Position numbers and translations under genes: made by a program | The notes under the pieces: generated by a model | Databases searched by the model: none | What the model was told of the DNA's origin: nothing | Seen by the model: the letters and a program-made list of their open reading frames with translations, nothing else | NCBI GenBank assembly: GCA_963668035.1 | Contig: OY764073.1 | Span: 3,138,930 to 3,202,929 of the forward strand | DNA length: 64,000 nt | Reading direction: 5' to 3' | Source: Candidatus Poribacteria bacterium | GTDB taxonomy: Bacteria > Poribacteria > WGA-4E > WGA-3G | Part shown: positions 1-64,000 of the stretch, in pieces | How positions within the stretch are numbered: the first letter of the stretch is position 1 | Layout: each line of letters begins with the position of its first letter

Positions 1-6
1 GGACTT

Positions 7-342
7 ATGGACGCAGGTACATTGGCAGAAATGAAACTGTTTACAAATACTGTGGAGCAGAATTTTGCAATAAAAAAGCCCGAAGGAGACGCGCGGCGTG
101 TCAATTTAGACGCAGGTTATCTCTGTTTGGCAAAGTTGGTGCTTGCATCAACGAAGGATCACGCGCACCGTATCTATCTCTGTGATGGCATTTACGCCGA
201 AATTACACTCCGCTTTTATCGTAAAACGTTCCAACCGTGGGAATGGAGCTACCCAGACTACCGGTTACCAGAGTATATCGCTATTTTTAACCACATTCGC
301 CAAATCTATAGGAAGCAATTAGAAAATGCAGAAATTCCTTGA
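7..342 (+). CDS. Hypothetical protein, DUF4416-like. Possibly N-terminally truncated by the window edge.
   Basis: ORF 7..342. Motifs GYLCLAKLVLASTKDHAHRIYL...GIYAEITL were recalled as typical of DUF4416 proteins; this was not verified. Confidence 0.45.
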   Translation: MDAGTLAEMKLFTNTVEQNFAIKKPEGDARRVNLDAGYLCLAKLVLASTKDHAHRIYLCDGIYAEITLRFYRKTFQPWEWSYPDYRLPEYIAIFNHIRQIYRKQLENAEIP

Positions 343-1582
343 AAAGATGCAAGAATCCTTATTTCGGTTAGGAAAGAGGCACTATGCTACGAAGAAACAC
401 AGCCTAACAGGCTATGCTACGAAGAAACACAGCCTAACAGGCTATGCTACGAAAATTTTGCTGCTTGTCGTTCTTATCGGTATTTTGGGGGCACATTCCG
501 GACATAGTGCCGACACTGAAACTGTACCAGCAGACACCCGTGCGCGGGCCCGCGACATCGGTATCCAAATCGGGACCCTTCCGACAGGTACGCACAACGC
601 TATTACCGATGTTGCTGGCGTGAAGGTCGGACATGTCACCTTGAATGAAGGCGATTCCATTCGCACCGGTGTCACTGCCGTGATTCCGAGCGATAATATT
701 TGGACAGCGCGGCTGTTCGGCGCGGCCTACACCATCCACGGCAACGGTGAAGTGACCGGCATCGCCCGCATTAACCAAGCCGGATGGATTGAATCCCCTA
801 TTTTGCTCACAAATACACTCAGCGTCGGCGCAGTCCATGATGGCGTTGTGCGTTACATTGTGAAACGGTATCCTGATAACAACATTGTGCTGCCGATTGT
901 CGCTGAGTGCTACGATGGCGGTTTGAACGACATCAGTGGTCTCCATGTTACAGCACAACACGCCATTGAAGCCATTGAAAACGCCACCAGTGGTCCGGTA
1001 ACCGAAGGCTGCGTCGGGGGCGGCACCGGCATGCGGTGCTACGGGTTCAAAGCCGGTATCGGCACAGCTTCGCGTGTTCTCCCTGAAGACTGGGGCGGTT
1101 GGACAGTCGGTGTCCTCGTTAATTCCAACGGTGGGCGGCGGCATCAATTGCGGATTGATGGCGTTCCGGTCGGAAAAGAGATTACTGGGTCCCCACCGAA
1201 ACCGACCAGAGACGGCTCATTTATTATTGTTATCGCCACAGATGCACCGCTCACACACCGTCAATTGAAACAGTTGGCGATTCGCGCAACACACGGACTC
1301 GCCCGTACAGGGACTCCTAGTACAGATGGGAGTGGCGAATTCGTCATCGCGTTCTCCACTGCGAATATCTTTCCACGCAGGACCGAAACCGGCACCTTTG
1401 AAATAAAAATACTCGTCAATGGACGTTTGAGTGCCCTCTTCCAAGCGGTTATTGAAGCCACAGAGGAGGCTATTGTTAACTCAATGACAATGGCAACAAC
1501 AACCACCGGGCGCAACGGTAGAACGATGTACGCGATTCCGTTGGCTGAATTACAAAAGGTGATGCAAGCTTATGGGCACTAA
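326..1582 (+). CDS. S58/P1-family peptidase (DmpA-type L-aminopeptidase/D-amino-acid amidase-like), with an N-terminal signal peptide.
   Basis: Motifs [30 protein letters not shown] and [13 protein letters not shown] plus a conserved Gly/Thr-rich core. The start is uncertain (ATG at 326 or 347). The hydrophobic segment [20 protein letters not shown] follows the tandem repeat. Confidence 0.75.
374..463 (+). repeat. Perfect 30-bp direct tandem repeat (ctatgctacgaagaaacacagcctaacagg), about 2.5 copies, in-frame inside the 5' end of the peptidase ORF.
   Basis: Seen directly. It translates to [25 protein letters not shown], ahead of the hydrophobic signal core. Confidence 0.85.
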
Positions 1583-3720
1583 GCCGAGTGAATGGGATTC
1601 GTCCCCGGGGCAAGGGCTTCAGGCACTACCTCGTAGTGTGAAAATTCCAATGTAAACGCGCCCCGTCCTTGCGTCATTGAACGGAGATGAGTTGTGTATT
1701 GAAAGGTCTCTGACAATGGGATAAAGGCGTTGACAACATTCTGTGTGAATTGCGATGCGCGCCCTATATCGGCGGTATCTTGCGTCGTGCTCTCGTTAAT
1801 TTGGGCGCGGCGTGAATTTAGATCGCCGATCACCTTGCCGACATGTTCATCAGGAACAGTAATATGTATCTGCATAATCGGCTCTAAGAGCAAAGGGTTC
1901 GCTTTTCTGACCGCGTTTTCAAATGCGAGGGATGCTGCCGCTTCAAACGCTACTTCCGAGGAATCCGTGGCGTGATAGGAGCCACCCGCGAGTGTTACCT
2001 TCACATCCTGCATCGGATAGCCGATGCGGGGCCCTGTTCCCATCGCACCTTCCAACGCCTTCTCAATACAGGGGATATAGTGCCGCGGAATCTGTGTCTC
2101 GTCGGTGTTATCTTCAAACTGAAATCCGTCGTTGCGTTCTAACGGTTCAACCGTGAGCAGCACATCGCCGTAGATGCCTTCTTCGTCGGTTTTATGGATA
2201 TGTGTGCCGCGCGCCTCCGCTACGGTGCTGATAGTCTCGCGATATGCCACTTGGAGTTTGCTCACCCGCGCGTTAACCCCAAATTCACGGACCATTCTGT
2301 CGGTCAAAATCTCCAAATGCAGCTCGCCCATCCCGGAGATAATGCGCTGTCCGGTCTCTTTATCGATCCCGACAGTAAAGGTCGGGTCTTCGTCCATCAA
2401 TTTTTCGAGGGTCTCCTCTAATGCATCCGCATCGCTTGCCCGCTCAGGCTCTATCGCAATAGAGATAACTGGATCCGGGAACGTGATAGATTCTAACAGA
2501 ATTGGTGCTTTTGCATCCGTCACGGTATCCCCGGTTTTGGTATCCTTCAACCCAACGAGTGCGACAATATCACCCGCGTAAGCCGCATCGGACACCGCCT
2601 CTTTATTGGCGTGCATCTGCAAAATCCGATTGACACGCTCTCTTTTCTCGGCACGGACGTTATAGATTGCCGCCCCGCGCCGAAGCGTGCCGGAATAGAC
2701 GCGGCAATAGACGAGTTTGTCTACTGTAGGGTGGCTTGCGACTTTAAATGCCAACGCTGAAAAGGGGGCAGTATCGTCAGCGGGACGCGTTATTTTGGCT
2801 TCCGCATCGGTTTTGGCAGGCGCCCTGTTAGAAGTCGGCTGGGGTGCAGTTCCTTCAATGGGCGGCACATCAATAGGCGATGGCAAAAAATCGATGACTG
2901 CATCAAGCAGCGGCTGAACGCCCTGATTCTTCAAAGAACTCCCACACAGCACCGGCACCAATGTGCCGCTGAGTGTCGCTGTGCGCAGAGTCGTTAATAA
3001 TTCGTCCTGCGTAATTTCTTCGCCGTTCAAGTATTTCTCAAGCAGTATCTCGTCTTCAACGGCGACATTCTCAAAAAGGGTTTCCCGTGCTTGATTGACT
3101 TCATCCTGAAATTCCGCTGGAATCTCCGTCTCTGAATAGGTCTGTCCTTGGTCTGCTGCGTCCCAATGCATCGCCTTTTGTGTTACCAGATCGATAACGC
3201 CGGCAAAGTCCGTCCCTTCACCGATCGGCAATTGGAGGGGCAGTGGGTTCGCGCCTAACCGTTCTTTCATCATCTCCAGAACGCGTGCGAAATTCGCGCC
3301 GACCCTATCCATCTTATTGACAAAAACAATGCGTGGGACACTGTAGCGTTCCGCCTGATGCCAGACGGTTTCTGACTGGGGTTCCACGCCACCGACGGCA
3401 CAGAATAGTGCAATTGCCCCATCCAGGACCCGCAGGGAACGCTCTACCTCTACTGTGAAATCGACATGTCCGGGTGTATCAATGAGGTGAATTGCGTGTT
3501 CACGCCAGAAACAGGTTGTTGCGGCAGCAGTAATTGTCACGCCGCGTTCGCGTTCTTGCACCATCCAATCCATTTCAGCGGTGCCATCATCTACCGCACC
3601 GATCTTATGTTTTTTGCCGGTGTAGAAAAGGATGCGTTCCGTTGTCGTGGTTTTGCCTGCATCAATGTGCGCTGCAATGCCGATATTGCGCACATTTTCA
3701 ATCGAATATTCGCGTGCCAT
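1579..3720 (-). CDS. fusA: Elongation factor G paralog (EF-G/EF-G2-like translational GTPase).
   Basis: Starts [35 protein letters not shown] and carries DTPGHVDF and NKMD G-motifs with the full five-domain length. The start was set at the internal ATG (3720), not the ORF-track N-extension. It is not embedded in a str operon. Confidence 0.9.
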
Positions 3721-4729
3721 CTTTTTCCTTCGGAGTGTCGTTCCACTGAAGAACAACACCGAGTAAACCGGGGTTCCATTCCATGAGCAGTTGATATGCC
3801 TTCGGTGCCTCTTCGCCGGGAACACGGTGACTAATCAGCGGCGCAACGTTGAATCGCTTTTCTGCGATAAGGGATAACAGCAATAGACTGTCATCTTCAA
3901 GCGTCCAGTAGTTGGGTGAGGATTCTTGGAGCGGGCGGATAGCGTTATGCGCCCCGTAAAGGATAAGTCCTTTTTTATGCACATCCCGATAGAAGTTCAC
4001 CTTCGGTGTTTCGCCGCGTGTGCTCGCCAACAGCACCACGCGGGCACCCCAGCCTGCTACATCTAAGGCAGTGCTAATTCCGTCCGGATGTCCCGTCGCC
4101 TCAATCACAACAGCTGGTCCATCGCCTCTTGTAGCATCCCTTAACTGCTCAGAGAAATTAGCATCTTCTGGGTTGAAGGTATCATCTGCGCCCATGCTTT
4201 TAGAGATTTCGAGGCGACTATCGGTAAGGTCTGCGGCGATAAGTGGCGTTGCGCCACTGAGTTTTGAGAGTTGCATCGCCAATAAACCGATGAGTCCTTG
4301 TCCCAAAACCAGTGTGGCTTCTCCGAGTTCAATGCGCGCCTTTCGGACCCCTTGTAATGCGATCGCGCCGAGATTAAAAAAGACTGCTTCTTCGGCGGGA
4401 ACATCAGTCGATGGTACTTTAAGCAAACGATTCGGAGCGGTTACAAAATGACTGGTGTGTCCGTGTGTTGAAGCGACGCGTTCACCTACTTGACAGTTCG
4501 TAACCGCTTTCCCGCTTGCTATCACTGTGCCGATGTTGCTGTACCCCGGACGGGATGGATATCGTCCTTGTGCATTTGGGAGTCCTAATAAAAACGCGCG
4601 TTCCGTGCCGGGACTGATAAGCGTACAGTCTGTAGCGACGAGGACTTCATCGTCTCCGATAGGGGGTAATGTAAATGTCTCAATATCGACGTTGGCGCGA
4701 CTCGGCCAAACAACGCGTTGGGCTTTCAT
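3698..4729 (-). CDS. Medium-chain dehydrogenase/reductase family oxidoreductase (zinc-type alcohol dehydrogenase-like; the canonical Zn ligands are not obvious).
   Basis: Rossmann motif [13 protein letters not shown] and an MDR-like N-terminal catalytic domain. It overlaps the fusA start by 23 nt. Confidence 0.65.
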
Positions 4730-4828
4730 GAAAATCGAACCTTATTAATAGTGGATAATTGTTTTTCGGCAGTATAGCATAAAGCCAACTATCCGTCAAG
4801 TGTTAATCCGCGAATGGCACAGTGCTAA

Positions 4829-6439
4829 CTACCGATCAGAGGTCCGAACATTTAGGGTAATATAGTCCCCGCCGCGTCCATCTGGCAATCTGACATAAAG
4901 GAGTATACGGCTTTTGTTTTCCGCTTTCAGTTGCTCGGCGACGCGGGCATAAGCCTTAGCGTCGTCAATCGGCATCCATTCCATTTCTTGGATGAGGTAT
5001 CCGGGTTTGATACCTTCTTTCTCTGCGTTACTGCCGCGTTCAACCTCGGTGACGACAACGCCTTTCTCTTCAGGAGAATGACCGTAACGTTCAGCAAGTT
5101 CAGGAGTCAAGTTTTGGACGTGGATCCCTGCCAACGCTCCTTGGTGTTCCTCTTGGCGTTCGCCTTCAAGTGCCGCGAGGGTTTCCGCTGTGCGTCTCCC
5201 CAATTTAACAGTCAACCGTTTTTCATCGTCTCCCTTTCGGAGAACTGTCACCTCAACAGATGTGCCGACGACTGTCGCGCCGACAATATGCCGTAGGTGA
5301 TTCAAGTCTCGGACTTGCTGCCCATCAAAGGTGAGGATGACATCGCCGCGTTGGATGCCTGCTTTTTCGGCAGGACTTTTCATACCGACGACTTTAACGA
5401 GGACTCCCCGGGGCTGGTCAAGGTTCAGTTTCTCCGCCAACTCAGTACTAACTTCACCCATACTAATGCCGAGCCAACCGCGTTCCACCTTACCGTTTTC
5501 TATCAGTTGTGGCAAAATCTGCTTTGCCATGTTACTCGGAATAGCAAAACTGATTCCGATATTCCCCATCGTAGCGCCGCTGGTAGCAATAAAAGTATTA
5601 ATGCCGACTAATTCGCCCCGAATGTTAATCAGCGCACCGCCGCTATTGCCTCGGTTAATCGGTGCGTCGGTTTGTATGAACTGGCCATAAGCCGTAAATC
5701 CGATTCTGTCCTTCGCGCTCACAATGCCGCGCGTCACAGTTTGTGAGTAATTCAGTGGCGTGCCGATAGCGATAACCCACTCGCCAACTTCAAGCACATC
5801 GGAATCGCCGAACCGCAGGGTTGGAAGATTATCGGCATCAATTTTAATAACTGCCAAATCGCTGCCCCCGACATCACTGCCTGCATCATCACGTCCGATT
5901 AACTCGGCTGTATACTCTTCACCGTCCGCTAAAGTGACCTTAATCTCGTCAGCACGCTCGATAACATGATTATTCGTAAGAATATAACCATCTTCACTGA
6001 TAATTACTCCAGACCCGATACCTGTGGTGGGCTCTGGATTCGGATTGCGCTCGCGCGGGAGAGATTCCCAAAAGCGTCTAAACAATTCTTCTTCCTCAGG
6101 TGTGAGCTGATCTCTACGGAAAAAAGGGGCAAAAGGATTGTCTCCCTCGGGTATCGGCAGCACTCTTCGTGTTGTTACAGTTCTTCTCGGTTTTGCTTCT
6201 GTCGTAATTTGCACGACAGCGGGACGCGTACGCGCGACCAAATCGATAAACGCTCGATTGGCACGTGCCAAGTGCTGAAAATCTTCCGAGTTTTCAAGTG
6301 TTTCGTCCGTTTGCCCGATTGCTGTCTGTACCCTGAACTCATCAGTATCCCAACTGATGACGATCCCTGCTACGACGACAAATGCTGCTAAGATTAATAG
6401 GAGCCTTATCGGGTGGCGAAGTGTGTTTCTGAATTTCAT
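4829..6439 (-). CDS. htrA: Periplasmic serine endoprotease HtrA/DegP (trypsin-like domain plus two PDZ domains).
   Basis: Motifs TNNHVI and GNSGGAL(I/V)N mark a catalytic triad context, with PDZ-like C-terminal repeats. The start was set at ATG 6439 (MKFRNTLRHPIRLLLILAAF signal/TM), preceded by GGAGG. Confidence 0.9.
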   Translation of the reverse strand: MKFRNTLRHPIRLLLILAAFVVVAGIVISWDTDEFRVQTAIGQTDETLENSEDFQHLARANRAFIDLVARTRPAVVQITTEAKPRRTVTTRRVLPIPEGDNPFAPFFRRDQLTPEEEELFRRFWESLPRERNPNPEPTTGIGSGVIISEDGYILTNNHVIERADEIKVTLADGEEYTAELIGRDDAGSDVGGSDLAVIKIDADNLPTLRFGDSDVLEVGEWVIAIGTPLNYSQTVTRGIVSAKDRIGFTAYGQFIQTDAPINRGNSGGALINIRGELVGINTFIATSGATMGNIGISFAIPSNMAKQILPQLIENGKVERGWLGISMGEVSTELAEKLNLDQPRGVLVKVVGMKSPAEKAGIQRGDVILTFDGQQVRDLNHLRHIVGATVVGTSVEVTVLRKGDDEKRLTVKLGRRTAETLAALEGERQEEHQGALAGIHVQNLTPELAERYGHSPEEKGVVVTEVERGSNAEKEGIKPGYLIQEMEWMPIDDAKAYARVAEQLKAENKSRILLYVRLPDGRGGDYITLNVRTSDR

Positions 6440-6753
6440 GGTATAAACCTCCAGTATATTTAACCTAAGTTGCCACCTATTGATAGACATAGCACTCCTA
6501 CGGAGTGCGGTCGCTTAGATACACCGTTTCTATAGACATATCACCCCTACGGGGTGAGGAAAGTGCCTGACAAGTCTTGTGAAAACGTTAAAAACTTGTT
6601 AGTAGCAACTTGGGTTATATTTATTAGCGAAAGTTCCGATCTTGGAGATGACCGGAATCATTTTTTAATTTTTTCTGCTTCCGTTCTAAACACACACCTA
6701 TTGGAGAAAAAAGTTGCAAAAAAGTTCAAAAAAATGCATTGGGTGCGGTCTAT

Positions 6754-7104
6754 TCATTCCCGATTTGAAATTCGATCTACGTGTTCACGGACAATATGTT
6801 GCGGACATAATTTAATAAAGACCCATGCGCCGGGTACCAAGATCAGAAAAGCCCCAACAAAGAGGTCGTCAGCCCAACCGACGATGGGGAGAAAATCAAA
6901 GTCGAGGGGATTCACCAAGTAGGCAATCGCGAAGATAATCGCCAAGAATTCGGCGACAATAAGGATCGCCTTCCGATAGATAGGCACGCGCTCATCGAAA
7001 AACAGCCGCCACGTCAATTTGACGAAATTCGGGAGATGAAGGAGTAGGCGGAAAAGTTTAAAGGGGCCTCGCTTTTTACCGCCAAAGAAAAAAGGATTTA
7101 TCAT
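6754..7104 (-). CDS. DUF1232/YkvA-like small membrane protein.
   Basis: GGKKRGPFKLFRLLL...DFLPIVGWADDLFVGAFLIL resembles the DUF1232 signature. Confidence 0.55.
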   Translation of the reverse strand: MINPFFFGGKKRGPFKLFRLLLHLPNFVKLTWRLFFDERVPIYRKAILIVAEFLAIIFAIAYLVNPLDFDFLPIVGWADDLFVGAFLILVPGAWVFIKLCPQHIVREHVDRISNRE

Positions 7105-7267
7105 AATCTTAGATTTATCAAAACCGTACGAAAATAACGCATATATAGTATTTTGGTTAACAGTTTAATTCATTTTAGCATATCATTCAAGTTTTTATAT
7201 TGATAAAAAGATAACATGCACTGAAACGGAAGTCAAGTGAAAAGGAAAGCTGGATTCTGATAATGTC

Positions 7268-7296
7268 TTGACTTGTAAACTCTATTTTGATATACT
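7268..7296 (+). promoter_or_regulatory. Putative sigma70 promoter TTGACT-17-TATACT upstream of the sugar-phosphate isomerase gene.
   Basis: ttgact (7268-7273), a 17-nt spacer, then tatact (7291-7296). RBS AAGGAG lies at 7323-7328. Confidence 0.4.
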
Positions 7297-7333
7297 ATCC
7301 GAAAATAGCATGAGCCAATAATAAGGAGTCATT

Positions 7334-8119
7334 ATGGCAACACAAAACGCGCGCTCTGCGAAACAGATCGCAGCACAACTTTATACTGTTAGAGAATTTA
7401 CCAAAACTGAGGCGGATATTGCCGAAACAATGAAAAAGGTTCGGCAACTCGGTTACGAAGCGGTGCAATGCTCCGCACTCGGTCCGATTGAACCCGCAGC
7501 CCTGAAAAATATCGTCGACGGTGAGGGTATCAGTATCATCGCAACGCATACCAGCTACCAACGGATGCGCGATGAACCGCAATCTGTCATTGATGAACAT
7601 CAATTATGGGGCTGTAAACATGCCGCAATCGGTGGATTGCCCGGTGAATACCGGTCTGCTGAGGGATACGCCACATTTGCGAAAGAGGCATCCGAAGTCG
7701 CAGCACGGCTCGCCGAAGGCGGTTTGACCTTTTCTTATCATAACCATAGCTTCGAGCTGGAACGCTATAACGGACGGACGGGCTTAGAGATTTTGTACGC
7801 CGAAAGCGATCCGAACTATTTTAAAAGCGAACTGGATACCTATTGGATTCAGCACGGTGGTGGCGACCCTGCGGAATGGGTACGTCAGTTGAAAGGACGT
7901 GCCGACATCATTCATCTCAAGGACATGGCGATGCAAGGCTCTACACAACGCTTTGCGGAAATCGGTGAAGGCAATCTTAATTGGGCTGCCATTTTAAATG
8001 CGTGTCTTTATGCAGGCGTTGAATGGTATATTATCGAGCAGGATAGCTGTTACGAACGCGATCCGTTTGAAAGTTTAGGCATCAGCTTGAATAACCTGAA
8101 AGAGATGGGTTTCGCGTAG
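7334..8119 (+). CDS. Sugar phosphate isomerase/epimerase (xylose-isomerase-like TIM barrel).
   Basis: AP-endonuclease-2/xylose-isomerase-like TIM-barrel signature (AAQLYTVREF..., conserved His/Glu/Asp spacing) and a ~260 aa length. Confidence 0.75.
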   Translation: MATQNARSAKQIAAQLYTVREFTKTEADIAETMKKVRQLGYEAVQCSALGPIEPAALKNIVDGEGISIIATHTSYQRMRDEPQSVIDEHQLWGCKHAAIGGLPGEYRSAEGYATFAKEASEVAARLAEGGLTFSYHNHSFELERYNGRTGLEILYAESDPNYFKSELDTYWIQHGGGDPAEWVRQLKGRADIIHLKDMAMQGSTQRFAEIGEGNLNWAAILNACLYAGVEWYIIEQDSCYERDPFESLGISLNNLKEMGFA

Positions 8120-8170
8120 CGGCGTAGATGGGATGCTGCATTGAGATGGGGGCGGGGGACCCGATTAAGA

Positions 8171-8297
8171 TTGGAGCGGGAAACCCGCCCCTTACGCAAG
8201 AAAACATAAACCCACAATGTGATAGTCAATGAAATCGGAGCGGGAAACCCGCCCCCTACGCAAGAAAACATAAGCACACAATGTGATAGTCAATTTT
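8171..8297 (+). repeat. Two tandem ~63-bp direct repeats, each with a GAGCGGG-AAA-CCCGCCC hairpin, immediately upstream of the tRNA-Pro promoter.
   Basis: Units 8171-8233 and 8234-8297 differ at only a few positions. A partial copy (ggggcgggggacccg) sits at 8147-8165. Confidence 0.8.
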
Positions 8298-8299
8298 TA

Positions 8300-8328
8300 T
8301 TTGACTTTGCGATAACTTAATGATACAA
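8300..8328 (+). promoter_or_regulatory. Putative sigma70 promoter TTGACT-17-TACAAT for tRNA-Pro.
   Basis: ttgact 8300-8305, a 17-nt spacer, then tacaat 8323-8328. This is about 22 nt upstream of the tRNA 5' end. Confidence 0.45.
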
Positions 8329-8349
8329 TTAAATGGATTAATTCTCTAT

Positions 8350-8423
8350 AACGGGGCGTGGCGCAGCCCGGAAGCGCGCTTGAATGGGGTTCAAGAGGTC
8401 GCTGGTTCGAATCCAGTCGCCCC
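8350..8423 (+). tRNA. tRNA-Pro (anticodon GGG).
   Basis: Hand-folded cloverleaf. Acceptor stem cggggcg/cgccccg, D stem gcgc/gcgc, anticodon stem cttga/tcaag, loop aTGGGGt with U33. T arm gctgg-ttcgaat-ccagt, discriminator A. The CCA is not encoded. Confidence 0.85.
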
Positions 8424-8488
8424 GATCTCTGATATGCAATTCGGTTTGTCAGCACGGCAAACGACAAGGAAAGGAGGGAGCTGTAATA

Positions 8489-9811
8489 GTGGATAAATCG
8501 CACGTTAATGTTGGCATCTTAGGATGGGGCACTGTCGGCACAGGGGTCTCCAAAATCCTACTAAATCAGAACGCCCTCATCGCCAAAAACAGTCGCATCG
8601 AATTATGTCTAAAAAAAATAGTCAAACGGACACTCCCTGCGACGCGCGACGGCGTTCAACTGCCTGCGGATTGTCTGACAACGAATCCCGCCGAGGTCGT
8701 TGACAATCCGGATATTGATATTGTCGTAGAGTTAATTGGTGGTGTCACGGAAGCGCACGCGCTCATTAGTCGTGCCATCCGAAACGGCAAACATGTCGTC
8801 ACAGCGAATAAAGCCCTCCTGGCAGAACACGGAGGCGAATTGTTCCAACTCGCTTCAGAGCATCAAGTTAGCCTCAATTTTGAAGCCAGTACAGCAGGTG
8901 GCATCCCGATTATCAAAACACTTCAAGAGAGCTTCGCTGGCAACCAAATCCGTTCCCTCTATGGCATTGTAAACGGAACGTGTAACTACATTTTAACCGA
9001 GATGCACGAACGGAGTGTTGACTTCTCGGACATCCTCAAAGTCGCGCAAGATAAAGGCTATGCCGAAGCCGATCCAACGCTTGATGTTGAAGGGATTGAT
9101 GCCGCGCAGAAACTCATTCTCCTGATCGCGCTTGCCTATCGGAGCAATATTTCACTTTCACAATTTCACGTTGAAGGTATCAGCAGTATCACCCAAAAAG
9201 AGATCCAATATGCGCGCGAACTCGGTTACGTTATTAAGCTGCTCGCTATTGCGAAGTTAAGCACTGGCAACCGTGTAGAGGCGCGCGTCCATCCGACGCT
9301 TGTGCCGGAGCGTAGTCTATTAGCAAACGTCGGCGGTGCCTTCAATGCAGTCTGTGTCATCGGTGACGCGGTCGGTCCCACCCTTTTTTATGGACAAGGT
9401 GCGGGTGAGATGCCGACGGCGAGTGCGGTCGTTGCAGATATTATTGATGCTGGGAAATCCGTGAAACAAGGTGTAAGCACGCCAATTTCGCGAGCGTGGC
9501 TTGCTGGTGCGCAAGCAGAAGTTGATGTCTCTCCGATTGACGATATAGAGACGCGCTACTATCTCCGTTTTGTCGTTGCGGATCGTCCGGGGGTGCTCGC
9601 AAAAATCGGTACTATCTTGGGGAACTGGCAAATTAGTATCGCCTCTGTCATCCAAAAGGATCCGCACGGTATGGAGACCGTATCGCTCGTTATGTTGACC
9701 CACACTGCGCGGGAGAAGAATATGAAAGCAGCACTCGCGGAGATCCATACGCTTGAAGCCGTGAAAGGGGATACACAACTCATTAGAATTGAAGAAGAAG
9801 TCGATTTTTAG
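8489..9811 (+). CDS. hom: Homoserine dehydrogenase with a C-terminal ACT domain.
   Basis: NAD-binding [14 protein letters not shown], a homoserine dehydrogenase catalytic domain, and a C-terminal ACT motif ([23 protein letters not shown]). GTG start at 8489 follows RBS AAGGAGGGAG. The upstream ORF-track extension overlaps the tRNA and was rejected. Confidence 0.9.
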
Positions 9812-9825
9812 AAGGACAATTGAAC

Positions 9826-10371
9826 ATGAAGGAAGGCATAAGAGATTCGTTAGTGTTCGACATGAAAGACTTTCGAAACGAGGATTTCAAGGAATACGAG
9901 GCACTTGTGCTGCCCGCGCCTCTCGGTTTGGACTATGAGGAGGTAGAGTTTTCTAACGCCCTCTCTTGTGCGGTCCGCCTGTTTCGTCAAGGCGACGACA
10001 ATGTCTATGTAACGGCGGATATTGAAACGAAAATTTTAGTGGAATGCGGACGCTGTATCACCCCGGTTGATATAGACATAACGACAACGTTTGAACTGCT
10101 ATTCTCTATCAGTAGCGAGTCGTCAGAAGAGAGTGAAGCGGATGAGCGATACTTTGATGGGGAAACATTAGATATTTCAGACGATGTTCGGCAGGCGATT
10201 GTCCTTGAAATACCGGCATGGCCGCTCTGTTCGGAAACATGCGAAGGGTTATGTCCACAATGCGGCGCGGACCTCAATATTAGCGCGTGTTCCTGCGAAC
10301 CAACGGATGAAGCATCATTATCTACCTCTAATCCGTTTTCGGTTCTGTCGAAAATGCTTGAGGATAATTGA
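9826..10371 (+). CDS. yceD: YceD/DUF177 family protein (large-subunit rRNA accumulation protein; usually precedes rpmF).
   Basis: Acidic protein with a C-terminal CxxC...CPQCG motif, positioned directly upstream of rpmF. It could instead start at TTG 9820. Confidence 0.8.
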   Translation: MKEGIRDSLVFDMKDFRNEDFKEYEALVLPAPLGLDYEEVEFSNALSCAVRLFRQGDDNVYVTADIETKILVECGRCITPVDIDITTTFELLFSISSESSEESEADERYFDGETLDISDDVRQAIVLEIPAWPLCSETCEGLCPQCGADLNISACSCEPTDEASLSTSNPFSVLSKMLEDN

Positions 10372-10403
10372 GGTTCTTATAGTAAAGAAAAAGGAGATGA
10401 TCC

Positions 10404-10589
10404 ATGGCGCATCCAAAACGGAAAACGTCAAAATCGAAAAAGAGAATGCGGCGGAGCCATCACGCGCTCCATGATAAAGTTACCAGTGTCTGTTCATATT
10501 GCGGAGAAACGATTGTTTCTCATCGTGTCTGCTCTGAGTGTGGACATTATAACGGACGACCTGTGCTAAAATCCACTGACGAGGCGTAG
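10404..10589 (+). CDS. rpmF: 50S ribosomal protein L32.
   Basis: MAHPKRKTSKSKKRMRRSHH..CxxCG...CxxCG zinc ribbon, with RBS AAGGAG. Confidence 0.95.
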   Translation: MAHPKRKTSKSKKRMRRSHHALHDKVTSVCSYCGETIVSHRVCSECGHYNGRPVLKSTDEA

Positions 10590-10657
10590 ATAAGGTATCG
10601 GTCAGAAACATCGATTGCCTTTACTGCAAGTTTCGGCAAAACGCCAAGAGAGACCTA

Positions 10658-11653
10658 ATGACGCAATTTCGACATGCAACCATCACAGGCACAGGTTCCT
10701 ACCTCCCTGAGCGAGTTGTTACCAACTTTGATCTTGAGAAAATGGTGGATACGAGTGACGAATGGATTCGTCAACGCACGGGCATTACTGAACGCCGCAT
10801 CGCTGAAGACGATGTCGCTACATCGGATCTTTGTGTCCATGCCGCACGCTGGGCAATTAAAAATGCGAATATTGACCCACTTGACATCGAGCTGATTCTC
10901 GTCGCTACGGTGACACCTGACACGTTTTTCCCGTCAACAGCGTGTTATGTCCAGAAAGGCATCGGCGCGAAGAATGCCGCTGCAATGGATTTATCCGCTG
11001 CATGTGCCGGGTTCCTTTATGGCTTAGACTTAGCGGATGGCATGATTAAATCCGGACGCTATAATACCGTTCTCGTCATTGGCGGTGAAGTTTTTAACAA
11101 CATCGTTGATTGGGAAGATAGAAGTACATGTGTCCTCTTTGGAGATGGCGCGGGGGCAGCTATCGTTGAAGCCACAGATGAACCGAAAGGGATCCTTGCC
11201 TCCTATATCGGGTCGGATGGCGATTATGCGGATATTGATCTGCTCGGCATTCCCGCAGGGGGCTCCAGAATGCCGATTACCGCAGAAGCGATCCATCAAA
11301 AAAGAGACAAACTTCAGATGAACGGTCGCGAAGTCTTTAAACTCGGGGTACGACTGATGCCCGAAGCTGCGCAACGCGTGCTAAATCAGGCAGATGTCCG
11401 TATTGAGGATATCGATCTGTTGATCCCACATCAAGCAAATTTGCGTATTATTGAGGCAGTCGGCGACAGACTCGGCGTACCGCGAGAGAAGGTCTATATT
11501 AATGTTGATAGATACGGGAATACCTCCGCAGCAACAGTGATTATCGCTTTGGATGAGGCAATTCGCGAAGGTCGTGCAAAGCCGGGCGATCTGCTTCTGT
11601 TTGTGACTTTTGGCGCGGGTTTAACATGGGGAAGCACACTCCTACGCTTATGA
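10658..11653 (+). CDS. fabH: 3-oxoacyl-ACP synthase III.
   Basis: ITGTGSYLPERVVTN and active-site context AAC(A)GF, with a typical ~330 aa length. Confidence 0.95.
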   Translation: MTQFRHATITGTGSYLPERVVTNFDLEKMVDTSDEWIRQRTGITERRIAEDDVATSDLCVHAARWAIKNANIDPLDIELILVATVTPDTFFPSTACYVQKGIGAKNAAAMDLSAACAGFLYGLDLADGMIKSGRYNTVLVIGGEVFNNIVDWEDRSTCVLFGDGAGAAIVEATDEPKGILASYIGSDGDYADIDLLGIPAGGSRMPITAEAIHQKRDKLQMNGREVFKLGVRLMPEAAQRVLNQADVRIEDIDLLIPHQANLRIIEAVGDRLGVPREKVYINVDRYGNTSAATVIIALDEAIREGRAKPGDLLLFVTFGAGLTWGSTLLRL

Positions 11654-12588
11654 CGCAGCTCGCATTTATTTTCCCAGGACAAGGTTCACAACAGGTCGGC
11701 ATGGGCGCGGCATTGGCGCGAACTTACCCCATTGCCGATGCCGTTTTTCAGGAAGCCGACGCAGCCCTTGGGCGTGCCTTGAGCCAACTCTGTTTTGGGG
11801 GACCCGAAGATGCCTTAAAACAGACCGAAAACACGCAACTCGCGATTTTGACTTGCAGTGTCGCAACGTTGCGGGTCATAAAAGAATGTGGTATCACACC
11901 GAGCGCGGTCGCTGGACATAGTCTCGGAGAGTATTCCGCACTCGTAGCAGCAGGTATTCTTGACTTCGCCGATGCCTTACGCTTGGTACGCGCACGCGCG
12001 AATCTCATGGCGGAAGCCGGGGAAACCCAACAAGGCACTATGGCAGCAATCCTTGGCATGGACATCGCACACCTGCAACAACTCTGTGACGAAACCGAAG
12101 GAACTGTGAATATCGCCAATTATAACTGTCCCGGTCAATTGGTGATCTCTGGAGAAGTGGCGGCTATCAATCAGGTCGTTTCGCTCGCCAAAGTTGAGAT
12201 CGGTGCGCGCCGGTGTCGCCTTTTGCCTGTCAGTGGTGCTTTTCATTCGCCATTGATGGCACCTGCGCAGCAAAAGTTCAGATCCGTGCTGGATACAGTA
12301 GCGTTCCAGCCACCGCAAGTTGACATCGTCATGAACGTAACTGGAGCGTTTGCAACGGATGCGGCGAACATCAAGCAACTCCTCTTTCAGCAGATAACGG
12401 AACCTGTACAGTGGGAGAAAACGCTGCGGACTATTGAGAAAACCGGTATCACACATTTTGTAGAGGTAGGACCGGGAAAGGTGCTGTCCGGATTAGTGAA
12501 ACGGACACTTTCGGAGAGTAGGGCAGTGAATGTTGAAGACATTAAAACCCTCTCTGGTTTAACAGATACCTACGGAAATGGTGGATAA
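11650..12588 (+). CDS. fabD: Malonyl CoA-ACP transacylase.
   Basis: FIFPGQGSQ and GHSLGEY motifs. The ATGA start/stop overlaps fabH, so the start is ATG 11650. Confidence 0.95.
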   Translation: MTQLAFIFPGQGSQQVGMGAALARTYPIADAVFQEADAALGRALSQLCFGGPEDALKQTENTQLAILTCSVATLRVIKECGITPSAVAGHSLGEYSALVAAGILDFADALRLVRARANLMAEAGETQQGTMAAILGMDIAHLQQLCDETEGTVNIANYNCPGQLVISGEVAAINQVVSLAKVEIGARRCRLLPVSGAFHSPLMAPAQQKFRSVLDTVAFQPPQVDIVMNVTGAFATDAANIKQLLFQQITEPVQWEKTLRTIEKTGITHFVEVGPGKVLSGLVKRTLSESRAVNVEDIKTLSGLTDTYGNGG

Positions 12589-12593
12589 ATAAA

Positions 12594-13370
12594 ATGGATG
12601 TGCCAACAGAACAGAATCCCTTTAGATCGGACCTACTGAGCGGCAAGACGGCTATTGTTACAGGTGCGTCGCGTGGGATCGGCGCGGCGAGTGCGCGGAG
12701 ATTATGCGAAGCCGGTGCGAACGTTGTTCTCTGTTCGCGTTCTGCCGAGTCAGTTGCGGAGATCGCCGATACACTCCAGAGCGAAGGTTATACAACATTT
12801 TCAATGGCAGCGGACATCTCCGAAAAGGCTGATGTTGAAGCACTTGTTGAAAAAACGATTGAGCAGTTTTCGCAGATCGACATTCTCGTGAACAATGCTG
12901 GGATTACCCGCGACATGTTGCTCATGCGTCTCAAAGATGAAGACTGGGACGCTGTGCTAGAGACAAATCTAACAGGCACGATGTACTGCACGCGTGCTGT
13001 GCTGCGTCCTATGATACGCCAGAAAAGTGGACGCATTATCAATATTTCGTCGGTTGTTGGATTAATCGGGAATGCGGGGCAAGCGAATTATGCTGCTGCG
13101 AAGGCTGGCATCATCGGTTTGACGAAGGCTATCGCGAAAGAGGTTGGGGCGCGTGGTATCACCGTGAACGCTATCGCCCCTGGCTTTATCACAACAGATA
13201 TGACAGCACAAATACCGGAACAGAGTCAGGCGCAATTACTTGAACTGATTCCGTTACGGGAGTTTGGGCATCCGGAAGATGTGGCAGATGCTGTCTGTTT
13301 TTTGGCATCGGATGCTGCACGCTATATCACCGGCCAAACGCTTCAGGTGGATGGGGGCATGGTGATGTAA
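12594..13370 (+). CDS. fabG: 3-oxoacyl-ACP reductase (SDR).
   Basis: GKTAIVTGASRGIG, the NNAG motif and the YxxxK catalytic motif. Confidence 0.95.
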   Translation: MDVPTEQNPFRSDLLSGKTAIVTGASRGIGAASARRLCEAGANVVLCSRSAESVAEIADTLQSEGYTTFSMAADISEKADVEALVEKTIEQFSQIDILVNNAGITRDMLLMRLKDEDWDAVLETNLTGTMYCTRAVLRPMIRQKSGRIINISSVVGLIGNAGQANYAAAKAGIIGLTKAIAKEVGARGITVNAIAPGFITTDMTAQIPEQSQAQLLELIPLREFGHPEDVADAVCFLASDAARYITGQTLQVDGGMVM

Positions 13371-13421
13371 TTCAAATGCGCTTGGACTTTTCTAAGGGCA
13401 GCAAAAAAGGAGAAAACACTT

Positions 13422-13655
13422 ATGGCAACAAACCAAGAACGCCTTATTGAAATTATCGCAAAACAACTCGGTGTTGACGAAGATAACGTGACCCCGGATG
13501 CCTCCTTCATGGAAGACTTGGGTGCCGATTCGCTTGATACCGTTGAATTGGTCATGGCACTTGAAGAGGAATTTGACCTTGAAATTCCTGACAGTGATGC
13601 GGAGAAGATTCAAACCGTTCAAGATGCCTTGAGTTACCTTGACGAACACGTATAG
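13422..13655 (+). CDS. acpP: Acyl carrier protein.
   Basis: [20 protein letters not shown] phosphopantetheine-attachment site, 77 aa, RBS AAGGAG. Confidence 0.95.
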
Positions 13656-13827
13656 ATTAATGAATGGTTGTCGGTTATCGATTGTCAGTTTTCAGTTAAG
13701 AAACTTTGAGGTAAGAATTCACCTTGCCCTGGAGTACTGTAAAGTGGGGTAGATTGTTACAGAGAAACCTCTGACCGATAACCGATAACTGATAACTAAT
13801 AACCCCTAAAAAAAAAGGATCGGTCTC
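13656..13827 (+). repeat. Intergenic inverted-repeat element, copy A. Heptad-repeat arms (TCAGTTA/GATAACC-like) flank a ~70-nt spacer; the 3' end is AACCCCTAAAAAAAAA.
   Basis: Left arm ggttgtcggttatcgattgtcagttttcagttaag, right arm ctgaccgataaccgataactgataactaataacc. It lies between acpP and fabF. Confidence 0.75.
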
Positions 13828-15066
13828 GTGGAGCGTGTAGTTATTACAGGAATCGGCGTTGTCAATGCAATCGGCAACACGAAAGAAGAATATTGGGATG
13901 CGCTTGCTATCGGTAAAAACGGAATCGGACCTTTAACGTATTTTGATGCCTCCGAACATCGCACCCAAATCGCTGGAGAAGTAAAGGATTTCCAAGCGGA
14001 ACAGTATATGGATCGCCGAGCGGCCTCCAGGCTGCCTCTCTTTATTCAGTACGCGCTTGCGGCTGCAATTATGGCGCACGAAGATGCCGGTCTGGACCTC
14101 AACAAAGTGGACCCTTACCGGGCAGGGGTGCAAATCGGTTCTGGGATCGGCGGCATCGGTGTCCTTGAAGATAACGCAAAACTTCTTGCCGAAAAAGGTG
14201 CGAAACGGGTGAGTCCATTCCTTGTGCCGTACATGATTATTAACATGGCGGCGGGGCAGATCTCAATCCATTTTAACCTTAAAGGCCCCAATTCTACGTC
14301 CGTCACGGCGTGTGCAAGTGCGAACCATTCTATGGGAGATTCGTTTCATATCATTAAACGCGGCGACGCGGACGTGATGTTTACTGGGGGAACGGAGTCG
14401 GCGATTACGCCGTTAGCGGTTGCCGGGTTCTGTTCAATGCGTGCAATGTCGACGCGAAACGATGAACCTGAACGCGCCTCGCGCCCCTTCACAAAAGACA
14501 GAGACGGTTTTGTCATGGGCGACGGTGGCGGTGTCCTCATCCTTGAATCGCTGTCGCATGCCAAAAAGCGTGGTGCGCATATCTATGCGGAAATCATTGG
14601 CTATGGCATGACTTCAGATGCACACGATATGGTAAGTCCCCCTGAAAACGGCGAAGGTGCAGCGAAAGCGATGGAATTCGCGCTCCGAAGTGCGCAATTA
14701 CCGTTAGACGCTGTCGATTATATCAATGCGCACGGCACCTCCACACCTATCGGCGATGTCTCTGAAACGAACGCTATTAAAATGCTGTTCGGTGAACAGG
14801 CGTATAAAATCCCGGTGAGTTCTACGAAATCGATGGTGGGGCATCTGCTCGGTGCTGCTGGAGCCGTAGAACTGATCGCCTGCTTAGGTGCGATAGAGAG
14901 AGGTTATTTGCCGCCGACTATCAACTACGATATGCCGGACGAAGCCTGCGATCTGGATTACGTTCCGAATGAGAGTCGGGATGCGAAAATTTCGGTCGCG
15001 CTCTCTAATGCCTTCGGTTTCGGTGGGCACAACACCTCTATTGTTATCCGTAGATTTACAGGTTAA
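13828..15066 (+). CDS. fabF: 3-oxoacyl-ACP synthase II.
   Basis: KAS-II Cys-His-His active-site context, 412 aa, GTG start. Confidence 0.95.
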
Positions 15067-15084
15067 GTTACGGCATAACGGAGT

Positions 15085-15597
15085 ATGCCTACTACTATGC
15101 ACTTCGTCTATATCGGTTTTGGGAGCAACATTGACGATAGACTGGTGCATATCCAGAACGCTATCAACGCATTATCGGAAACGGAGGGAATTATGCTGCA
15201 AAAAGTTTCCTCCGTTTACAAAACCGAACCTATCGGTTATGAAGCGCAGGCAGAATTCCTGAACGGGGTCGCTGCAATTCAAACCGACTTCCCCCCCTTA
15301 TCTTTGTTACAGGTCTTAAAAGACATAGAGACGGCTATCGGTAGACAACACCGCATCCGTTGGGGACCCAGAGAAATCGACTTGGACATATTAATCTATG
15401 GCGATGTGTGTCTCCAGACCGAAAAACTCGTCATTCCACATCCAGAGATGCATCTTCGTCATTTCGTATTAGTTCCGTTAGCAGAGATCGCGCCCGACCT
15501 TGTGCATCCCGTTTTCCAAGAAACCATTCAAACCTTATGTAACTGCCTCGAAGATGATACATCTGTGTCCAAATCAGAATTTCTGATCGAAATTTAG
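15085..15597 (+). CDS. folK: 2-amino-4-hydroxy-6-hydroxymethyldihydropteridine pyrophosphokinase (HPPK).
   Basis: Motifs YIGFGSN, RWGPR and IDLDIL. Confidence 0.9.
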
Positions 15598-15600
15598 CTG

Positions 15601-15629
15601 TAGACTCCGATGCCGTAATATGATATAAT
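15601..15629 (+). promoter_or_regulatory. Possible promoter TAGACT-17-TATAAT for the AAA-ATPase gene.
   Basis: tagact 15601-15606, a 17-nt spacer, tataat 15624-15629. RBS AAGGAGG lies before ATG 15660. Confidence 0.3.
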
Positions 15630-15659
15630 TGTCTCAGTTGTTTCAAGGAGGATAGAAAG

Positions 15660-17249
15660 ATGAGATATTTTGAAACAAGGGGACCCGTACATCCTGAGGA
15701 TAACTATGTCGTCGCACGCACGGATGAACTCGCGGATTTTGTGAATCGATTAAAAAGGGGCAGGTACATCGTCCTCTTTGCGCCGCGCCAGACAGGTAAA
15801 ACCACATTTTTCCGAAACGCCCTCGACACATTGGAAGACCAAGAAGACACCTATTTCCCAATACAACTTAATTTTGAGGGATACGTAGAAAGCGATGCCA
15901 CTACCTTTTATACTTCACTCTCTGAAGAAGTATGTAAGCAAATTAGGAAAGTCTATCAACAACGCCAAGCGACTCCGACTGATCAGCTCACCCGTTTTTT
16001 AGCAGATGCGGAGATAACCGAACCTGTTTCAATGCGAAGGTTTTTTGAAGACCTTGGGGAACGCCTCGAACAACGGTTTGTTATGATTATTGACGAGTTT
16101 GATGCTATTCCGAAAGACGCGCTCAGAGGGTTCCTGCACGCACTTCGCCACATCTATATTTCAGGGAGAACACGATGTCCGCATAGCATCGGGATCATCG
16201 GTGTCAAGAACATCACACAGCTCAATTATGATCGTTCTATTTCGCCCTTTAACATACAAGATGAGTTCAAATTGCCGAATTTCACATTGGAACAGGTGGA
16301 AGAACTTTTTTCACAATATACGGATGAAGTCGGACAACCCTTTACACCTGAAGTCACCGAGTCCATTCACAAACAGACGGGTGGACAACCTGTGCTCATC
16401 AATCGTTTTGCGCAGATTCTGACCGAAGAAATGGGCATCCCCAGAAGCGAACCGATTGCAATGCAACACTTTTCAAAAGCACACGCCCAAGTGCTTCGCG
16501 AGGGTCACACGAACATCGATCACCTGGTAGCAAACATCCGTAAGGATCGTCGGTTTGAAGCGTTCCTCATGAAAATCGCCTCTTATGATGAAGGTGTGGA
16601 CTTCAACTTGGATAGTGACATTATCAGCGAACTTGCCACTTACGGTATTATTGCTGAAGGGGCTGACGGTATGTGTGAAATTGTCAACCCAATTTACCAG
16701 TACCGTATCCTTAGGACATTCAAACCGGTAGTGAACGGACTGGAGCGGGAGTATTTACCCGAAGACACTCGCGCGGGATTTCAGGATTATCTCACACTAG
16801 ATGGACAGATCCAGATGACAGCACTTCTTGATAACTTCCGGGATTTTATCGCACGCGCAGGCTTCAGGATCCTTCAGGTGCCCGATACGCCGCAAGAATA
16901 CGTCGGTCAGCACCTCCTTTTTGCATATCTAAGCGAGTTTGTCAAAATTGTGGGTGGGACTATGTACCTTGAGGTGCAAACAGGGCGCGGTAGAATGGAT
17001 ATCCTGATTCTCCACAGAAACCGGAAATACATCGTTGAAACGAAAATCTGGGGTGGAGATGGCCGGTATCAGACTGGCAAAGCGCAACTTGCCGCGTACG
17101 TTAAATCAGAGAAGGCCGTGGAAGGATATTACGTCGTGTTTGACCATCGCAACACGCCGGAAGCACGCGTAGAGACAGAACCTATAGATGGGTTGATCAT
17201 TAGGAGTTACGTGATTCCTGTGATTCAAGAACGTCCCTCAGATTCATGA
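15660..17249 (+). CDS. Predicted AAA-ATPase (ORC/Cdc6-like 'AAA-ATPase_like' N-terminal domain) fused to a C-terminal PD-(D/E)xK nuclease-like domain.
   Basis: Walker A APRQTGKTT and Walker B IIDEFD. The C-terminal segment RMDILILHRNRKYIVETKIWGG fits a D...E.K nuclease core. Confidence 0.75.
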   Translation: MRYFETRGPVHPEDNYVVARTDELADFVNRLKRGRYIVLFAPRQTGKTTFFRNALDTLEDQEDTYFPIQLNFEGYVESDATTFYTSLSEEVCKQIRKVYQQRQATPTDQLTRFLADAEITEPVSMRRFFEDLGERLEQRFVMIIDEFDAIPKDALRGFLHALRHIYISGRTRCPHSIGIIGVKNITQLNYDRSISPFNIQDEFKLPNFTLEQVEELFSQYTDEVGQPFTPEVTESIHKQTGGQPVLINRFAQILTEEMGIPRSEPIAMQHFSKAHAQVLREGHTNIDHLVANIRKDRRFEAFLMKIASYDEGVDFNLDSDIISELATYGIIAEGADGMCEIVNPIYQYRILRTFKPVVNGLEREYLPEDTRAGFQDYLTLDGQIQMTALLDNFRDFIARAGFRILQVPDTPQEYVGQHLLFAYLSEFVKIVGGTMYLEVQTGRGRMDILILHRNRKYIVETKIWGGDGRYQTGKAQLAAYVKSEKAVEGYYVVFDHRNTPEARVETEPIDGLIIRSYVIPVIQERPSDS

Positions 17250-17252
17250 CCT

Positions 17253-17330
17253 GTATCCCGTCTTCCAAGAGACTCTTCAAACCCTAAGTGGTCGCTTTGA
17301 AAGTGATAAGTCTGTAACTAAAACAGTGCC
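17253..17330 (+). other. Diverged duplicate (~75% identical) of the folK 3' terminus (compare 15507-15580), sitting downstream of the AAA-ATPase gene.
   Basis: tgcatcccgttttccaagaaaccattcaaaccttatgtaactgcctcgaagatgata (folK) aligns with tgtatcccgtcttccaagagactcttcaaaccctaagtggtcgctttgaaagtgata. The translated remnant is PVFQETLQTLSGRFESDKSV versus fol[21 protein letters not shown]. Confidence 0.75.
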
Positions 17331-17340
17331 TTTATCTTTT

Positions 17341-17733
17341 TTACTCTTCTGCCACGGCGATCAATTTGTTGGATCCGCCCTCAAACAGATAGCGCTTGCC
17401 ATCCAAGAAACCGACGACATCACCGTGTTCTTCGGCACCGTCCGAGTCGATCAACCGCCAACCTTCGGGTATACCAGCATAGGTGTTAGCTTCTTCATCA
17501 ACTAAAAGGAGGAATTCTTCGTTATGTTCCCCCTCTTTTGGACTGAAGACACGGAACTCATGAAGGGTGTCATCACTTTCTCGGATGCGAAAGCGGGCGG
17601 TATCTCGGACGCATTCTACTTTCCGCATTGTCTTTACGTTTTGACTGGTTTCTGGATGGTGATAGGACCAGTGATAGTTCCAATGTAATCGAAAAATCCG
17701 GACGAATTTCTGCCAAAATCGAATAGTTTTCAT
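17341..17733 (-). CDS. Hypothetical protein (~130 aa), immediately downstream of the 494 aa glycine-zipper protein.
   Basis: ORF only, with no recognisable motifs. The start is ambiguous (ATG 17733, or 17790 overlapping the upstream gene). Confidence 0.45.
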   Translation of the reverse strand: MKTIRFWQKFVRIFRLHWNYHWSYHHPETSQNVKTMRKVECVRDTARFRIRESDDTLHEFRVFSPKEGEHNEEFLLLVDEEANTYAGIPEGWRLIDSDGAEEHGDVVGFLDGKRYLFEGGSNKLIAVAEE

Positions 17734-17765
17734 AACGTTGAACCTCTTTGTAGATTGATTATAGG

Positions 17766-19250
17766 TTAAGCTGTCTCCTCTAACAGACAAATCTTAGCGA
17801 TGACTGTCTCAAGTTCTGCTCCGGATGGAAGTGTAACGGGTGCTCGATTCCGTAGAGCTGTTTTGAACAGATGTGCAAACTCAATACGCACGAAATCGCG
17901 TTTATGGTATTGTTTGAACATCTTCCGTAGCCACTTTACATCGACTGTCATTGCAACCCTTTTGATAATCCGTTCAAATTCAGCTTCGGTAAGAATATAC
18001 TCGAAGGCGAGCCGTGTAAGTTCGTTCCGCAGAATTTTGAGCAGGCGTTTCGAGTCGTCTGGAACAATCTTATCAGCGACGGATTTTGCTGCAACAGTGC
18101 CGCCGATGCCAACTCCCAATGAACCTGCTACACCGCCAACAAACGCTCCTGCCCCTGTGCCGACGATAGGAACCGCGCTGCCGAGAACTGCACCTGCCGC
18201 TGCACCTCCAAACCAGCCAGCCGTGCCAGCGGCAACGCCCGCTGCATTAATTGAGAGATTTTTTGTGAACTGTTGCCATGAAATCGAACGTTCGAAAACC
18301 GCCCTATAAAAATCAGGTGAACTGATGACCATCGTCGCGATCGGGGCTGTGACAGCATTGGTACGGAGCAGCTTAGCGACATGATTGACAGCCACGGCAT
18401 CCGTAACGGATCTCCCTAATGAACCCGCTGCAATTTGACGAATTAAAGCACCACCGATCGGAGTCTGTGAGATAACCTTTACCGCATTATTGATTGGTAC
18501 GGCACCAAATGATGCTATGGGGGTCCGTAACACTTGTGCACTCAAGATGCCTGTGATAAACGCCATGCTTCCACCGGCAATTGCTGATTCAAGTGCCATT
18601 CGTGTCGCTTCTGTCATGTTCTTGCCGCGCCAACATGCTTGTGCCAACGTAATCACGAACGAGACCGCAAGCCCAGACATGGAAGTTACAGATTGCGTTT
18701 TCGCGTCAAAGACGAGTGAATCAATGTTTCCGGCCCGGGCGATGTTTCTCGCTTGTTTGTAGGTTACTGAGCCTTGTAGGACTATTTTCTCCGCGTCAGC
18801 AGGATTGTGAACTCCGGGAACCTGGCCGGACCTAATCCGATCCTGCATTAACTTCACGCATGCTATATACTGATCCTTCGGGACTTCAAGAACTTGTCCT
18901 TCATAGCGATAATCTCCCCAAGGGGAATTAAACGCGGCATCAATAGTTTTAGGGGCCGAGGCATGATACTTAGACTGCACAAACACGCCGTTAACAAGAC
19001 GGTCAGGTCCGTTTGGCGTATTTGAAGTCCCGACAATCTCGGCTTTTTTACCATTAAGTTTGTCTGCCAAATGATTGGCATCTTCCGCGGAAAAACCGTG
19101 GCCATTTTCACCGGAATATTTGAAAATCTGTGTATTCGCCGAGGTGTCCGCAACAAGGGCACCTAAGAGCAGATCAACCTTATTCTTCGGTAAAGCTTCT
19201 ACACAATCATGTTCGTCATTGAACTGTCTAGTTTTACCCAACTTCTTCAT
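17766..19250 (-). CDS. Hypothetical 494 aa protein. It has an N-terminal soluble domain, a central Ala/Gly-rich glycine-zipper hydrophobic region and a C-terminal basic helical domain.
   Basis: GxxxG repeats: GVAAGTAGWFGGAAAGAVLGSAVPIVGTGAGAFVGGVAGSLGVGIGG. No catalytic motif was recognised. Confidence 0.55.
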   Translation of the reverse strand: MKKLGKTRQFNDEHDCVEALPKNKVDLLLGALVADTSANTQIFKYSGENGHGFSAEDANHLADKLNGKKAEIVGTSNTPNGPDRLVNGVFVQSKYHASAPKTIDAAFNSPWGDYRYEGQVLEVPKDQYIACVKLMQDRIRSGQVPGVHNPADAEKIVLQGSVTYKQARNIARAGNIDSLVFDAKTQSVTSMSGLAVSFVITLAQACWRGKNMTEATRMALESAIAGGSMAFITGILSAQVLRTPIASFGAVPINNAVKVISQTPIGGALIRQIAAGSLGRSVTDAVAVNHVAKLLRTNAVTAPIATMVISSPDFYRAVFERSISWQQFTKNLSINAAGVAAGTAGWFGGAAAGAVLGSAVPIVGTGAGAFVGGVAGSLGVGIGGTVAAKSVADKIVPDDSKRLLKILRNELTRLAFEYILTEAEFERIIKRVAMTVDVKWLRKMFKQYHKRDFVRIEFAHLFKTALRNRAPVTLPSGAELETVIAKICLLEETA

Positions 19251-19380
19251 TGGTAATGTATGCTCCTTTTCCCAAAAATTATGCTGTATATATTATAGAG
19301 TCCCCAAGGCGAAAAAGGAGAGTAAAAATATTGATACCGTGCAAACATGTCTTGGCAGCACTGTCAATGCATCTGAAAAC

Positions 19381-19409
19381 TTGCAATTTCCGCGCAAGTA
19401 TGGTATAAT
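19381..19409 (+). promoter_or_regulatory. Sigma70-like promoter TTGCAA-17-TATAAT upstream of sucC.
   Basis: ttgcaa 19381-19386, the 17-nt spacer tttccgcgcaagtatgg, then tataat 19404-19409. Confidence 0.5.
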
Positions 19410-19465
19410 TGGTAATACATTTATCCATAGGACATAAGATATTTACCGAATTTCACAGAAAAAAT

Positions 19466-20650
19466 ATGAATATCCACGAATACCAAGCCAAACAAATTTT
19501 AGAATCTCACGGGGTTAGGACACTACCCGGTGAAGTCGCCGAAACGCCAGAAGCGGCGGAAACCGTTGCACGCGACCTTAATTGTAGTAGATACGTTGTC
19601 AAGGCACAAATTCACGCGGGGGGTCGCGGGAAAGGCGGCGGCATCAAAATCGCAAACTCACCCGCCGAAGTCAAACAACACGCTGAGACGCTGCTCGGCA
19701 TGCAACTCGTAACACCACAGACGGGTCCTGAAGGCAAGCGCGTCCGTAAAGTGCTGATCGCCGCAGCTGTCCAAATAGAAAAAGAATATTATCTCGCTAT
19801 CTTGCTTGACCGTGAAACCTCACAGCTCACCTTAATTGGCAGCGAAGAGGGCGGTGTCAATATTGAAGAAGTTGCAGCGCAAACCCCTGAAAAGATCATC
19901 AGAACACACATCGACCCGGCTTTCGGATTAACCGAATTTCAAGCCCGGGCGTTCGCATACAAACTGATTACCGACATCAATTACCGTCCGATTATTCCAA
20001 ACGCTACAGCACTGATTTTATCGCTTTACAACGCCTTTACCGGATGCGACTGTTCACTCGTAGAGATTAACCCGTTGGCAGTCATAACAACAGATGATGA
20101 ATTGGACATCGTCGCGCTCGATTCTAAGGTAAACCTTGACGACAATTCACTCTGGCGACATCCCGACATCGCTGAGATGCGTGACCCACACGAAGAGGAT
20201 CCGAGTGAATTGGAGGCGAGCGAATCCGGGCTGAGCTACATCCGTCTTGATGGCGACATCGGGTGTATGGTGAACGGTGCCGGGTTAGCCATGGGAACAA
20301 TGGATATTATCAAGCAGAACGGTGGCGAACCCGCGAACTTCCTTGATGTCGGCGGTGGAGCGACCGTGGAAGCAGTCGCCCATGCCTTCCGTCTTATCCT
20401 TGCAGATGAGAATGTGAAGGCTGTCCTCGTCAATATCTTTGGTGGTATCATGAAATGCGACACCATCGCGAACGGCATCGTGGAGGCAGCCAAACAGGTT
20501 CAACTCAATGTCCCGCTCGTCGTCCGATTGGAAGGCACAAACGTGGAACTCGGCAAACAGATTATCGCCGAGTCGGATTTAGATGTCCAACAAGCAGAGG
20601 GGTTATCTGAAGCGGCACAACTTGCAGTAACAGCAGCGAACTCCGCCTAA
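19466..20650 (+). CDS. sucC: Succinate--CoA ligase (ADP-forming) beta subunit.
   Basis: [13 protein letters not shown]-terminus, an ATP-grasp domain, and a C-terminal GGIMKCD motif. Confidence 0.9.
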
Positions 20651-20679
20651 AAAATCGGGGGTATGGGAGAAATAGATAC

Positions 20680-21870
20680 GTGGATAAACTGGAATTAAAG
20701 GATATAGATGTTACAGGAAAACGCGTTCTTGTGCGGGTAGACTTCAACGTTCCGATGAAAAACGGGAAAATCACAGATGAAACCCGTATCACCGCTGCTT
20801 TACCGACGCTTTTAGCACTTATCAACGCAGATGCCAAAACCATCTTGGTAACACACTTAGGCAGGCCGGAAGTAGGTTCGGCAGCCGACAGGAAAACACT
20901 TTCTACCGAGCCGATCGCCGTGGCTTTGAGCCAGAAACTCGGCACGCGCGTCGCACACGTCACAGATTGCATTGGTGAATCGGTGCAAAGTGCTGTCGCG
21001 TCAATGCGCAATGGCGAGGTGCTGCTCCTTGAAAATGTCCGCTTCTACGCTGAAGAGATCGAAAACGACGCAGCGTTTGCGCAACAACTCGCTTCGCTTG
21101 CAGATGTCTATGTCAACGATGCCTTCGGCACAGCACACCGTGCGCACGCTTCAACCGAGGGCGTAACCCACTATCTCAATCCGTGTGTCGCTGGACTCTT
21201 GATGGCACGTGAAATTTATTATCTCAGCACGAGCCTCGAAAACCCGGCACGTCCTTATGTCGCTATTCTCGGCGGTGCGAAGGTATCCGACAAAATTACA
21301 CTGATTGAAACGCTTCTTGAACAAGTGGATAAACTCCTCATCGGCGGCGGTATGGCATACACATTCCTGTCAGCGATGGGATTAAATATCGGCAATTCGC
21401 TTGTCGAAACCGAGAAACTTGACGTTGCAAAATCGTTGATCGAAAGAAAAAACTTCTCAGACACTGTTTTACTGCCAGTAGACCATGTTGTAGGACGAGA
21501 TTTTGACCCAGAAACTGAATCGCAAGTTGTCAACAAAGGCTCTATTCCGGACGGTTGGCAGGGATTAGATGTCGGTCCCGAAACGGTAACCGCGTTTGGT
21601 GAACAGATCGCCTCCGCGAAAACAGTGGTATGGAACGGGCCCTTAGGTGTCTATGAATTTGAGAAGTTCGCGCAAGGCACGATCGCAGTGGCGAAGCAGA
21701 TTGCCGACTCGGAATCGGTGAGTATTATCGGTGGCGGCGATTGTGTCGCAGCAATCCAACAAGCCAGTGTCGCTGATCGGATGACGCATATCTCAACAGG
21801 CGGCGGCGCGTCTTTAGAGTTTTTAGAGGGGAAATCGCTCCCCGGCATCGTTGCTTTAACGGATAATTGA
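20680..21870 (+). CDS. pgk: Phosphoglycerate kinase.
   Basis: RVDFNVP near the N-terminus, AKTILVTHLGRP, and hinge and C-domain motifs (GGGDC...GGGAS). Confidence 0.95.
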   Translation: MDKLELKDIDVTGKRVLVRVDFNVPMKNGKITDETRITAALPTLLALINADAKTILVTHLGRPEVGSAADRKTLSTEPIAVALSQKLGTRVAHVTDCIGESVQSAVASMRNGEVLLLENVRFYAEEIENDAAFAQQLASLADVYVNDAFGTAHRAHASTEGVTHYLNPCVAGLLMAREIYYLSTSLENPARPYVAILGGAKVSDKITLIETLLEQVDKLLIGGGMAYTFLSAMGLNIGNSLVETEKLDVAKSLIERKNFSDTVLLPVDHVVGRDFDPETESQVVNKGSIPDGWQGLDVGPETVTAFGEQIASAKTVVWNGPLGVYEFEKFAQGTIAVAKQIADSESVSIIGGGDCVAAIQQASVADRMTHISTGGGASLEFLEGKSLPGIVALTDN

Positions 21871-21886
21871 GGTACAGAGGTAAAAA

Positions 21887-23323
21887 ATGTTTGATAAAAT
21901 TGTCCCCCGCAGTGAAGACTACGCAAAATGGTATACCCAAGTCATCCGCCAGGCTGAAATGGCAGATTATGCGCCCGTGCGTGGCTGCATGGTCGTACGT
22001 CCTTACGGTTACGCGCTTTGGGAGAACGTCAAAGAACAGTTGGATACCCGTTTCAAGGAGACAGGACACCAAAACGCCGCGTTTCCGCTCTTTATTCCGA
22101 TGAGTTTCATTGAAAAAGAGGCGGAACACGTCGAAGGTTTCAAACCGGAACTCGCCGTTGTCACGCACGGTGGCGGGAAAAAGTTGGAAGAACCGCTCGT
22201 GGTGCGTCCGACATCTGAAACCATCATCGGGTATATGTATAGCCAATGGATTCAGTCCTACCGCGATCTACCGGTGCTTATCAATCAGTGGGCAAACGTG
22301 GTCCGCTGGGAGCTGCGTACCCGTCTCTTCCTGAGAACGATGGAATTCTTCTGGCAGGAAGGGCATACTGCACACGCGACGCACGCGGAAGCAGAAGAGG
22401 AGACACTCCGCATCCTGGATCTTTATACCGATTTTGCAGTCAACGAAGCCGCGATTCCTGTTATCCCCGGACGCAAGAGCGAAAGCGAAAAATTTCCGGG
22501 TGCGCTGACCTCCTATACGATTGAAGCGATGATGGGCGATAAACGTGCCGCCCAAGCCGGCACCTCACATGATCTCGGGCAGAACTTTGCGAAAGCGTTT
22601 GATATTCAATATCTCGATGCCAATCAGAAACAGCAGTACTGCTGGACAACGAGTTGGGGAGTCAGCACACGAATGGTCGGTGTGATCATCATGGTGCATG
22701 GGGATGATCAAGGGTTAGTCCTACCGCCGAGGCTTGCCCCGACACAACTTGTCATCGTGCCAATCGTTCCGAAAAACAGAGAAGCTGATAAGCAGACAGT
22801 TATGCAAGCCGTTGACAGTTTATGTGAAACTTTGGGGAGTGTCCGCTACCATGTTGACGATAGGCACGACTACTCGCCCGGCTGGCGGTTCAATGAATGG
22901 GAGCTCAAAGGCGTACCGCTCCGCATTGAAATAGGGCCGCGTGATCTGAGCAACCAGCAGGTTGTGCTTGCACGTCGGGATATACCGGGCAAAGAAGGCA
23001 AAACCTTCGTCCCGATGGATAACGCTGCCGAGACGGTGACACAGATGCTCGACACTATCCAAGCGGATATGCTGAAACGGGCAACGGATTTTCGCGATGC
23101 GAACACCTTTGAACCGGACACTTACGAAGAATTCAAAGCGGTCATGGAAGACGGATTTGTGCGTGCGCGCTGGTGTGGCGACGCAGCATGTGAAGATCAA
23201 GTCAGCGAAGAGACACAGGCGACTATCCGATGTATTCCTATGGAGCAGCCCGACGGAGATGGTGAATGTATTGTCTGCGGAAAGGCGGCTGCGGATATTG
23301 CAGTCTTTGCACGGGCATATTAA
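21887..23323 (+). CDS. proS: Proline--tRNA ligase, archaeal/eukaryote-like type with a C-terminal zinc-binding domain.
   Basis: Class II motifs (FRxE-like RWELRTRLFLRTMEFF, GHTAH), a 478 aa length and a C-terminal CIVCG. Confidence 0.9.
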   Translation: MFDKIVPRSEDYAKWYTQVIRQAEMADYAPVRGCMVVRPYGYALWENVKEQLDTRFKETGHQNAAFPLFIPMSFIEKEAEHVEGFKPELAVVTHGGGKKLEEPLVVRPTSETIIGYMYSQWIQSYRDLPVLINQWANVVRWELRTRLFLRTMEFFWQEGHTAHATHAEAEEETLRILDLYTDFAVNEAAIPVIPGRKSESEKFPGALTSYTIEAMMGDKRAAQAGTSHDLGQNFAKAFDIQYLDANQKQQYCWTTSWGVSTRMVGVIIMVHGDDQGLVLPPRLAPTQLVIVPIVPKNREADKQTVMQAVDSLCETLGSVRYHVDDRHDYSPGWRFNEWELKGVPLRIEIGPRDLSNQQVVLARRDIPGKEGKTFVPMDNAAETVTQMLDTIQADMLKRATDFRDANTFEPDTYEEFKAVMEDGFVRARWCGDAACEDQVSEETQATIRCIPMEQPDGDGECIVCGKAAADIAVFARAY

Positions 23324-23490
23324 AGTAGTTATCAGTTATCAGTCGTCAGTTTTCAGTTAAGAGGTTCGTGATTGACTCACATATTCTTCTGTAACCGTTG
23401 TCCCTCGATTAAGGGAACAACAATTACTAAAGACGAGTCATTAATCAAAAAATCAGACTGATAACCGATGACTGACAACCCTAAAAAAAT
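23324..23490 (+). repeat. Intergenic inverted-repeat element, copy B.
   Basis: Left arm gtagttatcagttatcagtcgtcagttttcagttaagagg, right arm cagactgataaccgatgactgacaaccctaaaaaaat. It lies between proS and sucD. Confidence 0.75.
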
Positions 23491-24363
23491 ATGAGCATAC
23501 TCGTAAACAAAAACACAAAAGTAATAGTTCAAGGCATTACCGGGCGTTCTGGACGCTTTCATACGGAGCAGTGCGCGGCTTACGGCACCCAAATTGTCGC
23601 AGGCGCGGTGCCTGGTAGAGGCGGATCTGATGTAAACGGGATCCCCGTATATGATACCGTGGCAGAAGGCGTTACAGCAACTGGCGCGGATACATCGCTG
23701 ATTTTCGTGCCGGCACGCTTCAATGCAGCCGACTCCGTGATGGAGGCTGCGAATGCTGGTGTCAAACTTATCGTCTGTATCTCCGAACATATACCTGTGC
23801 TTGACATGGTGAAAGCGAAGGCGTTCCTGAAAGGAAAACCTACCCGATTAATCGGTCCGAACTGCCCTGGGGTGATCACACCCGGCGAATGCAAAATCGG
23901 TGTGATGCCGGAATTTGCGTATGCACCCGGCAACGTTGGCATCGTTTCCCGAAGTGGTACGCTCACTTATGAAGCCGCCTATCAACTGAAACGGCTCGGC
24001 ATCGGGCAGTCTACCTGTGTCGGTATCGGTGGCGACCCCGTGATCGGGACAAACTTCGTTGATGTTCTCAAACTTTTCGAGGCGGATGCCGATACGCACG
24101 CCATTGTTTTAATCGGTGAGATCGGCGGAACAGCTGAAGAAACGGCTGCGCAGTTCGTGAAAAATGAAATGACGAAGCCGGTTGTCGGATTTATCGCTGG
24201 ACAGACAGCACCGCCGGGCAAACGAATGGGGCACGCGGGTGCAATTATCTCCGGTGGACAAGGCACCGCTGCAGGTAAAATTCAGGCTCTCAAGGATGCG
24301 GGGATCACCGTCGCAGATAGCCTCGCTACTATTGGGGAAACTGTGGCATCGGTTTTAACCTAA
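23491..24363 (+). CDS. sucD: Succinate--CoA ligase alpha subunit.
   Basis: [14 protein letters not shown] CoA-binding motif and the phospho-His loop SGTLTYE...MGHAGAI. Confidence 0.95.
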
Positions 24364-24426
24364 CACCTTGGAGGTAAGGCATCCAAACCGTGCTGAAGCT
24401 TCGGACTTTTTGCGAGGAGACCGGTT

Positions 24427-25257
24427 GTGAAAAAAGACATCGCTTATCTGCACACTAAAAAACGGGAACAGCAACCGATCACCGTGCTAACCTGTTACGA
24501 TTACCCGACCGCTCGCTTACAGGACGACGCTGAGATTGACATTGTCTTTGTTGGAGATAGCGTCGGTACTAACATTCTCGGCTATAAAAGCGAGATGGAG
24601 GTGACGATGGCGGATATGCGTCATCACCTTAAAGCGGTACGTCGCGGTGTGACATATGCCTACCTGCTCGTTGATATGCCCTACGCCGCCGACCGCGAGG
24701 TGCAGCAAGCTGTTGCCAATGCGCAACTTTTCTTAGCAGATGGTGCCGATGGTGTTAAATTGGAGGGTGGGACGGAAAAGGTACCTATTATTACCGCCCT
24801 TGCCGAAGCGGGTATAGAGACCTGCGCGCACATCGGTCACAACCCGCAAATCCACGGTTCCAAAGTGGCAACGCACGGGAAAACTTTTGCCAAGGCGAAA
24901 CGGCTCATCGAAACGGCAGTGGCACTTGCGGACGCTGGGGCGAAACTCATCGTGCTTGAGAAAATCACTGAGGAGATCAGTCAAATCATAACCGAAAGCG
25001 TTGATATTCCGACCATCGGTATTGGTGCAGGACGCTTCTGTGACGGGCAGGTGCTTGTCATCAACGATGTTTTAGGCATAGGCCCAACCTTCAAACACGC
25101 CAGACGCTATCAGGATTACGACCACTTTACCTTTGAGGCAATATCGCAATATATATACGATGTCGAAAACGGAGACTTTCCAGCAGATGATAATGTCGTT
25201 CACATTGCCCCTGACAAGTTGGCACGCGTGCAGAAGTGGTTGAAATCAGAACGGTGA
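24427..25257 (+). CDS. panB: 3-methyl-2-oxobutanoate hydroxymethyltransferase (ketopantoate hydroxymethyltransferase).
   Basis: ITVLTCYDY, VGDSVG and GHIG motifs with a GTG start. Confidence 0.9.
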   Translation: MKKDIAYLHTKKREQQPITVLTCYDYPTARLQDDAEIDIVFVGDSVGTNILGYKSEMEVTMADMRHHLKAVRRGVTYAYLLVDMPYAADREVQQAVANAQLFLADGADGVKLEGGTEKVPIITALAEAGIETCAHIGHNPQIHGSKVATHGKTFAKAKRLIETAVALADAGAKLIVLEKITEEISQIITESVDIPTIGIGAGRFCDGQVLVINDVLGIGPTFKHARRYQDYDHFTFEAISQYIYDVENGDFPADDNVVHIAPDKLARVQKWLKSER

Positions 25258-25268
25258 TACACCTCTAC

Positions 25269-28175
25269 TTATTCTGCTACCTTTATACCTTCGAGGACTT
25301 CCTCCCAATCCCATAGAAGGATTGTGCCATCTGCCCCTGTACTGACAACTGTTTTCCCATCGGCAGAGAATTTCAACGTCTCTATATGAGCTGTATGTCC
25401 GGTGAGCGTCGTGAGCTTGTTGCCAGTTCTAACATCCCATAACTGGATCTCGCCACTTACACGTCCATTCACAAGCACGTCATTATCCGGCGAAAATACC
25501 AATACGTTGGAATTATGAGGTATTTCTTCCTTCAGACCAGTATATTTCTCACCTCCGAACAGGCGAATGCGCTGATTACTCCCCACGGCAAGCAACGTCC
25601 CATCTGGCGAGAATGTCAATGCTGAAATTGGTTCCTCAATATTAATATTATTATTGAAATCATCCAAGTTTTGTCCGGCAAGAAGGGTAGCTGATGCAAC
25701 ACCCGTTTCTGTATCCCATACTTGAACTTTCCCGGTCTCAGTAGCACTGACAAGTTCTTTTCTAACCGGCGAGAATGCCAATGCGCTGATTTCAGGGTGA
25801 TACCATAACTCGGGATACTCGGGATGATCGTTCGGATCGAAGAAGGGAATGTCGAGTGTGTGACCTGTTTCTGTATGCCACAAATGGATCTTATCCCAAC
25901 TGTTGAAAGCTAACATTTCTCCATCAGATGAAAATGTCAGATTTGCGGGAGAATCTTCTGTCTCTTTCAAAGTTACCTCATGCCCCGTGCGGGTGTCAGT
26001 TAAACGAATCAAGTTATCAGATGTCGTCAAGGTAAGAACGGCGCTCCCTGCTTTGAAGATCATGTTCGCACGTTTTACACCGATACTGGCGAGCCTCGTG
26101 CCATCCGGTGAAAACACCAAGCTCCTGAACCAATCCCGATGTTCTCCGATCTGAGGTACTGGGTTTTGTGGTGTTTTTAAATCCCAAAAGGTAATTATGC
26201 CGTTAGATGCTGCGCTAACAAGCGTCGAATTCTCTCCCAAGAAAGTAGCCGCCTTTATCCACTGTGAATGTCCGTTAATACGCGTAGCAAGCGATTTGCC
26301 TGTCTTGATATCCCAAAACCGTACGGTGCCGTCTGCGCTTGCACTCGCAAGCATACTACCGTCGGGTGAAAACGTTAGGGCAGTAATGCCGTTAATATGT
26401 CCAATGAATGCCGCGAGTAGTTTACCTGTGGTGGTATCCGACAAAAGCACCGTCTTATCGGTGCTTCCGCTTGCAAGCATTTTTCCGTCTGGAGAAAATG
26501 CTAACACATTTACCCAACCTTCGTGCTGCTGGAGAATGGTCGGTTCATCGTTGCTGGTGGCATTCCATAATCGCACCGTTGTGTCTCCACCGCCGCTGGC
26601 GAGCTGGGTTCCATCGGGCGAAAATGCCAAGGCTAAGACACATTCCTCGGGGAAGTCACGTTCTCCTATTTCCGCATGTCCACTGAGCGTGAATAACTGT
26701 TCACCAGTGATTGTATCCCACAACTCAATACTTCCGTCCTTCTTCCCGACAGCAAATTTATCGTAAGTGAGTGCATCGGGTGCAGGTGAAAAAGTTGAAG
26801 ATTGGTCTTTGATCTTCTTCACATTTCCCTTTCTGGTATCAATATCTAAATGACGAATTGAGCCTCCATGATTTGCCAAACTGATAAGCGTTTTACCGTC
26901 CTCAGAGAACTGCAATACTGAGGCAGAGAACTGCAATGCTGGAAGAGCCACTTTTCGTCTGGTAGCTATTTCCCACAACTGAAGTGCCTCTCCATGGTAC
27001 TGCCCGCCTCCATGGGCAAGGAATCGTCCATCTGGCGAAAAGGCAAGGGATTGGCACATACCGGGGAACATAGACACTTCTTTACCTGTTTCCACATCGT
27101 ATAGCCACACCCCAATATTGCTGCCTACCGCAAGTTGGGTGCCGTCCGGTGAGAATTGAAGTACGTTGATTCCGCCTTTTCCCAGACGCGCTTTTGCATT
27201 TTTGGGTAGTGCCCATTGGGTCCAATCTTTCACGGTTTCCTCCGTTTGTGCCTCTGCAATTCTTGCAGGCGCATCGTTAGGTTGCTGTTCAGGGGTATTG
27301 CGCTTACCCACTGCATTGGCACTTCCTATTTGTATCCGTATATCTGGTTTTGATTCAAGGTTCGCGACTATAGGCGTGTCGATGATATCAACGGTCATTT
27401 CCGAAGAGGCATCAAAACTATAAGGTTTCTGGAAAAGTCCTAAGTATTGGTGGTTTCCAAAACCGAACATTAGCAACACAACTGCTAACGTGGAAGCAGC
27501 AACTGCCCACGGCACTAATGGTTTGCTACTGCACGGGGCATCCGGTTTGACCCGTGAAACCTCGCGCATAATGGTCTCGGTAAGATTCGGTGAGATTTGG
27601 AAATTATCTAAGGCTTCCCTTATGATCGCTTCTTCCTTCTTTAAACGCTGCTGTGCCCGGCGGAGCCGACTCTTAACCGTATTCGCTGATACACCTAAAA
27701 ACACACCGATCTCGGTACACGACATCTCCGCGAAGTAGTGTAGTGTCATCACAGTGCGTTCACTCTCTTGGAGTTTCGCAAGTAGTTTTTTGACGACCTC
27801 GCGTTGTGCTTGTCCGGATATGCGCTCGTTTTCTTCAACGACATACTGAGAGTACGACGGTTCCTCAGATCGGACTCCACCCTTGTTTTTCAACAACTGC
27901 GTCCGTAAATGCTTTTTATGCAACCATGTGTTGCAGCGGCTTGTGGCAATCACATAAAGCCAACTTGCAAAACGCTGCGGCTTTTTCAGCGTTCGGAGTT
28001 TCTGATAGGCTCTCAGGAATGTATCTTGTGTAATCTCCTCGGCAATGTGAAAATCTCCGATTTTCCGCCACGCGAGTGCGTGCACCTGTTTTTGATATTT
28101 TTCCACAAGTGCTGAGAAGGCATTCTCATCGCCGTCGAGAACACGGTGAATTAATTGTGCATCACTGTTTTTCAT
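25269..28175 (-). CDS. ECF-type sigma-70 factor fused to a single TM helix and a C-terminal WD40 beta-propeller (Planctomycete 'ECF01'-like architecture).
   Basis: Sigma region 2 (LVEKYQKQVHALAWRKIGDFHIAEEITQDTFL) and region 4 HTH (TVMTLHYFAEMSCTEIGVFLGVSANTVKSRL). A TM segment (WAVAASTLAVVLLMFGF) is followed by more than 12 FSPDG...LA.G WD40 repeats. Confidence 0.85.
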   Translation of the reverse strand: MKNSDAQLIHRVLDGDENAFSALVEKYQKQVHALAWRKIGDFHIAEEITQDTFLRAYQKLRTLKKPQRFASWLYVIATSRCNTWLHKKHLRTQLLKNKGGVRSEEPSYSQYVVEENERISGQAQREVVKKLLAKLQESERTVMTLHYFAEMSCTEIGVFLGVSANTVKSRLRRAQQRLKKEEAIIREALDNFQISPNLTETIMREVSRVKPDAPCSSKPLVPWAVAASTLAVVLLMFGFGNHQYLGLFQKPYSFDASSEMTVDIIDTPIVANLESKPDIRIQIGSANAVGKRNTPEQQPNDAPARIAEAQTEETVKDWTQWALPKNAKARLGKGGINVLQFSPDGTQLAVGSNIGVWLYDVETGKEVSMFPGMCQSLAFSPDGRFLAHGGGQYHGEALQLWEIATRRKVALPALQFSASVLQFSEDGKTLISLANHGGSIRHLDIDTRKGNVKKIKDQSSTFSPAPDALTYDKFAVGKKDGSIELWDTITGEQLFTLSGHAEIGERDFPEECVLALAFSPDGTQLASGGGDTTVRLWNATSNDEPTILQQHEGWVNVLAFSPDGKMLASGSTDKTVLLSDTTTGKLLAAFIGHINGITALTFSPDGSMLASASADGTVRFWDIKTGKSLATRINGHSQWIKAATFLGENSTLVSAASNGIITFWDLKTPQNPVPQIGEHRDWFRSLVFSPDGTRLASIGVKRANMIFKAGSAVLTLTTSDNLIRLTDTRTGHEVTLKETEDSPANLTFSSDGEMLAFNSWDKIHLWHTETGHTLDIPFFDPNDHPEYPELWYHPEISALAFSPVRKELVSATETGKVQVWDTETGVASATLLAGQNLDDFNNNINIEEPISALTFSPDGTLLAVGSNQRIRLFGGEKYTGLKEEIPHNSNVLVFSPDNDVLVNGRVSGEIQLWDVRTGNKLTTLTGHTAHIETLKFSADGKTVVSTGADGTILLWDWEEVLEGIKVAE

Positions 28176-28218
28176 GGATTACCTCCCATTTCACCCTATA
28201 GTGACACTATGAAACGGC

Positions 28219-28244
28219 GAAACGGGTGCATAATTCTGCACAAA
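28219..28244 (-). promoter_or_regulatory. Conserved upstream motif with a GTGCA-N6-TGCAC dyad (candidate ECF promoter/operator), copy 1.
   Basis: gaaacgggtgcataattctgcacaaa is identical to the copy at 31288-31313. It sits about 45 nt upstream of the start codon. Confidence 0.4.
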
Positions 28245-28282
28245 CGGAAGTGTGTTTGGATAAGGAGCGTTAGAGATTTATT

Positions 28283-31243
28283 CTACCACTCCAAATCTCT
28301 CAATACTTCATCCCACTCCCATAAGAGAATTGTGCCATCTGAGCTCCCGGTGGCAAGGGTTGTTCCATCTCCAGAGAAAACTAACACAGAAATCCAACCG
28401 GTGTGTCCGGTGAGAGTCGATATAATTTTACCAGTAGTGGCATTTCGCAACTCAATAAACCCGTGTCTACTTCCACTGATGAGAATAGAACCATCGGGCG
28501 AGAACGTTAACGCCGTTGGCGGATCGCCATAGCCTACATCTTCCAAGCGGGTTACAGCATCGTAGGTGCCAGTTGCAGGATTTCGGGAATAAATATGTCT
28601 TCCGCCGGCAAAGGTGTTACTATCCGGTGCGAAAGCAACAGCCCCTTGGTCAGGAAAAGTCGCTAGCTCAGCACCGGTCATAGCATCCCACAGCCTTATT
28701 GTCACGTCCTTGTGTGTCCATCCTGAACTGACGACAGTTTTGTTATCCGGCGAAAATGCCAAACCGTAAACTGCTGTCGTATGTCCTTCAAGTCTACATT
28801 GGGTTCGGCGGTTCGGAACATCCCATATCTGTATTGTATTATCTTGCCGGGCACTCACTGCCAGCAGTTTGCTGTCAGCAGAGAAGACCACTTGCGCTTG
28901 GAATCCAGACTCTTCCGGATCGCCTAACGTTGATAAAAGCTGTCTTGTGTTGGTATCCCATAATCGGACGACTTGAGTGCGGAAATTTATTTTAGTTTGA
29001 TCTTTGGTTACAAACACACTTCCATCGGGGGATATAGCGGCTTCTGATGTTTCTTCACCGCCATTTTCAACCCTATCGGTTGAAAGTTCGCTCCCGGTAT
29101 CTGTATCCCATACAGAAACGAAAGCTTGGGAATTTCTCAGACTTACGCTGGTAAGGGTAGCAGTATGATTCGGTTTATCAGACGGATCCCGCGGTTTGTA
29201 TGGGGTAATGTCGTTGAATACCAATGCGGATAGCGTCCCTGAATATTGTGTAAGCGCAAATTGCTGATCCTCAGAATCGGTCTCCAGTAAACGGACAGTG
29301 CCATCCGTGTTCGCAGAGGCAAACTTTTTGCCATCCGGTGAAAAGGTGATTGCTGTGAATTTCGAGTGATCTGCATGTCCTTTGAGCGTCCGGAGGGGGC
29401 GTTGACCACTAATAATATCCGACATCAGCCGCAAAGCGGGAACTTTCTGATCTCCGCGGACGCTCCAGAACCGGACAGTACCATCTGTACCCCCGCTGGC
29501 AAGAAGACTGCCATCTGGCGAAAATGCTAACGCGTGGGAGGAAGTCGGGGCTTTAATAGTGGACAGAAGCTTCCGACTTTCAACGTCCCATAACTGAATA
29601 CCGTTCGCACTATCAGCAATCGCAAGTGTTTTGCTATCCGATGAAAATACCAAGGTTTCAATATTGTGGGAATGTTTTTCTACGGTAAATACACGCTGTT
29701 CAGTAGCGATGTCCCACACCTGGATCGCTGGAACTTCCTTCTTTTTTCGCCAATACGCATTGGCAGATACAGCCGCAAGAAATCGCTCATTTGGTGAGAT
29801 CGCTACATGCAATTCGTTCCCTGTCTGATCCAGTGCTGCAACGATTGGTGCGTGTGTATTATCAGCGAGATTCCATAACAGGGTCTTCCCGGATCCTCTA
29901 TCCCAAGTCCAGCGTCCTGCACCGACAAGTTTTGTGTTGCCTGCCAAAAATTGTAAGGCCTTCACAGGACCCGGGAGCTCTTCTAAAACAGATTTCAGCG
30001 TGCGTGTCTCTAAATCCCATAATTCTATTTTGCCATTTAAATCGCCGCAAGCGAGGGTGTCGCCATCGGAAGAAAGTGCCAACACGTTGATGTAGGATCT
30101 GCCTTGTCTCCGGTCAGTACCACTATCCTGCGTAAGTAAGGTAATTTCTTCACCCGTATTCGCATCGTAAAGCCAAACACCGATGGAAGTTCCAACGGCT
30201 AATAATGTCCCATCTGGGGTGAACTTGATAGCGTTGACCTTACCTTTTCCTAAACGCGCTTTTGCGGCTATTGGCAATTCCCATTGTGTCCAATCCTTCA
30301 TGGTTTCCTCCGCTTGTGCCTCCGATGAAAGTACAAGGGTTTCATTAGGGCGACGATTCGGGTTATTCTGTTTACCTTGTGCGTTGGTGCTTCCGATTTG
30401 TGTCCGCACATCCGGCTTAGATGCCAGATTCGCGACTATAGGGGTGTCAATAATATCAACAGTCATCTCCGAGGCAGCATCAAAATTGTAAGGTTGCTGA
30501 AAACGAGCGAAATATTGGTGACTTCCAAAACCAAGCATGAGCAACACCACTGCCAAGGTAGAAGCGGCGATTGCCCAAGGGACTAACGGTTGACCCCCGG
30601 AGGGTGCTATAGGTTTGATACGCGAAACCTCACGCATGATATTCTCAGTGAGATGCGGTGTCACTTGGAAATTATCTAAGGCTTCCCTTATTATCGCTTT
30701 TTCCTTCTTTAAACGCTGCTGTGCCCGGCGGAGCCGACTCTTAACCGTATTTCCCGAAACGCCTAAGAACGCGCCGATCTCGGTACACGACATCTCACCG
30801 AAGTAGTGCAAGGTCATCACAGTGCGTTCACTCTCCTCCAGTTTCGCAAGCAATTTTTTGACGACATCGCGCTGCGTTTCCGCACTGATTCGCTCATTTT
30901 CGGCAAGGATATGTGCAGAATAGGTCGTATTTTCTGAGGGTGCATCATCCCTTTTCGCCAGCAACTGCGCCCGCAAATGCTTTTTACGCAGCCATGTGCT
31001 GCAACGGTTAGCGGCGATAACATAGAGCCAACTTGCCAAACGCTGCGGTTTCTTCAACGTTCCGAGTTTCTGATATGCCTTCAGAAATGTGTCCTGTGTG
31101 ATCTCTTCGGCGATATGGAAATCTCCGATTTTTCGCCAAGCAAGCGCGTGCACCTGCTTTTGGTATTTCTCCACAAGTTCCGCGAAGGCGGCATCATCGC
31201 CATCAAGAATACGGTCAATCAATTGAGCATCGTCGTTTTTCAT
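28283..31243 (-). CDS. ECF sigma factor/TM/WD40 fusion, tandem paralog of 25269..28175.
   Basis: The N-terminal ~200 aa are ~80% identical to the neighbour. The region-4 DNA is nearly identical, and the architecture is the same. Confidence 0.85.
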   Translation of the reverse strand: MKNDDAQLIDRILDGDDAAFAELVEKYQKQVHALAWRKIGDFHIAEEITQDTFLKAYQKLGTLKKPQRLASWLYVIAANRCSTWLRKKHLRAQLLAKRDDAPSENTTYSAHILAENERISAETQRDVVKKLLAKLEESERTVMTLHYFGEMSCTEIGAFLGVSGNTVKSRLRRAQQRLKKEKAIIREALDNFQVTPHLTENIMREVSRIKPIAPSGGQPLVPWAIAASTLAVVLLMLGFGSHQYFARFQQPYNFDAASEMTVDIIDTPIVANLASKPDVRTQIGSTNAQGKQNNPNRRPNETLVLSSEAQAEETMKDWTQWELPIAAKARLGKGKVNAIKFTPDGTLLAVGTSIGVWLYDANTGEEITLLTQDSGTDRRQGRSYINVLALSSDGDTLACGDLNGKIELWDLETRTLKSVLEELPGPVKALQFLAGNTKLVGAGRWTWDRGSGKTLLWNLADNTHAPIVAALDQTGNELHVAISPNERFLAAVSANAYWRKKKEVPAIQVWDIATEQRVFTVEKHSHNIETLVFSSDSKTLAIADSANGIQLWDVESRKLLSTIKAPTSSHALAFSPDGSLLASGGTDGTVRFWSVRGDQKVPALRLMSDIISGQRPLRTLKGHADHSKFTAITFSPDGKKFASANTDGTVRLLETDSEDQQFALTQYSGTLSALVFNDITPYKPRDPSDKPNHTATLTSVSLRNSQAFVSVWDTDTGSELSTDRVENGGEETSEAAISPDGSVFVTKDQTKINFRTQVVRLWDTNTRQLLSTLGDPEESGFQAQVVFSADSKLLAVSARQDNTIQIWDVPNRRTQCRLEGHTTAVYGLAFSPDNKTVVSSGWTHKDVTIRLWDAMTGAELATFPDQGAVAFAPDSNTFAGGRHIYSRNPATGTYDAVTRLEDVGYGDPPTALTFSPDGSILISGSRHGFIELRNATTGKIISTLTGHTGWISVLVFSGDGTTLATGSSDGTILLWEWDEVLRDLEW

Positions 31244-31287
31244 CGGTCACCTCTGATCGCTTTATTAAGGTGACGTTATGAGATAGT

Positions 31288-31313
31288 GAAACGGGTGCAT
31301 AATTCTGCACAAA
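31288..31313 (-). promoter_or_regulatory. Conserved upstream motif, copy 2.
   Basis: Same 26-mer as at 28219-28244. The flanking gtgtttggata is also conserved. Confidence 0.4.
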
Positions 31314-31357
31314 TAGGCGTGTTTGGATAGAGTTCTATCCGACTACCGATAGCCATT

Positions 31358-31927
31358 TTATAGCTGTAGCGTCAAAAAGTTTCCGAGTAGATCTTTCCCC
31401 GCGGCTGTTAAAATTGACTCCGGATGGAATTGCACACCCCAAATAGGTAGAGTCTTATGCCGCAGCCCCATAATCTCGTCCTCATCTGTCCACGCTGTGA
31501 TCTCAAGGCAATCGGGTAGCGTCTCCTTTTTCACGATGAGCGAATGGTAGCGTGTCGCTTCAAAGGGGTTATCTAACCCCTCAAAAATCTCAGCACCGTT
31601 ATGGTGTATCATGGAAGTTTTACCGTGCATCAACCGATCCGCACGCACGACATCGCCGCCAAAGACATCACCGATGCACTGATGTCCAAGGCAGACTCCC
31701 AAAATAGGCACTTTCCCTGCGAAGTGTTGTATCGCATCGTTAGATATGCCTGCCTCTTTCGGGGTGCAAGGCCCAGGTGAAATGACAATCCGTTCCGGTT
31801 GCAATGCGTCCAAGGCATCCAATCCTATCTTGCGACTTCGGTGTACTTCCAATTCAGCACCGAGTTCTCCCAAATACTGCACGAGGTTGTAAGTAAATGA
31901 GTCGTAGTTATCGATCATTAAAACCAT
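31358..31927 (-). CDS. trpG: Anthranilate/aminodeoxychorismate synthase glutamine amidotransferase component.
   Basis: [15 protein letters not shown] and GVCLGHQ catalytic Cys, 189 aa. It lies downstream of trpE. Confidence 0.9.
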
Positions 31928-32021
31928 TTTTTCTCTCCTATAGCAGCGGCAATTCCTGTGCTTTAAACCCCCTAAATCCCCCTTATCAGGGGGACTTTAA
32001 GACGGAATGCGTAAGTCCTAC

Positions 32022-33524
32022 CTATAATAAAAGTCCTTGCTCCGCCATCTCAATAGCACTGAGCAAAGCCCACGCCTTACTCATCGTTTCATAATACTCA
32101 TTTTCAGGCACCGAGTCCGCAACGACACCGCCGCCCGCTTGCACATAAGCGGTGCCATCTTTGATAACCGCGGTTCGGATTGTGATCGCCGTGTCCGCAC
32201 TGCCGGAGAAACTGAAATAACCGACCATGCCGCCGTAGGTGCCGCGACGTGTCGATTCCAGTTCGTCAATGATCTCCATCGCGCGTATCTTCGGGGCACC
32301 AGAGAGTGTGCCTGCGGGGAGGCATGCGCGGATCACATCGAAAGCCGTGAAATTTTCGCGCAACCGTCCAATAACGTGTGAAACGATGTGCATCACGTGC
32401 GAAAAGCGTTCGACTATCATCAGGTTGGTAACTTCAACGCTGTGATATTCACAGACGCGCCCGAGGTCGTTCCGTCCTAAATCGACGAGCATTACATGTT
32501 CCGCCCGTTCCTTCGGATCGGAAATTAGAGCCTGTTCTAATTCGCGATCCTCTTCGGGTGTCTTACCCCGTGCGCGTGTGCCGGCGATCGGAACCGTCTG
32601 CACAATCCCATCTTCTACGCGCACCATCATCTCTGGCGACGCGCCCACAATATCAAAGCTCTCCAGTTTCAGGTAATACATATACGGGGACGGGTTCACC
32701 ACGCGTAACGCCCGATAGATGTCAAACGGGTCCACAGATACCGGACGACTGAACCGCTGCGAAGGCACAACCTGTATGATGTCGCCTGCTGCGATATATT
32801 CCTTCGCACGCCGGACGACTGCCTCGTAAGCGGGTTGTGTGAAATTTGAATGCGGATCCGGCACAGTTTCAGGCGGATTATGCAAACGAGCCTCTCTATC
32901 ACCCCTCAAATGTGTTTCGGGCGTAGCTATGAGTTTTTCGACCAATGCCTCAATTTTCGCAACGGCATCGGCATAGGCAGCATTGACATCTCCATCAATA
33001 TGCGCGTTGGCAACAATCTTAATCTGATGGTTGACATGATCGAACACCAGCAGCGTCTCGGCTATCATGAAAAAGCAATCTGGAAGTTGCAGTTCATCTT
33101 CGGTAGTGTCAGGCAATTCCTCGACGAAGCGCACCATATCGTAGCTCATATAACCGACAGCACCGCCGTGGAACTGTGGCAACCCTTCAATATCGACAGG
33201 TTGGTACTTCTGCATCACTTCTTCAAGGGCCGACAGCGGATCCTCGTATTCCTGCGATACTGTTTCGCCTTTTTCTAAATATTCAATCGTAACCCGATGT
33301 CCCTTACTCTGAAAGAGTATGGATGGCTGGCTCCCCAAGAAAGAGTAGCGTGCGACGTTCTCACCGCCCTCCACACTCTCTAATAAGAACGCATAATTAT
33401 CAGGCATCAACTTATAGAAAGCGGACACCGGTGTCTCCATATCCGCCAAAATCGGGCGATAGACCGGCACTGTGTTTCCTAATTTCGCTTTCTCTTGAAA
33501 TTCCTCCAACGTTGGATAATACAT
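32022..33524 (-). CDS. trpE: Anthranilate synthase component I.
   Basis: Chorismate-binding domain motifs (GAPKIRAMEII, RGTYGGMVGYF), 500 aa. Confidence 0.9.
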   Translation of the reverse strand: MYYPTLEEFQEKAKLGNTVPVYRPILADMETPVSAFYKLMPDNYAFLLESVEGGENVARYSFLGSQPSILFQSKGHRVTIEYLEKGETVSQEYEDPLSALEEVMQKYQPVDIEGLPQFHGGAVGYMSYDMVRFVEELPDTTEDELQLPDCFFMIAETLLVFDHVNHQIKIVANAHIDGDVNAAYADAVAKIEALVEKLIATPETHLRGDREARLHNPPETVPDPHSNFTQPAYEAVVRRAKEYIAAGDIIQVVPSQRFSRPVSVDPFDIYRALRVVNPSPYMYYLKLESFDIVGASPEMMVRVEDGIVQTVPIAGTRARGKTPEEDRELEQALISDPKERAEHVMLVDLGRNDLGRVCEYHSVEVTNLMIVERFSHVMHIVSHVIGRLRENFTAFDVIRACLPAGTLSGAPKIRAMEIIDELESTRRGTYGGMVGYFSFSGSADTAITIRTAVIKDGTAYVQAGGGVVADSVPENEYYETMSKAWALLSAIEMAEQGLLL

Positions 33525-33714
33525 GAGTAGCTCCTTATGTAGTTATCAGTTTTCAGTTATCAGTTATCAGTCTGGTTTTTGATTCACCAATACCTTTTCG
33601 CACGCTTGTTACGTTTATGGGTAACAACGGTTACCAAGGGATCGTCAAGCATTAGAAACCTCTTAACCGAAAACTGAAAGGTTTTTCGCAGAAAACCGAA
33701 CTGACGACTGACAA
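33525..33714 (-). repeat. Intergenic inverted-repeat element, copy C, in the same orientation relative to transcription as A and B.
   Basis: On the minus strand it reads ttgtcagtcgtcagttcggtttt...cagttttcggttaagagg ... cagactgataactgataactgaaaactgataactac. It lies between hisI and trpE. Confidence 0.75.
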
Positions 33715-34092
33715 CTATTTTCCCTCTGCTTCAAAAACCTTATCGCTTATAACACGCGTTGACTCGCCGTCGGGGGAGACTTCCCGAAAAAAGCAGGAGC
33801 GGTAGCCGACATGGCACGCTGCGACCTTCTGCTCGACTTTGATGAGGAGGGCATCACCGTCACAATCCACTGCGACGGACTCAACTGTCTGTGTATGCCC
33901 TGAAGTCTCCCCCTTAATCCACAGTTTTTGGCGGGAGCGACTCCAGAAGCAGACGCGTCCTGTCGTCAGCGTGTGCGTTATCGCTTCGGCGTTCATATAA
34001 CCGACCATCAGCACTTCGTTGTTGGTGCGATCCTGAATCACTGCGGCGACCAAGCCATCACGGTCATATTTGAGTTCGGATAGAATTTTCAT
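33715..34092 (-). CDS. hisI: Phosphoribosyl-AMP cyclohydrolase.
   Basis: LVAAVIQD, MVGYMN and CDGDALL(I) motifs, 125 aa. Confidence 0.9.
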   Translation of the reverse strand: MKILSELKYDRDGLVAAVIQDRTNNEVLMVGYMNAEAITHTLTTGRVCFWSRSRQKLWIKGETSGHTQTVESVAVDCDGDALLIKVEQKVAACHVGYRSCFFREVSPDGESTRVISDKVFEAEGK

Positions 34093-34247
34093 GTTGGTTC
34101 TCCTTTTAAAAGCAAAAAACCTTATGCAGCTTCGGATTCGTGTGCATAAGGCTTAAAATTCAGAAATAAAAAACGACGATTTTCAATCTCTACTTTAGCT
34201 ATCCATTTAAGCGCACACTCCTCCGCAAGCAGTTGGAATGCCACCAA

Positions 34248-34310
34248 TGCCAATGGATAACGATGCTATGCAAGTTGGAATGTGAACGTGGAGGTATCAT
34301 TTTTCTCACT
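34248..34310 (+). repeat. ~55-bp dispersed direct repeat, copy 1 of 2 (copy 2 at 35268-35325).
   Basis: gatgctatgcaagttggaatgtgaacgtggaggtatcatttttctcac aligns with gatgctatatgagttggagtgtgaatgtaaaagtgtcattcttctcgc. Confidence 0.7.
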
Positions 34311-34359
34311 TTTTCGGTAAAATATTTGGTTCCAAACCGTAATAATTTAGCAATTCTTG

Positions 34360-34728
34360 TTAGTGACTTATCAAATAGAGGTTCACTGCAATAATTAATA
34401 CATTTAGGGCATAAAATCCCACATCCGTTTTTCCAGCGGAATGTCCAGGATTCGCGTGCGCGCTCGGTGTGTGGGGCGGAACGAAAGCGTTGTTTCCTGT
34501 CATGGTGGACTGCGTCTTCGTATGTTCTTCACTGACAACCTTCATCTCATAGTCCCCTGTTTCAGGATTCTTTACCAGCTGCTCTACTACTGTATGCGTT
34601 TCTGTCGTCATCATAGGTACAGCCGGTGTCGTTTGTGTATGTGTCGTGCTGGCACAACCGTGAAGAAGTATTAACATCAGAACGATACTTGTGCAGTAAA
34701 AGACTGTAAACACGCTCACATGTTTCAT
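34360..34728 (-). CDS. Hypothetical small lipoprotein.
   Basis: Signal peptide with lipobox LLHGC and a Thr/His-rich mature region. Confidence 0.5.
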   Translation of the reverse strand: MKHVSVFTVFYCTSIVLMLILLHGCASTTHTQTTPAVPMMTTETHTVVEQLVKNPETGDYEMKVVSEEHTKTQSTMTGNNAFVPPHTPSAHANPGHSAGKTDVGFYALNVLIIAVNLYLISH

Positions 34729-34864
34729 TTTTCTCCCCCTTTTCCCAAATTATCTTTTCGCAAGAGTGCATGATTTGCTAAGTACGTGGTTACATGAACC
34801 GAGGCGTTAATATTATTAATGATACCATATCTAATCTGCGTTGTCAAATTTTTTGTGGGTATCG

Positions 34865-35015
34865 GTTTCGCTGGTGCGTAAAGTTTTTGGCATGCAAGGG
34901 TGAAAGCCAATTTTCTTTGGTAGTGTCCGTCTTTAGTCCCGTAGGGACATCATGTTTATAGAGATGTGTTTTAAAACAAAAGCTTAGCCCTGTAAGGGCG
35001 AAATGTTTATCGGGT
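34865..35015 (+). repeat. Dispersed repeat carrying the hairpins GTCCCGTAGGGAC and GCCCTGTAAGGGC (related copies at 38150-38360).
   Basis: tagtcccgtagggacatcatgtttatagag and ttagccctgtaagggcgaaatgtttat both recur near 38.2 kb in both orientations. Confidence 0.7.
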
Positions 35016-35028
35016 TGGATCAGTCGTG

Positions 35029-35267
35029 TAGGTTGGGTTGAACGGAAATCAGAAGATAGAGATGATCTGCAAAATACACCTATATCAAACCTGACCGCTT
35101 TCAAAATCAAAAATCCATTGAAACCCAACTTCATACCGCCAGGGGTTCCAGAAAGCACAAAGACGTTGGGTTTCACTCGGTCTCTGGTTAATGTGTCGCC
35201 CCTTGAGAAAGTTTCGCTTTTCTCTGATTTGTCCGTTTTTTATTCTATCCGTTCAACCCAACCTACT
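35029..35267 (+). repeat. Perfect 18-bp terminal inverted repeat (gtaggttgggttgaacgg / ccgttcaacccaacctac) flanking ~200 bp with no ORF; possible small MITE.
   Basis: The two IR arms sit at 35029-35046 and 35250-35267. Confidence 0.5.
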
Positions 35268-35406
35268 ACTGATGCTATATGAGTTGGAGTGTGAATGTAA
35301 AAGTGTCATTCTTCTCGCTTTTCAATAACAGTTGACAACCGCCAAATATTTGGATTTATTCACGCTAAACTTTTAACAGGGGTGCCAAATAGCGCACTTG
35401 TCTATT

Positions 35407-36348
35407 TCACTGACTATCATCTTGATTCTTTGCAGTCTCAGTCACGATTTGAATTGCTGCCACTGTCGCCGCGGACTTAATCAACTCTTGCGCCGTCTGC
35501 GATTCAGCCATGGTTTTGATAACTTCAACAGCTGCTTCTGCTTCCGCAATTTCAATAGGAACCCGCGCTTTGGCAATCTCCGCTGCCGCTTTCGCCTCGG
35601 CAACCTCAACAGGAACTCGCGCTTTGGTAATTTCAGTGATGGCAGCCGCCTCAGCAACCCTAACCTGTTTAGTAGCCTCGATACGTTCCGAATCCGTTTT
35701 AGCCTGCAACCGCATCTGAACCGCACCGATCAGTGCTTGAAGCTTTGTTTCCTCAATGGAAGATTCAGCGAGAATTCTTGCTTTCTCCGTATCCGCCTTC
35801 ATCAAAATCTTAGCCTTTTCCAAGTTGGTATAAGCTTGTGTCTTTGAAACATCTGCACCTATTTGCGCCCTGACAACTTCGGCATAAGCACGAATCTGGG
35901 CTTTCTGAATCTCGGCATCTGCACGAATCTGAGCGGTTTTCACTTGCGTATCTGCACGAGTCTGGCCTTCCGTTACATCGGCATCTGCGCGGATCTGGGC
36001 TTTGGTAACCTCGGCATCCGCGCGGGCTTTTGCCGCTTCGGTCCGCTCTTGTTCCTTCGCTATCTCTGCCTGAGCACGCGCTTGTGCGGCTTCCGTCCGC
36101 TTCTGTTCCTGTGCGACTTCCGCATCCGCGCGGGCTTTTGCCGCTTCGGTCCGCTCTTGTTCCTTCGCTATCTCTGCCTGAGCACGTGTCTTTGCCTCCT
36201 CTTTTCGAGCATCAGCACGGACTTTCTCCTTCGCGACTTGCCCGCCCTGTTTGACTGCTTCTTCCATTAAACGGCTTTTCGATGGAACACATCCCACAAT
36301 TATAATGAATGAAAGTGACGCAAAAAAACATAAAATTTTCTTAAACAT
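35407..36348 (-). CDS. Repetitive Ala/Glu/Lys/Arg-rich coiled-coil lipoprotein.
   Basis: Signal peptide MFKKILCFFASLSFIIIVGC (lipobox), then 36-aa periodic repeats (ARADAEVAQEQKRTEAAQARAQAEIAKEQERTEAAK...). Start ATG 36348 has RBS GAGAGGA. Confidence 0.6.
   Translation of the reverse strand: MFKKILCFFASLSFIIIVGCVPSKSRLMEEAVKQGGQVAKEKVRADARKEEAKTRAQAEIAKEQERTEAAKARADAEVAQEQKRTEAAQARAQAEIAKEQERTEAAKARADAEVTKAQIRADADVTEGQTRADTQVKTAQIRADAEIQKAQIRAYAEVVRAQIGADVSKTQAYTNLEKAKILMKADTEKARILAESSIEETKLQALIGAVQMRLQAKTDSERIEATKQVRVAEAAAITEITKARVPVEVAEAKAAAEIAKARVPIEIAEAEAAVEVIKTMAESQTAQELIKSAATVAAIQIVTETAKNQDDSQ
36011..36186 (-). repeat. 108-bp periodic near-identical tandem repeat inside the lipoprotein gene.
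   Basis: The 68-bp segment 36011-36078 matches 36119-36186 almost exactly. Confidence 0.8.
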
Positions 36349-36636
36349 AAAAAATAATTCCTCTCTTTCAATACCTTTGAGATATGATAGAGATGTTTCT
36401 GCATTTTTCACAGAAATTGAGTTGACACTCATAAGAATCGCCATTTTTGGGCAAAAGTATTGAACTTTAGATGTTAATATTCTGACATTTATCAAAGTTA
36501 TGTTCACACTACTAACGGCGTTGCCTCAGAGCGTGTAGTGTTATGAAAATGCGTTTTGTTTTCAAAAAGTTGCTTGATTTTTAAAGCATGAAATGGCATC
36601 CTAAGAGGTATTAACATCCTTGAGGGAGGACATCTC

Positions 36637-37795
36637 ATGCGAGAACATCTTATCAGATCAGCGAAGTTTTTTCAATCTGTTTTGTATGCGAACTTTCGGG
36701 ACATGACACCCGAACTTTCTGAAACCTTGCTTGGACTTTCAACGGGACATCTCTTTGGACTGGACAATCCGAATCAAGTCGCAGATGCTTTAGAGGTTTC
36801 GAAGAATAAACTCTATAGAGACCTCAAAGCGATGAGTCTTTATCAGTGGAAGTCTCTGTTAGTGGGTATCGTCTCTATGATCGCTATTGAAGCGATCCGT
36901 GAGACGGAAGCGAAGTCGGCCGCGACACAATCTCGGCGTTGTATCACGCTAAGTGTTGATGACACCAATGATCCTCGGTAGGTCCAAGACGCTCTCTTAT
37001 CGCTATAACTGGTGGTCAACACAGCAGAAGAACGCTATCAAAGGTCGAAACATATTAGCCATCACCATCAAGATCGGCGATGTCATTCTCCCGCTGAACA
37101 TCCGTATCGTCTCTAAACAAGGCAGAGGCAACACGGATAAACCATCGTGCTTTCGGACGATGCTCCAAGAAGTGCTTGATGTCTTTGATGCCGAAGGGAT
37201 TGATCTGAGAAAGTATCCGATCACTTTTGATTCTTGGTATGGCAGCAAAGCACTTGTTGAGGCGTTAGATGAGTTCGGATTTGCCTGCGTCCTTGTCCAC
37301 GGTAAAAGCAACTCTGTCATGGAGATTGAGGGTCAGAGCAGCAAACTTTCAGAACACAAGAAAACCGTCAAGTTGCTGACGGATCAATGGGGATGTGATA
37401 AACCCGTGCGGCGACTGCCCGCGAAGAGCCCGACTTTCGGCGAACTGGTGCTGCTCTTTTTTTCAGCAGAGAGCAAAACGCAAACGATGATGGTCTTTGG
37501 CAGACCTGGACGCTCGGCGGAAATCCTGCATATCTGGTCGCAACACCATGGCATAGAACAGTTTTGGCGACATCTGAAAACCGATCTCCGACTTTCAGCT
37601 ATGAGTTTGCATCACCGAAACGGTGCTTATGGGTCCTTAGGGATAAAGGTTCTCAGTTATCTCATGATCCAGCAGGTGATTCGCTCAGCACGCCTCACTT
37701 TTCATCAGATAAAACTTCAACTTTCGGGCGATAGACAGATGCTGTCTATCATCAAGACGCATTTTCATCAACGAAGCACACAAGAACACCTATAA
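36637..37795 (+). pseudogene. IS4-superfamily DDE transposase (DDE_Tnp_1-like), split by a frameshift near 36960-36980; an IS remnant or inactive IS copy.
   Basis: Two overlapping ORFs in adjacent frames (36637..36981 and 36953..37795). A VDDT motif at the end of ORF1 continues as ...GKTLSYRYNWW in ORF2. There is no slippery heptamer, and the terminal inverted repeats are not clearly definable. Confidence 0.65.
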
Positions 37796-38094
37796 CCATT
37801 GACACAAACAATGTTTTGAGAAATATCAGTAAAGTTTATTTCATGGACCTTGACACCTGTTAATCATCTTAAACTTGACATTGAACGGAGCAGCAATCAA
37901 AAGAGAGTGTTATTGTTGAAATTATTGATAAAATCAAAGAACAACACGGTTTTGGTAGCATCCCACCTACATATAGGGAATACTACAAAGCACGTGCGAT
38001 TCGCAATTTAACCAACATCATTGTTAAAACTAATATACGCTCGTCAGACTGATAGAACCACCATGCTTTAGCGTGGTGAGTATATCAGTAATTG

Positions 38095-38405
38095 AAGGGT
38101 GTGTAAAGTTTTTGGCAGCGCTCCGTCGTCCAATTTATTAGAAAACCTGGTTTCCCTCTTTAGTCCTGTAAGGTTTATTTGCTTGGGTATTTCTTCGAGT
38201 ATGTTTATAGAAACACGTGGCAACAACCCGCATTAGCCCTGTAAGGGCGATATGTTTATTACATTAGTCAGACACATATCGCCCTTACAGGGCTAAGTTT
38301 TTTTGGGCAACGCATCTCTATAAACATACCGTCCCTACGGGACTAAAGAGAGGACGCTGCCAAAGAAAATTGACTTTGGACACTTCCGCGCCAAAATACT
38401 TACAC
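38095..38405 (+). repeat. ~310-bp imperfect palindromic (MITE-like) element whose arms carry the GTCC(C/T)GTAGGGAC / GCCCTGTAAGGGC hairpin repeats.
   Basis: Left arm gggtgtgtaaagtttttggcagcg...ttagccctgtaagggcgatatgtttat. The right arm is its reverse complement, ending ...cgctgccaaagaaaattgactttggac...cacaccc. Confidence 0.7.
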
Positions 38406-38426
38406 ACCCAGTAATTGAAAAAATGT

Positions 38427-38455
38427 TTGCAAAAAATGTCGCAATGTGATATAAT
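38427..38455 (+). promoter_or_regulatory. Sigma70 promoter TTGCAA-17-(TGa)TATAAT, extended -10, driving the riboswitch operon.
   Basis: ttgcaa 38427-38432, a 17-nt spacer, TG at 38447-38448, tataat 38450-38455. Confidence 0.55.
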
Positions 38456-38469
38456 ATAGACATTACAAT

Positions 38470-38648
38470 TGAATAAATTAACGGTTCAGGTGCCGGAGAG
38501 AGCCGGAGAATAGGGAAGCGCGGTGAGAATCCGCCACGGCCCCGCCACTGTGAACGATTGCAAATACCCACTGAAAAAACCACTGTCAATTAATTGATGG
38601 GAAGGTTCAGCGGACGCAAGATCGGAAGTCAGGAGACCTGCCTGGATC
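38470..38648 (+). ncRNA. Cobalamin (AdoCbl/B12) riboswitch aptamer.
   Basis: It matches the conserved core recalled from memory: ...AATAGGGAAGCGCGGTGAGAATCCGCCACGGCCCCGCCACTGTGAACG... the B12-box GCCACTG ...GGGAAGG... GAAGTCAGGAGACCTGCC. Confidence 0.8.
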
Positions 38649-38786
38649 GTGTTTCACACTTATGCTTTCGCGGGAAAGCAGCGGAACAGCGCACAGCAGT
38701 ATCCTGTTAGAAGCCGTAGGGGCGGGGTTTCCCCGCCTGATAAATCACGCAATTGCAGGATTAACATTATACAAATGTCGCCTTGT

Positions 38787-38824
38787 CCCCTGCCTTTTCT
38801 ATGAAAGCAGGGGTTTCTTGTTTC
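38787..38824 (+). terminator. Intrinsic terminator (riboswitch expression platform): stem CCCCTGC/GCAGGGG followed by TTTCTTGTTT.
   Basis: Hairpin cccctgc-c-ttttctatgaaa-gcagggg, then a U-rich tract. RBS GGAGG and ATG 38840 lie downstream. A second GC-rich hairpin (aggggcggggtttccccgcct, 38718-38739) could be an alternative structure. Confidence 0.6.
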
Positions 38825-38839
38825 ATTACGGAGGTTTTA

Positions 38840-40123
38840 ATGAACAATACTTTTTTTTCTCGGCGGCATTCCTCAGGCACGCTTCTGCTTTCGCTGGTAA
38901 GTGCGCTCATCTTCACGTTCCTCGTCAGTCCTACTTTTGGACAAACAGATGTCCAAAATCTCGCCGTTATTATCAATGCTTTGGATAAAGACGACTTGAA
39001 CATCACCTCAACACTCTCGCTTATAGATCTCGATGAACCAAATGCGAAACGCGCTGTCGACCATGAAATACTGACAATCGGTGATGTCCCGAATGGGCTG
39101 CTGATTCACGGACACCTCGCTTACATCTGCCGTTTCGATTGGATTTCCGGGGATCTCAGCGACAGCGTTTTAATCGTTAATCTGGAACAGCGGACAATTA
39201 TTGGTCATATCCCGATTGCCCCCGGTGCGTATCCGCAAAGTCTCGCGCTGGTTAGTCCAAACAAAATGTACGTTACGTGCGATAACGTTCATGAGGTACA
39301 CGTCATTGACATCCCGAGCCGCAGTGTAACGAAAATCATCACGGATTCGTCCTTCAACAAAACGACCGGTATTACGCTGCTTAACGGCAAGGCGTACGTG
39401 ACGAATCCTGCTTGGGAGTGGGATGCAGCAACGGGCAAATCTGTCTATCACGATAGCAGCGTCACGGTGATTGATACCGAGACAGATACCGTTCTAAAAT
39501 CCATCCGGATGCCTATAAATGCAGGTGGGATCCTCAACGATGGCGAATCTACTGTGATTGTCCGGACGACAGGCGATTACAATCTGGTTTCCGGGAACAT
39601 TGTCCTCATTGATGCGACTACCGATGAAATTATCAAAACGGTTGATCTCAAGACGACACCCGGCGCGTTTGCAATCAATTCACAGAAACAGCTCTTTATT
39701 CAGAGTGGCTGGCAGAATCCGGGTTTGCTGATCTACGATGTGCCGACCCAAAAGTGGATTCGAGATAAGAAGAGTGCGCTCGCCGAATTCGCCGGAGGTG
39801 CCGGGATGACTTTCGGACCAGACGGGAATCTCTACATCACCAAACCCGACTGGACCGGTGGTGGACTCTCTACTGTTCTTGTCATGGCACCAGATGAAAC
39901 CCTGATCAAGACCTACCAAGCCGGACACGGGACCGACAACATCGGTATTGTCCAAATTGTGCCGCGCCGCGAGGATGTCAATGATGATGGATTTGTCAAT
40001 TTCGAAGACCTAACCATCGCGAGCCGATTCCTCGGAAGTTACGGACCCGGCATAATCGCCGATGTCAATAGCGACGAAGTCGTTAATGTGCTTGACCTCG
40101 TGCTGATCGCACAGGAATTTTAG
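38840..40123 (+). CDS. Secreted YVTN/YncE-type beta-propeller protein with a C-terminal type-I dockerin repeat pair.
   Basis: Signal peptide MNNTFFSRRHSSGTLLLSLVSALIFTFLVSPTFGQ and repeated blade motifs (YVT, D..T.(K/T).I). Dockerin DVNDDGFVNFEDLTIASRFLG...DVNSDEVVNVLDLVLIAQ. It is the first gene after the riboswitch. Confidence 0.7.
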   Translation: MNNTFFSRRHSSGTLLLSLVSALIFTFLVSPTFGQTDVQNLAVIINALDKDDLNITSTLSLIDLDEPNAKRAVDHEILTIGDVPNGLLIHGHLAYICRFDWISGDLSDSVLIVNLEQRTIIGHIPIAPGAYPQSLALVSPNKMYVTCDNVHEVHVIDIPSRSVTKIITDSSFNKTTGITLLNGKAYVTNPAWEWDAATGKSVYHDSSVTVIDTETDTVLKSIRMPINAGGILNDGESTVIVRTTGDYNLVSGNIVLIDATTDEIIKTVDLKTTPGAFAINSQKQLFIQSGWQNPGLLIYDVPTQKWIRDKKSALAEFAGGAGMTFGPDGNLYITKPDWTGGGLSTVLVMAPDETLIKTYQAGHGTDNIGIVQIVPRREDVNDDGFVNFEDLTIASRFLGSYGPGIIADVNSDEVVNVLDLVLIAQEF

Positions 40124-40153
40124 GCGCGGCTTAGAACTGTCAAAGGATGTGGC

Positions 40154-42058
40154 ATGAATCGAACGACAGCGATAGAGAGGGCGGTCTGGTGCATGCCACT
40201 GCTCGTTTTTCTCATCAGTTGCGCCTCAACTTCCGAAGAGGAAGCGTTTTCATGGCAGGTGACTTTCTTTGCGTTGGGCGCAAAGGTGCAATTCAGTGCA
40301 GAAGCACCCGTCCAGCGTCTCAGTGCCTTTAATATGGATGGCGTGAGGGTTGCGCAACTCAACTTTCCCGTACCACCTCGGCAGACAGAGCCACTCTATT
40401 TTGAATGGCATGCGGGGGAGACCTATAGGTTTGAGGCGACCTTGTCAACTGGGAATACCAAGGTTCAAAAGGTAACCGCACCACGCGTGACCACACACGG
40501 AAATTTAGACATTGCCATCCCTTATGGTGCTGCGTCGGAAAACGTTCAGAAGGCACTCATGCTGTACGGCAGCGAAATGACTGCTACAATCCTCGTTACA
40601 AACGGGAATGTGCCAACGACCTTTGACCTCAAACTCTGGCTGCCTTCAACGTTAACCGTCGTTCGCCTGCCGACAGATTGGAAAAGCGAGGTTATCAATC
40701 AGAAAACGTGTCTCTTTACCACGGGTAGACTTCGCATTGCCTCGGAAGTCTGGTATCGCGAGTTAGTCCTGAAAACAGCCGAGGTGAACGCAACAGGCGG
40801 TCAAGAAATTTCAGGTGCTGTCCGCTTCACAACGGACACTGGACAGACATGGAAACAGCAGGCGAAGGTACAACTCCAGCTGGCGACTGTGCCAGAGATT
40901 GCCGAACGTCTCTCTATAGAATCAATTGAGATGCCTACAGATGCAACGGGGACGGCGGACCCCACACAGCGAGAAAATACCATCTCCTACGCACGTCCAC
41001 TATTCAGGTGGTTCGGAACGCCGCAGACCGATCCATATCAACCGATAACTTATCAGACAGTCCGGCTCCGCAACGCCGGTAAGGAGACGATCCATGTTGT
41101 TGTATCCTCGACCAACATAGATATGAAAAGTGGTGAAATTATTCCGTTTCTCGCGCCACCGGAGACAACAGACGGCGGGTCACATCGGAGTGTGGCGTTC
41201 GCGAGTTTACCCGGAGGCGTAATCACAGATATCCCGCTACCTATCTATTTTCATCCGGTGTATATAAAACAGGAAAACCGACCAGAACAGGCGACTCCTG
41301 GCGAGTACGCGCGGGACATTAACGTGAAGGTTTGGGGAAGCGATGCGACTATTCTTCGCGAAAAACGCCCGTTACACCTGATCGTTCCAAACCGACAAGC
41401 ACTCTTTATCAGTCTATTGGCAATTATCGGCAGTAGCATCGGGTTCGCCCTTGTTTTACGGTTTCATAAGCGAATTTTTGCGGGGTTCACAACGAAACAG
41501 GTCATCGTCATCGCGCTATTCGGCACAACAGTTTTTGTGACGGTGATAGTGCCATCAACACTATTTCTCAATTTAATCCATGCTATCCTCGGTCCCTTTT
41601 CTGTACTGCTGACGGGTTTGATAAATGAGACGCTCTATTATGCTTTGCTCACTGCACTGTTAATTTATATCCATGGGGATCCAGAGGGATCAACACGGGA
41701 CAATAAAGGCAGCGGCGTAATCTTGCTTGTCTCAGCGGTGCGTCTACTGCTCAGCGGTGTCACGTTCGGACTTTTCACACCCGTTGCAATTATCTACACC
41801 GGCACGAGTGTGCTTCTACTGGAAACTGGATTTCTATTGGTGCGAAGACGAAATATAGTGGCGTGGGCAGTCGTGCTTGGACTCTGCGATGCGATTGCCG
41901 TTTATGTCGATTTCCAACTCTCTATACTGTTTTACCGGCTTTTCTACGCCGATTGGTATATTGTGTTACGAGTCCTGATAGAAGGGTTCGCCTATACCTT
42001 TATCGGCGTGCTGCTCGGCGCGAGATTAGGACGCGGGCTCTGGCGTGTAGCAGATTAA
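40154..42058 (+). CDS. Membrane protein with an N-terminal lipoprotein-type signal (LLVFLISC), a ~400 aa extracytoplasmic domain and a C-terminal 6-7 TM domain.
   Basis: Hydrophobic helices start at ALFISLLAIIGSSIGFALVL. The 6-7 TM organisation is compatible with an ECF-type S-component-like fold (BtuM/CbrT-like); this is inference only. Confidence 0.6.
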   Translation: MNRTTAIERAVWCMPLLVFLISCASTSEEEAFSWQVTFFALGAKVQFSAEAPVQRLSAFNMDGVRVAQLNFPVPPRQTEPLYFEWHAGETYRFEATLSTGNTKVQKVTAPRVTTHGNLDIAIPYGAASENVQKALMLYGSEMTATILVTNGNVPTTFDLKLWLPSTLTVVRLPTDWKSEVINQKTCLFTTGRLRIASEVWYRELVLKTAEVNATGGQEISGAVRFTTDTGQTWKQQAKVQLQLATVPEIAERLSIESIEMPTDATGTADPTQRENTISYARPLFRWFGTPQTDPYQPITYQTVRLRNAGKETIHVVVSSTNIDMKSGEIIPFLAPPETTDGGSHRSVAFASLPGGVITDIPLPIYFHPVYIKQENRPEQATPGEYARDINVKVWGSDATILREKRPLHLIVPNRQALFISLLAIIGSSIGFALVLRFHKRIFAGFTTKQVIVIALFGTTVFVTVIVPSTLFLNLIHAILGPFSVLLTGLINETLYYALLTALLIYIHGDPEGSTRDNKGSGVILLVSAVRLLLSGVTFGLFTPVAIIYTGTSVLLLETGFLLVRRRNIVAWAVVLGLCDAIAVYVDFQLSILFYRLFYADWYIVLRVLIEGFAYTFIGVLLGARLGRGLWRVAD

Positions 42059-42073
42059 ATCAGGAGGACAACA

Positions 42074-43792
42074 ATGCAGCGAATTCCGTTTTTGAGTCTA
42101 CTTTGCTTGTTTTTTATTTTACCTATTAGCATTGCGACAGCCGAGATGCGTGTCAACTGGATACGGACAGGTGTAATGCTTGAATTTTCGCTCGACGACG
42201 ATTTTGAAGGCAGTATCAGCGTCTCAACCGTGTCTAACGGCATAGCACATAAATTAGCTGAAACCCCGACAGTTACAGAATTCAATACACAGCCCAATGC
42301 CAAGCGCATACTGCTCCAATTTCCGTGGCACCCTAACGAAGCGTATCAATTTCATTTTCGCTTAAGTGATACCAAAATAACAGCGACTGCCCCGCTTAAG
42401 CCGACACCCTACGTTATCAGTACGGTTGAATTGGATGGTCTTTTATCTCTGATGGAGAACTTGCGTCAACCTGCGAAACCGACCGCGATTGCCTTGGGAC
42501 ATGGAAATGCCCCTTATGCACATAGATTAGCGGTTGCGACTGATAGGGGGCACCTTGCGGTTCTCCAAACGCTCTCAGGCAAATCACTCTGGGAGACCCG
42601 AATTTCGGAAGGTTATGTGAAAAGAATGGCGTTCAGTCCAGACAATAAGTTGCTCTATATCGGTGAGCAGGCAGCAGATGGCTATATCTACTGCTACGAC
42701 TTCGCAGCTACTGAGTCAACACTTCGCTGGAAATACCGCACCGCTGACGACATCGAGACCTCCGTGCCGAGCAACCCGGACAGCGTCTACGCTTGGGTCA
42801 ACTATCCTGGTCCAGTCTGCATGCGTACACTCGCTAACGGCGACCTTTTGGTCGCAAGTGTGCATGCGTGGACAGAGAACGAGGTCCCCTTAAAAAAATC
42901 GCAGCTGTACCGGTTTGATAATGGAACGGGAGATGTCATCTGGAAGTGGCCCCGCGATGGCGCGATGCAAAAGATAATTCGCTGGTTTGACGTAGATGCC
43001 GATGGGGAAACCCTCGCGCTCCTAACGGATGCAGGATACAATTTACAAGGAAGCACCCCTGATGAAGAGGGTGCGGTCAACGGAAGACTCTCTGTGTTGA
43101 ACGCGAAAGACGGAACAGAGAAGTGGCACGCCGATATTGAACCTTTAGGCAAGTATTTTTCGCAGGTCACATTTTGGCGAGGTGTTAGCATATCCCCCGA
43201 CGGTAGATTTATCAATGTAACAACAGACGACGGCCGCGCCTTTATCTTTGATGTCAATACCCGCAAACCGATATGGCAGGAAGACTTGACAACGCCATTG
43301 GAGATAAGCGGGATCCCGATTGTCGCGACTTCCGGCACGATCGGGGCGACGGATACGGCAGCACTTTTTGTCACTGGGGATACGTATGTTCCGTATCATC
43401 TCCAAAAAGGCGCGCAACGCCCTTCAGCAGCACACCCAAATGGGATGACGTTGTTTGCTTATGCGTGGTCTGGTGAAAAAATCTGGCAGTGGCAACTTGA
43501 GAATATGCCACAAGGCTTAAGCATTGATGCGAAAGACCGCTACGCGGCACTCTCTGTTTCTAAGCGTACGCGGGATCCGAATGAGAGTCTTCACGGTGTA
43601 TCGGTATTTGATTTGACAACAGCAGGCAGCGGCTTATCAAAATACCTGTACACCTATCGCACAGAGGGGCAGCTCCCTTATGATACACTTGCGATCAGTG
43701 CAGATGGTGCGTTCATCGTTGCCGTTGAAGTGCCGATAGCAATGCCAGATGAGACAGTGCGCGGAAAAAATCGGGTGCATGTGCTGTATTGA
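42074..43792 (+). CDS. Secreted PQQ-like/BamB-like beta-propeller repeat protein.
   Basis: Signal peptide MQRIPFLSLLCLFFILPISIATA and repeated W-containing beta-propeller blades (LWETR, IWKW, KWHADI, IWQEDL, IWQWQL). Confidence 0.7.
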   Translation: MQRIPFLSLLCLFFILPISIATAEMRVNWIRTGVMLEFSLDDDFEGSISVSTVSNGIAHKLAETPTVTEFNTQPNAKRILLQFPWHPNEAYQFHFRLSDTKITATAPLKPTPYVISTVELDGLLSLMENLRQPAKPTAIALGHGNAPYAHRLAVATDRGHLAVLQTLSGKSLWETRISEGYVKRMAFSPDNKLLYIGEQAADGYIYCYDFAATESTLRWKYRTADDIETSVPSNPDSVYAWVNYPGPVCMRTLANGDLLVASVHAWTENEVPLKKSQLYRFDNGTGDVIWKWPRDGAMQKIIRWFDVDADGETLALLTDAGYNLQGSTPDEEGAVNGRLSVLNAKDGTEKWHADIEPLGKYFSQVTFWRGVSISPDGRFINVTTDDGRAFIFDVNTRKPIWQEDLTTPLEISGIPIVATSGTIGATDTAALFVTGDTYVPYHLQKGAQRPSAAHPNGMTLFAYAWSGEKIWQWQLENMPQGLSIDAKDRYAALSVSKRTRDPNESLHGVSVFDLTTAGSGLSKYLYTYRTEGQLPYDTLAISADGAFIVAVEVPIAMPDETVRGKNRVHVLY

Positions 43793-43820
43793 TTTTTGGT
43801 TGCCTGACAGAGACATTCAA

Positions 43821-43851
43821 GGGAACAACAAATCTGTTGTTCCCTCTATTG
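43821..43851 (+). terminator. Intrinsic terminator-like hairpin GGGAACAACA-AATC-TGTTGTTCCC after the three-gene operon.
   Basis: Perfect 10-bp stem followed by tctatt. Confidence 0.5.
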
Positions 43852-43880
43852 CAACTTGATAGCAGACACAAAAAGAGAAT

Positions 43881-44078
43881 TCACTTTGACATTGTATATT
43901 GAGCGACCGCGTTTTGCGTGGATACAATCACACTCTGTAACGCTTGAAAGTAATTCATTTCAGCGATCTTAATCGTGTGTTGATCCTCGGTTGCACGGGC
44001 GCGTTTGAGTGCTTCCCAATTCAACACGAGTATCCGATTCGTTTGCTCTAAAATTTTCCAATTCGCGTTTGAAATCAT
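43881..44078 (-). CDS. Hypothetical 65 aa protein downstream of the RHH gene.
   Basis: ORF only. Confidence 0.3.
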   Translation of the reverse strand: MISNANWKILEQTNRILVLNWEALKRARATEDQHTIKIAEMNYFQALQSVIVSTQNAVAQYTMSK

Positions 44079-44099
44079 CAGTACCCTCCAGAAAGATGT

Positions 44100-44351
44100 T
44101 CACGCTATCGGCGGCTTGTCGTTCCGCTCAAACAGCGCGTTCAACGCTTGGCTCAGCAAGTTTTGGATACTCGTCTCCTGCTCCAACGCGAGCATCTTTA
44201 ACTGCCGATGCACATCTTTATCAAAATGTCCCGAAATCATCTTTTTACCTTGACGAGAGGGCGGCACTATCGCAGCCGGCTTCGGTGTCGTCTCTTGCCG
44301 AACCTGCTCGGTACCACTCCGTGTTTCTGTGGGTGTCGGTTTGTTAACCAT
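44100..44351 (-). CDS. Ribbon-helix-helix (CopG/Arc/ParG-like) DNA-binding protein.
   Basis: The C-terminal segment ISGHFDKDVHRQLKMLALEQETSIQNLLSQALNALFE matches the RHH fold pattern; the N-terminus is disordered. ACATGT repeats lie in its upstream region, 44400-44470. Confidence 0.55.
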   Translation of the reverse strand: MVNKPTPTETRSGTEQVRQETTPKPAAIVPPSRQGKKMISGHFDKDVHRQLKMLALEQETSIQNLLSQALNALFERNDKPPIA

Positions 44352-44633
44352 CGGACCTCCAATGCGTTGGCAGGGTCGTCCAGCTCACGCCACCCTTGCC
44401 TGATAGAATTACCATAGTTTCCATTTACGCCTCCACACATATCCACATGTTCACATGTATACATGTATGCTATTACAAACGTTGGGTTTGCAGATCGGTT
44501 ACAGATTTTGTTTTATAAAGCCCGATTTCTTTTTCACGTGACTATTATGCCAAAATATTGTATACTTATTTTGTATAATTTTCGATTTTCGGTCAAAACT
44601 GATTTCTGGACGATGTGCTTGAAAACCAAACCG

Positions 44634-44909
44634 ATGCAACTTCAGTTCTACACCAAGCCTGACTGTCCACTTTGTGACGAGGCGAAGGCTGTCCTCCAGG
44701 AGGTCGGTGCGAAAGCATCGTTTATTGCGGTAACGGAAATCGACATCACGAAAGACCTAAAACTATTCACGAAATATAAATATCGGATTCCTGTGCTTGA
44801 GTTGGATGGAAAACCGCTTTTTACGCATCACGTTAAGCGGTGGAAGTTGATGTGGCAGCTACAATGGCACCGGGTTCGGAGGTACTTCACCGGTAGGCGG
44901 GATCTGTAA
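44634..44909 (+). CDS. Glutaredoxin-like thioredoxin-fold protein (DUF836-like).
   Basis: MQLQFYTKPDCPLCDEAKAVLQEV...YRIPVLELDGKPLF has a CPLC active site. The start was taken at the internal ATG. Confidence 0.55.
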   Translation: MQLQFYTKPDCPLCDEAKAVLQEVGAKASFIAVTEIDITKDLKLFTKYKYRIPVLELDGKPLFTHHVKRWKLMWQLQWHRVRRYFTGRRDL

Positions 44910-44946
44910 TCCCGATACACAATTCTAATCTAAGGAGATCACGCGT

Positions 44947-46566
44947 ATGGCATTTCCATCTCACGGCACAACGCATCGATCCACAGTAACAGGGACACGC
45001 GGTATGTCGACAAGCGCGCATCCGCTCGCGAGCCTTGCGGGCGCGCGGATGTTGCTGGCTGGCGGTAATGCGTTTGATGCAGCGGTCGCGGTCGCTGCAA
45101 CGCTTAACGTCGCTGAACCTTATATGTCCGGTATTGCTGGCAACGGGTATATGCTGATCTATAGTGCAAAAGAAAAAAAGCATAGGGTGTTAGATTATCT
45201 CGGCACTGCACCTTACGCAGCCACACTGGATGTCTATCCGACACTCGAAAGTCAGCAGATCGGCATCCGTGCAGGGATGGTGCCAGGCGGATGTGGGGGC
45301 TGGTTGGCACTGCTGGAACGTTACGGAAGTATGGCGCATGCAGATGTCTTCGCGCCGGCGATTGAATTGGCGGAAAATGGATACGCCGTCACCGTCAAAA
45401 ATGCGGAATTCATGGCGGGTGCGTACCACTATTTCTCGGAACGCGCTGCCGAAGTTATCGCCTCGCGAGGAAGAACCCCCCATCCCGGCGAAGTTTTGAT
45501 CCAGAAGGACCTCGCCCAAACGTTTCGCACGGTTGCAGAAGGCGGTGCAGAAGCGTTCTATCGCGGCGACATCGCAAAAGAGATTGTCCGCTTTTCCGAA
45601 GAAACCGATGGGCTGATTACCGAAAAGGACTTGGCTGACTTTGAAGTAGAATGGCAAGAACCGATCTCAGTTACCTACAAAGATTACGAAGTCTACTGTC
45701 CACCACCCCCGTGTTCAGGCTTTCAGTACTTAGAGACGCTGAATATCTTAGAGAACGACGCACTTGCTGAACTCGGACACAATACGCCCGAATACTTACA
45801 TCTACTCATTGAAGCGATTAAGTTAGCGAGTGCCGATAGAGCCGAATACGCCCCGCGGCCGAACCCACCGATTGAGCGGTTGTTATCTAAAGACTATGCA
45901 CAGGCACAACGCAAACGGATCGGCGAACAGGCAGCCGTCAGTGGCGGTGAACGTTGGACAAAGGATAAACTTCCCGGCGAAATCCGTGCTGACGATTGGA
46001 CGACCGAATGTACAACCCATTTTGACACCGCTGATGCGGAGGGCAATATCGTCGCCGTGACACAGAGTCTCGGACAACCGTTCGGCTCAGGCGTAATTCT
46101 CGGATCCACCGGAATGTTTCTCAACAATTTTATGAACTGGTTCGACAGGATTCCAGAGAGCCCGAATGCTGTTGGACCGCACAAGCGGATAGAGATGTGT
46201 ATGTCGCCGTGTCAAGTTTGGAAAGGTGGTAATCCCTTCGCAGCAATTGGGACACCCGGCAGCCACGGTATCCTACAGACGACACTACAGATGGTGTTGA
46301 ACCTGATTGAGCACGGGATGAACGTTCAAGCAGCGATTGAAGCACCCCGTATCCGATTGGTAAACCCTGGAACACATGTGAGTATGGAGGGACGCATCCC
46401 TGTTGCGGTGCGCGCAGCGTTGGAAGCGCGCGGACATGACGTAGAAGTGCTGCCTGACTGGACAGCGACTGTCGGAGGCGGGCACGGTATCGCTTTTGAT
46501 CCTGAAGAAGGCAGTTTCATGGGCGGTGCTGACCCCCGGCGCGATGGGTATGCAATCGGTGTGTAG
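44947..46566 (+). CDS. ggt: Gamma-glutamyltranspeptidase.
   Basis: Catalytic Thr context TTHFDTADAEGNIVAVTQSLGQPFGSGV and C-terminal GGADPRRDG, 539 aa. Confidence 0.9.
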   Translation: MAFPSHGTTHRSTVTGTRGMSTSAHPLASLAGARMLLAGGNAFDAAVAVAATLNVAEPYMSGIAGNGYMLIYSAKEKKHRVLDYLGTAPYAATLDVYPTLESQQIGIRAGMVPGGCGGWLALLERYGSMAHADVFAPAIELAENGYAVTVKNAEFMAGAYHYFSERAAEVIASRGRTPHPGEVLIQKDLAQTFRTVAEGGAEAFYRGDIAKEIVRFSEETDGLITEKDLADFEVEWQEPISVTYKDYEVYCPPPPCSGFQYLETLNILENDALAELGHNTPEYLHLLIEAIKLASADRAEYAPRPNPPIERLLSKDYAQAQRKRIGEQAAVSGGERWTKDKLPGEIRADDWTTECTTHFDTADAEGNIVAVTQSLGQPFGSGVILGSTGMFLNNFMNWFDRIPESPNAVGPHKRIEMCMSPCQVWKGGNPFAAIGTPGSHGILQTTLQMVLNLIEHGMNVQAAIEAPRIRLVNPGTHVSMEGRIPVAVRAALEARGHDVEVLPDWTATVGGGHGIAFDPEEGSFMGGADPRRDGYAIGV

Positions 46567-46604
46567 TTTCTATTAACAAAGTAATTTTTGTTTTTGGAGG
46601 AAAT

Positions 46605-47642
46605 ATGCGAAATTTTAGCACATTGCACAAATATCTTTTTTTAGGTTTAGCACTAATTTTAATCTCTGGTTGCGACAGGATTTCGGACGTAACCCTTACT
46701 GAGCCCCCCGCTGCACCGCTTCGCGTAACCATGATATATCCAACCGATTGCGTCGGGAGTGCAGCTTACTGTGACGCTTTCAATATTGGTGTCCAAACTG
46801 CAGCAGCTGAGCTCGAAATTAGTCTTAAAGAGGTTAGTGGAAATGAAAACGATCCGGTAGCGTCAGAGATGGCGGTCAGAGATGCCGCACAGACTTCGGA
46901 CCTCGTTTTGGCAGCGGGTTACCAACTCGGAGAACCGCTCGCTCGCGTTGCCGCTGAATTTCCGGATGTCAAGTTCGCCATTTTTGATGTTGTGCTTGAT
47001 ATTCCGAATGTGGCATCTGTCAACTACAAGTCAAACGAAGGTTCATTTTTAGTCGGCGCGATTGCGGCACTCAAAACAGAGAGCGGTAAAATCGGTTATA
47101 TCGGCGGCGCGGATGTCCTCTTACTACACGAATTTGAAGCTGGTTACGTTGCCGGGATTCAGGCGATCCATCCAGAAGCGGAAATTTCTATTGATTACAT
47201 CAGTCTGGATGCAACCGGGTTCGGTCAGCCGGATAAGGCAAACGAGCTCGCGTTAGCACAATATGAGAGCGGCGTTGATGTGATTTACACCGCAGCCGGC
47301 GGCGCGGGTCAAGGCGTGCTTGAAGCCGCGCAAGCACAACAGAAATATATCATTTGGGTCGATTCTAACGGTAATCATCTTGCCCCCGGTATCGTTCTAA
47401 CGAGCATGGTTAAAGAGATCCCTATCGTTGTGCAAACAATCATCCGTGAAACCGTTGCAGATAAATTTATGCCCGGTATTCGATACTTTGGGCTCGAAGA
47501 TGGCGGTGTGAGTTATGCCGTTGATGAACACAATCAGTCTCTGCTTTCAGATGACATGGTGGCAACCGTTGAGTCGCTGAAAGCAAAAATTATTGCTGGC
47601 GAGATTGTTGTTCCCGACACAGTTTCGCTGCCGAGAGAATAA
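46605..47642 (+). CDS. BMP-family (basic membrane protein/PnrA/Med-like) ABC transporter substrate-binding lipoprotein.
   Basis: Lipobox LISGC and the motifs FAIFDVVLDIPNVASVNYKSNEGSFLVGAIAA and GKIGYIGG. Confidence 0.85.
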   Translation: MRNFSTLHKYLFLGLALILISGCDRISDVTLTEPPAAPLRVTMIYPTDCVGSAAYCDAFNIGVQTAAAELEISLKEVSGNENDPVASEMAVRDAAQTSDLVLAAGYQLGEPLARVAAEFPDVKFAIFDVVLDIPNVASVNYKSNEGSFLVGAIAALKTESGKIGYIGGADVLLLHEFEAGYVAGIQAIHPEAEISIDYISLDATGFGQPDKANELALAQYESGVDVIYTAAGGAGQGVLEAAQAQQKYIIWVDSNGNHLAPGIVLTSMVKEIPIVVQTIIRETVADKFMPGIRYFGLEDGGVSYAVDEHNQSLLSDDMVATVESLKAKIIAGEIVVPDTVSLPRE

Positions 47643-47643
47643 T

Positions 47644-49608
47644 ATGAAGTGGATATATCTCTTAGCTGCTATTTGCCTGTTTGCGGCTTTAAATGGGTGT
47701 ACGCAAGAGAAAGATGATACGCGCTGGGGCTTGCCTAAAGGTGCGAAATTGCGTATCGGTAGAGGGCGGGTGGAGGATGTAAAATTCTCGCCGGATGGGA
47801 AGCTGCTGGCAGTAGCAAGTTCAGTCGGCATTTGGCTTTACGATACAGAAACTTATACGCCACGCACCCTAATTACAGCGGATAAGGGCGCGGTCACTGC
47901 TATCGCTTTCTCCGCAGACTCGCGGCACCTTGCCGGGGGCAGTGGGCACTATACGCTCTCTGTGTGGGACGTACGTTCCGGGCGGCTCCTACGAACGTTC
48001 GGTTTGGAGAAAGGGCTTCCGCCGGGGATCGGCGACATTGTAGGGGGCCTGGAGGAGGTCGTTTTCTTAGCATTTTCTCCGGATGGACGCAGCCTCGCGA
48101 GTTTCGCGCGGTTTGAAGGAACGCTCCGCTTGTGGAATGCACACACCGGCGATTTGTTGAAGACCTTCTTCAAGGACTATCCTTCAGAACTTACCAAGGC
48201 CGCAGCGTTTTCTCAGGACGGACAGACGCTTGCCATTGCGGATGGGGATGGGGGTCACGGCAGAATTAGTTTGTGGGACGCTGAAACACATAGATACCGA
48301 AATACCATCTTAACGAAAGCTGTTATCTCTATGGCGTTTTCTCCGGATGGACGCACGCTCGCCGCTGTTGTAGGAAGATATGATGATGACAAGGCACTCC
48401 TTGTATGGAATATGCACACCAGAAAATGGCTCCGGACGCTCACAGGACACACAGGTTCAATCGATACCTTAGCCTTTTCTCTAAATAACCGAATTGTGGC
48501 AGGTGGGGACGACGGTGACCGGGTGTTACGGATGTGGGATGCGCGCACAGGGGATTTGCTGAGAACGTTCAAGGGACATACGGATTTCGTTCGCGTGCTC
48601 GCCTTCTCTCCAAGCGGTGAGACGCTTGTGAGTGCCAGTTTCGATAATACATTGCGGGTGTGGGATACTGAAACCGGGCAGCAAAAGAGAGTCCTCATGG
48701 AGCACATAGGTTGGGGTAAGGGTGTAGTGTTCTCTCCAGATGGACGGTGGCTTGCAAGTATAAGCTACGATGATAAAATCCGCTTGTGGGATAGACACAC
48801 GGGACACCTGTTGCGAGTGCTCAGCGGGCACACGGGTCCAGTTACTGCTGTAGCCGTTTCGTCGGATGGGAGAACCCTTGCAAGTATTGGACGTTTTCCT
48901 GACAGGACGCTCCGGTTATGGAATCCTGAAACCGGTGAGCTGTTGAAAACGGTTTCGGAATATGTCGGAAAGCGGACATGTGTATTTTCTCCCGATAGTC
49001 AAACACTTGCTACCGGCGGCGGTAGAGAGGGGACAGTTCGCTTATTTGATGTCGCAACCGGTAGACTGTTGAAAACTTTGGTAGACTCTAAAAACATAGT
49101 TAAGACGGTGGCGTTTTCTCCGGATGGGAAACTTCTTGCTGGTGGCGGTTGGTCAACAGGGTTTTGTATCTGGGATGTTCAGACGGGTGATCTGCTGAAA
49201 ACTTTTTCAGAGGCGTATGGTGTCGAAATTCTGGCGTTTTCTCCGAATGGCAAAACGCTTGCCAGCGGCGGTGGGTTTAAAGATGCGACAATCCGTTTGT
49301 GGGATATCCGCACGGGTGAAAAACGGTTTACCCTAAAAGGACATGAGAAAAACCCAACGACCGCACATGTCAGCGATGTCTATGCTATTGCATTCTCGCC
49401 GGATGGGATGTTACTTGCCAGTGGTGGCATAGACGGTACGGTCCGTTTGTGGGATCCGACCACAGGCTCGGCGTTATCTACTTTCGTAGGAAATCAGAGC
49501 TCTGTTTCGGCAGTTGCGTTTTCTCCGGATGGTAAAACGCTTGCCAGTGGTGAATCCGCGATCTTTCTGTGGGATGTTGACGCAGTTTTGCGAAGGATAG
49601 TGGACTAA
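47644..49608 (+). CDS. WD40-repeat lipoprotein (~14 repeats).
   Basis: Lipoprotein signal MKWIYLLAAICLFAALNGC. Repeated FSPDG..LA.G....RLWD units resemble those in the ECF fusions. Confidence 0.8.
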   Translation: MKWIYLLAAICLFAALNGCTQEKDDTRWGLPKGAKLRIGRGRVEDVKFSPDGKLLAVASSVGIWLYDTETYTPRTLITADKGAVTAIAFSADSRHLAGGSGHYTLSVWDVRSGRLLRTFGLEKGLPPGIGDIVGGLEEVVFLAFSPDGRSLASFARFEGTLRLWNAHTGDLLKTFFKDYPSELTKAAAFSQDGQTLAIADGDGGHGRISLWDAETHRYRNTILTKAVISMAFSPDGRTLAAVVGRYDDDKALLVWNMHTRKWLRTLTGHTGSIDTLAFSLNNRIVAGGDDGDRVLRMWDARTGDLLRTFKGHTDFVRVLAFSPSGETLVSASFDNTLRVWDTETGQQKRVLMEHIGWGKGVVFSPDGRWLASISYDDKIRLWDRHTGHLLRVLSGHTGPVTAVAVSSDGRTLASIGRFPDRTLRLWNPETGELLKTVSEYVGKRTCVFSPDSQTLATGGGREGTVRLFDVATGRLLKTLVDSKNIVKTVAFSPDGKLLAGGGWSTGFCIWDVQTGDLLKTFSEAYGVEILAFSPNGKTLASGGGFKDATIRLWDIRTGEKRFTLKGHEKNPTTAHVSDVYAIAFSPDGMLLASGGIDGTVRLWDPTTGSALSTFVGNQSSVSAVAFSPDGKTLASGESAIFLWDVDAVLRRIVD

Positions 49609-49647
49609 ATCAAGTCGCCTACCCCACCAATTTTCATAACGCGACTT

Positions 49648-50589
49648 CTAATAACTTCGCAGGATAGTACCTTTCGCGCCGACAATCCAGCCTGCATTTT
49701 TTTGGAGGTGAATGTCCTGCAAATTATATTTTGCAGGGGTCGGATACCGACTCCACATTTTACCACCATCAGTTGTATGGAGGATTAAACCTTTTTCACC
49801 GACTGCCCATCCGCGCTTCTCGTCGCGGAATGCCACGTCTCGTAAGCTCTGATTCACAGGAGTCTTTTGGCGAACCCATGTCTGGCCGCCATCAGTCGTC
49901 CCAAGGATCAGCCCGTTTGTGCCGACGATCCACCCATCCTTTACATTCGCGAAGTGGACAGCAAAGAGGTGTTGCTCGGCGTTGCTTCTCTGATGCACCC
50001 AGCGTTGACCACCGTCTTTGGTATGGAGCACCTCACCTTCTTCGCCAACGATCCAACCGTGTTCTGTGTCAACGAAATGGACTCCCCATAAATGTTTATC
50101 AGAAAGGTTTCTGTGGTTTTCCCAACGACTCCCGCCATCTGTTGTGTGAAGAATAGTGCCCGATCCGCCGACTGCCCAACCTTCGGTCGTACTCACAAAA
50201 TACAGATCTAAGATACCGGGGGGTCTTTTCCCTTCGCCACGAACTTGATGTTGCAGGCTCCAAGAAGCACCGCCACTGCCTGTGTAATGCACCTTCCCGA
50301 TACTCACAAGCCAACCATTATTCGGTGTCGTAAAACTAACTTCTGTCAATGTCCCTTTCGACACAGCTGCTTTAGTCCAAGTCAGCCCACTATTGCTGGT
50401 AGATAGTATTGTGCCAGCAGTGCCGACTGCCCATCCACGTTCTGCACCCACAAAATGGACACCGTAGAGATGTTCACCGGTACCGCTTTCAAGCTGTCGC
50501 CACTCAAATTGCACTGAATCTCTGGAACAACCGAGGTAGACGAGGCTTCCAAGTATGATAATAAGCGCGAGCGCGTTTTTTTTCTGCAT
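49648..50589 (-). CDS. Ycf48/BNR-like beta-propeller lipoprotein.
   Basis: Lipobox YLGC and repeated GW(A/I)VG..G.IL.T.DGG..W motifs. Confidence 0.7.
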   Translation of the reverse strand: MQKKNALALIIILGSLVYLGCSRDSVQFEWRQLESGTGEHLYGVHFVGAERGWAVGTAGTILSTSNSGLTWTKAAVSKGTLTEVSFTTPNNGWLVSIGKVHYTGSGGASWSLQHQVRGEGKRPPGILDLYFVSTTEGWAVGGSGTILHTTDGGSRWENHRNLSDKHLWGVHFVDTEHGWIVGEEGEVLHTKDGGQRWVHQRSNAEQHLFAVHFANVKDGWIVGTNGLILGTTDGGQTWVRQKTPVNQSLRDVAFRDEKRGWAVGEKGLILHTTDGGKMWSRYPTPAKYNLQDIHLQKNAGWIVGAKGTILRSY

Positions 50590-50863
50590 TTTGATCCTCT
50601 CTGAATAAATTTTTGTTGCATCTATTTTTGAAGCGTGATAAACTATATTATACGGAATTCATTGTGGATTGTCAATTGTTTGTCAGCGAACTGCGTATCA
50701 TACGTATTAAATATAGCAAGTTTCGTGCCGATTGATAATACCGCGGTGGGACGGTTCTCTATAGGATAACCGTAAAGTCCTGCACAAAACGGGGCATATT
50801 TTACTGCAGCGTTGCACAAAATAGGGCAGGACTAACAAGCATTGATGCTGTAGGTTTTCGGTT

Positions 50864-51673
50864 ATGGAAGAATCCGCAATAAGAGATCGGACAACAAGGA
50901 AAAAATGCATGAAAACCTTAAACGATTTTGAATTCAAGCAAAGAAAATATATGCCGGTGTTTCCGAAAGCGAATGGAAAACCGACGATCTATATTGAAGG
51001 ATACCCTTGCGAGGACGATGAACCTATGTCCGCAACAGATTTTCACGGTGAACAAATTATGACTTTGGGTGATCAATTCTCACGGTACTTTGCGATCCAC
51101 CCACACATTTACATCGGTATTGACAACTTCCTCTATTACCGTGAAGGCGACATGAAAAAATTCGTTGCCCCCGATATTTATGTCGTGTTAGGGGCTGATA
51201 AATATCCACTGCGGCGTAGTTTTTATACATGGGCAGAGGGTGCAGTTCCTGCAGCGGTGTTTGAATTCCTATCAGATGCGACTGCGAATCGCGATCGCCA
51301 AGAAAAAGTGGAGATCTATCTAAGGGAGATAGGTGCCCAAGAATACTTTATTCATCAACCGGAGTGGGAGAAACCTGCGGAGTTCCGTGGATGGCGGCGG
51401 AATGCCGCCGGTGAGATCGTTGAGATAGTGCAGGATGCGGAGGGCGGTCTGTTCAGCGAAGCATTGAATCTATATTTCCGGTGGCAGGTGCAACTGGATA
51501 CACACACGCGGTTGTTACGGCCGTATTTGCCCGATGGCACACCGCTAACGACTTCGAGGGAAGAAGAACAGTTGAGGGTGGAAGCGGAAGAACGGGCAGC
51601 CGAGGAAGCCGCACGCCGGCGAGCGGCAGAAGCGGAATTAGAACGTCTCCGCGCGCAACTTGCTGAACGCTAA
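50864..51673 (+). CDS. Uma2-family (DUF820) putative endonuclease with a C-terminal Ala/Glu/Arg-rich tail.
   Basis: Fold motifs YPCEDDEPM, DIYVV and AVFEFLS. It may start at the internal ATG 50909. Confidence 0.65.
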   Translation: MEESAIRDRTTRKKCMKTLNDFEFKQRKYMPVFPKANGKPTIYIEGYPCEDDEPMSATDFHGEQIMTLGDQFSRYFAIHPHIYIGIDNFLYYREGDMKKFVAPDIYVVLGADKYPLRRSFYTWAEGAVPAAVFEFLSDATANRDRQEKVEIYLREIGAQEYFIHQPEWEKPAEFRGWRRNAAGEIVEIVQDAEGGLFSEALNLYFRWQVQLDTHTRLLRPYLPDGTPLTTSREEEQLRVEAEERAAEEAARRRAAEAELERLRAQLAER

Positions 51674-51691
51674 CACCAAAACTGGCACATT

Positions 51692-52597
51692 ATGTACATT
51701 ATCGGTATTGATGGCGGCGGGACGAAAACGGTCGGTATTCTAATGGCGGAAACGCGGCAACATCTTGCACAAGTGCAATCGGGTCCCTCAAATTACCACG
51801 TCGTTGGTGAAGCGAAAACGCAAACGGTTTTGAAAAGCGTTGTCGCAGAACTTTGTGAAAAAGCAGGAATCTCGTCAACAAGTGCTATCCACTTCTGTCT
51901 CGGCATGGCAGGCTTGGGACGCGCCGAAGATAAAAAAGTCATTGGCAGGATTTGTGATGAACTCGGCATCCGCGAAAATCGTATCCTGACGCACGATGCG
52001 CACATCGCACTCGTTGGTGGCACGGAGAAACAGCACGGTGTTATTGTCATTTCAGGGACCGGTGCTATCGTCTACGGCATCAATGCTGATGGTAAAGAGG
52101 CACGCGCAAGCGGATGGGGCTATCTGCTCGGCGATGAAGGCAGCGGTTACGACATCGCTATAAAAGGACTTAGAGCTGTCGCTCGTGCTGCTGATGGCAG
52201 AGGCAGACCAACTGAATTGACGCACCGAATGCTTAATGCGCTGCAACGCAACGCGCCAGACGAACTGATCCGCTGGGTGCATGCTGCGAGTAGAGATACC
52301 ATCGCGCAATTGGCTAAAATCGTATTTGATGCTGCCCGAACACCCGACGCGGCAGCCGAACAGATTGTTGATGCAGCTGCCGATGAACTCGTTTGTGCTG
52401 CAAGCAGTGTGATTGGACAGTTAGAATTCGGAGCGGCGTTTGATATTGTGCTCAGTGGTGGCAATTTTATCCATCAGCCGATGTTTGTTGATAAACTCAG
52501 CCAACAGTTCGAGCGGATTGCCCCAAATGCGTCCGTCCACCTACCGAAACGCGATCCAGTGTACGGTGCTGTATTGTTAGCGCAAAATAGTTTATAG
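51692..52597 (+). CDS. BadF/BadG/BcrA/BcrD-type ATPase (N-acetylglucosamine/N-acetylmuramic acid kinase, MurK-like).
   Basis: IIGIDGGGTKT and ISGTGA motifs. It is adjacent to murQ. Confidence 0.75.
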   Translation: MYIIGIDGGGTKTVGILMAETRQHLAQVQSGPSNYHVVGEAKTQTVLKSVVAELCEKAGISSTSAIHFCLGMAGLGRAEDKKVIGRICDELGIRENRILTHDAHIALVGGTEKQHGVIVISGTGAIVYGINADGKEARASGWGYLLGDEGSGYDIAIKGLRAVARAADGRGRPTELTHRMLNALQRNAPDELIRWVHAASRDTIAQLAKIVFDAARTPDAAAEQIVDAAADELVCAASSVIGQLEFGAAFDIVLSGGNFIHQPMFVDKLSQQFERIAPNASVHLPKRDPVYGAVLLAQNSL

Positions 52598-52672
52598 GGG
52601 CTGGGTAACCCAGAAGAAACCCCCAAGCAAAAACACCCCTACGAGGGTGCGAAACCGTTAGCCCGTAATGAA

Positions 52673-53629
52673 ATGGAGGGCGGATATACGGGAAGGCACG
52701 TCAATATCCAAACCTGCCTCACCGAACCGCAAGGTATAATTAAAAAAACGGAACAGCGAAACCTGAATTCTACCGACATTGACCTGAAATCAACAGCAGA
52801 GATCGTTCGGATTTTTCACGAGGAAGATCAAAAAGCGGTAGCAGCAGTAGCGGCAGAATCCGATGCAATTGCATACGCGATTGACCTGTGCGTCGCTGCG
52901 TTTCGCGAGGGCGGCAGATTATTCTATGTAGGTGCAGGAACGAGCGGTAGGCTTGGTGTGTTAGATGCCTCGGAATGTCCGCCAACCTTCAGTACGCCCC
53001 CTGAAATGGTGCAGGGAATTATTGCTGGGGGTGATGTCGCCTTGCGTCGCTCCGTGGAGGGTGAAGAAGATAAACCTGAACGCGGCGCGCACGCTATCCG
53101 AGAACGGCAACTGACACCGAAGGACGTGCTTGTCGGGATCGCAAGTAGTGGACAGACACCTTATGTTATAGGGGCTTTGAAGGCAGCACATGCTATCGGG
53201 GCAACAACGATGTTTCTCTGTTGTGTCCCACCGCCTGAGCAGCTAAAGGAGTGTGTAACGCATTTTATCACACCGATCGTCGGTCCCGAAATCATCACTG
53301 GTTCAACCCGATTGAAGGCAGGCACTGCCACAAAACTGGTGCTGAACATGCTCACGACCGTTTCTATGATAAAACTCGGTAAGGTCTATAACAATCTGAT
53401 GGTAGATGTGAATGCCTCTAACACGAAATTGGTCGCGCGGAGCGTTCGGATTGTTCAAGCCGTCACAGGTGTAGACACTGCAACCGCCGAAGCAGCTTTA
53501 GCACAAGCGGATGGACGAGCGAAACTCGCTATTGTGATGCTCACAAAAGGATTGAACCCGACAGATGCAGACGCGCTATTGGAAAAACATGCAGGATTTC
53601 TAAGGCAGATTCTTGAAACTGACAGCTGA
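52673..53629 (+). CDS. murQ: N-acetylmuramic acid 6-phosphate etherase.
   Basis: SIS-domain motifs GAGTSGRLGVLDASECPPTF and GSTRLKAGTATKLVLNMLTT. The exact start is uncertain. Confidence 0.85.
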   Translation: MEGGYTGRHVNIQTCLTEPQGIIKKTEQRNLNSTDIDLKSTAEIVRIFHEEDQKAVAAVAAESDAIAYAIDLCVAAFREGGRLFYVGAGTSGRLGVLDASECPPTFSTPPEMVQGIIAGGDVALRRSVEGEEDKPERGAHAIRERQLTPKDVLVGIASSGQTPYVIGALKAAHAIGATTMFLCCVPPPEQLKECVTHFITPIVGPEIITGSTRLKAGTATKLVLNMLTTVSMIKLGKVYNNLMVDVNASNTKLVARSVRIVQAVTGVDTATAEAALAQADGRAKLAIVMLTKGLNPTDADALLEKHAGFLRQILETDS

Positions 53630-53659
53630 ATAACCGATAACGATAAAAAAGGAGAACCC

Positions 53660-54610
53660 ATGGCTACAAAAGTTGGGCTTGCCAAAACCGGCAGGCGCCG
53701 GTCTAATGTCTTTGAGGCGTTGAACAATATACGTGAAGACCTCACCCCAAAAGTCCGTGAACAGGTGCTGTTGAAACCGAATTTTCTCTCCAGTACAAAT
53801 CAACTCGCTTCGTCGCATGTAGACACAATGCGTGGGGCGTTGGATTTTCTGTTCAGCACACCACAACCACCGAAAGAGGTAATTATTGCTGAAGGTGCGA
53901 ATGAGAAATTTTCGGGTGAGGCGTTCCAGATTTTCGGTTATGAAGCACTCCAAGCCGAATATGATGTGCCAATCCGGCTTGTTGATCTGCATCAAGAGAC
54001 CGAATGGGTAGAAACCAGAGTCTTTCTGGCGGGACGCGACGAAGATACTGTGCGGATGCCGAAAACAGTCCTCGATTGTCCTTGCACTATCTCCGTGGCT
54101 ATCGCTAAAACGCATGATGCCGGGGTTGTGACGCTCGCGATGAAGAATATGATTATGGGAACCCTGCATAAAGAGGATCGGATTAAAATGCACGGCTACC
54201 ATAGCCACGCAGACAGAGTCCTGCCACGCGAAGCACAGACCCTCAATATCAACTTGCTCCGGCTTTCGCGCCACCTTAAGCCCGACATCGCTATCGTTGA
54301 TGGCACCGTTGGGTTACAGGGGAACGGTCCTGGCGGCACCGATTCTGTCCCGCTTGGCATTGCCGTTGTCAGCGGGGATGTGTTCGCTGCAGACGCAGTC
54401 ACCACAAAAACGATGGGATTTGAACCGTTGGAGATCGGGCTCTTCCATTACGCAAACGAAATGGGATACGGCACTGCTGATCTGAATAATATTGACATCG
54501 TCGGCCCCGCCGTTGAGTCGGTTGCTACAGCGTTTAAGCCTCATGAGACGGCTGACCTTCAGTTTCAATGGCAAGAAGCGGATCCGGCGGAATATCTGGC
54601 GGCAGACTAA
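53660..54610 (+). CDS. DUF362 domain protein.
   Basis: N-terminal and core spacing (VLLKPNF...IAEG) recalled as DUF362-like. A fragment of the heptad repeat (ctgaataaccgataacgataaaaaagg) lies just upstream, at 53620-53650. Confidence 0.55.
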   Translation: MATKVGLAKTGRRRSNVFEALNNIREDLTPKVREQVLLKPNFLSSTNQLASSHVDTMRGALDFLFSTPQPPKEVIIAEGANEKFSGEAFQIFGYEALQAEYDVPIRLVDLHQETEWVETRVFLAGRDEDTVRMPKTVLDCPCTISVAIAKTHDAGVVTLAMKNMIMGTLHKEDRIKMHGYHSHADRVLPREAQTLNINLLRLSRHLKPDIAIVDGTVGLQGNGPGGTDSVPLGIAVVSGDVFAADAVTTKTMGFEPLEIGLFHYANEMGYGTADLNNIDIVGPAVESVATAFKPHETADLQFQWQEADPAEYLAAD

Positions 54611-54732
54611 CAACCTTTGATAAGCAGCACTTGAATGATGGCTCCCTTGCCTTAACCTTGAACGGCTTTTGGCACTGTTTACTCCAGATATTTAACCAAT
54701 TCATCTGAACGCACCGTAAGGTAAACTAAAAA

Positions 54733-55623
54733 ATGAAACGTTTCTGTAATATCCTGATCCTATTTTCACTCGTCTTTACAACGCCAGTGTGGGCATGGTG
54801 GGGCGGCGGGCACGATATCCTTACGCAAGCAGCTGTGCAAGCACTCCCAGAAGAGATGCCTGAATTTTTTCGATCCGCAGAGAAAATGATCGCCCACTGT
54901 GCCTACGACCCAGATATATCTAAGGAGCGCGGCACGCCGCACGCACGGCAGGCTGAATACGGCGAACACTACATCGATATAGAACTGTTCGGCGAACACC
55001 CGATCCCAGAAGGACGCGATGCACATCTTAAATTATGTGCTGAGTTAGGGCTCGAACCCCGAAAGGTCGGCACGCTGCCTTATGCACTCGCTGAATGGAC
55101 AGAACGGCTCACTGTCGCTTTCGCAGAATATCGCAAGTGGCCCGATAACCCGATGATCCAGCACAAATGTTTTCTCTATGCAGGCTTCTTGGCGCATTAC
55201 GCTCAGGATATGTGCCAGCCGTTGCACCTAACCATTCATTTTGACGGACTGGTTCAGAAAGATGGAACACGCCTGCATGCCGGTATCCATGAGAAAGTTG
55301 ATTCGGCAATTGAGCGCTTAGAACTGCCTCCAATGGACCTGTCGAGCAGACAACGGATTGAAGCTGTCGACGATTTGATGCCCGCGATCATCGAACAGAT
55401 CAAAGCAGGGTTCAGTCTTGTAGACAACGTTTATGCACTCGCCGAAGACTGGCAAAATTTGAAAGAACCGACACCTGCTTTGGTCGATTTTACAAATGAC
55501 AGAGCGCGTGAAGCTGTGCGCTGGACGGCTACGCTCTATTTAACCGCATGGCAGCTCTCTGAAACGCATAGACTACCCGGTTGGCTGGACCGTGCGCAAA
55601 ACGATAAAGACATATCACACTAA
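54733..55623 (+). CDS. Secreted S1/P1 nuclease-family (zinc-dependent) protein.
   Basis: Signal peptide, then WWGGGHDI at the mature N-terminus, with His/Asp ligand spacing typical of S1/P1 nucleases. Confidence 0.7.
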   Translation: MKRFCNILILFSLVFTTPVWAWWGGGHDILTQAAVQALPEEMPEFFRSAEKMIAHCAYDPDISKERGTPHARQAEYGEHYIDIELFGEHPIPEGRDAHLKLCAELGLEPRKVGTLPYALAEWTERLTVAFAEYRKWPDNPMIQHKCFLYAGFLAHYAQDMCQPLHLTIHFDGLVQKDGTRLHAGIHEKVDSAIERLELPPMDLSSRQRIEAVDDLMPAIIEQIKAGFSLVDNVYALAEDWQNLKEPTPALVDFTNDRAREAVRWTATLYLTAWQLSETHRLPGWLDRAQNDKDISH

Positions 55624-55638
55624 CAAGGAGAAATAACT

Positions 55639-57030
55639 TTGTTACAACAGTGGAAACCTGACCCAACATTTTATCCATCACCGAAGATGGCGATCCAAGC
55701 CCCGATTGAAGAAATCGCCTACGTCGCTGCACCCCGGGATGATGGAAACCCCGATACGATGTGCGTTGTCGATCTCAATAAGGACTCTGACACTTATAGT
55801 CAAATTATTAATAAACAGGAATTCGGGGTGCAGGACGAACTGCACCACTTCGGATGGAACGCTTGTAGTGCTGCACTTTGCCCCTACGCGCCACACCCTT
55901 ATGTCGAAAGACGTTACCTCGTTGTGCCAGCGTTGCGGAGTTCTAATATTTACATCCTTGATGTCAAACCGGATCCTAGGTCCCCACAACTCATCAAAAC
56001 TTTAGATGTCAATGAAGTCGAGTCGCGTTCTGGATATACCCGTCCGCATACGGTACATTGCGGTCCCGAAGGCATCTACGTCAGTGCATTGGCTTCAGCC
56101 GGTTCAGAAGATGGACCTGGCGGCATATTCCTCATGGACCACTACAATTTCAACATTCTCGGGCAGTGGGAAGTAGAACGCGGCCCGCAATCCCTCTCTT
56201 ACGATTTCTGGTGGCATTTGGGGTATGATATTGCCGTCACCAGCGAGTGGGGCTATCCGGCGATGATTGAAAACGGCGTGAGCCTTGAAGACTTAGGGGA
56301 ACGTAAGTTCGGACATAAGATTCATATCTGGGATATCCGACACCGGAAGAACATCCAGACACTGGACCTCGGTGACGACTATCAGATGATTTTGGAACTA
56401 CGTCCCGCGCATGATCCAACCAAAGCTTATGGTTTCGTTAATGCCGTACTGAATATGAACGATCTCTCCAGTTCCATCTGGACGTGGTATAAAGATGGAG
56501 ACGATTGGGGCATTCAAAAGATTATTGATATTCCGGCACAGGCACCTGAAAACCCAGATGATTTGCCGCCTGCTCTGAAGGATATCGGCATGATCCCGCC
56601 CCTTGTTACCGACCACATCCTCTCGTTGGATGACCGGTTCCTATATGTCTCCTGCTGGGGCACCGGAGAGATGTTGCAATACGACGTATCCGATCCGTTT
56701 AATCCGAAGCATACCGGCACCCTCGAGATAGGCGGGATTACCAAATCGCACCCGCACCCATCAGCCGGACCGGTAGGCGGTGGTCCCCAGATGGTCGAAT
56801 TAAGTCGTGACGGCAAACGTCTCTACTTCACGAATTCGCTCTACGTCGCTTGGGACAACCAATTCTACCCGAATCACGCCAACGGTTGGATGGTGAAAGC
56901 AGATGTGAACGTAGAGGATGGCGGCTTGGCATTAGACCCTGATTTCTTCGTAGATTTCGGCGAGAGTCGTGCCCATCAGATTCGGTTACAAGGCGGAGAC
57001 AGTTCTTCCGATTCTTATTGTTACCCATAG
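55639..57030 (+). CDS. Selenium-binding protein (SBP56 family / methanethiol oxidase-like).
   Basis: Long collinear match to the SBP56 core (AYVAAPRDD...CVVDLN...HHFGWNAC...YLVVPALRSS.IYILD). TTG start follows RBS AAGGAG. Confidence 0.85.
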   Translation: MLQQWKPDPTFYPSPKMAIQAPIEEIAYVAAPRDDGNPDTMCVVDLNKDSDTYSQIINKQEFGVQDELHHFGWNACSAALCPYAPHPYVERRYLVVPALRSSNIYILDVKPDPRSPQLIKTLDVNEVESRSGYTRPHTVHCGPEGIYVSALASAGSEDGPGGIFLMDHYNFNILGQWEVERGPQSLSYDFWWHLGYDIAVTSEWGYPAMIENGVSLEDLGERKFGHKIHIWDIRHRKNIQTLDLGDDYQMILELRPAHDPTKAYGFVNAVLNMNDLSSSIWTWYKDGDDWGIQKIIDIPAQAPENPDDLPPALKDIGMIPPLVTDHILSLDDRFLYVSCWGTGEMLQYDVSDPFNPKHTGTLEIGGITKSHPHPSAGPVGGGPQMVELSRDGKRLYFTNSLYVAWDNQFYPNHANGWMVKADVNVEDGGLALDPDFFVDFGESRAHQIRLQGGDSSSDSYCYP

Positions 57031-57150
57031 GAATTTCGTAGGGGCTGGACATGTAATACAAGGAATGGATTTAGTCTATCCGCAGACTAAATCCCCCAGC
57101 CCCTACGGTAAAAGATATTTGACGTTTCTATAGGCAGAAAGGTTTCCTTT

Positions 57151-57792
57151 ATGGATACTGTTTCATGGTTAGGCATGCTCGGTTTGGGCGCGTATCACGG
57201 TATTAATCCGGGGATGGGTTGGCTTTTCGCGGTCGCTTTAGGCATGCAAGAAAAACGGAGAAGTGCGGTGCTTGGTGCCCTTTTTCCGATGGCACTCGGA
57301 CACGCCATTTCCATCGCAGTCGTTGTTTTAGTGATAGCTTTGGCACAGCAACAGATACCGGAGAATGTGCTGCGCATCGCTTGTGCGGTTGTCTTGTTCG
57401 GGTTTGGCGTGTACAAACTTCTCAGTCCGCGACATCCGAAGTGGGTCGGGATGCGTGTCGGTTTCAAAGACTTAACGATCTGGTCTTTCCTGATGGCATC
57501 TGCACACGGGGCAGGTTTGATGTTGGCACCGTTGCTGTTACGGATGCCTGCTGCCGAAGCGTCTTCTGACATGCATCACGGTGCGATGCAGATGACAGAT
57601 AACGCTGTGATGTTATTATCTGCAGTGGGGGTGCATACGCTCAGTTTTTTCGTCGTGACGGGGGTTGTGGCGGTTATTGTTTACGAGGTGGTAGGACTTG
57701 CGTTGCTACGAAAGGCGTGGTTTAATATGGATCTGTTGTGGTCCATCGCTTTGATGATTGCTGGTATTGTTACGCTTTTCTGGAAGCATTAA
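57151..57792 (+). CDS. Hypothetical polytopic membrane protein (~6 TM) with conserved His pairs (LGHA..., SAHGAG).
   Basis: Hydrophobicity pattern only. A metal-transporter-like internal repeat is possible. Confidence 0.45.
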   Translation: MDTVSWLGMLGLGAYHGINPGMGWLFAVALGMQEKRRSAVLGALFPMALGHAISIAVVVLVIALAQQQIPENVLRIACAVVLFGFGVYKLLSPRHPKWVGMRVGFKDLTIWSFLMASAHGAGLMLAPLLLRMPAAEASSDMHHGAMQMTDNAVMLLSAVGVHTLSFFVVTGVVAVIVYEVVGLALLRKAWFNMDLLWSIALMIAGIVTLFWKH

Positions 57793-57813
57793 GAAGTTGT
57801 CTTGCATCTTTCG

Positions 57814-58380
57814 TCAAAGGACCTTCAACGCTGCTTCATATTTATCTCTAACAAGGTCTTGGACATCTGCTCGTAACTTCTGCCAGCTCCGCTCTAACTT
57901 TGCCTTGACCCATAGCCTACCTTCATCAATTCCCATGCCGTGATGGATGTATGCCAAGTATAAAAGCGACGGAGCTTGTTCAATATGGGACATAGCATCC
58001 GCATTGGCAAGACATTCACCCTCCGCGCTCCGATGTTCTATGACGACACTCGCTCGGTGTGTTGCGATGGCGTGTTTGACAGCATCCGTTTTTGCTTTCG
58101 GATAGCCGAAACGTTTAAGCAGTTTCTCCGCTTCAATCGGACTGTGGATATGATGCTCGGCATAAAGTGCTTCGTCCTTGATACTGGCGTAATCGTGGAG
58201 CAGTGCTGCAAGTTCCACAATTTCGGGATCAGCATTAAAACGTGAGGCAAGCCGCTTTGTGTTTTCAACAACTTTCAGAATGTGGTGAGTCCAAATGTCG
58301 TAACCGAAGATGTTGGTATCCGCGGCACAAGCTTGTTCAACAATTTTTTCAATATTGCTCCTGATAGTTTCGATCGACAC
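57814..58380 (-). CDS. HD-domain phosphohydrolase.
   Basis: H...HD motif context: HHILKVVENTKRLA...AALLHDYA. Confidence 0.75.
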   Translation of the reverse strand: MSIETIRSNIEKIVEQACAADTNIFGYDIWTHHILKVVENTKRLASRFNADPEIVELAALLHDYASIKDEALYAEHHIHSPIEAEKLLKRFGYPKAKTDAVKHAIATHRASVVIEHRSAEGECLANADAMSHIEQAPSLLYLAYIHHGMGIDEGRLWVKAKLERSWQKLRADVQDLVRDKYEAALKVL

Positions 58381-58440
58381 TTTTTCAAGACCCTCCTCAT
58401 AATTATTTTTTGCGACAACCTCCTCCGAGACCCCAAGGAA

Positions 58441-59025
58441 TCACGCAGATTCATCAGTAGTTACAAGTCCCAGCTGCTCCAGAAAGGAAAGGACATTTTT
58501 GATAGACTCTTTGTCTATTTTCCAGTTGTACTCTTCGGCAATCTGCTGAACTTGCGGGAGTGTAAGTGGCCCGTTTCCTTCCCAACTGACAATGTAATGG
58601 ACCTTTGCAGCAATAGAAAGTTTATTAGAATCACAAGCAAGCTTTTGATCATTGATAAATTTAAGTTTCTGACTCCATTCGTCAAAATCAGGTTTTCCCT
58701 GTGCAGCACTCCAGACCTCTTCAGCGACTTCGGGTATTATCGAATAGATATAAGTATGCTTGCGAATTTCACCCCAAGGCGTTTGCTCACCTGATGCAGT
58801 CGCAAAAGACTCTGTGGTCTCTTTAAGGACTCCATAATTGACTAAACCATCCAGATGAGCAGCAACAAAACTGCTGTAGGGACCATAGTAATGCGGGGTA
58901 AACCCTAAATCAACATCCATTAGCACCGACAAAAAATAGATTTTCTTTTGGAGGAGCGTTCTGCCCCGCAGTCCATTTTCACCTTCGTTTTTCACAACAA
59001 GTAGAAGGATATCAATAATGTGCAT
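58441..59025 (-). CDS. Hypothetical 194 aa protein, 12 nt downstream of the dGTPase-like gene.
   Basis: ORF with good coding appearance. No motifs were recognised. Confidence 0.5.
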   Translation of the reverse strand: MHIIDILLLVVKNEGENGLRGRTLLQKKIYFLSVLMDVDLGFTPHYYGPYSSFVAAHLDGLVNYGVLKETTESFATASGEQTPWGEIRKHTYIYSIIPEVAEEVWSAAQGKPDFDEWSQKLKFINDQKLACDSNKLSIAAKVHYIVSWEGNGPLTLPQVQQIAEEYNWKIDKESIKNVLSFLEQLGLVTTDESA

Positions 59026-59037
59026 GTCATCTCCCTA

Positions 59038-60435
59038 TTAAATACTACGCAAAATTTCTTGAATTTCACGTTTCTGCGTCTCTGATACCTGATATGGTGC
59101 ATAGACCTGAACTGCTTCCAAGGCGGAAACATCGGTGGAGGGTCTTACGAAAAACAACTCGTTTGCATAGTCAATCATACGCCTTAGTCCGTTTTGATCT
59201 TCGTCAAAAATCATGATTGCCTCTGGATTAAGTAAATTGGTCGGAATTCCGTAATTTTGGGTCCGAATCGGCGGTTTACTCACAACCACATAAGCAGCAT
59301 TAAGATCAAGATATTCTGCAATTTCTGCTTCACACCGCTGCTTCCGTTCCGTATCCGCTAACATCTCATCAAGTCGTGAGTGAAGCAGGACATCCCTCTC
59401 ATCTTTGAATCTGAGTTCGGAAATTATTTTGAAGAGTTTTCTGTTGTAAAGTCGACCAAAGATTTCTTTGGTTTCTGTTGGGAGGGTTCCTTCAAGATCG
59501 CTTTTCAAAATCCCTATTACCTTTTCATCATGATAATTGAGATAGTTCTGAATGAACCCTTTTTTCCTTTGTTCATAATCTTGCTCGGATTCTTCGTTAT
59601 TTTTTTCAGGATAGCGGTAAAGGTTTGTCATTTCGGGATTGTTTGCATCAATTGCAAGCGTAATTCCGCGCACAATCATTTCATTAGAAATGAGACTAAC
59701 ACGGTGCCAATATACTTGCTGGGTCATGTGATATCGCGCAAGTAAAAGTTGTTCAAGTGCGTAGATTGCTGTGCTTTTAATTGCAAGCGGTGTCACTGAG
59801 TTCTCAAGGATAAAACATGCTTCAATTAGTTTTTCCAGATCGTACAACCCATATTTAACACCAGCAAAGTAAGAGTCGCGCAAGAGATAATCCATTTTAT
59901 CTGCGTCTAATTCACTGGACACAATATCTCTTTTCCAATCCCATGCCTTCTTTTTACCTTCTATCATCTCTATCACGAAATCGCGTTCAGTATCACTCAG
60001 AATTTCGTTGATTTCCGGATCCATTCGAATAATATCAACAGTAATTTTCTCATGTATCTTTTCGCGAATTTGTTCCTTATTGGGTGTATTAGCGGCATAC
60101 TTTTCTAACAGATATTCAGAAACATGACTAAAGGGTCCATGTCCAACATCATGCAGCAACGCCGCAAGTCGAACCCGATCCACATCTTCATTGTATATTC
60201 TTCTTGGATGTAATTCTCGGAGCCTGGTGCAAATGCGCCCAGCAATATGCATCACACCAATTGAATGATCAAAGCGTGTATGGACAGCGCCCGGATACAC
60301 CAGAAACGTCATCGCCAACTGTCGGATCCGACGAAGCCGTTGGAACACTTTGGTGTCAATAAGTTTTTTTTCTATTTTAGAAAGTTTGATAAACCCGTGG
60401 ATAGGGTCTCTCATTTCATGCGGTCGTTCTGTCAT
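59038..60435 (-). CDS. dGTPase/SAMHD1-like HD-domain dNTP triphosphohydrolase.
   Basis: N-terminal DPIHGFIKL...IDTKVFQRLRRIRQL...VYPGAVHTRFDHSIGV, then LLHDVGHGPFSH. Confidence 0.8.
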   Translation of the reverse strand: MTERPHEMRDPIHGFIKLSKIEKKLIDTKVFQRLRRIRQLAMTFLVYPGAVHTRFDHSIGVMHIAGRICTRLRELHPRRIYNEDVDRVRLAALLHDVGHGPFSHVSEYLLEKYAANTPNKEQIREKIHEKITVDIIRMDPEINEILSDTERDFVIEMIEGKKKAWDWKRDIVSSELDADKMDYLLRDSYFAGVKYGLYDLEKLIEACFILENSVTPLAIKSTAIYALEQLLLARYHMTQQVYWHRVSLISNEMIVRGITLAIDANNPEMTNLYRYPEKNNEESEQDYEQRKKGFIQNYLNYHDEKVIGILKSDLEGTLPTETKEIFGRLYNRKLFKIISELRFKDERDVLLHSRLDEMLADTERKQRCEAEIAEYLDLNAAYVVVSKPPIRTQNYGIPTNLLNPEAIMIFDEDQNGLRRMIDYANELFFVRPSTDVSALEAVQVYAPYQVSETQKREIQEILRSI

Positions 60436-60575
60436 ATTAAAATTATACCACTATTTAACAAGTAATTCAAATTTATTTTCTCGAGTTTTGGATTTTTCCG
60501 ACTTTTCGCGGATTAGAGCATACACATAAAACCTATCCAAGAATGGAAAAACTTTACCAAAGTGGCGCTTACGAA

Positions 60576-62294
60576 TCACTCACCAAAGATGTCCTCGTGC
60601 AGCTCGTCATAAACCTTCATGCCGGGTTGAACAAGCGGGGCAAGAATATCTCTCATGAAACTTTCTGCTGTATCCCCACTATGAACTAACCCTAAAATTT
60701 CCTCTGCTTGCTGCTGAATACGTTGAACAATAGGTCGCCGTTTGTCGTGAATCTCATCATTTTTCATGACCTTTTCGATTTCTCTATCCTTCGCCTCAAG
60801 AAAATCCTGGATCTTATCAGATTTCCCTTCACGCACACACAACTGTGTCAACACCTCATTATCTATGAGGTACTTTTCAATATATTTGCGCGATAAAGTC
60901 CGGATCCCCTTTTCGGCGTTATTTGCTATATCCTGCTCGGTTGCGCGGTCTCTATCTCGGAGCCTGAGGATCCCTGCACCCCCGGCAATTGCCTTAATGA
61001 CAGGAATCAAATGTGTGTCAGTTTTGTCTACATCTCCCCTTCCACCGACGGAAACAAAACGTGTATCAGGATAATGGCTCCCAAAAATCTGATTATAGCA
61101 GGCAGCATCAAAGCCTTTGGTAGGATCTTGTGCCTTGCTTTCACAGAGCACAATCCGCTGAGGTGCTATCAATTCAGCAAGGTCACCGAGAGCAACTTCA
61201 TAGGTTTGTGCCCAGAAGTTTGGATCGGGAGTGACGGGGGTAAGTGTTACCGGTTCGTCAAAATCGTGACCACCGAAATCAAGAAATACAACCGAACCTG
61301 GATCTTCACGCCAGAGGTCTCGCGCTTTGCGGACCATGCCGATGGAATGTGTGGCAATCCAAAGTTGAGAGGTGTCAGGGATAAGGTGGTAGAGTTCTTC
61401 CAGAAGCTGACCCTGAAGTTTCGTATGGATATGGGCTTCTGGTTCGTCAATGCAAATTATCATTTCATCGTCCTCAGTCTTCGTGACGATAACATCCAGA
61501 AGTAAGTCCAATGCAGCCTTCTCACCGCTTGCCAGATTCTGATATGTAAACCTCTCACTTGTCCCCTTATCAAATTCAAAAAGGTCACCATCTGTGGGAT
61601 GTCCAAGGCTCCTTAAAACTAATGGTGGATCGGTGAATAGTCTACGCATTGCGTCCCGGAGTTCACCAAAAAGTTCGTTTTGAAGATCGGTTAAATTTTG
61701 GTCACTTTCTCCAATTTCTGAGCTACGTTCTAACCATTGAGAAGCCAAATACCAACAGTTTAATGCAAAAGTCTGATCGTTCTCCGTGAGCCGAACAAGG
61801 CTGCCTTCCTGCAATGGATCATGTCTACTAACAATGGGAGGTTGAGTCACTGAATAGTTCCTGTACGCGGAACGGACATGCATAATTTTTTCCCACTCGC
61901 GCGTTAACCCTTTACCATGAAATTCCATTTTTAAATCATCGCCTAAACGGTATAGCGGGTTAATAAGCGTAGCAGTAAAATAAGAGGACCTTCTGTCATT
62001 TAGGGTTTGATTTAAGGATCCGTAGTAAGAATAACGATGTCTTCTTTCATCAGATTTGAAATAGTACTCCAGAAGTTGGTAATCGTCATCCGATATTATC
62101 CCTTGATCCGATATTATCCCTTGACCGACAGCATTGGGGAAACAGTCCCACAGTTTTAGTGCATCAAACACCGAAGATTTACCACACCCATTCGGACCTA
62201 TCATCACCACGAGCTTTGCTGTTTCAGGCAACCCTTCAATAGTCAAATCCGTGAAGCGTTTGAAATCCTTTAGCTCAATCGATTTTATCTTCAT
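60576..62294 (-). CDS. OLD-family-like protein: N-terminal ABC/SMC-type ATPase with a C-terminal Toprim/DUF4435-like domain.
   Basis: Walker A GPNGCGKSS, signature-like LASGEKAAL, Walker B ICIDEPEAHIH, H-loop IATHS. C-terminal RIVLCESKAQD...FDAACY...GGRGDVDKTD...RLRDRD (E...D, DxD). Its ATG lies 5 nt after the MTase stop. Confidence 0.75.
   Translation of the reverse strand: MKIKSIELKDFKRFTDLTIEGLPETAKLVVMIGPNGCGKSSVFDALKLWDCFPNAVGQGIISDQGIISDDDYQLLEYYFKSDERRHRYSYYGSLNQTLNDRRSSYFTATLINPLYRLGDDLKMEFHGKGLTREWEKIMHVRSAYRNYSVTQPPIVSRHDPLQEGSLVRLTENDQTFALNCWYLASQWLERSSEIGESDQNLTDLQNELFGELRDAMRRLFTDPPLVLRSLGHPTDGDLFEFDKGTSERFTYQNLASGEKAALDLLLDVIVTKTEDDEMIICIDEPEAHIHTKLQGQLLEELYHLIPDTSQLWIATHSIGMVRKARDLWREDPGSVVFLDFGGHDFDEPVTLTPVTPDPNFWAQTYEVALGDLAELIAPQRIVLCESKAQDPTKGFDAACYNQIFGSHYPDTRFVSVGGRGDVDKTDTHLIPVIKAIAGGAGILRLRDRDRATEQDIANNAEKGIRTLSRKYIEKYLIDNEVLTQLCVREGKSDKIQDFLEAKDREIEKVMKNDEIHDKRRPIVQRIQQQAEEILGLVHSGDTAESFMRDILAPLVQPGMKVYDELHEDIFGE
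62089..62124 (-). repeat. Perfect 18-bp in-frame tandem duplication inside the ATPase gene (it encodes QGIISD twice).
   Basis: tccgatattatcccttga occurs twice in tandem. Confidence 0.85.
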
Positions 62295-62299
62295 ATATC

Positions 62300-64000
62300 T
62301 TACGCCTCCTTATCTTCAACGCCATAGAGTGCTGCAACTTTCTTATCCAATTTCTTTTCAAGACGAACTACCTTTCTCTCAAGACCTTTCCGCTTGGCAG
62401 CAAGAATCTTATCAACTACTTCAACAACCGGTGCCTGCTGCTCAGCCGACACATCCGGGATCGGTAGTTTTTTCCAATCGTCAGGGTAGAGACGAATATT
62501 GTGGCGGCGATTTTCCCTCAAAAAGTTACCAGGAACAGTAGAATTCATCACACCCAATAGGAATTTTAGAGAAAACCGGTTACTGGTTTGCTCCAGTTCC
62601 TCCCGTTGCGGTAAATCTGGACGTTTCGGTTTTTCGTCACGATAACGTGTCCGTTGTTTAATCGATCTGTTCCGGACCCCTGCTAAGCTGTGCCATGGGA
62701 TAAAACAGTATGCTGAATCGTTGTGATAGAGAAATTGATTGTCATAAGCAACGCGTAATTTTTCCACATTAGCAGCTATGGTAATTGAGATTAACTTTTC
62801 TTCAACTTCATATAATTCCGGGAATGTTCGGCGACGAAACAAGGCAGGCGCGCGTGCTGTCCCCCATTCTAACCATTTATTCCGATCAGGCAGCCACCGT
62901 GCAAGATACTTCCCTTCTACAAACGGTTTCGGATGGCGTTCATCCCTTACGTCTGAAACGACATCTCTCAAACCAAATTCGCCATGTGCCCTTTTTTCAT
63001 CGCCATGTACAACCATACCGACACTAATATAGCAAATTTGGTCAAGCGTTATTGTTGGAACTGTGAATTGCTGTGCAACGGCATCTTCAGGAAAAAAAGT
63101 CCGTTGCGTCAGGTTCTGTTGTTCGTCCGTTGGTAAAAGATGCACTGCACCAAATACAGGGTCATGTACACGCCGTTCAGGCTTGTTATCGCTCCCCTCC
63201 GCTTGTTGAAAAAGATAGATAACATTTTTCACAGAAGCTTCAAAAATCTGAATCTTGCCGAGGAAATCAAGCCTCCGTATCTTGCTTTTATTCAGAAACC
63301 ACGCTTGCGATTTCAAGGCGTACTTCGCATGGCAATAGGCATCAGAGACAATCAACGTTGTAAAACCGCCGGGCTTGAGCAGTCTGTAACTCCGTTCAAT
63401 AAACGGGATATACAGATCCCACTTCTCATAAAGCGTCTCATACTGTTTGCTGTCCTTAATCTCCTGACGCATTACCCTAATTTTTTCTCGCAATATAGGG
63501 TCATTTCCGCCTGCATCTGCCCTGACATAAGGCGGATTGCCAATCGTAATATCAAATCCATCCGTGATACCGAACATCCACTCCGGATCGAAGAAACCCG
63601 CTGCAGCATTCTGGTTATACGGATCCCACTCAGCAATGCGTTTTGCCTCGGCAATCCCTACCGTGAGTTTCGCCTCGCGCACCTCGTATGCCTTTTCCAA
63701 TTTTTCCCGTAATTGTCGTTGGGCTCGCGCCTTCGGGACCTGTTCTACCCATGCCGAGATTCTGTTTTGCTCCTGCTGGCACCACGTCTCATGCTCCGTT
63801 GCTAATACGTCCGCCAATTGCTCCCGGTACTTCTCCTCATCTTCTATATATTGCAACTTGACTTGACGGTTGTTCTCGCTGAAATACCTGACACGGATCC
63901 TCTCAATCTCCTGCCGTAATTGTTGAATGATGTCATTGTCCAGCAACAACTGTACGTCAGGTTCGCTCAATTCCTTCAAACCGATAAGCGTATTCGCAGA
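62300..64000 (-). CDS. N6-adenine DNA methyltransferase (gamma-class/Eco57I-like, NPPY motif, TaqI_C-like C-terminal target-recognition region). The 5' end is cut by the window edge.
   Basis: Motif IV ITIGNPPYV; motif I is not present in-window. The reading frame stays open to position 64000, so the N-terminus lies beyond the window. Confidence 0.75.
   Translation of the reverse strand, partial: SANTLIGLKELSEPDVQLLLDNDIIQQLRQEIERIRVRYFSENNRQVKLQYIEDEEKYREQLADVLATEHETWCQQEQNRISAWVEQVPKARAQRQLREKLEKAYEVREAKLTVGIAEAKRIAEWDPYNQNAAAGFFDPEWMFGITDGFDITIGNPPYVRADAGGNDPILREKIRVMRQEIKDSKQYETLYEKWDLYIPFIERSYRLLKPGGFTTLIVSDAYCHAKYALKSQAWFLNKSKIRRLDFLGKIQIFEASVKNVIYLFQQAEGSDNKPERRVHDPVFGAVHLLPTDEQQNLTQRTFFPEDAVAQQFTVPTITLDQICYISVGMVVHGDEKRAHGEFGLRDVVSDVRDERHPKPFVEGKYLARWLPDRNKWLEWGTARAPALFRRRTFPELYEVEEKLISITIAANVEKLRVAYDNQFLYHNDSAYCFIPWHSLAGVRNRSIKQRTRYRDEKPKRPDLPQREELEQTSNRFSLKFLLGVMNSTVPGNFLRENRRHNIRLYPDDWKKLPIPDVSAEQQAPVVEVVDKILAAKRKGLERKVVRLEKKLDKKVAALYGVEDKEA

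Follow-up and report, generated by a model that had tools for sequence, protein, structure and literature searches.

We identify three intergenic inverted repeats (herein, copies A, B, and C) as members of an abundant, mosaic palindromic repeat family in the sponge-symbiont phylum Poribacteria. The family is apparently undescribed; a literature search found no paper linking Poribacteria with these repeats. The copies lie in what we term the window, i.e., the whole 64-kb stretch of Candidatus Poribacteria DNA that was analyzed, which contains 3 elements, all of them intergenic. On the best reading, this is a REP/BIME/MITE-like family of mosaic repeats whose building blocks are TAACTGA-type heptads. 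Copies A to C probably belong to a phylum-wide set of interspersed mosaic palindromes in Candidatus Poribacteria, which have no coding function and act as selfish or near-neutral DNA.

Inverted heptad arrays in the window

In each of the three copies, inverted arms of RGTT(A/G)TC heptads enclose a variable center, accompanied by the core CAGTTTTCRGTTAAGA. This core has exactly three matches in the window (A and B on the plus strand, C on the minus strand) plus one with two mismatches, against approximately 0.05 expected. The sequence GATAACYGATRAC, at no more than one mismatch, occurs 11 times where 0.23 occurrences would be expected, with 9 of the 11 inside copies A to C and one in the fragment at 53620-53650. 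The features are as follows.

Copy A, 13663-13804, plus strand: element proper, in the acpP/fabF spacer
Copy A left arm, 13666-13693: heptads GGTTGTC GGTTATC GATTGTC AGTTTTC
Copy A core, 13694-13701: AGTTAAGA
Copy A center, 13711-13760: nested quasi-palindrome GTAAGAATT...GATTGTTAC
Copy A right arm, 13771-13804: CTGACC followed by GATAACC GATAACT GATAACT AATAACC
Copy B, 23325-23482, plus strand: element proper, in the proS/sucD spacer
Copy B left arm, 23326-23354: TAGTTATC AGTTATC AGTCGTC AGTTTTC
Copy B core, 23355-23364: AGTTAAGAGG
Copy B center: contains GTAACCGTTGT
Copy B right arm, 23454-23480: CAGACT followed by GATAACC GATGACT GACAACC
Copy C, 33540-33717, minus strand: in the hisI/trpE spacer, with both genes and the core on the minus strand
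Copy C start, read on the minus strand: TAGTTGTCAGTCGTCAG, then the nested mini-hairpin TTCGGTTTTCTGCGAAAAACCTTTCAG (plus strand, about 33674-33703)
Copy C after the mini-hairpin, read on the minus strand: core TTTTCGGTTAAGAGG (33661-33676), center, then CAGACTGATAACTGATAACTGAAAACTGATAACTA
Solitary array, 53618-53647, plus strand: degenerate right-arm-type array, ACTGACA GCTGAAT AACCGAT AACGATA

The right arm of copy B runs into CTAAAAAAAT and then into the ATG at 23491, and the terminal TAG of copy C (33715-33717) is itself the hisI stop codon. The solitary array, which lacks a partner arm, overlaps the stop codon of a SIS-domain gene and sits directly 5' of the AAAAAGGAG-N6-ATG of a DUF362 gene. 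The genes that flank A, B, and C are housekeeping genes.

A first-pass annotation, made from the sequence alone, had described three full copies of one design, and all three were found where it placed them. Pfam bore out the neighbors that it named (acpP-fabF, proS-sucD, and hisI-trpE) and recovered the SIS-domain/DUF362 pair, ahead of whose second gene the right-arm fragment that it had reported is the degenerate array listed above. The intervals that it gave proved to be whole spacers, the elements proper being approximately those listed. It had also read the core of copy A as ending in AAGAGG and the right arm as beginning with CAGACTGATAAC, where the actual core is AGTTAAGAAAC and the arm begins with CTGACCGATAAC. 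The A-run that it saw immediately before the start codon does abut the start in B, whereas that of A lies 18 nt upstream of a GTG. Its proposal of stem-loop folding was upheld, as each copy forms a long hairpin (-47 to -50 kcal/mol) whose stability exceeds that of shuffled controls (for A, B, and C, z = -3.5, -5.6, and -2.8, respectively), and a consensus fold recovers an 18-bp outer stem common to all three.

Anatomy, abundance, and spread of the family

For the wider survey, loci were gathered via one core variant and gene calls were home-made. Elements were delimited by detecting heptad arrays; fold-based delimiting ran over into coding DNA. The resulting layout comprises two inverted arrays of the TAACTGA-type heptad, an asymmetric core next to the center (AGTTAAGAGG against CCTCTT(N)TAACT), and a variable center of small palindromic modules, among which the nested mini-hairpin AGTACGGTTTTTCTGCGAAAAACCTTTCAG occurs 34 times. 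Each arm holds a variable number of heptads (2-6) with invariant GT..TC positions, and the right arms, (GATAACT/GACAACT/GAAAACT)n, are equivalent to (TAACTGA)n with one-base variants. The polarity is 5'-(CAGTTNT)n…(ANAACTG)n-3' in 61 cases and the reverse (right-type array before left-type) in 2. The inverted arrays share the terminus TTAATAGTT...AACTATTAA, that is, terminal inverted repeats as in a MITE. The termini read TTAAT-AGTT...AACT-ATTAA, with the consensus TTAAT-AGTTATCAG; a logo of 122 termini gives (T)TAAT-AGTT, in which position -3 is A in 70% of them and position -2 is G in only 22 of the 122 (18%). Elements have a median length of 131 nt (range, 80-230 nt) and no coding capacity. 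A search for the A-type center, based on a loose regular expression, returned mostly noise and five convincing cases only (window copy A and loci L020, L047, L081, and L108).

The motif is clearly not confined to the window, as the first-pass annotation had allowed that it might be. We found 97 hairpin elements in 744 kb of poribacterial DNA, which occupy roughly one spacer in twenty. If the elements used for ascertainment are set aside, 4.6 remain per 100 kb, equivalent by extrapolation to approximately 250 per 5.5-Mb genome. When species-representative genomes were scanned for the core, 90 of the 116 matches fell in Candidatus Poribacteria MAGs, and about half of those outside the phylum (Acidobacteriota, Thermoguttaceae, and Verrucomicrobiae) showed the same heptad design. 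The heptad and its polarity recur in several phyla; the Acidobacteriota elements are simple (CAGTTTT)n hairpins. Among five core matches in viral contigs, one was a heptad hairpin and the others were chance matches in coding sequence.

Placement relative to genes

The elements fill the spacers in which they lie, with a median distance of 4 nt from the stop codon and 21 nt from the start codon. Co-directional, convergent, and divergent spacers hold 76, 9, and 7 elements, respectively, the same split as the gene-pair baseline (348, 41, and 29). Hence, no spacer class is enriched relative to that baseline, and a mild deficit in divergent spacers emerges only if these are weighted by their greater length. 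The orientation relative to transcription that the first-pass annotation saw as shared does hold for copies A to C, but not for the family, in which the core occupies the 5' arm of 21 elements and the 3' arm of 22, i.e., without bias. The core strand is likewise unrelated to GC skew (42/89).

The array adjacent to a start codon is always of the "forward" TAACTGA type, which follows automatically from the palindromic nature of the element, and it sometimes ends 3-10 nt from the start without a Shine-Dalgarno (SD) sequence; in some such genes the heptads reach the start codon itself. SD-like motifs are nonetheless about as common at element-bearing genes (43%) as at other genes (54%). Seemingly solitary forward arrays are mostly the 3' arms of hairpins, and the array at 53618-53647 is the sole case in the window that resembles the BOGUAY pattern.

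Turnover between species and stability within them

Elements are gained, lost, or remodeled between species and are stable among strains. The fabH and fabD genes overlap (ATGA) in the window, where the syntenic locus L110 carries an element of approximately 150 nt; similarly, TAGcaaatATG in L035 marks the site of an element of approximately 145 nt in L040. At the acpP/fabF spacer, heptad arms are absent from four orthologues (80-91% FabF identity), whose spacers still hold a hairpin, and L110 has a different element. Orthologous copies are 56-76% identical, compared with 79-93% for their flanks, the exception being one pair that is 98% identical against 85-90% for the flanks. Non-orthologous copies share modules only, 27-55 nt at 93-100% identity, without full-length likeness, and are therefore unlike a recently active MITE. 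These modules keep 93-100% identity across species that are 15-25% divergent in their coding DNA, which, together with the 98% pair, hints at sequence constraint or exchange.

Within the species, copy A is kept with few SNPs in contigs L117-L119 and L121, copy B is identical in L137, and copy C has 3 SNPs in L134-L136 with its heptad number unchanged. Between species, heptad number differs at orthologous sites. Sites B and C were compared within the species only, because the fetched loci had no proS, sucD, hisI, or trpE orthologues.

Neither empty/filled pair (the window versus L110 at fabH/fabD; L035 versus L040) shows a clean target-site duplication, and a palindromic TA or TTAA duplication would be indistinguishable from the terminal inverted repeat. 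No array-bracketed transposase was found in the 744 kb, nor any transposase beside the elements of the window or of L109, in which the sole far-apart array pair encloses ribBA. The insertion sequence in the window (DDE_Tnp_1, 36637-37795) was considered as a parent and dropped, as its inverted repeats (16 nt) do not resemble the heptad termini. Integron attC sites, which are imperfect palindromes (5'-RYYYAAC...GTTRRRY-3') that follow each cassette open reading frame in a co-directional array beside intI, were dropped as well: the polarity here is the reverse (5'-..GTT...AAC..-3'), GTTATCA does not fit GTTRRRY, and the elements lie beside housekeeping genes in all spacer types.

Folding and RNA-level signals

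The symmetry of the elements is best read as a property of the DNA rather than as the result of selection on RNA. Specifically, 173 mismatches between arms are G·U-compatible when read on the sense strand, against 174 on the antisense strand, i.e., there is no sense excess, and mean minimum free energies (-38.4 sense versus -38.8 kcal/mol antisense) reveal no folding advantage for the sense strand. Further, the arms do not covary, as the two arms of one element match at variable heptad positions (0.684) to the same extent as do arms of different elements (0.693 ± 0.015). Scans of A, B, and C detected no terminator-like site (a GC-rich stem with a T-run) and no promoter signal above chance, and the run that comes after A and B consists of A, not of U. 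Searches of the window and 18 loci against Rfam 15 at the gathering score returned no match to the elements, their matches elsewhere being to rRNA, tRNA, and one cobalamin riboswitch only, and copy A, searched also at E<=10, had none there either.

Explanations of the elements

Several roles, RNase processing among them, had been suggested for copies A to C at first pass. That of REP/MITE-like selfish elements fared best, given some 250 copies per genome, inverted termini, presence/absence differences, mosaic modules, and no preference of orientation or context. A role as a conserved motif in regulatory RNA, as an attenuator, or as a terminator is not supported, given the lack of a G·U excess, of arm covariation, of terminator or promoter sites, and of Rfam matches, and given that orthologous copies usually diverge faster than their flanks. 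Chance low complexity, raised as a possible origin, is at odds with motif counts far above shuffled expectation.

In the scenario of selfish or near-neutral repeats, an element would insert or expand within the few bases that can tolerate this between a stop codon and the ribosome-binding site that follows. A candidate mechanism is a trans-acting transposase or recombinase that reads the heptad arrays, aided by slippage and inter-copy recombination, and rapid remodeling through module gain and loss would follow. Because the element is palindromic, any transcript through it would form a long hairpin in either orientation. This hairpin would bring the stop codon ahead of the element back together with the start codon behind it, which is probably why insertions are tolerated in operons (acpP-fabF, proS-sucD, and hisI-trpE). 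It would follow from the way the DNA is built and would not be a regulatory RNA structure under selection. Anatomy, abundance, distribution, the lack of strand bias, and turnover between species are direct observations, and mobility, a trans-acting factor, and neutrality in mRNA are what we infer. The apparent tolerance of insertions of approximately 150 nt, even between tightly packed or overlapping genes (fabH/fabD), is likely due to the palindrome folding away in the mRNA. For uncultivated sponge symbionts known from MAGs and single-cell genomes only, an uncatalogued repeat class within core operons bears on assembly and binning, on the calling of gene starts, and on operon prediction, and the elements are usable as strain- and species-level markers.

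A role in post-transcriptional control, which we consider rather unlikely, would make the outward (TAACTGA)n arrays platforms for RNA-binding proteins (ribosomal protein S1, cold-shock protein, or CsrA) in 5' untranslated or intercistronic RNA, with the complementary upstream array masking or unmasking them to tune downstream translation. Such a platform role has been proposed for the Beggiatoaceae TAACTGA repeats (PMC4679880), and the invariably forward array at starts (median, 21 nt; sometimes 3-10 nt without an SD sequence) resembles that of BOGUAY (PMC4679880), as does the solitary forward array ahead of the DUF362 gene. Fixed polarity, strong conservation of the core and short modules between species, and identical heptads in other phyla are also consistent with this role. 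However, a palindrome alone yields the forward orientation at starts, convergent spacers, which have no start, are occupied at baseline frequency, divergent ones are not enriched, and SD-like motifs occur about as often as at other genes. The strand-symmetric folding and lack of covariation, the close relatives whose orthologous spacers have no element, and the divergence of orthologous copies beyond that of their flanks also argue against it. The symmetry in the DNA, with no transcription-strand signature, would suit an improbable role as DNA-level sites, where the arrays bind a chromosomal protein (nucleoid-associated, gyrase, or IHF) or a recombinase, or the palindromes form cruciforms, and so serve chromosome organization or supercoiling. 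In Escherichia coli, BIMEs bind gyrase and IHF. Heptads of variable number with invariant GT..TC, an even spread over intergenic classes, and conservation of the heptad throughout the phylum and beyond agree with such sites, but gain and loss between close species, fast content turnover, and a core orientation unrelated to GC skew do not, and the present data fit neutral persistence equally well.

The stable hairpins, their position right behind stop codons, and the hairpins retained in heptad-less orthologous acpP/fabF spacers recall the classical REP role, in which a terminator, attenuator, or mRNA 3'-end stabilizer stops RNA polymerase or blocks 3' exonucleases, such that operon mRNA levels differ upstream and downstream. 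This is very improbable here, given that A, B, and C contain no terminator-like site in our scan, that an A-run rather than a U-run follows A and B, that there is neither convergent enrichment nor divergent depletion, and that the elements sit inside essential operons directly 5' of ribosome-binding sites; a passive stabilizing effect of the hairpins is possible. Scarcely credible is the reading of the arrays as contingency loci, with tracts that vary by slippage and switch genes, or as low-complexity sequence that arose by chance without a common origin. Heptamer tracts are, according to literature cited in PMC4679880, the commonest long simple-sequence repeats of bacteria and are ascribed there to slippage, and heptad number does differ between species at orthologous sites. 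Nevertheless, it is constant among same-species contigs for A, B, and C, the flanking genes are housekeeping genes, core, termini, and polarity are conserved, and the motif counts exceed shuffled expectation by far, so that this reading is largely refuted.

Returning to the repeat family itself, the recurrence of the heptad in several phyla and its likeness to the start-proximal repeats of Beggiatoaceae (PMC4679880) could reflect a conserved function. More speculatively, and on balance unlikely, the CAGT-containing arrays may be sites of a conserved trans-acting system (a new transposase or recombinase, or a global RNA- or ssDNA-binding protein) that is common to, or has passed horizontally between, Poribacteria, Acidobacteriota, Planctomycetota, Verrucomicrobiota, Beggiatoaceae, Cyanobacteria, and Bacteroidetes. 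If so, poribacterial palindromes, Acidobacteriota (CAGTTTT)n hairpins, and the start-proximal repeats of Beggiatoaceae would be products of one mechanism.

Comparison with known repeat systems

The elements share with bacterial MITEs (Correia/NEMIS, ERIC, RUP, and Nezha) a length of 80-230 nt without coding function, terminal inverted repeats, the potential for a long mRNA hairpin, insertion in spacers near genes, and both empty and filled orthologous sites. They differ in having no parent insertion sequence with matching ends (in 744 kb), copies that are not near-identical (no more than 55 nt shared), and terminal inverted repeats that consist of variable-number heptad arrays. No clean target-site duplication is visible in the two empty/filled pairs, where a TA or TTAA one would be hidden by the terminal inverted repeat.

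Cyanobacterial STRR heptamers (associated with Mazel, 1990) and nested small dispersed repeats (Elhai, 2008) reportedly combine tandem CAGT-containing heptamers, intergenic dispersal, and nested small hairpin modules. These would resemble the poribacterial elements in that heptamer tracts carry a nested hairpin module, here the 34-fold AGTACGGTTTTTCTGCGAAAAACCTTTCAG, whereas the poribacterial tracts, from another phylum, are arranged in inverted pairs whose core and termini are conserved. For (TTGTCAG)n, 44 occurrences have been reported in Nostoc PCC 7120 (PMC2408588), and the unit TTGTCAG is identical to one found here.

In a REP unit, which is an imperfect palindrome of 20-40 bp, one end carries a GTAG or CGTC tag that is unpaired (PMC3733652). 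Like REPs, BIMEs, and REPINs (Di Nocera 2013, PMC3733652; Bertels & Rainey 2011, PMC3116915), the poribacterial elements are short non-coding palindromes present in the hundreds per genome, extragenic yet within transcription units, with a lineage-specific consensus, inverted unit pairs that fold into larger hairpins, mosaic structure, and presence/absence between relatives. Unlike them, their arms are tandem heptad arrays rather than one 20-40-bp palindrome, they carry AATAG and not GTAG as the terminal tag (that position is G in 18% of ends), and no RAYT gene is linked to them (no transposase lies beside the elements in the window or L109); they are also at baseline in divergent spacers, where REPs and BIMEs, found mostly between co-directional and convergent genes, are rare.

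The closest comparison is with the TAACTGA direct repeats described from marine Beggiatoaceae, some Cyanobacteria, and Bacteroidetes (MacGregor 2015, PMC4679880). Both consist of the same heptad, with 2-6 units per array alongside related heptads, and are nearly all intergenic; both have forward arrays that end from a few to approximately 20 nt before starts, sometimes without an SD sequence, stop codons in all three forward frames and none in reverse, and indels in 7-nt steps between relatives (PMC4679880). The poribacterial arrays, in contrast, are inverted pairs (61) around a core and variable center, forming palindromes of 80-230 nt, where BOGUAY has one inverted repeat in 170 sets (PMC4679880), and they have set termini, a mosaic interior, and no net orientation bias to genes. 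Moreover, they occur here in Poribacteria, Acidobacteriota, Planctomycetota, and Verrucomicrobiota, none of which is named in PMC4679880. To the TAACTGA puzzle posed in 2015 for Beggiatoaceae, Cyanobacteria, and Bacteroidetes, our results add four phyla as well as another architecture, in which the arrays form inverted pairs of fixed outward polarity; with this, the search for a shared binding or mobilizing factor becomes narrower.

The elements and their anatomy

The three intergenic hairpins lie in the window where the first-pass annotation had placed them, and Pfam bears out the neighbors as acpP|fabF (copy A), proS|sucD (copy B), hisI|trpE (copy C), and the SIS-domain and DUF362 genes on either side of a partial right-arm fragment. 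Their limits required revision, as the ranges originally proposed were entire spacers:

about 13663-13804, copy A element
about 23325-23482, copy B element
about 33540-33717, copy C element

The core CAGTTTTCRGTTAAGA matches the window exactly three times (+ strand in A and B, - strand in C) versus 0.05 expected, and the right-arm motif GATAACYGATRAC has 11 at <=1 mismatch versus 0.23 expected, nine of them inside the copies and one in the fragment upstream of the DUF362 gene. A strict scan of the window for tandem RGTNNWC arrays of >=3 units recovered only copies B and C. In copy A, the left arm has two such units and the right arm three, and its core and inner right arm depart from the consensus first quoted. 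The A-run described as abutting the start codon in A and B does so in B only, and in copy C, the terminal TAG of the element doubles as the hisI stop codon. Each copy forms a long hairpin (-47 to -50 kcal/mol) that beats its own shuffles (z = -3.5, -5.6, and -2.8 for A, B, and C), with an 18-bp outer stem common to all three in the consensus fold.

Beyond the window, a heptad-array finder run on 91 poribacterial stretches (744 kb, window included) identified 97 hairpin elements. These survey loci are 8-kb stretches ascertained via one core variant; outside the ascertainment set, the density is 4.6 per 100 kb, equal to the window's three in 64 kb, and extrapolates to roughly 250 copies per 5.5-Mb genome. 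The median length is 131 nt (range, 67-232 nt among the 61 elements with both arms in the strict heptad pattern), and the heptad unit is RGTT(A/G)TC. L-type arrays (CAGTTNT) precede R-type arrays (ANAACTG) 61 times, with the reverse order seen twice; the polarity is fixed. The terminus logo from 122 ends reads (T)TAAT|AGTTATCAG. The core has AGTTAAGAGG at the inner end of one arm versus CCTCTT(N)TAACT on the other, leaving a 1-2-nt bulge, an asymmetry that gives each element a definable orientation.

The centers sort into types, each palindromic in turn: that of copy A, GTAACAAT..CTTGGAGTACTCCAAG..ATTGTTAC, recurs in L020, L047, L081, and L108 (L numbers denote stretches or contigs fetched from other genomes or metagenomes); GTAACCGTTGT is common to copies B and C, L004, and L098; and further centers contain TTGTGGCAG...CTGCCACAAG. 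A nested mini-hairpin, AGTACGGTTTTTCTGCGAAAAACCTTTCAG, is frequent within the arms, as in copy C, and its 34 instances comprise 27 variants, with stem changes on both sides. Non-orthologous copies have in common only 27-55-nt modules of 93-100% identity, and no two of them match from end to end. In the riboflavin operon of L109 (ribE, ribBA, and the next gene), both spacers carry a heptad element or array (1885-2019 and about 3343-3371).

Distribution and turnover

A scan with TCAGTTTTCRGTTAAGA of one genome per GTDB species (a 596-Gb collection) matched at least 116 stretches, 90 of which, among the matches listed, are from Candidatus Poribacteria MAGs, establishing the motif well outside the window. 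By our own arithmetic, chance alone would give about 140 matches in a collection of this size, so the signal is the concentration of the observed ones in one small phylum. The window is syntenic with a Poribacteria MAG stretch, L110 (79% identity over >7 kb), and, judged by its sequence, is itself poribacterial. Among the matches listed, 26 are from other phyla, and 13 of these 26 share the design of the poribacterial elements, (CAGTTTT)n-AGTTAAGA-loop-(AAAACTG)n; the 13 are from Acidobacteriota (Pyrinomonadaceae, Bryobacteraceae, and others), Thermoguttaceae, and Verrucomicrobiae. In the Verrucomicrobiae MAG L029, a hairpin of the same design lies within an rRNA operon, between the 23S and 5S genes:

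1911-2026, 5S rRNA
2144-2160 (-), heptad hairpin
2285-5131, 23S rRNA

A contig classed as viral, L129 (IMG/VR UViG_3300037087_000525), carries a heptad hairpin, (GTCAGTC)n-TCAGTTTTCAGTTAAGA-...-(ACTGACG)n, at 3025-3220.

Within the window's species, the copies are stable: copy A shows a few SNPs across four same-species contigs, copy B is identical in one, and copy C has three SNPs in three, with a constant heptad number. Phase-variable slippage is thereby excluded. From one species to another, the elements turn over. The acpP|fabF spacer lacks heptad arms in four metagenomic orthologues (80-91% FabF identity), which have only a GAGGG...CCCTC hairpin, and in L110 (5026-5141), it holds an element different from copy A, with AGTTRTC/GAYGGCT arms and another center. 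The window has no element between fabH and fabD, whose stop and start codons overlap as ATGA (11647-11653); at the same junction in L110 (7164-7324), there is a heptad element of ~150 nt and a new AGGAG Shine-Dalgarno sequence. Likewise, a ~145-nt element in L040 corresponds to TAGcaaatATG in L035. No clean target-site duplication was evident in either empty/filled pair. Orthologous copies are usually less alike than their flanks (56-76% versus 79-93% identity), with the exception of the elements at L027 1037-1172 and L038 6705-6836, which are 98% identical (139/142) between 500-nt flanks of 85-90%; recent exchange may account for this, or else local constraint.

Genomic context and tests for function

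Genes were called with a home-made codon-usage caller, trained on the survey data and checked on the window. Across the 744-kb survey loci, elements in co-directional, convergent, and divergent spacers number 76/9/7, the same proportions as for all adjacent gene pairs (348/41/29), and are thus enriched neither at terminator or 3'-stabilizer positions nor at 5'-leader positions. The median distance is 4 nt to the neighboring stop codon, often overlapped by the terminal TAG, and 21 nt to the neighboring start, so that elements sit in the short interval where an insertion spares both the stop codon and the ribosome-binding site. An SD-like motif is found ahead of 43% of starts next to an element versus 54% of other genes, and for a minority of genes, the heptads extend right to the start codon.

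The common orientation to transcription remarked on earlier is true of copies A, B, and C but is a small-sample coincidence, as family-wide, in co-directional contexts, 21 elements have the core in the 5' arm and 22 have it in the 3' arm. Set against local GC skew, core strand gave 42/89. Neither a conserved regulatory RNA nor attenuation, both raised in the first-pass annotation, finds support here: arm mismatches are G·U on the sense strand in 173 cases and only on the antisense strand in 174; mean MFE is -38.4 (sense) versus -38.8 kcal/mol (antisense; Wilcoxon p = 0.6); own-arm match at variable heptad positions is 0.684 versus 0.693 +/- 0.015 between elements, showing no covariation; terminator-like and promoter-like sites are absent at A, B, and C; and no Rfam family matches the elements in the window or in 18 further loci. 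Arm complementarity stems solely from one heptad family lying in inverse orientation in both arms. The L110 acpP|fabF element is a local exception to the lack of strand asymmetry: every right-arm heptad is GAYGGCT rather than GAYAACT, so its arms pair by U·G wobbles on a single strand, the sense strand of fabF, likely because one variant heptad spread along the array. Elsewhere in the window, a cobalamin riboswitch (RF00174, 112.8 bits) lies at 38471-38659 (+), upstream of the ORF at 38783-40123.

Interpretation and comparison with known systems

These findings are consistent with a mosaic family of interspersed palindromic repeats that behaves as selfish or near-neutral DNA: its copies are numerous and have defined inverted termini, they come and go at orthologous sites, they share modules, and they show no bias in strand, orientation, or spacer class. 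Selfish or neutral DNA is most likely, rather than regulatory RNA, and the hairpin, though real, appears to be a side effect of how the DNA is built. It would fold the insert away and rejoin stop and start, which may make insertions tolerable within operons. As a minority possibility, the heptad arrays could be the marks of a binding or mobilization system conserved across phyla. Several points speak for a functional reading: the outward polarity is fixed, short modules stay 93-100% identical from species to species, an identical heptad recurs in distant phyla, and the arrays resemble the start-proximal TAACTGA repeats of Beggiatoaceae.

As to how selfish or neutral copies arose, no transposase was found linked to elements in the window or the surveyed stretches, and the lack of full-length identity among copies speaks against a single master that was active recently, suggesting instead an old family whose members have been reshuffled by slippage and inter-copy recombination. 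An IS-like unit in the window, bracketed by a 16-nt inverted repeat (ATGAAAATGCGTTTTG/CAAGACGCATTTTCAT), was rejected as a parent, its ends being unrelated to those of the elements; a two-heptad match within it looks like chance:

36543-37768, IS-like unit
36637-36981 and 36953-37795, overlapping ORFs, the second matching DDE_Tnp_1
37648-37661, two-heptad match

Two other repeats occur in Poribacteria. One, of about 100 nt with a GTAG-type palindrome (CGTAGGGGYTGGGTAACCCARCCCCTACG), looks like a classical GTAG-tagged REP, and orthologous sites carry it in some species but not in others:

L027 6614-6714, empty in L038 at 1166/1167
L037 6035-6149 and L111 3406-3504, empty in L023 at 3747/3748

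The other, ..GTAGCCCGTAAyGTAGtGGAGGGCGG.., often then ..CCGCAAGGAAyAtAAAAA, is intergenic in several MAGs (L006, L008, L018, L031, L059 at about 3560-3640, and L099) and sometimes adjoins heptad elements.

The heptad family is real, abundant, and apparently undescribed so far; our literature search turned up no account of these elements in Poribacteria. Of the readings suggested at first, that of a REP/MITE-like selfish element is best supported. The family works in a like manner to REP/BIME/REPIN elements but differs in unit size and lacks their GTAG/CGTC tag and depletion from divergent spacers (PMC3733652); it resembles MITEs in size, TIRs, and presence/absence, but not in near-identical copies or a parent IS. 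The unit TTGTCAG has been reported 44 times in Nostoc PCC 7120 (PMC2408588). The closest described phenomenon is the TAACTGA direct repeats of marine Beggiatoaceae, some Cyanobacteria, and Bacteroidetes, among whose carriers none of the phyla found here is named (PMC4679880). In a Beggiatoaceae genome, only one of 170 sets is an inverted repeat, whereas poribacterial arrays are inverted pairs; nevertheless, both consist of the same heptad at intergenic sites, with forward arrays near starts (PMC4679880).

Follow-up and report, generated by a model that had tools for sequence, protein, structure and literature searches.

The stretch analysed here, a window of 64 kb from the genome of a Candidatus Poribacteria bacterium, a sponge symbiont, carries on its forward strand folK (15085-15597), a 170-aa ORF encoding HPPK (Pfam PF01288, 138.6 bits). 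The C-terminal tail of FolK beyond the '..DDxSV' motif is hypervariable, and an alignment of 30 poribacterial homologues distinguishes at least four to five tail types. On the same strand follows a gene for an AAA+ ATPase (15660-17249) with an AAA_35 domain and a C-terminal DUF8371 domain, preceded by expression signals at 15601-15651. A promoter scan places a TAGACT-17-TGnTATAAT site at 15601-15629, the -10 element of which, CTGATATAAT, is conserved in the spacers of eight loci, and a Shine-Dalgarno sequence, AAGGAGG, lies at 15645-15651; the promoter TAGACT-17-TATAAT and the ribosome-binding site that an earlier sequence-only reading of this DNA had assigned to the gene were therefore recovered, with the addition of the TG. 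Immediately after the ATPase gene, at 17248-17326 on the forward strand, lies a displaced or duplicated folK 3' end, non-coding here and hereafter called the relic. It is abutted by a convergent gene taken from the ORF list, o149 (17341-17790, reverse strand, 149 aa), which has no match in Pfam, PADLOC or NCBIfam and is present in some relatives and missing from others. The next gene, o494 (17766-19250, reverse strand, 494 aa), encodes a YeeR_C-like putative membrane protein, assigned from the precomputed Pfam PF27347 of its orthologue in two related loci (L158/L159); it shows weak matches to DUF1269 and to PADLOC PDC-M09B, and was seen in only four other loci. The right border is formed by the sucC promoter and sucC (19381-20650, forward strand), identified by promoter scan and synteny, with a TTGCAA-17-TATAAT site at 19381-19409 and a promoter motif, TTGAAAAACTTGCAATT, that is conserved among loci. 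In nearly all loci sucC comes after the variable interval, and the region from folK to sucC is a hypervariable islet of 0.2-4 kb.

The ATPase matches PF14516 (AAA_35) with 55.7 bits against a cutoff of 27, and PF28130 (DUF8371) is precomputed for an identical protein (P0121) and for 120 of 120 homologues. It stays below threshold for PF01637, PF09820, PF08011 and NERD, and has no relative in the PDB by sequence. An AlphaFold model of modest quality (pLDDT 64), whose best Foldseek matches are 2qen, Cdc6/Orc1 and RuvB, served solely to assign the N-terminal domain to the AAA+ proteins that resemble ORC, Cdc6 and RuvB; residues 415-520 are modelled at a pLDDT of about 80, the Foldseek matches being dominated by the ATPase part. 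A motif resembling that of PD-(D/E)xK nucleases, GRMDILI...VETKIW, is invariant in 22 homologues and, together with sub-threshold matches at residues 434-472 (NERD, 20.3 bits; PDDEXK_9, 16.8 bits), points to a putative PD-(D/E)xK-like nuclease fold for the C-terminus. Members of the family occur in multiple copies and in tandem arrays, and turn up in unrelated metagenomic contexts; across 77 metagenomic loci no conserved partner gene or recombinase adjoins the homologues, the neighbours being mutually unrelated. PADLOC returned short partial matches only (PDC-S26, 20.2 bits, residues 440-494; PDC-S01, 16.9 bits), so that the association with defence suspected in the sequence-only reading is unproven, and a literature search on AAA_35, PF14516 and DUF8371 yielded irrelevant text matches only.

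The duplication of the folK terminus is real. In a local alignment, positions 15496-15577, which correspond to codons 138-164 of the functional gene, in its final 35 codons or so, and positions 17248-17326 are about 75% identical in the same orientation, with one 3-nt and one 1-nt gap, and the score of 46 compares with a mean of 15.9 (sd 2.2, maximum 26) for dinucleotide shuffles. The sequence-only reading, which had called a diverged same-orientation copy of the folK end after the ATPase gene, was thus right, and the two FolK-like peptides that it gave are correct. With both strands searched, the relic is the best non-self match of the folK terminus in the 64-kb window, and a tblastn search of FolK against the window aligns residues 140-164 with 17251-17325 at 56% identity (E=1.3e-4), the folK-like frame of the relic reading LYPVFQETLQTLSGRFESDKSVTKT. 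Since an HMM built from relics alone finds folK 3' ends in nearly all of 80 related loci, the relic is derived from folK; a dispersed repeat was rejected as an explanation, as no further copy occurs in the window. The relic begins within the ATPase stop codon (17247-17249), and between the two copies lie a 62-nt spacer and the ATPase gene, with no other gene. Among relatives the relic is confined to one of two deep clades, where it is patchy and always has the same junction, while clade B never has it: in every variant the ATPase TGA is followed by T(G/A)NYYTG(T/C)ATCC. It is canonical in the window's own locus (WIN), L002, L003, L013, L025 and L164, decayed in L005, L006, L011 and L162, and missing through deletion from the window's closest relatives, L158 and L159 (in the latter 'gatTGAtgaCTCTTCTGCC'). 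Co-evolution or gene conversion between relic and folK within a genome, hinted at by nhmmer ranking, was discarded, the identities being 56-76% without relic-bearing genomes consistently at the top.

At the folK locus the ATPase is a long-time resident and no recent arrival. It directly follows folK in 33 of the 69 species loci with fabF-folK synteny, in both deep clades (A and B), and clade A is monophyletic in the ATPase tree, which speaks against the recent integrase-mediated insertion proposed in the sequence-only reading. That reading looked to empty-site alleles among relatives as the mark of an insertion, and at folK these are largely wanting: eight seemingly empty sites (L001, L056, L058, L006, L027, L016/20/23) hold the ATPase promoter, 5' and/or 3' codons of the gene, or a partial relic, and are therefore deletions and not virgin sites. 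Five further loci, namely L015, L019 and L030, in all three of which folK is followed by o149, and L031 and L043, contain no ATPase remnant and have a folK tail of the relic type, which would fit either a collapse between the repeats or a virgin site. When the relic tail was compared with functional folK tails, L019 scored 31 and L043 scored 26, the others at most 17, against a shuffle maximum of 29; the likeness in L019 and L043 is as expected if such a collapse took out the ATPase there. Candidate ATPase-promoter remnants 3' of the relic, or 3' of folK in L015 and L019, were dropped because their scores were no better than those of shuffles. Between the window and L158, fabF and folK are about 66-69% identical and the ATPase about 85%, a step that is not resolved at codon 138. 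Two loci carry tandem ATPase arrays at folK, with two copies in L034 and three in L063, and their inter-copy spacers contain the final 13-16 nt of folK together with the stop codon; these sequences, which run through CTTTCTTATAG into ACTTC in L034 and through GATATATTATAG into ATTTCC in L063, are homologous to the folK stop region. At the folK locus, the sequence after the relic, compared with spacer plus ATPase 5' end for a continuation into the spacer and promoter of a lost second unit, scored no better than shuffles, which counts against a tandem-unit origin, since such a continuation would be expected from it.

The same scar exists at a second locus. In five loci of other Poribacteria (L100 and L166-L169), the 3' end of trmH recurs 3' of a paralogous ATPase, and the relic there is an intact terminus of the beta type (ending RLEKRLEDSA before the stop), which serves as the functional tail in L170, P0302 and P0275. 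By eye, and with no statistic attached, this relic runs on to the 13-nt spacer type of L170. Between two species, identity at third codon positions rises from 50-67% in the body of trmH to 80% in the final window of that gene and reaches 75-95% across the ATPase, and the spacer is identical at 40 of 46 positions. Together, the step in identity and the displaced terminus of resident type argue that the 3' end of the core gene and the ATPase were exchanged horizontally as a block, which was sometimes added. Of the cassette with a replacement terminus proposed in the sequence-only reading, the block that includes a core-gene 3' end consequently stands, whereas an integrase mechanism of the kind used by tRNA-targeting islands finds no support. 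Relic and cargo vary among three contigs whose trmH is identical, and within one species the trmH-locus relics diverge faster than neighbouring synonymous sites. Spacer (46-62 nt) and ATPase fill the whole inter-repeat space at both loci; in L166 and L169, the relic lies 136-330 nt past the ATPase stop. The repeats are spaced 1752 nt apart in the window, 1735 in L100, L167 and L168, and 1741 in L129, where a non-coding repeat of 133-148 nt reaches precisely to the ATPase ATG and a second copy of it stops 3 nt short of the ATG of the following gene. Flanking repeats occur in only three to four of about 45 other ATPase contexts; a 34-nt flanking repeat in L126 was not counted, as it sits among REP-like non-coding repeats. 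Cargo beside the two loci includes a DndB-like gene in L038 and GmrSD in L166, L168 and L169.

On balance, we think it probable that recombination left the relic as a scar on the left margin of a small, hypervariable folK-sucC island, in which a block consisting of the core-gene 3' end and the ATPase is usually swapped and sometimes added. The last 70-105 nt or so of the upstream core gene and the ATPase would form one exchangeable unit that moves between species by recombination, in the usual case by a double crossover that puts one allele in place of another. For folK at least one event, and for the trmH-like gene with its paralogous ATPase an independent one, would have added the incoming block instead of exchanging it, either by a single crossover of the Campbell type, through an illegitimate join anchored by homology, or because the unit was duplicated in tandem. 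Two tandem units would result, the distal one would then lose its ATPase, and its remaining head would be the relic, after which the direct repeats may permit clean loss of the ATPase, and the relic may spread or vanish with the mosaic recombination and deletions of the island. The tandem arrays of L034 and L063 are the two-unit intermediates that this account predicts. The addition itself is what we infer, and at folK either the ATPase block or a block of relic plus cargo may have been the incoming piece. It is odd for this account that the unit boundaries agree so closely between the independent events at the two loci and the tandem arrays: on the left they all fall in the final 5-35 codons of the preceding gene, and on the right they lie 0-30 nt past the ATPase stop (136-330 nt in L166/L169). 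Less scattered than random breakpoints would be, they hint at a more specific mechanism.

A different reading would take the relic as a functional non-coding element under selection, be it an element related to folK mRNA that acts as 3'-UTR or antisense, a site recognised by the ATPase-nuclease where cargo is captured, or the home of a 13-codon ORF over the ATPase stop. Several observations favour it: judged from six sequences, relics of different lineages are 84-97% identical where 4-fold sites are 41-69% identical, the borders are sharp on both sides, with different cargo beginning right at the relic 3' end, an ATGA/TGATG stop-start overlap with MTCIPSSKRLFKP-like peptides is conserved in five lineages, and the position is always between convergent genes. 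Nevertheless, the adjoining blocks are as conserved as the relic (1.5 kb at 92-100% between L003 and L013, and o149 at about 87% between WIN and L025), which points to recent common ancestry rather than constraint, and the variable columns per 30 in the relic (8, 5 and 6) equal the variability of the final 60 nt of the ATPase gene. Conservation also extends 45 nt past the micro-ORF, the relic has been deleted in the window's closest relatives and has decayed in four loci while the ATPase stayed intact, and at the trmH locus relics outpace their synonymous surroundings. A structured RNA was rejected, with no match in Rfam, at most one compensatory pair in Alifold and thus no covariation, and folding z-scores near 0 on both strands (-0.41 to +0.68), like those of shuffles. 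Likewise, a translated FolK-like peptide was rejected, the folK-like frame having no usable start codon and the substitutions among relics, five synonymous to twelve non-synonymous, displaying no coding bias. We accordingly regard a functional relic as improbable and infer that the relic has no function, its high conservation being best explained by mosaic recombination, even though WIN and L003 share high identity over only some 100-150 nt, to the right of which the DNA is unrelated; for this, recombination tracts would have to be very short, or the cargo would have to have been replaced later, precisely from the relic end.

Two readings make the ATPase gene part of a mobile unit in its own right or of an integrated island. 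In one, the ATPase-nuclease is a single-gene mobile element that inserts just 3' of conserved genes, with a unit of about 1.74 kb comprising some 70-150 nt of upstream sequence and the ORF; insertion would proceed through a very long target duplication or through a portable copy of the target 3' end as homology arm, helped by a cutting or strand-exchange activity of the PD-(D/E)xK/AAA+ protein, and excision would run through the flanking repeats. One architecture shared by two paralogues next to different core genes, the near-constant repeat spacings, repeats that enclose no gene besides the ATPase, the non-coding repeat bounded at the ATPase ATG in L129, the single junction common to all folK relics, the multi-copy family with its tandem arrays and unrelated metagenomic contexts, and a block of 3' end and ATPase common to species well beyond the core-genome level all speak for it. 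Against these stand a long and largely vertical residence at the same two loci with clade B free of relics, the rarity of flanking repeats in other contexts, the gap between ATPase stop and relic in L166/L169, a nuclease fold suggested by a motif and sub-threshold matches, and the fact that neither terminal inverted repeats or conserved end motifs nor an empty-versus-filled pair at high identity was found among the loci; moreover, we know of no precedent for 70-150-bp target duplications in bacterial transposition. This reading is unlikely in our judgement, and we would grant no better a chance to its more specific form, in which AAA_35-DUF8371 ATPase-nucleases act as autonomous 'island seeders' that carry along about 70-105 nt from the 3' end of a core gene to serve as homology arm and excise via the repeats, the relic marking and perhaps serving cargo entry. 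The other is a classical integrative island, in which a tyrosine or serine recombinase would have used an attB in the folK 3' end; attL would then hold the terminus supplied by the element and the relic would be attR, the integrase being later lost or acting in trans. Direct repeats of a gene 3' end that flank foreign-looking DNA, the signature of a replacement terminus at the trmH locus, and variable cargo with defence-type genes (DndB-like, GmrSD) beside both loci suit such an island. Yet the search for an integrase suggested by the sequence-only reading, run with Pfam on 30 large ORFs over 0.3-57 kb of the window, returned one DDE_Tnp_1 transposase of IS type (36953-37795), 20 kb away, and no integrase, and none is present among the called genes of L158-L171. 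The filled inter-repeat space would require two independent precise integrase deletions, one at each locus, the repeats are about 75-87% identical with no identical core, and the ATPase is ancestral at folK. A phage attP was also considered for the relic and rejected, since viral contigs hold neither relic pattern and one metagenome scan lacks the first. We consider a classical island highly improbable.

If the scar of a swapped and sometimes added block is the correct account, the locus offers a natural example of core-gene-adjacent islands that are built and remodelled without an integrase, through swapping, occasional addition and trimming by deletion. The leftover direct repeats would make an island gene removable without harm to folK, and a partial terminus of a housekeeping gene could serve as a marker of past additive transfers in uncultured symbionts. 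The presence of the same scar with two paralogues raises the question whether this abundant, uncharacterised ATPase-nuclease family drives its own integration; were this so, it would constitute a mobile element of a new kind, and the 'island seeders' would represent a recombinase-free route to variable and defence islands.

Proteins of comparable architecture are known among stand-alone AAA+/PD-(D/E)xK families, namely the archaeal ATPases with PF01637 and DUF234 and the proteins with PF09820 and PF08011, which, like the present one, combine a Walker ATPase of the ORC/Cdc6 type at the N-terminus with a D..ExK motif at the C-terminus, and which are often multi-copy, as is the family described here; unlike them, the window ATPase combines AAA_35 with DUF8371. 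As to the locus, integrative islands are known that insert at the 3' ends of genes for tRNAs, tmRNA or proteins, with partial target copies staying behind, also in decayed cargo arrays of the tycheposon type. In common with them, a partial copy of the target 3' end lies here on the far side of the inserted DNA, a terminus travelling with the inserted block completes a functional gene at the trmH locus, and variable, partly defence-like cargo lies alongside. Unlike them, the unit is a single gene with no integrase in or near it, the repeats have diverged (75-87%) beyond any identical core, and the ATPase is resident across deep clades, its spread resembling homologous recombination between related species. 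Homology-facilitated illegitimate recombination and additive integration of the Campbell type occur in natural gene transfer, sporadically and with random junctions. In such events, as at the present loci, one end of the incoming DNA is anchored by homology within a conserved gene and the other is joined without homology, a combination that brings in foreign DNA together with duplicated recipient sequence and accounts for both the synonymous-identity step and the displaced terminus at trmH; they differ in that the geometry here repeats at two loci and in tandem arrays, with one junction in all folK relics. Hotspots of defence or variable islands flanked by core genes are known as well, and the situation here resembles them in that there is a short interval between housekeeping genes in which unrelated genes (DndB-like, GmrSD, YeeR_C-like) come and go, with frequent deletions and swapping of alleles. 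What sets it apart from such hotspots is the very small size of the islet (0.2-4 kb) and the presence of one ATPase-nuclease family at the left edge of two different hotspots.

In the window, the fabD-fabG-acpP-fabF-folK operon is followed by the gene of the 529-aa ATPase (15660-17249, plus strand), by two minus-strand ORFs and by sucC-pgk. The last third of folK (15496-15577, codons 138-164), a gene whose product is HPPK, recurs in the same orientation and with ~75% identity at 17248-17326, and this second copy, the relic, starts on the ATPase stop codon. The duplication of the folK end proposed in the sequence-only reading is real, since its local alignment score of 46 compares with 15.9±2.2 (maximum 26) for dinucleotide shuffles and folK residues 140-164 match the relic with 56% protein identity; no other segment of the 64-kb window scores above 30 against the folK terminus. 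The promoter-like site and the ribosome-binding site ascribed to the ATPase gene were likewise both found. In the public record, folK is a 134-aa protein (P0042) that matches 79% of the 170-aa ORF with 100% identity; relatives favour a longer or intermediate start. The folK coding region also gives a weak hit to the Rfam family COG2827 RNA (15141-15222; 26.5 bits against a gathering value of 49.1, E=0.13), most likely by chance. The folK tail after DDKSV (15540-15597 and homologues) is hypervariable in Poribacteria, with at least five types of 7-20 residues distributed patchily relative to the species tree, as though the gene end were a recombination junction.

The ATPase has an above-threshold match to AAA_35 and weak NERD and PDDEXK_9 matches around an invariant D...ExK motif; searches returned no PDB relative by sequence, no NCBIfam match and no convincing PADLOC match. 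In an AlphaFold model of modest quality (pLDDT 64), the N-terminal half is predicted to resemble the P. abyssi Walker ATPase 2qen, Cdc6/Orc1 and RuvB. The gene sits at the edge of islands holding DndB-like and GmrSD genes, a position that is suggestive only as a hint of function.

Homologues of the folK and ATPase proteins both come from Candidatus Poribacteria. Among 80 species-representative folK loci, fabF-folK synteny is kept in 69, of which 33 carry a full ATPase gene after folK, and three further loci carry a truncated one. A concatenated fabD/fabG/fabF/folK tree contains two large ATPase-bearing clades, A (with the window) and B, and deeper lineages without the ATPase; the ATPase tree holds clade A together. 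Most of the "empty" sites examined are not virgin: the ATPase promoter and first ~32 codons are fused to the last ~13 codons in loci L001, L056 and L058, ATPase 3' fragments remain in L006 and L027, and the promoter and part of the relic are fused to the sucC promoter in L016, L020 and L023. A scan of 30 large window ORFs (0.3 to 57 kb) turned up neither an integrase nor any other site-specific recombinase. This distribution, the remnants and the missing recombinase together indicate that the ATPase is an old resident, repeatedly lost, and not a recent integrase-borne insertion. The sole mobile-element gene seen in the window, an IS4-type DDE transposase (PF01609; 36953-37795), lies 20 kb from the duplication, with no visible link to it.

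The interval from folK to sucC is highly variable, holding nothing, a 149-aa ORF, a YeeR_C-like 494-aa ORF, a 380-391-aa membrane protein, WD40 proteins, ABC-2 permeases or a DndB-like pair. The ATPase is separated from folK in L038 (6585-9015) by two genes, one for a DndB-like protein (PF14072) and one for a 455-aa protein of unknown family, and in L037 by one for a WD40/dockerin-like protein. WD40 proteins are cargo of the interval in L037 and L041, and the window encodes three very large WD40 beta-propellers elsewhere, of 968, 986 and 671 aa (25269-31243 and 47593-49608).

The relic is confined to clade A and scattered there, being well preserved, or canonical, in the window, L002, L003, L013, L025 and L164, decayed in L005, L006, L011 and L162, and a fragment in L016, L020 and L023; in L158 and L159, the closest relatives of the window, small deletions have removed it. 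In all forms the junction with the ATPase stop is identical, an argument for a single founding event or else for a site-specific process. Between lineages, canonical relics share 84-97% identity, compared with just 41-69% at 4-fold degenerate sites. Conservation as a sign of function found no support: the relic has no Rfam family, folding energies no better than shuffles on both strands, no covariation, no start codon in the folK-like frame and substitutions without coding bias (5 synonymous, 12 non-synonymous). All five canonical relics compared (window, L002, L003, L013 and L025) retain a 13-codon ORF (MTCIPSSKRLFKP and a stop; 17245-17286), which starts in the ATGA/TGATG overlap with the ATPase stop and differs among them by conservative changes. 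DNA beside the relic is just as conserved in these lineages: the relic and about 1.5 kb of downstream cargo are common to L003, L013 and L164 at 92-100%, the relic and the 149-aa ORF (17341-17790, minus strand) to the window and L025 at about 87-90%; the final 60 nt of the ATPase vary as little as the relic, and the ATPase is mosaic between species. In the simplest reading, the canonical relic is a young allele that would have spread by recombination inside the island; with six sequences compared, some selection on it may be present as well.

A second scar occurs downstream of a Poribacteria SpoU/TrmH methyltransferase gene. In L100, a metagenomic locus whose ATPase is a paralogue with 62% identity to that of the window, 45-47 nt of the trmH 3' end recur 21 nt past the ATPase stop (copies at 3882-3926 and 5617-5661); the relic is also found in L166-L169 (48-60 nt, 75-87% identity), with copies at 4253-4307 and 5988-6042 in L167. 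It encodes an intact alternative terminus ending in RLEKRLEDSA, which is the functional tail of L170 (P0266) and of P0302 and P0275, and the relic-bearing loci use LGMTQK; L170 lacks a relic, and its ATPase allele is divergent (about 55%). In a comparison of L100 with L167, identity at third codon positions is 50-67% in the trmH body, 80% in its last window and 75-95% in the ATPase, and the spacer matches at 40/46. This pattern indicates that the block of trmH 3' end and ATPase was exchanged between species far more recently than trmH, with the left breakpoint within the trmH 3' end. An incoming block whose replacement terminus displaces the resident one, as had been proposed for folK, fits both the tail types and this step in identity; at folK itself the signal is weaker, third positions against L158 being about 66-69% identical in fabF/folK and about 85% in the ATPase. 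The earlier cassette idea is partly supported: a cassette with a replacement terminus stands, and its integrase-borne or recent arrival does not.

Cargo downstream of the trmH-linked ATPase includes GmrSD-type genes, and on three contigs whose trmH is identical, both the relic sequence and the cargo (GmrSD or hypotheticals) vary. Third-position identity between the near-identical genomes of L167 and L169 is 97% in the trmH 5' part and most of the ATPase, but it falls to 60-75% over the final third of trmH (3983-4283 in L167) and over a ~200-nt ATPase stretch; these drops are short recombination tracts within one species. Downstream of the ATPase, L170 holds a 30-nt unit (TTCTTGTAGCATAAACTTCCAGTTTGTGCG; 5508-5687) in five head-to-tail copies and a 214-nt unit (5796-6516) in three, arrays without spacers and thus not CRISPR-like.

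Tandem arrays of two or three ATPase genes occur in L034 (6641-9939) and L063 (6569-11512), where two and three copies, respectively, follow folK, and in L136 (4001-6880). At the folK locus, the inter-copy spacers hold the last 13-16 nt of folK and its stop codon, so that intermediates with two units of core 3' end and ATPase do exist. If the distal ATPase were then lost, a relic would stay behind. Three routes could produce the two units: tandem duplication in situ, integration of a circularised unit through a single crossover, and an illegitimate join of transferred DNA anchored by homology. The two different allele types side by side at trmH favour the transfer routes. A search for a continuation of the folK relic into spacer sequence from a second, lost unit did not show one. 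Among functional folK tails, those of L019 and L043 specifically match the relic tail, which suggests that in this subclade recombination between the two copies may have cleanly removed the ATPase and made the relic tail functional.

Alternatively, the ATPase protein might promote its own integration. At two loci and in the arrays, the left edge of the unit lies in the final 5-35 codons of the upstream gene, the right edge usually just past the ATPase stop, and repeat spacings are nearly constant (1735-1752 nt); such recurrence across independent events is odd. In addition, the family is multi-copy without a conserved neighbour gene, and in the unrelated context of L129 non-coding direct repeats of 133-148 nt and 90% identity lie on either side of a homologue (60% identity), the first copy (260-407) running up to the ATPase ATG and the second (2001-2149) stopping 3 nt short of the ATG of the following gene, which encodes a WD40 protein. 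Nevertheless, the ATPase is a long and largely vertical resident of these loci, most of its other contexts show no flanking repeat, and neither end motifs nor an empty-versus-filled pair were found, and we therefore consider self-integration unlikely. The scar is recurrently linked to one ATPase-nuclease family, and the window case is an insertion or duplication scar at a variable island flanked by core genes.

Follow-up and report, generated by a model that had tools for sequence, protein, structure and literature searches.

The window, a 64-kb stretch of Poribacteria DNA, contains three co-directional open reading frames on the + strand downstream of a cobalamin riboswitch. This arrangement had been described from the letters of the DNA without database searches (the sequence-only reading), and all of the described features were found at the positions given. 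The Rfam covariance model RF00174 matched positions 38471-38659 (+ strand) over the full model (1-189) with 112.8 bits (E 1.8e-27; gathering score, 31.5 bits), far beyond chance. A sigma-70-like promoter, TTGCAA-17-TATAAT with an extended -10 TG, was present at 38427-38455 (+ strand, 10/12 consensus positions). The scan that called it found 10 such sites compared to 7.7 in shuffles, which is not above chance, so the call carries little statistical weight alone; the promoter is plausible because it lies about 15 nt before the aptamer start.

The expression platform (38660-38839, + strand) comprised a self-complementary segment, GCUUUCGCGGGAAAGC (about 38664-38679), an intrinsic terminator hairpin, CCCCUGC (38787-38793) with GCAGGGG (38807-38813), its U-run (38814-38823), and a Shine-Dalgarno GGAGG (38830-38834), all on the + strand. 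The hairpin together with UUUCUUGUUU folded at -14.4 kcal/mol (z -3.25), and none of 200 shuffles folded as well. This attenuator, also predicted earlier, recurs in Poribacteria: hairpin, T-run, and ACGGAGG Shine-Dalgarno occupied the matching position in 12 of the 16 loci inspected, with a variable loop. In the other four, the T-run and ACGGAGG were present farther from the annotated start, and the upstream hairpin arm fell outside the 70-nt window inspected. The minimum-free-energy fold of the whole leader paired segment 38661-38684 with the terminator region, and this segment is a possible antiterminator. We infer a switching logic in which plentiful intracellular coenzyme B12 would bind the leader RNA, the terminator would form before the ribosome-binding site, and the three genes would be off; when B12 is scarce, they would be transcribed.

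The riboswitch was found in all 12 loci tested with Rfam, and homologous aptamers lay at the matching position in 38/38 Poribacteria loci with upstream sequence. Riboswitch-bearing loci include L032 and L036, where gene 2 is only 44-55% identical, and a Tara Oceans locus, L046 (gene 2 42% identical). The order of genes 1, 2, and 3 was kept in all complete Poribacteria loci. After gene 3, a 10-bp hairpin, AGGGAACAAC-AAATCT-GTTGTTCCCT (43820-43845, + strand), was read from the sequence as a possible operon end; its T-run is weak, and the terminator scan did not call it. Genes for EcfA or EcfT were absent from the window, from the 5-kb flanks of the operon in 41 further genome loci, and from the vicinity of the operon in all 10 Poribacteria-type metagenome loci.

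Gene 1 (38840-40123, + strand) encodes a YVTN/DUF5074 beta-propeller of 427 aa with a signal peptide and no lipobox. Its start is most likely the ATG at 38840, after the GGAGG; a mechanically called TTG start at 38783, which sits inside the terminator, was rejected. Consistent with the secreted, dockerin-bearing propeller proposed earlier, protein searches gave YncE/YVTN-type matches, and the C-terminus (39971-40114, + strand; residues 378-425) matched Dockerin_1 with 25.3 bits (cut-off, 22.9), forming a type I dockerin with the repeats DVNDDGFVNFEDL and DVNSDEVVNVLDL. The dockerin was carried by 33/34 gene 1 homologs and was missing from divergent homologs in L036 and L046. Homologs of gene 1 were found only in Poribacteria-type loci.

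The similarity to BtuG, formerly an analogy, proved to be a detectable relationship. The best PDB chains for the gene 1 family profile were those of BtuG1 (8PTD, 8PTF, 8BLW_B; E 1.5e-11, about 255 positions), while BtuG2 and BtuG3 matched at about 1e-4. The generic YVTN S-layer propeller 1L0Q reached E 1.6e-10, so by profile comparison the BtuG1 match is only marginally better. All 34 gene 1 homologs scanned and a BtuG1 fragment matched Pfam DUF5074, with the gene 1 protein of the window itself scoring 21.7 bits, under the cut-off of 27.2. Picomolar binding of cobalamin and cobinamide is known for BtuG proteins (bioRxiv 10.1101/2024.02.16.580637), which have been reported as exclusive to Bacteroidetes (PMC6143338).

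Gene 2 (40154-42058, + strand) encodes a protein of 634 aa with a lipoprotein signal, ectodomains, a linker helix, and a six-helix core. The expected lipoprotein anchor was borne out by a LISC lipobox whose Cys23 is invariant across the family. Three beta-sandwich ectodomains (about residues 34-110, 116-245, and 253-410) are followed by a linker membrane helix (residues 414-443) and an ECF S-component-like core (residues 447-633; nt 41492-42052, + strand), which settles the earlier estimate of six to seven membrane helices at seven. The gene 2 model, a predicted rather than solved structure, has an S-component fold with YkoE as its best fold match. On the best reading, gene 2 may represent an ECF S-component of a new kind. 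The sequence-only view that the three proteins do not resemble an ECF system was wrong at the levels of fold and context. By sequence, no similarity of gene 2 to S-component families was found, a membrane-domain profile matched no PDB chain at E up to 10, and neither gene 2 nor gene 3 resembled known B12-binding proteins in any part. One family member weakly matched Pfam ABC_cobalt (PF09819, E 0.002). Conservation of gene 2 is highest in its membrane domain, where nearly all of residues 440-632 are invariant within Poribacteria. This domain keeps the residues that never vary among ECF-linked homologs, E557, R595, W601, and Y602 among them.

Gene 3 (42074-43792, + strand; 572 aa) carries a signal peptide, a small N-terminal beta domain, and a PQQ_2/WD40-like beta-propeller (PQQ_2, 44 bits; cut-off, 27.6), as expected of a secreted PQQ/BamB-like propeller. 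Its N-terminal domain and domain 1 of gene 2 are homologous (hhalign probability 92.5%, E 4.7e-7). Planctomycetota, Tectomicrobia, and an actinobacterial MAG have full-length gene 3 homologs beside their gene 2 homologs (blastp E 4e-106 to 2e-63), as do 51/79 non-Poribacteria loci. Of the two propellers proposed as B12 binders, gene 1 gained support from its BtuG1 profile match; for gene 3, the only support is its conserved pairing with gene 2.

The system is not confined to this locus but is a widespread family. In 55 of the 72 non-Poribacteria loci with downstream sequence, a fused EcfAA' ATPase directly followed the gene 2 homolog, usually accompanied by EcfT and the gene-3-like propeller. 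The order of gene 2 homolog, then fused double ABC ATPase and CbiQ/EcfT was observed in Planctomycetota, Tectomicrobia, Ca. Oleimmundimicrobium, Desulfatibacillum, and metagenomes. RF00174 lay upstream on the same strand in 12/79 non-Poribacteria loci (11/12 confirmed by Rfam at the gathering score), or 11/40 of those whose upstream flank was 3 kb or longer. Riboswitch linkage extends over several phyla; in most non-Poribacteria loci no riboswitch was detected in the available flank. In L086 the riboswitch directly preceded the gene 2 homolog, and in L120 and L123 it was followed by a TonB-dependent receptor and then by ECF genes. TonB-dependent receptors, often preceded by their own B12 riboswitch, and CobN were frequent neighbours. 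CobN-type chelatase genes occurred in 18/79 non-Poribacteria loci, a CbiK/CbiX cobaltochelatase lay just downstream in Desulfatibacillum, and one locus encoded a BtuF-type binding protein (Peripla_BP_2). The neighbours of L048 were a glycoside hydrolase and a sulfatase; therefore, the substrate may vary within the family. Beyond the sponge-symbiont Poribacteria, the gene 2 family reaches human gut bacteria, namely Phascolarctobacterium and other Acidaminococcaceae, which ferment succinate via a B12-dependent mutase. Gene 2 probably belongs to an unannotated transporter family with an unusual outward-facing domain for capture.

These results suggest that the three genes probably capture and import B12-like cofactors. 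The core of the sequence-only reading, a B12 riboswitch over an undescribed corrinoid capture and uptake module, was supported by all computational tests run. Two checks proposed with that reading could have refuted it and did not: the covariance model gave a strong match, and riboswitch linkage was conserved in 38/38 Poribacteria loci and in 12 loci of other lineages. As a whole, we regard it as reasonably probable that the three genes form a B12-repressed operon with which the cell scavenges corrinoids (cobalamin, its analogues, or precursors) and in which gene 2 is an atypical ECF S-component. Gene 2 would form the membrane core as the substrate-specific subunit of an ECF-type ABC importer, and its extra helix before the six-helix core would place the lipid-anchored stack of three beta-sandwiches outside the cytoplasmic membrane. 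Gene 3 would be its conserved extracytoplasmic partner and probably aids the receipt or handover of the substrate. Gene 1 is a Poribacteria-specific addition and would be an exported BtuG-like propeller that binds corrinoids with high affinity and is tethered by its dockerin. A cohesin-like domain, perhaps one within the ectodomain of gene 2, could serve as the dockerin partner. Energy may come from an EcfAA'/EcfT module elsewhere in the genome, or gene 2 may act alone, as BtuM does.

A serious rival to corrinoid uptake, although we consider it unlikely, is cobalt import to supply B12 synthesis (as the ion or a small cobalt or metal chelate), with gene 2 as a metal S-component like CbiM and the ectodomain and propellers as periplasmic handlers of metal or metallophore. 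Cobalt importers are regularly found under B12 riboswitches; CbtJKL, initially regarded as a B12 transporter, turned out to transport Co(II), and CbiMNQO is itself an ECF system (PMC7689651). The CobN and CbiK/CbiX neighbours are at least as compatible with the uptake of cobalt as with that of corrinoids, and the weak ABC_cobalt match points the same way. However, the first gene of the Poribacteria operon is most similar to a corrinoid binder, and YkoE, the best fold match of gene 2, carries an organic vitamin precursor. The riboswitch-preceded TonB-dependent receptors and the BtuF-type protein are the usual signature of large-ligand uptake. Moreover, metal S-components of the CbiM type require a Met-His motif at their N-terminus, which is a cytoplasm-processed end, whereas the N-terminus of gene 2 is fused to the ectodomain.

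It is rather improbable that the Poribacteria module sequesters or displays corrinoids, with gene 2 as an anchor or scaffold for both propellers and B12 hoarded or passed to another transporter, such as BtuB/BtuCDF encoded elsewhere. The gene 1 dockerin does imply assembly on a scaffold, and multiprotein extracellular relays and B12 reservoirs, among them BtuG, BtuH, and BtuJ, have been reported for Bacteroides. The missing EcfA and EcfT genes also suit a display device, but in group II ECF systems it is normal for S-component genes to lie away from those of the shared ECF module. The membrane domain is precisely the most conserved part of gene 2, and its retention of the ECF-linked invariant residues suggests that it still serves transport and is not just a passive anchor. 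Least probable is another tetrapyrrole or an unrelated nutrient as substrate, with the riboswitch marking an indirect B12-dependent need: CobN-like proteins do occur in haem-uptake loci (HmuS in Bacteroidota), and the riboswitch-poor non-Poribacteria loci and the L048 neighbours would fit, but conservation of the riboswitch is strict in Poribacteria, several other lineages have it too, gene 1 is BtuG-like, and riboswitch-controlled transporters of B12 regulons almost always carry the ligand, its metal, or a precursor.

The corrinoid-scavenging operon was compared with known systems. Unlike in the cellulosome, the context is vitamin uptake rather than polysaccharide degradation, the gene 2 ectodomain also occurs in lineages without gene 1 or a dockerin, and no cohesin sequence signature was found. 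The cobalt and nickel ECF importers CbiMNQO and NikMNQO lack BtuG-like or PQQ-like propellers, and their metal-ligating free N-terminus and CbiM sequence signature are absent from gene 2. With BtuB-BtuF-BtuCD the operon shares proposed riboswitch-controlled B12 import in diderm bacteria, and family loci of other phyla share TonB-dependent receptors and, once, a BtuF-family protein. The inner-membrane step, however, would be an ECF-type transporter with ectodomain and propeller rather than the type II importer BtuCD with BtuF, and the Poribacteria operon contains no btuB, btuF, btuC, or btuD. Gene 1 resembles BtuG, the surface-exposed B12-binding lipoprotein of Bacteroides (3DSM, 8PTD, 8PTF, 8PUJ, 8BLW), as a YVTN-type propeller of the DUF5074 family in a B12-riboswitch-controlled locus of proposed uptake role. 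It differs in its Poribacteria host, where its B12 binding is a prediction, in its plain signal peptide instead of a lipoprotein export signal, in its C-terminal dockerin, and in having no adjacent BtuB to cap. ECF-CbrT and BtuM, cobalamin importers with the S-component fold, are functional precedents for the proposed role of gene 2; riboswitch control is predicted for CbrT, and BtuM needs no ECF module. Both are small (about 20 kDa) and, unlike gene 2, have no extracytoplasmic domain or partner proteins, and the membrane-domain search of the PDB (E up to 10) detected no sequence relationship to either. Gene 2 was also compared with group I ECF transporters whose two ATPases are fused, such as YkoEDC (S-component YkoE, 5EDL). 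Unlike in these, the gene 2 core is preceded by about 400 residues of lipid-anchored beta-sandwich ectodomain and an extra membrane helix, and a periplasmic propeller is a conserved partner throughout the family. The Poribacteria operon is an unusual version of this widespread family, without the adjacent ATPase and T genes and with a BtuG-like protein added.

The leader of the operon contains a cobalamin riboswitch, as the sequence-only reading had proposed. The Rfam search of the window gave a full-length RF00174 match (model positions 1-189 of 189) on the + strand at 38471-38659, scoring 112.8 bits (gathering score 31.5; E 1.8e-27). In this aptamer, the B12-box and core motifs GCCACUG and AGUCAGGAGACCUGCC match the RF00174 consensus, and they were invariant among 12 related aptamers. 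About 130 nt past the aptamer, a hairpin CCCCUGC...GCAGGGG followed by UUUCUUGUUU was observed on the same strand at 38787-38813 (-14.4 kcal/mol, z -3.25), and 0 of 200 shuffles folded equally well. The Shine-Dalgarno sequence GGAGG (38830-38834, + strand) lies directly past the hairpin and is followed by the ATG at 38840, so that a stable hairpin and U-run stand immediately before the Shine-Dalgarno sequence, consistent with the suggested attenuator terminator. When the entire leader was folded to minimum free energy, the segment 38661-38684 paired with the terminator region, forming a possible antiterminator. Of 16 other Poribacteria loci inspected, 12 showed the hairpin (with a variable loop), the T-run, and ACGGAGG at the matching position; in the remaining four, the T-run and ACGGAGG were farther from the start and the upstream arm fell beyond the extracted window. 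A terminator/antiterminator switch may be coupled to the ligand state of the aptamer.

The promoter-like site TTGCAA-17-TATAAT, with an extended -10 TG, was present on the + strand at 38427-38455 as claimed. However, the promoter scan yielded approximately as many sites in shuffled sequence, and the weight of this site therefore comes from its position only. Three short GC-rich palindromes, GCCCTGTAAGGGC, GCCCTTACAGGGC, and GTCCCGTAGGGAC (minus strand), were noted just 5' of the promoter (38236-38343), adjoining the ORF of a DDE-family transposase (36953-37795); a mobile or REP-like element may lie next to the operon. A tRNA gene at 8352-8425 (58.8 bits) was the sole other Rfam match in the window.

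All three co-directional genes expected behind the riboswitch were found as + strand ORFs: gene 1 (38840-40123, 427 aa), gene 2 (40154-42058, 634 aa), and gene 3 (42074-43792, 572 aa), with a 10-bp hairpin 3' of gene 3 at 43820-43845. The flanks were unrelated to B12, consisting of the DDE transposase upstream and of a glutaredoxin-like protein, a gamma-glutamyltranspeptidase, a Bmp-family binding protein, and a WD40 protein downstream. A 671-aa WD40-repeat protein (47593-49608) and a Ycf48-like BNR propeller (49648-50589) were observed a few kb 3' of the operon; this pair has no evident operon link and agrees with the reported abundance of repeat proteins in Poribacteria.

The named close homologs of genes 1 and 2 all belonged to Candidatus Poribacteria, whose members live as sponge symbionts or free in the sea. 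The gene order was retained in 41 Poribacteria genome loci wherever the contig was complete. Rfam detected the riboswitch upstream in 12 of 12 Poribacteria loci tested, and a custom covariance model built from the set of these 12 aptamers was used for wider scans. With this model, the riboswitch was found in all 38 Poribacteria loci with upstream sequence, and the three loci without a match end at a contig edge. The riboswitch was also retained in L032, L036, and L046, three Poribacteria-type loci in which gene 2 was 55%, 44%, and 42% identical, respectively; the gene 1 homologs of L036 and L046, the latter a Tara Oceans mesopelagic contig, had no dockerin. L036 is listed as the Poribacteria locus that diverges most; there, gene 3 is replaced, 3' of the gene 2 homolog, by a homocysteine S-methyltransferase (PF02574, E 8e-54, locus positions 7324-8325), which may be a link to methionine synthesis.

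Gene 2 gave no usable Pfam, NCBIfam, or PDB sequence match, whether the query was its single sequence, a 105-sequence profile, or a membrane-domain profile, and PF09819 was weakly matched by one of 25 membrane domains of the family. CbrT and BtuM were not found with whole-protein and membrane-domain profiles against all PDB sequences, a set that presumably includes the ECF-CbrT and BtuM structures. An exhaustive HMMER search of 1.84 billion cluster representatives revealed gene 2 homologs in 360 clusters at 50% identity (276 at E <= 1e-10), so that the family comprises at least 360 representative clusters, and many of the homologs were full length with 27-35% identity. Named carriers include Planctomycetota, Tectomicrobia, Ca. 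Oleimmundimicrobium, Desulfatibacillum aliphaticivorans (Dalk_4067), and Dethiosulfatarculus sandiegensis, together with Phascolarctobacterium and other Acidaminococcaceae from the human gut. Every named source annotates the homolog as "hypothetical protein".

An AlphaFold model from 49 close Poribacteria homologs reached a pLDDT of 45.6 and was discarded. A diverse alignment of 105 sequences, including representatives with 21-45% identity, gave a usable model (pLDDT 91.7, pTM 0.82). The protein begins with a signal helix and an invariant lipobox cysteine, C23. In the model, residues 34-410 form all-beta domains and are followed by membrane helices at 414-443, 447-507, 522-538, 543-563, 568-594, and 600-633; the predicted six-helix membrane core has the fold of an ECF S-component. 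Both termini of an S-component core are cytoplasmic, and since the N-terminal domain of gene 2 lies outside, exactly one extra joining helix is required, with which the topology makes sense. The membrane domain was the best-conserved portion of the protein, with the motifs GPF..L.TG, PRPG, and YRLFYADWYI. The last of these (window 41933-41962, residues 594-603, last membrane helix) and M/L-P-T-D-x-x-G-x-x-D at the start of the third ectodomain (window 40931-40960, residues 260-269) were near-invariant across phyla, and both are candidate ligand or interface sites.

In L042, a Planctomycetota locus, a gene-3-like propeller and the gene 2 homolog are followed by a fused two-domain ABC ATPase, which overlaps the stop codon of the gene 2 homolog, and by CbiQ/EcfT. 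The Ca. Oleimmundimicrobium locus L044 shows a similar arrangement with two CobN genes, and in the Tectomicrobia locus L045 a TonB-dependent receptor and a BtuF-family Peripla_BP_2 protein precede the ECF arrangement. The ECF genes of L049 are flanked by exbB-exbD-tonB on the one hand and by CobN and a TonB-dependent receptor on the other; the Desulfatibacillum locus L051 carries a TonB-dependent receptor and CobN, with CbiK/CbiX nearby; and in L050 the arrangement lies downstream of an RF00174 riboswitch. A metagenome scan with the gene 2 family alignment yielded 301 relatives, from which 80 loci were kept and mapped by tblastn. Among the 79 loci without gene 1, a double ATPase was located directly 3' of the gene 2 homolog in 55 of the 72 with downstream sequence, and a T gene or double ATPase was present anywhere in the locus in 61. 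A gene-3-like propeller was found in 51 of these 79 loci, CobN in 18, and a match to the Tectomicrobia receptor in 11. In at least five lineages, members of the gene 2 family occupy the place of the S-component among ECF transporter genes.

Other neighbors of the family were also recorded. CobN/Mg-chelatase-family genes encoding up to 1286 aa recur by the ECF module (L044, L049, L051, and 15 metagenome loci), often accompanied by a TonB-dependent receptor. In the metagenome locus L048 (5-1462 and 5117-6421), the gene 2 homolog and its ECF genes alternate with genes for a glycoside hydrolase and a sulfatase, with no riboswitch; the family may not have a single substrate. Gene 2 homologs with 30-36% identity in L059-L062 and L047 occurred without gene 1, gene 3, or an adjacent ECF module; those of L047 neighbor a small cytochrome c3-like ORF and VWA/BatA genes.

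Riboswitches were also found with the family outside Poribacteria. Among the 79 loci that lack gene 1, the custom covariance model detected a same-strand upstream riboswitch in 12; of the 40 whose upstream flank spans 3 kb or more, 11 had one. Together with the 38 Poribacteria loci, these place gene 2 homologs downstream of B12 riboswitches in other genomes, a check that the proposal had named. The Rfam gathering score was passed by 11 of the 12, ten at 43-110 bits and L050 at 105.5 bits, leaving L126 as the one locus without reported Rfam confirmation. In L086, it is the gene 2 homolog itself that follows, 256 nt after the riboswitch. In L120 and L123, both low in GC, a riboswitch and a TonB-dependent receptor come first, and the gene 2 homolog comes later with EcfAA', EcfT, and a PQQ_2 propeller behind it; L123 has another riboswitch, receptor, and ATPase between the first receptor and the gene 2 homolog. 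The relatives of the L120 protein are from Phascolarctobacterium succinatutens and Acidaminococcaceae. Two or three RF00174 riboswitches were present within 17 kb in L123 (2028-2204, 4612-4788, 16914-17084), L129, L131, and L086, indicating a dense B12 regulon; L123 and L131 have a GC content of approximately 0.38-0.43, and each of the first two riboswitches of L123 precedes a TonB-dependent receptor leading into ECF genes.

Gene 1 encodes a propeller with the N-terminus MNNTFFSRRHSSGTLLLSLVSALIFTFLVSPTFG|QTD, a signal-peptidase-I-type signal with no cysteine and no lipobox. Pfam identified Dockerin_1 at residues 378-425 (25.3 bits against a cut-off of 22.9), and the calcium-binding repeats DVNDDGFVNFEDL and DVNSDEVVNVLDL, as in type I dockerins, can be read from the sequence; 33 of 34 gene 1 homologs carried the dockerin. 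DUF5074 scored 21.7 bits in the window gene, under the cut-off of 27.2, and 29.5 bits, over the cut-off, in the L032 homolog; all 34 homologs matched it at E < 0.01, and a BtuG1 fragment scored 28.7 bits. NCBIfam gave weak YncE and PQQ-ABC-repeat propeller matches. Both the single sequence and the 34-member family profile had BtuG1 of Bacteroides thetaiotaomicron as the top solved-structure match: 8PTD, 8PTF, and 8BLW_B were found at E 1.5e-11 over approximately 255 positions with the profile and at E 1e-5 with the single sequence. BtuG2/BtuG3 followed at approximately 1e-4 with the profile. PDB entries were identified as BtuG from published papers; 8PTD and 8PTF are BtuG1 bound to cyanocobalamin and cobinamide, and 8BLW_B comes from the BtuB-BtuG study (PMC10404256).

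The analogy first drawn between gene 1 and BtuG thus extends to profile homology to BtuG1, at low sequence identity and with reservations. The generic YVTN S-layer propeller 1L0Q scored nearly equally (E 1.6e-10, family profile). BtuG has a lipobox cysteine and the Bacteroidetes lipoprotein export signal, whereas gene 1 has neither. BtuG is also encoded beside the TonB-dependent transporter BtuB, with which it forms a complex, whereas gene 1 has no such neighbor, and a TonB-dependent receptor was not found in the operon or in the adjacent genes scanned. A BlastP survey of gut genomes reported BtuG to be exclusive to Bacteroidetes (PMC6143338). Overall, gene 1 appears to be a distant and atypical member of the BtuG family and a candidate corrinoid binder.

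Gene 3 has a signal peptide and a propeller that matched PQQ_2 at 44 bits (Pfam cut-off 27.6) and the BamB equivalog TIGR03300 at 27.6 bits (NCBIfam cut-off 285). With PQQ_2 above its cut-off and TIGR03300 far below, gene 3 is probably a PQQ/WD40-like propeller and not BamB. The idea that it is a second BtuG-like binder was abandoned, as its profile matched solely WD40, PQQ, and BamB-type propellers and neither YVTN nor BtuG. Full-length homologs lie beside gene 2 homologs in three other phyla (28-33% identity, E 4e-106 to 2e-63), and the N-terminal approximately 100 residues of gene 3 are homologous to the first gene 2 ectodomain (hhalign probability 92.5%, E 4.7e-7). Homologs outside Poribacteria carry a lipobox (L044 5216-6916, LLSGC; L045 7168-8817, LLAGC), unlike Poribacteria gene 3, whose signal peptide is a plain one; in the L046 homolog, the N-terminal domain is missing altogether. 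These observations suggest that gene 3 is an obligate extracytoplasmic partner of the S-component, and we would guess at a role in substrate binding or hand-over.

Whether gene 1 docks onto gene 2 was considered separately. No cohesin sequence signature was found in the gene 2 ectodomain, which also occurs in lineages without gene 1. A match between the dockerin and an insertion in domain 2 of gene 2 was rejected: L046 lacks both the dockerin and approximately 30 residues of this domain, and L036, also without the dockerin, keeps the segment, so that the two do not correlate. An interaction in which gene 1 docks onto gene 2 is thus appealing but hypothetical.

Taking the evidence together, we consider it probable that the operon as a whole is a B12-repressed system for corrinoid capture and import. 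At low B12, the leader would be read through and the three proteins made. The gene 1 product would act as a BtuG-like corrinoid binder tethered via its dockerin, the gene 2 product as an S-component with a capture ectodomain, and the gene 3 product as a partner propeller. The S-component core would then receive the substrate and import it, with energy from an ECF module whose genes lie elsewhere or, as in BtuM, with no such module needed.

The main rival, which we regard as unlikely, is that the system imports cobalt or a cobalt chelate. The neighboring CobN and CbiK genes speak for it, as does the precedent of CbtJKL and CbiMNQO, two cobalt importers under riboswitch control (PMC7689651). A second rival bears on the Poribacteria module alone. 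An ATPase or T gene stood beside gene 2 in none of 10 Poribacteria-type loci with gene 1, and tblastn searches of the window and of the 41 Poribacteria genome loci detected no EcfA, EcfT, or BtuF-like gene. That the module is a non-transporting scaffold for display or sequestration is nevertheless improbable. A different substrate is less probable still.

Within the favored model of corrinoid capture and import, a bolder and rather doubtful extension is that this is the first ECF-type importer working with extracytoplasmic capture proteins, a vitamin scavenger assembled by cohesin and dockerin. The lipid-anchored ectodomain of the S-component would recruit gene 3 via their common N-terminal domain, and in Poribacteria the gene 1 product, as a BtuG-like picomolar B12 binder, would be recruited by its dockerin to a cohesin-like domain of the ectodomain. 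If true, the textbook view that ECF transporters can do without a substrate-binding protein would fall, and B12 piracy of the BtuG type would no longer be confined to Bacteroidetes but would include sponge symbionts and Negativicutes of the human gut.

In dense communities such as those of sponge tissue, gut, and sediments, B12 and its analogues serve as shared keystone nutrients, and the ability to take them up shapes these communities. The gene 2 family would represent a hidden transporter family, often behind B12 riboswitches and beside TonB-dependent receptors, with carriers in culture. The module is of substantial interest because it would contradict the idea of ECF transporters without an extracytoplasmic binding component and can be studied in cultured gut and sulfate-reducing bacteria. 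Should the substrate be confirmed, ECF transporters would gain an extracytoplasmic capture apparatus. BtuG-type binders would cease to be restricted to Bacteroidetes, and the B12/cobalt acquisition scores for Poribacteria, Phascolarctobacterium, and Desulfatibacillum in metabolic models would need updating.

The literature searched on Poribacteria riboswitches/ECF, Phascolarctobacterium ECF/B12, and CobN-CbiQ-TonB-propeller yielded no description of the gene 2 family. In Pfam, NCBIfam, the source annotations, and the searchable literature, we did not find an S-component whose lipid-anchored triple beta-sandwich ectodomain is attached through an extra helix, an obligatory propeller partner that has a domain in common with such an S-component, a module recurring behind B12 riboswitches with TonB-dependent receptors and CobN, or a BtuG-like protein outside Bacteroidetes, here with a dockerin. 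The parts themselves are of known kinds: a cobalamin riboswitch, a BtuG/DUF5074 propeller, a dockerin, an ECF S-component fold, and a PQQ-like propeller. With its substrate confirmed, the system would join BtuCDF and the small S-components (CbrT, BtuM) as a third cobalamin-import architecture. ECF transporters are defined as lacking an extracytoplasmic binding component, and known S-components are proteins of approximately 20 kDa that bind the substrate themselves and have no extracytoplasmic binding domain. The main departure of gene 2 from them is its size of 634 aa, with approximately 390 extracytoplasmic residues and an extra helix.

Follow-up and report, generated by a model that had tools for sequence, protein, structure and literature searches.

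Among described defence systems that combine an ABC ATPase with a Toprim domain, PARIS senses Ocr and its two components also exist as fused AriA-AriB proteins (PMC11464382), with tRNA reported as the target of PARIS-type Toprim effectors (PMC11464382, PMC12839542). HEC-04, an ABC-TOPRIM fusion embedded in Hma, confers defence in E. coli (10.1101/2024.01.29.577857), and backup modules of the OLD-ABC/TOPRIM type are known from BREX and BR loci (PMC12839542). Clover provides a precedent for a dNTPase that is restrained by its partner (PMC12265719); the SAMHD1 family of HD proteins also includes housekeeping enzymes of the YwfO-like type (PMC4993169). Here we examine one end of a 64,000-nucleotide stretch of DNA from Candidatus Poribacteria (the window) with respect to gene content and homologies, protein fold, conserved gene adjacency, repeated embedding in other operons and mobility. 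We consider it probable that the window ends in a horizontally acquired, layered defence island, located beside a core HD gene and consisting of a restriction-modification (RM)-like backbone with two self-contained modules.

Five ORFs are located at this end of the window (62300-64000, 60576-62294, 59038-60435, 58441-59025 and 57814-58380), all on the same strand, as originally noted, which is the minus strand, and every feature described below has this orientation. Four of them constitute a low-GC mobile island and the fifth (57814..58380), encoding a 188-aa HD-domain protein that resembles 2pq7 and YedJ, is a conserved core gene that lies outside the island and marks its edge. Orthologues of this gene, at 80-87% identity, make up about 100 protein clusters, and two sibling loci (L078 and L079) that lack every island gene retain it at the same site together with the same flank, so that the proposed cluster of five genes is not borne out. 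Its description as defence-island-like is supported. The GC comparison recommended in the original prediction gave values of 0.41-0.46 for the island, below the 0.49-0.51 of the flank and the remaining window. The lower GC content, the absence of the island from the same site in the two siblings and the occurrence of the module set in several differing flanks (L032-L038) together imply that the island is mobile. DUF4432/DUF3352 core genes are present in L078 and L079 and would be expected at the left border of the island.

The ORF that remains open at the window edge (62300..64000) encodes the C-terminal 567 codons of a gamma-class N6-adenine DNA methyltransferase of the Eco57I family (Pfam Eco57I, 1.7e-20), in which a variable region for target recognition comes after the NPPY motif (63527-63538) and the end of the protein is TaqI_C-like, giving a weak Pfam match. 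The N-terminus of the methylase and the helicase gene are outside the window and were read from L001, a metagenomic contig from another assembly that is almost identical to the window over the overlap, differing by a few scattered substitutions. On this contig the full-length methylase comprises 1231 aa (L001:3482-7177; Eco57I 1.5e-28), and its motif I (DPAVGSGAF) lies upstream of the window. Residues 1 to about 920 are common to the orthologues, and the recognition region is swapped. The suggestion that the methylase might belong to a larger type IIG or PglX-like protein is correct as far as size is concerned; it fails for type IIG, since the PADLOC type IIG match (5e-59), which takes in the methylase and recognition parts, begins at model position 194 and no nuclease family is detected in residues 1-213, and the PglX match is partial. 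Residues 126-224 also give a weak Pfam match to DUF4391, which is the sole link to the plasmid DUF4391 proteins, as these showed no similarity to the methylase N-terminus by BLASTP.

Directly upstream of the methylase, L001 encodes a 1077-aa HKD(PLD)-nuclease/SNF2 helicase (PLDc_2 1.6e-10, SNF2 2e-13, Helicase_C 6.5e-13) that contains the HxK...GSSN motif and matches the PADLOC "HKD+Snf2" model at 6e-124; the HmaA model matches its helicase core only (1.5e-23). This location implies that the partner of the methylase is a putative ATP-dependent restriction subunit, and a dedicated partner of this kind upstream is the outcome that the original prediction itself had named as contradicting it.

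The next gene (60576..62294) encodes a 572-aa protein that combines an ABC ATPase (AAA_15 1.7e-19, AAA_21 2.6e-16) and a predicted DUF4435/Toprim domain (0.0097) in one chain, in the manner of a PARIS-like fused AriAB. The ATPase part contains Walker A (GPNGCGKSS, residues 33-41; 62172-62198), the ABC signature (SGEKAA, residues 256-261; 61512-61535), Walker B (DEPEAH, residues 283-288; 61431-61451) and the H-loop (ATHS, residues 314-317), and is followed by the putative Toprim glutamate E385 (within 61137-61148) and the DxD residues D447 and D449 (within 60942-60959). As expected from the full ABC motifs and C-terminal E...DxD noted originally, all of these are invariant across 19 orthologues, in 10 of which DUF4435 is detected (best 8.4e-14). 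The AF2 model has a beta-alpha-beta core with the Glu after strand 1 and the DxD after strand 3. AriAB is the best PADLOC model (2.3e-29; AriA 1e-20), and together with the AAA_15/AAA_21 and DUF4435 matches it indicates that the earlier reading as an ABC ATPase plus Toprim/DUF4435 is probably correct. Judged by its sequence, the protein appears to possess both elements by which PARIS is recognised, an ABC ATPase and a DUF4435 Toprim, whether separate or fused. A comparison of the ATPase profile with PDB sequences returned generic ABC matches only, E. coli AriA being marginal (E 0.006). Assignment by sequence to the OLD family (P2 Old/BpOLD/GajA) was rejected (OLD 6p74, E 0.37; PADLOC GajA, 1e-11, on the ATPase end only), as was Gabija, because the UvrD-like GajB gene is absent from L032-L038 and, in agreement with the earlier observation on its neighbours, from the window and L001. 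In L038, which has a second ABC ATPase, the 287-aa gene adjoining it is unrelated to the Toprim half. The perfect 18-bp in-frame tandem duplication (QGIISD x2) reported originally was confirmed at 62088..62123 (TRF period 18, and direct reading); it lies in a variable insert that follows the Walker A helix, with pLDDT <50 at residues 53-65, and is also present on L001 and absent from 18 homologues.

As first described, 5 nt separate the methylase stop codon from the ATG of the ATPase gene, which has AAGGAGG just upstream, and the two genes overlap by 4 nt in L032 and L038. Given this tight coupling, the ATPase could perhaps be an integral third subunit and not autonomous. With the ATPase as the only query, an initial scan of metagenomes gave no match. 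The helicase and methylase are directly upstream in 7/7 loci carrying the ATPase at an identity of at least 53%, but these loci were found through the ATPase and, with several matches named Candidatus Poribacteria, may mostly come from one lineage, so that the linkage may partly reflect shared descent. Type I RM operons harbour ATPase relatives of 28-41% identity in L004, L005, L011 and L012, and other relatives adjoin D12 and AlwI, Mrr or a small methylase of the Eco57I type, or are located among housekeeping genes. Sister islands identified through the 194-aa protein described below contain the helicase-methylase pair without the ATPase, implying that the ATPase is an add-on module. The original idea of an atypical RM pair, in which the methylase would modify and the OLD-like ATPase/Toprim would restrict, is in keeping with the tight coupling and the strict co-occurrence among close relatives. 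However, the HKD nuclease/SNF2 translocase gene is immediately upstream in every such locus and supplies the methylase with its partner, the same helicase family accompanies methylases on 118 plasmids that lack this ATPase, and the ATPase is found in unrelated contexts and is missing from sister islands that retain the helicase-methylase pair (L039/L040). Moreover, PARIS-type Toprim effectors are reported to hit tRNA, not unmodified DNA (PMC11464382, PMC12839542), and we regard such a pairing as highly improbable.

The gene following the ATPase (59038..60435) encodes a 465-aa HD phosphohydrolase of the SAMHD1/EF1143 type, a predicted dNTP triphosphohydrolase (Pfam HD 3e-16, HD_assoc_2 8.5e-19), in which the metal/catalytic motifs HTRFDHS (60262-60282), LLHDVGHGPFSH (60124-60159) and LDADKMDYLLRD (59875-59910) are intact. 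Its H...HD...D metal site, GHGPFSH and DxxDYxxRD motifs and HD_assoc_2 region are all consistent with this type. In comparisons with the PDB it matches 2hek (3e-46), 9mr6 (1e-38), EF1143 (2o6i; 1e-37), SAMHD1 (about 2e-27) and E. coli Dgt (7e-4). The initial label "dGTPase-like" is accordingly imprecise, the Dgt match being weak beside those to EF1143, 2hek and SAMHD1 (1e-27 to 3e-46). The enzyme is neither the housekeeping dgt orthologue that had been listed as the contrary case nor a Dgt-type anti-phage dGTPase as had been suggested, scoring 29.2 bits against the 400-bit cut-off of NCBIfam antiphage_dGTPase; the PADLOC dGTPase match spans residues 24-115 only.

The last island gene (58441..59025) encodes a 194-aa YwgA-like protein with an N-terminal winged helix and a helical domain. 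It had been thought to have no recognisable domain but is structurally homologous over its full length to the C-terminal domain of DarG (PDB 7yk3), with which it has a sequence identity of only 15%. This domain of DarG reportedly functions in DarT binding (Deep et al. 2023 Structure, as cited in PMC12170906). A Panacea/DUF4065 identity is unsupported by Pfam on 37 members, and the DarG C-terminal domain is preferred; a tblastn search of plasmids with the 194-aa protein gave no match. The HD and 194-aa genes are adjacent in 23/23 informative loci, mostly overlapping or a few nt apart, which implies an obligate partnership between the 194-aa protein and the HD gene. Upstream of the pair, a 140-nt spacer (60436..60575) separates the HD gene from the ATPase gene and contains a sigma-70-like TTGAAT-17-TATAAT with TG (60470-60442), a possible separate promoter for the pair; sigma-70-like sites across the region were rarer than in shuffles in a consensus scan.

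It could be argued that the genes encode a single five-gene machine, with the ATPase and the HD pair as obligate subunits of a helicase-methylase-ATPase system that would parallel Hma/BR while having non-orthologous components. The translational coupling of methylase and ATPase, with its 4-nt overlaps, the triad of helicase, methylase and ATPase in all seven close loci, the insertion of the HD pair between the helicase and methylase genes of L034 and L080 and the common strand of all the genes are consistent with such a machine. Nevertheless, L035, L037 and L038 contain the triad without the HD pair and L039/L040 contain helicase, methylase, HD and p187 genes without the ATPase, both the ATPase family and the HD pair also occur in unrelated RM contexts or alone, and the spacer with its promoter-like site is 5' of the HD gene, so this explanation is unlikely.

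The HD pair is also embedded in restriction-type systems of other classes. In a Hma/BR-1 system the gene order is SNF2-NOV_C / HD / p185 / DUF1156 methylase / DUF499 (L056), and in a type I RM system it is RhuM / HD / p185 / HsdS (L051). Elsewhere, the pair is inside a type III-like pair (L066), lies beside enzymes of type I and type ISP (L054, L068) or, in a gammaproteobacterial MAG, is 3' of the methylase at a locus with no ATPase. The family comprises about 1,000 clusters at 50% identity. Neither PADLOC v2 nor NCBIfam contains a model for the pair, no description of it was found in the resources and literature searched, and the literature searched on YwgA, COG1078, DUF4391 and ywfO yielded no defence role. 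One explanation for these observations is that the pair comprises a housekeeping nucleotide-pool or nucleic-acid enzyme and a winged-helix transcription regulator, carried as a passive passenger in variable regions. YwfO-like HD proteins are kept even in minimal genomes (PMC4993169), two homologues are labelled "YwgA" by JGI, the PadR/MarR-like winged helix that forms the N-terminal half of the 194-aa protein would fit a plain transcription regulator, the neighbours in L071 are housekeeping genes (glycerate kinase, pterin-binding), and the lack of a PADLOC v2 model points the same way; even so, we judge a passenger role to be quite improbable. Our own proposal, put forward tentatively, is that the HD enzyme and the DarG-CTD-like protein might form an uncatalogued, autonomous two-gene anti-phage module that has spread by embedding in restriction operons with a helicase and a methylase, of the type I, type III-like, Hma/BR and HKD-SNF2/Eco57I classes. 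The small protein would be an antitoxin or sensor that holds a dNTP-depleting enzyme off until infection, with the toxin-binding domain of DarG reused on another class of toxin.

With regard to biochemical activities, triggers and cross-talk between the modules, we infer the following scheme. The backbone would function as an ATP-dependent RM-like pair, in which the 1231-aa methylase marks host DNA and supplies sequence specificity through its variable recognition region, and the 1077-aa HKD-nuclease/SNF2 helicase translocates on unmodified DNA and cuts it. The 572-aa protein, translationally coupled to the methylase, would combine sensor and effector in one PARIS-like chain; on the model of PARIS, its ATPase part may detect a phage product, such as an anti-restriction DNA mimic, and thereby release the nuclease activity of the Toprim domain, resulting in abortive infection that backs up the restriction layer. 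In the second module, the SAMHD1/EF1143-type HD enzyme would deplete dNTPs, and the 194-aa DarG-CTD-like protein may bind it, either keeping it inactive until infection or sensing for it, in analogy to the DarG C-terminal domain holding DarT. The island would then represent layered immunity, a restriction-type backbone with self-contained backup modules within or after the operon, and several copies, rearranged and decaying, allow this layering to be followed. The HD/DarG-CTD-like pair is the more useful lead in view of its strict two-gene linkage and its embedding in four classes of restriction-type system. If it is a defence module, bacterial immunity would gain a SAMHD1-like dNTPase restrained by a protein, and the toxin-binding domain of DarG would prove to be a portable regulator.

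In comparison with known systems, DISARM and BREX were rejected because DrmA plus DrmB (DUF1998) or PglZ plus BrxC are absent from all loci and the DrmD, DrmMI and PglX matches are partial; MADS gave weak mad3 and mad5 matches and nothing more. Plasmid HKD-SNF2/DUF4391/methylase/DEAD-helicase operons (for example on Acinetobacter sp. NEB149 pMsp65 and Desulforapulum pHRM2a) encode a full-length homologue of the helicase at about 40% identity, but have a different methylase, an extra DEAD/DEAH helicase, no ABC-Toprim protein and no HD pair. Type-2 BR/Hma systems share the HKD nuclease-SNF2 helicase effector and the N6-adenine methylase as self-marker, and such loci reportedly also contain backup modules of the OLD-ABC/TOPRIM type (PMC12839542, PMC8565338, PMC11232893). 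Their methylase is of the DUF1156 type, whereas that of the island belongs to the Eco57I family, and genes for the DUF499 ATPase and DUF3780 are absent from the gene lists of L001 and L032-L038, DUF499 being detectable in the same way in L056. HEC-04 has the same one-chain ABC ATPase and Toprim within a helicase-methylase defence operon and a comparable Glu-to-DxD spacing, 56-58 residues against 62-64 in the 572-aa protein; however, its host operon is Hma, which that of the 572-aa protein is not, and it is not among the best 25 PADLOC matches of this protein, so the likeness is one of architecture.

As in PARIS, the 572-aa protein has an ABC ATPase (AAA_15/AAA_21) ahead of a predicted DUF4435 Toprim domain in which Glu and DxD are conserved, and it adjoins a restriction-type system, as expected of an anti-anti-restriction backup. 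The marginal similarity mentioned above is to AriA of E. coli B185, AriB is undetected by sequence, and the 572-aa protein is stably coupled to one RM-like operon in this lineage, in contrast to the P4/P2 hotspots in which PARIS is found. The second module has only the fold of the DarG C-terminal domain in common with DarTG, which was rejected as an identification since no DarT toxin or DarG macrodomain is present among the window genes and domains, and the partner here is an HD phosphohydrolase. Clover (CloA dNTPase and CloB nucleotidyltransferase) shares with this module an HD-superfamily dNTPase effector and a possibly restraining partner, which is a nucleotidyltransferase in Clover but a non-enzymatic DarG-CTD-like protein in the island.

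The five minus-strand open reading frames of the original prediction are all present: a methylase (62300-64000), the most distal of the five and open at the window edge; a 572-aa ABC-ATPase/Toprim (DUF4435) protein (60576-62294), hereafter the ATPase; HD465, a 465-aa HD protein (59038-60435); a 194-aa DarG-CTD-like protein (58441-59025); and HD188, a 188-aa HD protein (57814-58380). As predicted, the methylase stop codon lies 5 nt from the ATPase ATG, immediately upstream of which we found AAGGAGG. GC content is 0.41-0.46 in the four upstream genes versus 0.49-0.51 in the genes that follow and the remaining window. Elsewhere in the window, approximately 1.9 kb without an ORF of at least 150 aa (33524-35407) has a GC content of 0.44-0.45, below the window average, a cobalamin riboswitch (Rfam RF00174, 112.8 bits; 38471-38659, plus strand) is located upstream of the ORF at 38783-40123, and the sole tRNA, tRNA-Pro (GGG) at 8352-8425 (plus strand), does not lie close to the island.

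HD188, previously counted as the fifth cluster member, is a core gene that marks the island border. Its orthologues are 80-87% identical over approximately 100 clusters and, in two sibling genomes (L078 and L079), the orthologue has DUF4432/DUF3352/BCCT genes on one side and a variable spot on the other, beyond which the flank is the same as in the window (213-aa, SBP56, DUF362, SIS and BcrAD); none of the island genes is present at this site in either sibling. The content of the variable spot between the HD188 orthologue and the 213-aa gene (L078:9642-11947 and L079:9672-13857) differs between the two: one sibling carries DUF4268 together with a ParE toxin/antitoxin pair, the other IS605 OrfB/TnpB with an aminoglycoside-resistance-like gene.

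An exact-protein look-up of the ATPase identified a metagenome contig (L001; ENA ERZ23495465) that matches the window across the entire 2-kb overlap, save for a few scattered substitutions, and extends beyond it. On this contig the full-length methylase is 1231 aa (Eco57I, 1.5e-28), with DPAVGSGAF as motif I and a long helical insert ahead of NPPY; no nuclease domain was detected in it, and the PADLOC type IIG model aligns only from model position 194 onwards. The product of the upstream gene is 1077 aa long and combines an HKD (PLD) nuclease motif at its N-terminus with a SNF2/ResIII helicase core and Helicase_C; its best PADLOC model is "HKD+Snf2" (6e-124). Since this HKD-SNF2 protein is encoded upstream of it, the methylase already has a restriction-type partner. 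The original prediction, which paired the methylase with the OLD-like ATPase across their 5-nt junction, had itself named such an outcome as contrary to it, and that pairing is now highly improbable. Full-length helicase homologues at approximately 40% identity occur on 118 plasmids, in operons ordered regulator, helicase, DUF4391, methylase and DEAD/DEAH helicase; BLASTP detected no relationship between these plasmid methylases and the 1231-aa enzyme. Orthologues of the latter share residues 1 to approximately 920 and diverge in the recognition region, a pattern that would be expected from exchange of specificity.

Helicase and methylase lie directly upstream of the ATPase in all seven loci where it is at least 53% identical. 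More distant relatives (28-41% identity), which come from other phyla, lie in type I systems between hsdS and hsdR (L004, L005, L011 and L012), or beside D12 and AlwI, Mrr or a small Eco57I-type methylase; some have housekeeping surroundings. Helicase and methylase also occur without the ATPase in islands reached via the 194-aa protein (L039/L040 and L080), and in L042, reached similarly, the ATPase persists only as a remnant. There, a 589-aa ORF (L042:3970-5739) has matches to the N-terminus of HKD-SNF2 as well as to the ATPase, and looks like a fusion by a deletion that removed the methylase in a decaying island copy. We read the ATPase as an ABC-Toprim module of the PARIS/HEC-04 kind, self-contained and able to settle in restriction-type operons, which became fixed after the methylase in this lineage. 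The literature supports this kind: PARIS, which senses the anti-restriction protein Ocr, includes fused AriA-AriB proteins (PMC11464382), an Hma-embedded ABC-TOPRIM fusion protected E. coli (bioRxiv 10.1101/2024.01.29.577857) and backup modules of the OLD-ABC/TOPRIM type have been catalogued at BREX and BREX-related loci (PMC12839542). The ATPase adds a new example to this known kind of module. The perfect 18-bp in-frame duplication reported in its gene is real (62088-62123); it falls in a variable, low-confidence insert behind the Walker A helix and is missing from 18 homologues. In two of the islands (L035:11686-13321, and L036) a cNMP-binding/CAP12-PCTIR TIR protein and a 231-aa gene come after the ATPase in place of HD465 and the 194-aa protein, with an FRG-TPR protein next; the slot after the ATPase is here another variable cargo slot. 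In L038, a second ABC ATPase (420 aa; AAA_15, AAA_21, DUF2813) follows the first at a distance of 3 kb downstream and has a 287-aa partner (L038:14786-16908), which showed no relationship to the Toprim half of the ATPase.

HD465 retains every metal and catalytic motif and matches 2hek (3e-46), EF1143 (1e-37) and SAMHD1 (~2e-27). It is a SAMHD1/EF1143-type protein, for which the predicted label dGTPase-like is imprecise: the match to Dgt reaches only 7e-4, and the score is far under the NCBIfam anti-phage dGTPase cut-off. The 194-aa family comprises approximately 1,000 clusters at 50% identity, nearly all stand-alone proteins of ~185 aa. Searching metagenomes with the alignment of this family yielded 31 loci at 28-45% identity; 23 of these leave space for a neighbour, and in all 23 an HD465 homologue is directly adjacent, mostly with an overlap of a few bases. 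The pair occurs in diverse settings: inside an Hma/BR-type system (L056: SNF2-NOV_C helicase, HD, p185, DUF1156 methylase, DUF499 ATPase, p185 being the 194-aa homologue), between a ResIII helicase and an N6_N4 methylase (L066, with homologue p196), between RhuM and HsdS followed by Schlafen (L051, with a p185), next to enzymes of type I and type ISP (L054, L068), between HKD-SNF2 helicase and methylase (L034, L080), directly after the methylase in a gammaproteobacterial MAG (L039/L040) and adjoining an integrase (L045). YwfO-like enzymes exist (PMC4993169) and one pair has housekeeping neighbours (L071), yet a housekeeping rather than defensive role for the pair seems quite unlikely to us. 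In L080 the 194-aa gene is present in tandem (9388-9957, 10001-10570), both copies lying between the helicase and the methylase, which is broken into three pieces (L080:10712-14285); in L034, too, the 194-aa gene occurs twice. Apart from partial dGTPase and DarG matches, neither protein is covered by a PADLOC v2 model, and no description of the pair was found in PADLOC v2, NCBIfam or the literature searched, an absence that is no proof of novelty. We consider the HD/DarG-CTD-like pair a candidate new module.

Whereas the gene layout, the homologies, the conserved adjacency, the embedding and the mobility described above are shown, the layered mode of action that we propose is inferred. That the helicase, methylase, ATPase, HD465 and 194-aa protein, which share one strand, instead form a single integrated machine seems unlikely. 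The methylase would mark host sites and the HKD-SNF2 protein would restrict unmarked DNA. On sensing a phage product, perhaps a DNA mimic that counters restriction, the ABC-Toprim ATPase may trigger nuclease-mediated abortive infection. HD465 would deplete dNTPs, with its DarG-CTD-like partner either restraining it or serving as its sensor; a dNTPase kept in check has a precedent in Clover (PMC12265719).

In common with type-2 BR/Hma systems, the backbone combines an HKD-SNF2 effector with an N6 methylase. However, it lacks DUF499 and DUF3780, the genes that define those systems, and its methylase, unlike theirs, belongs to the Eco57I family. The island overall is a variation on known layered restriction-type islands, to which one candidate new module has been added.
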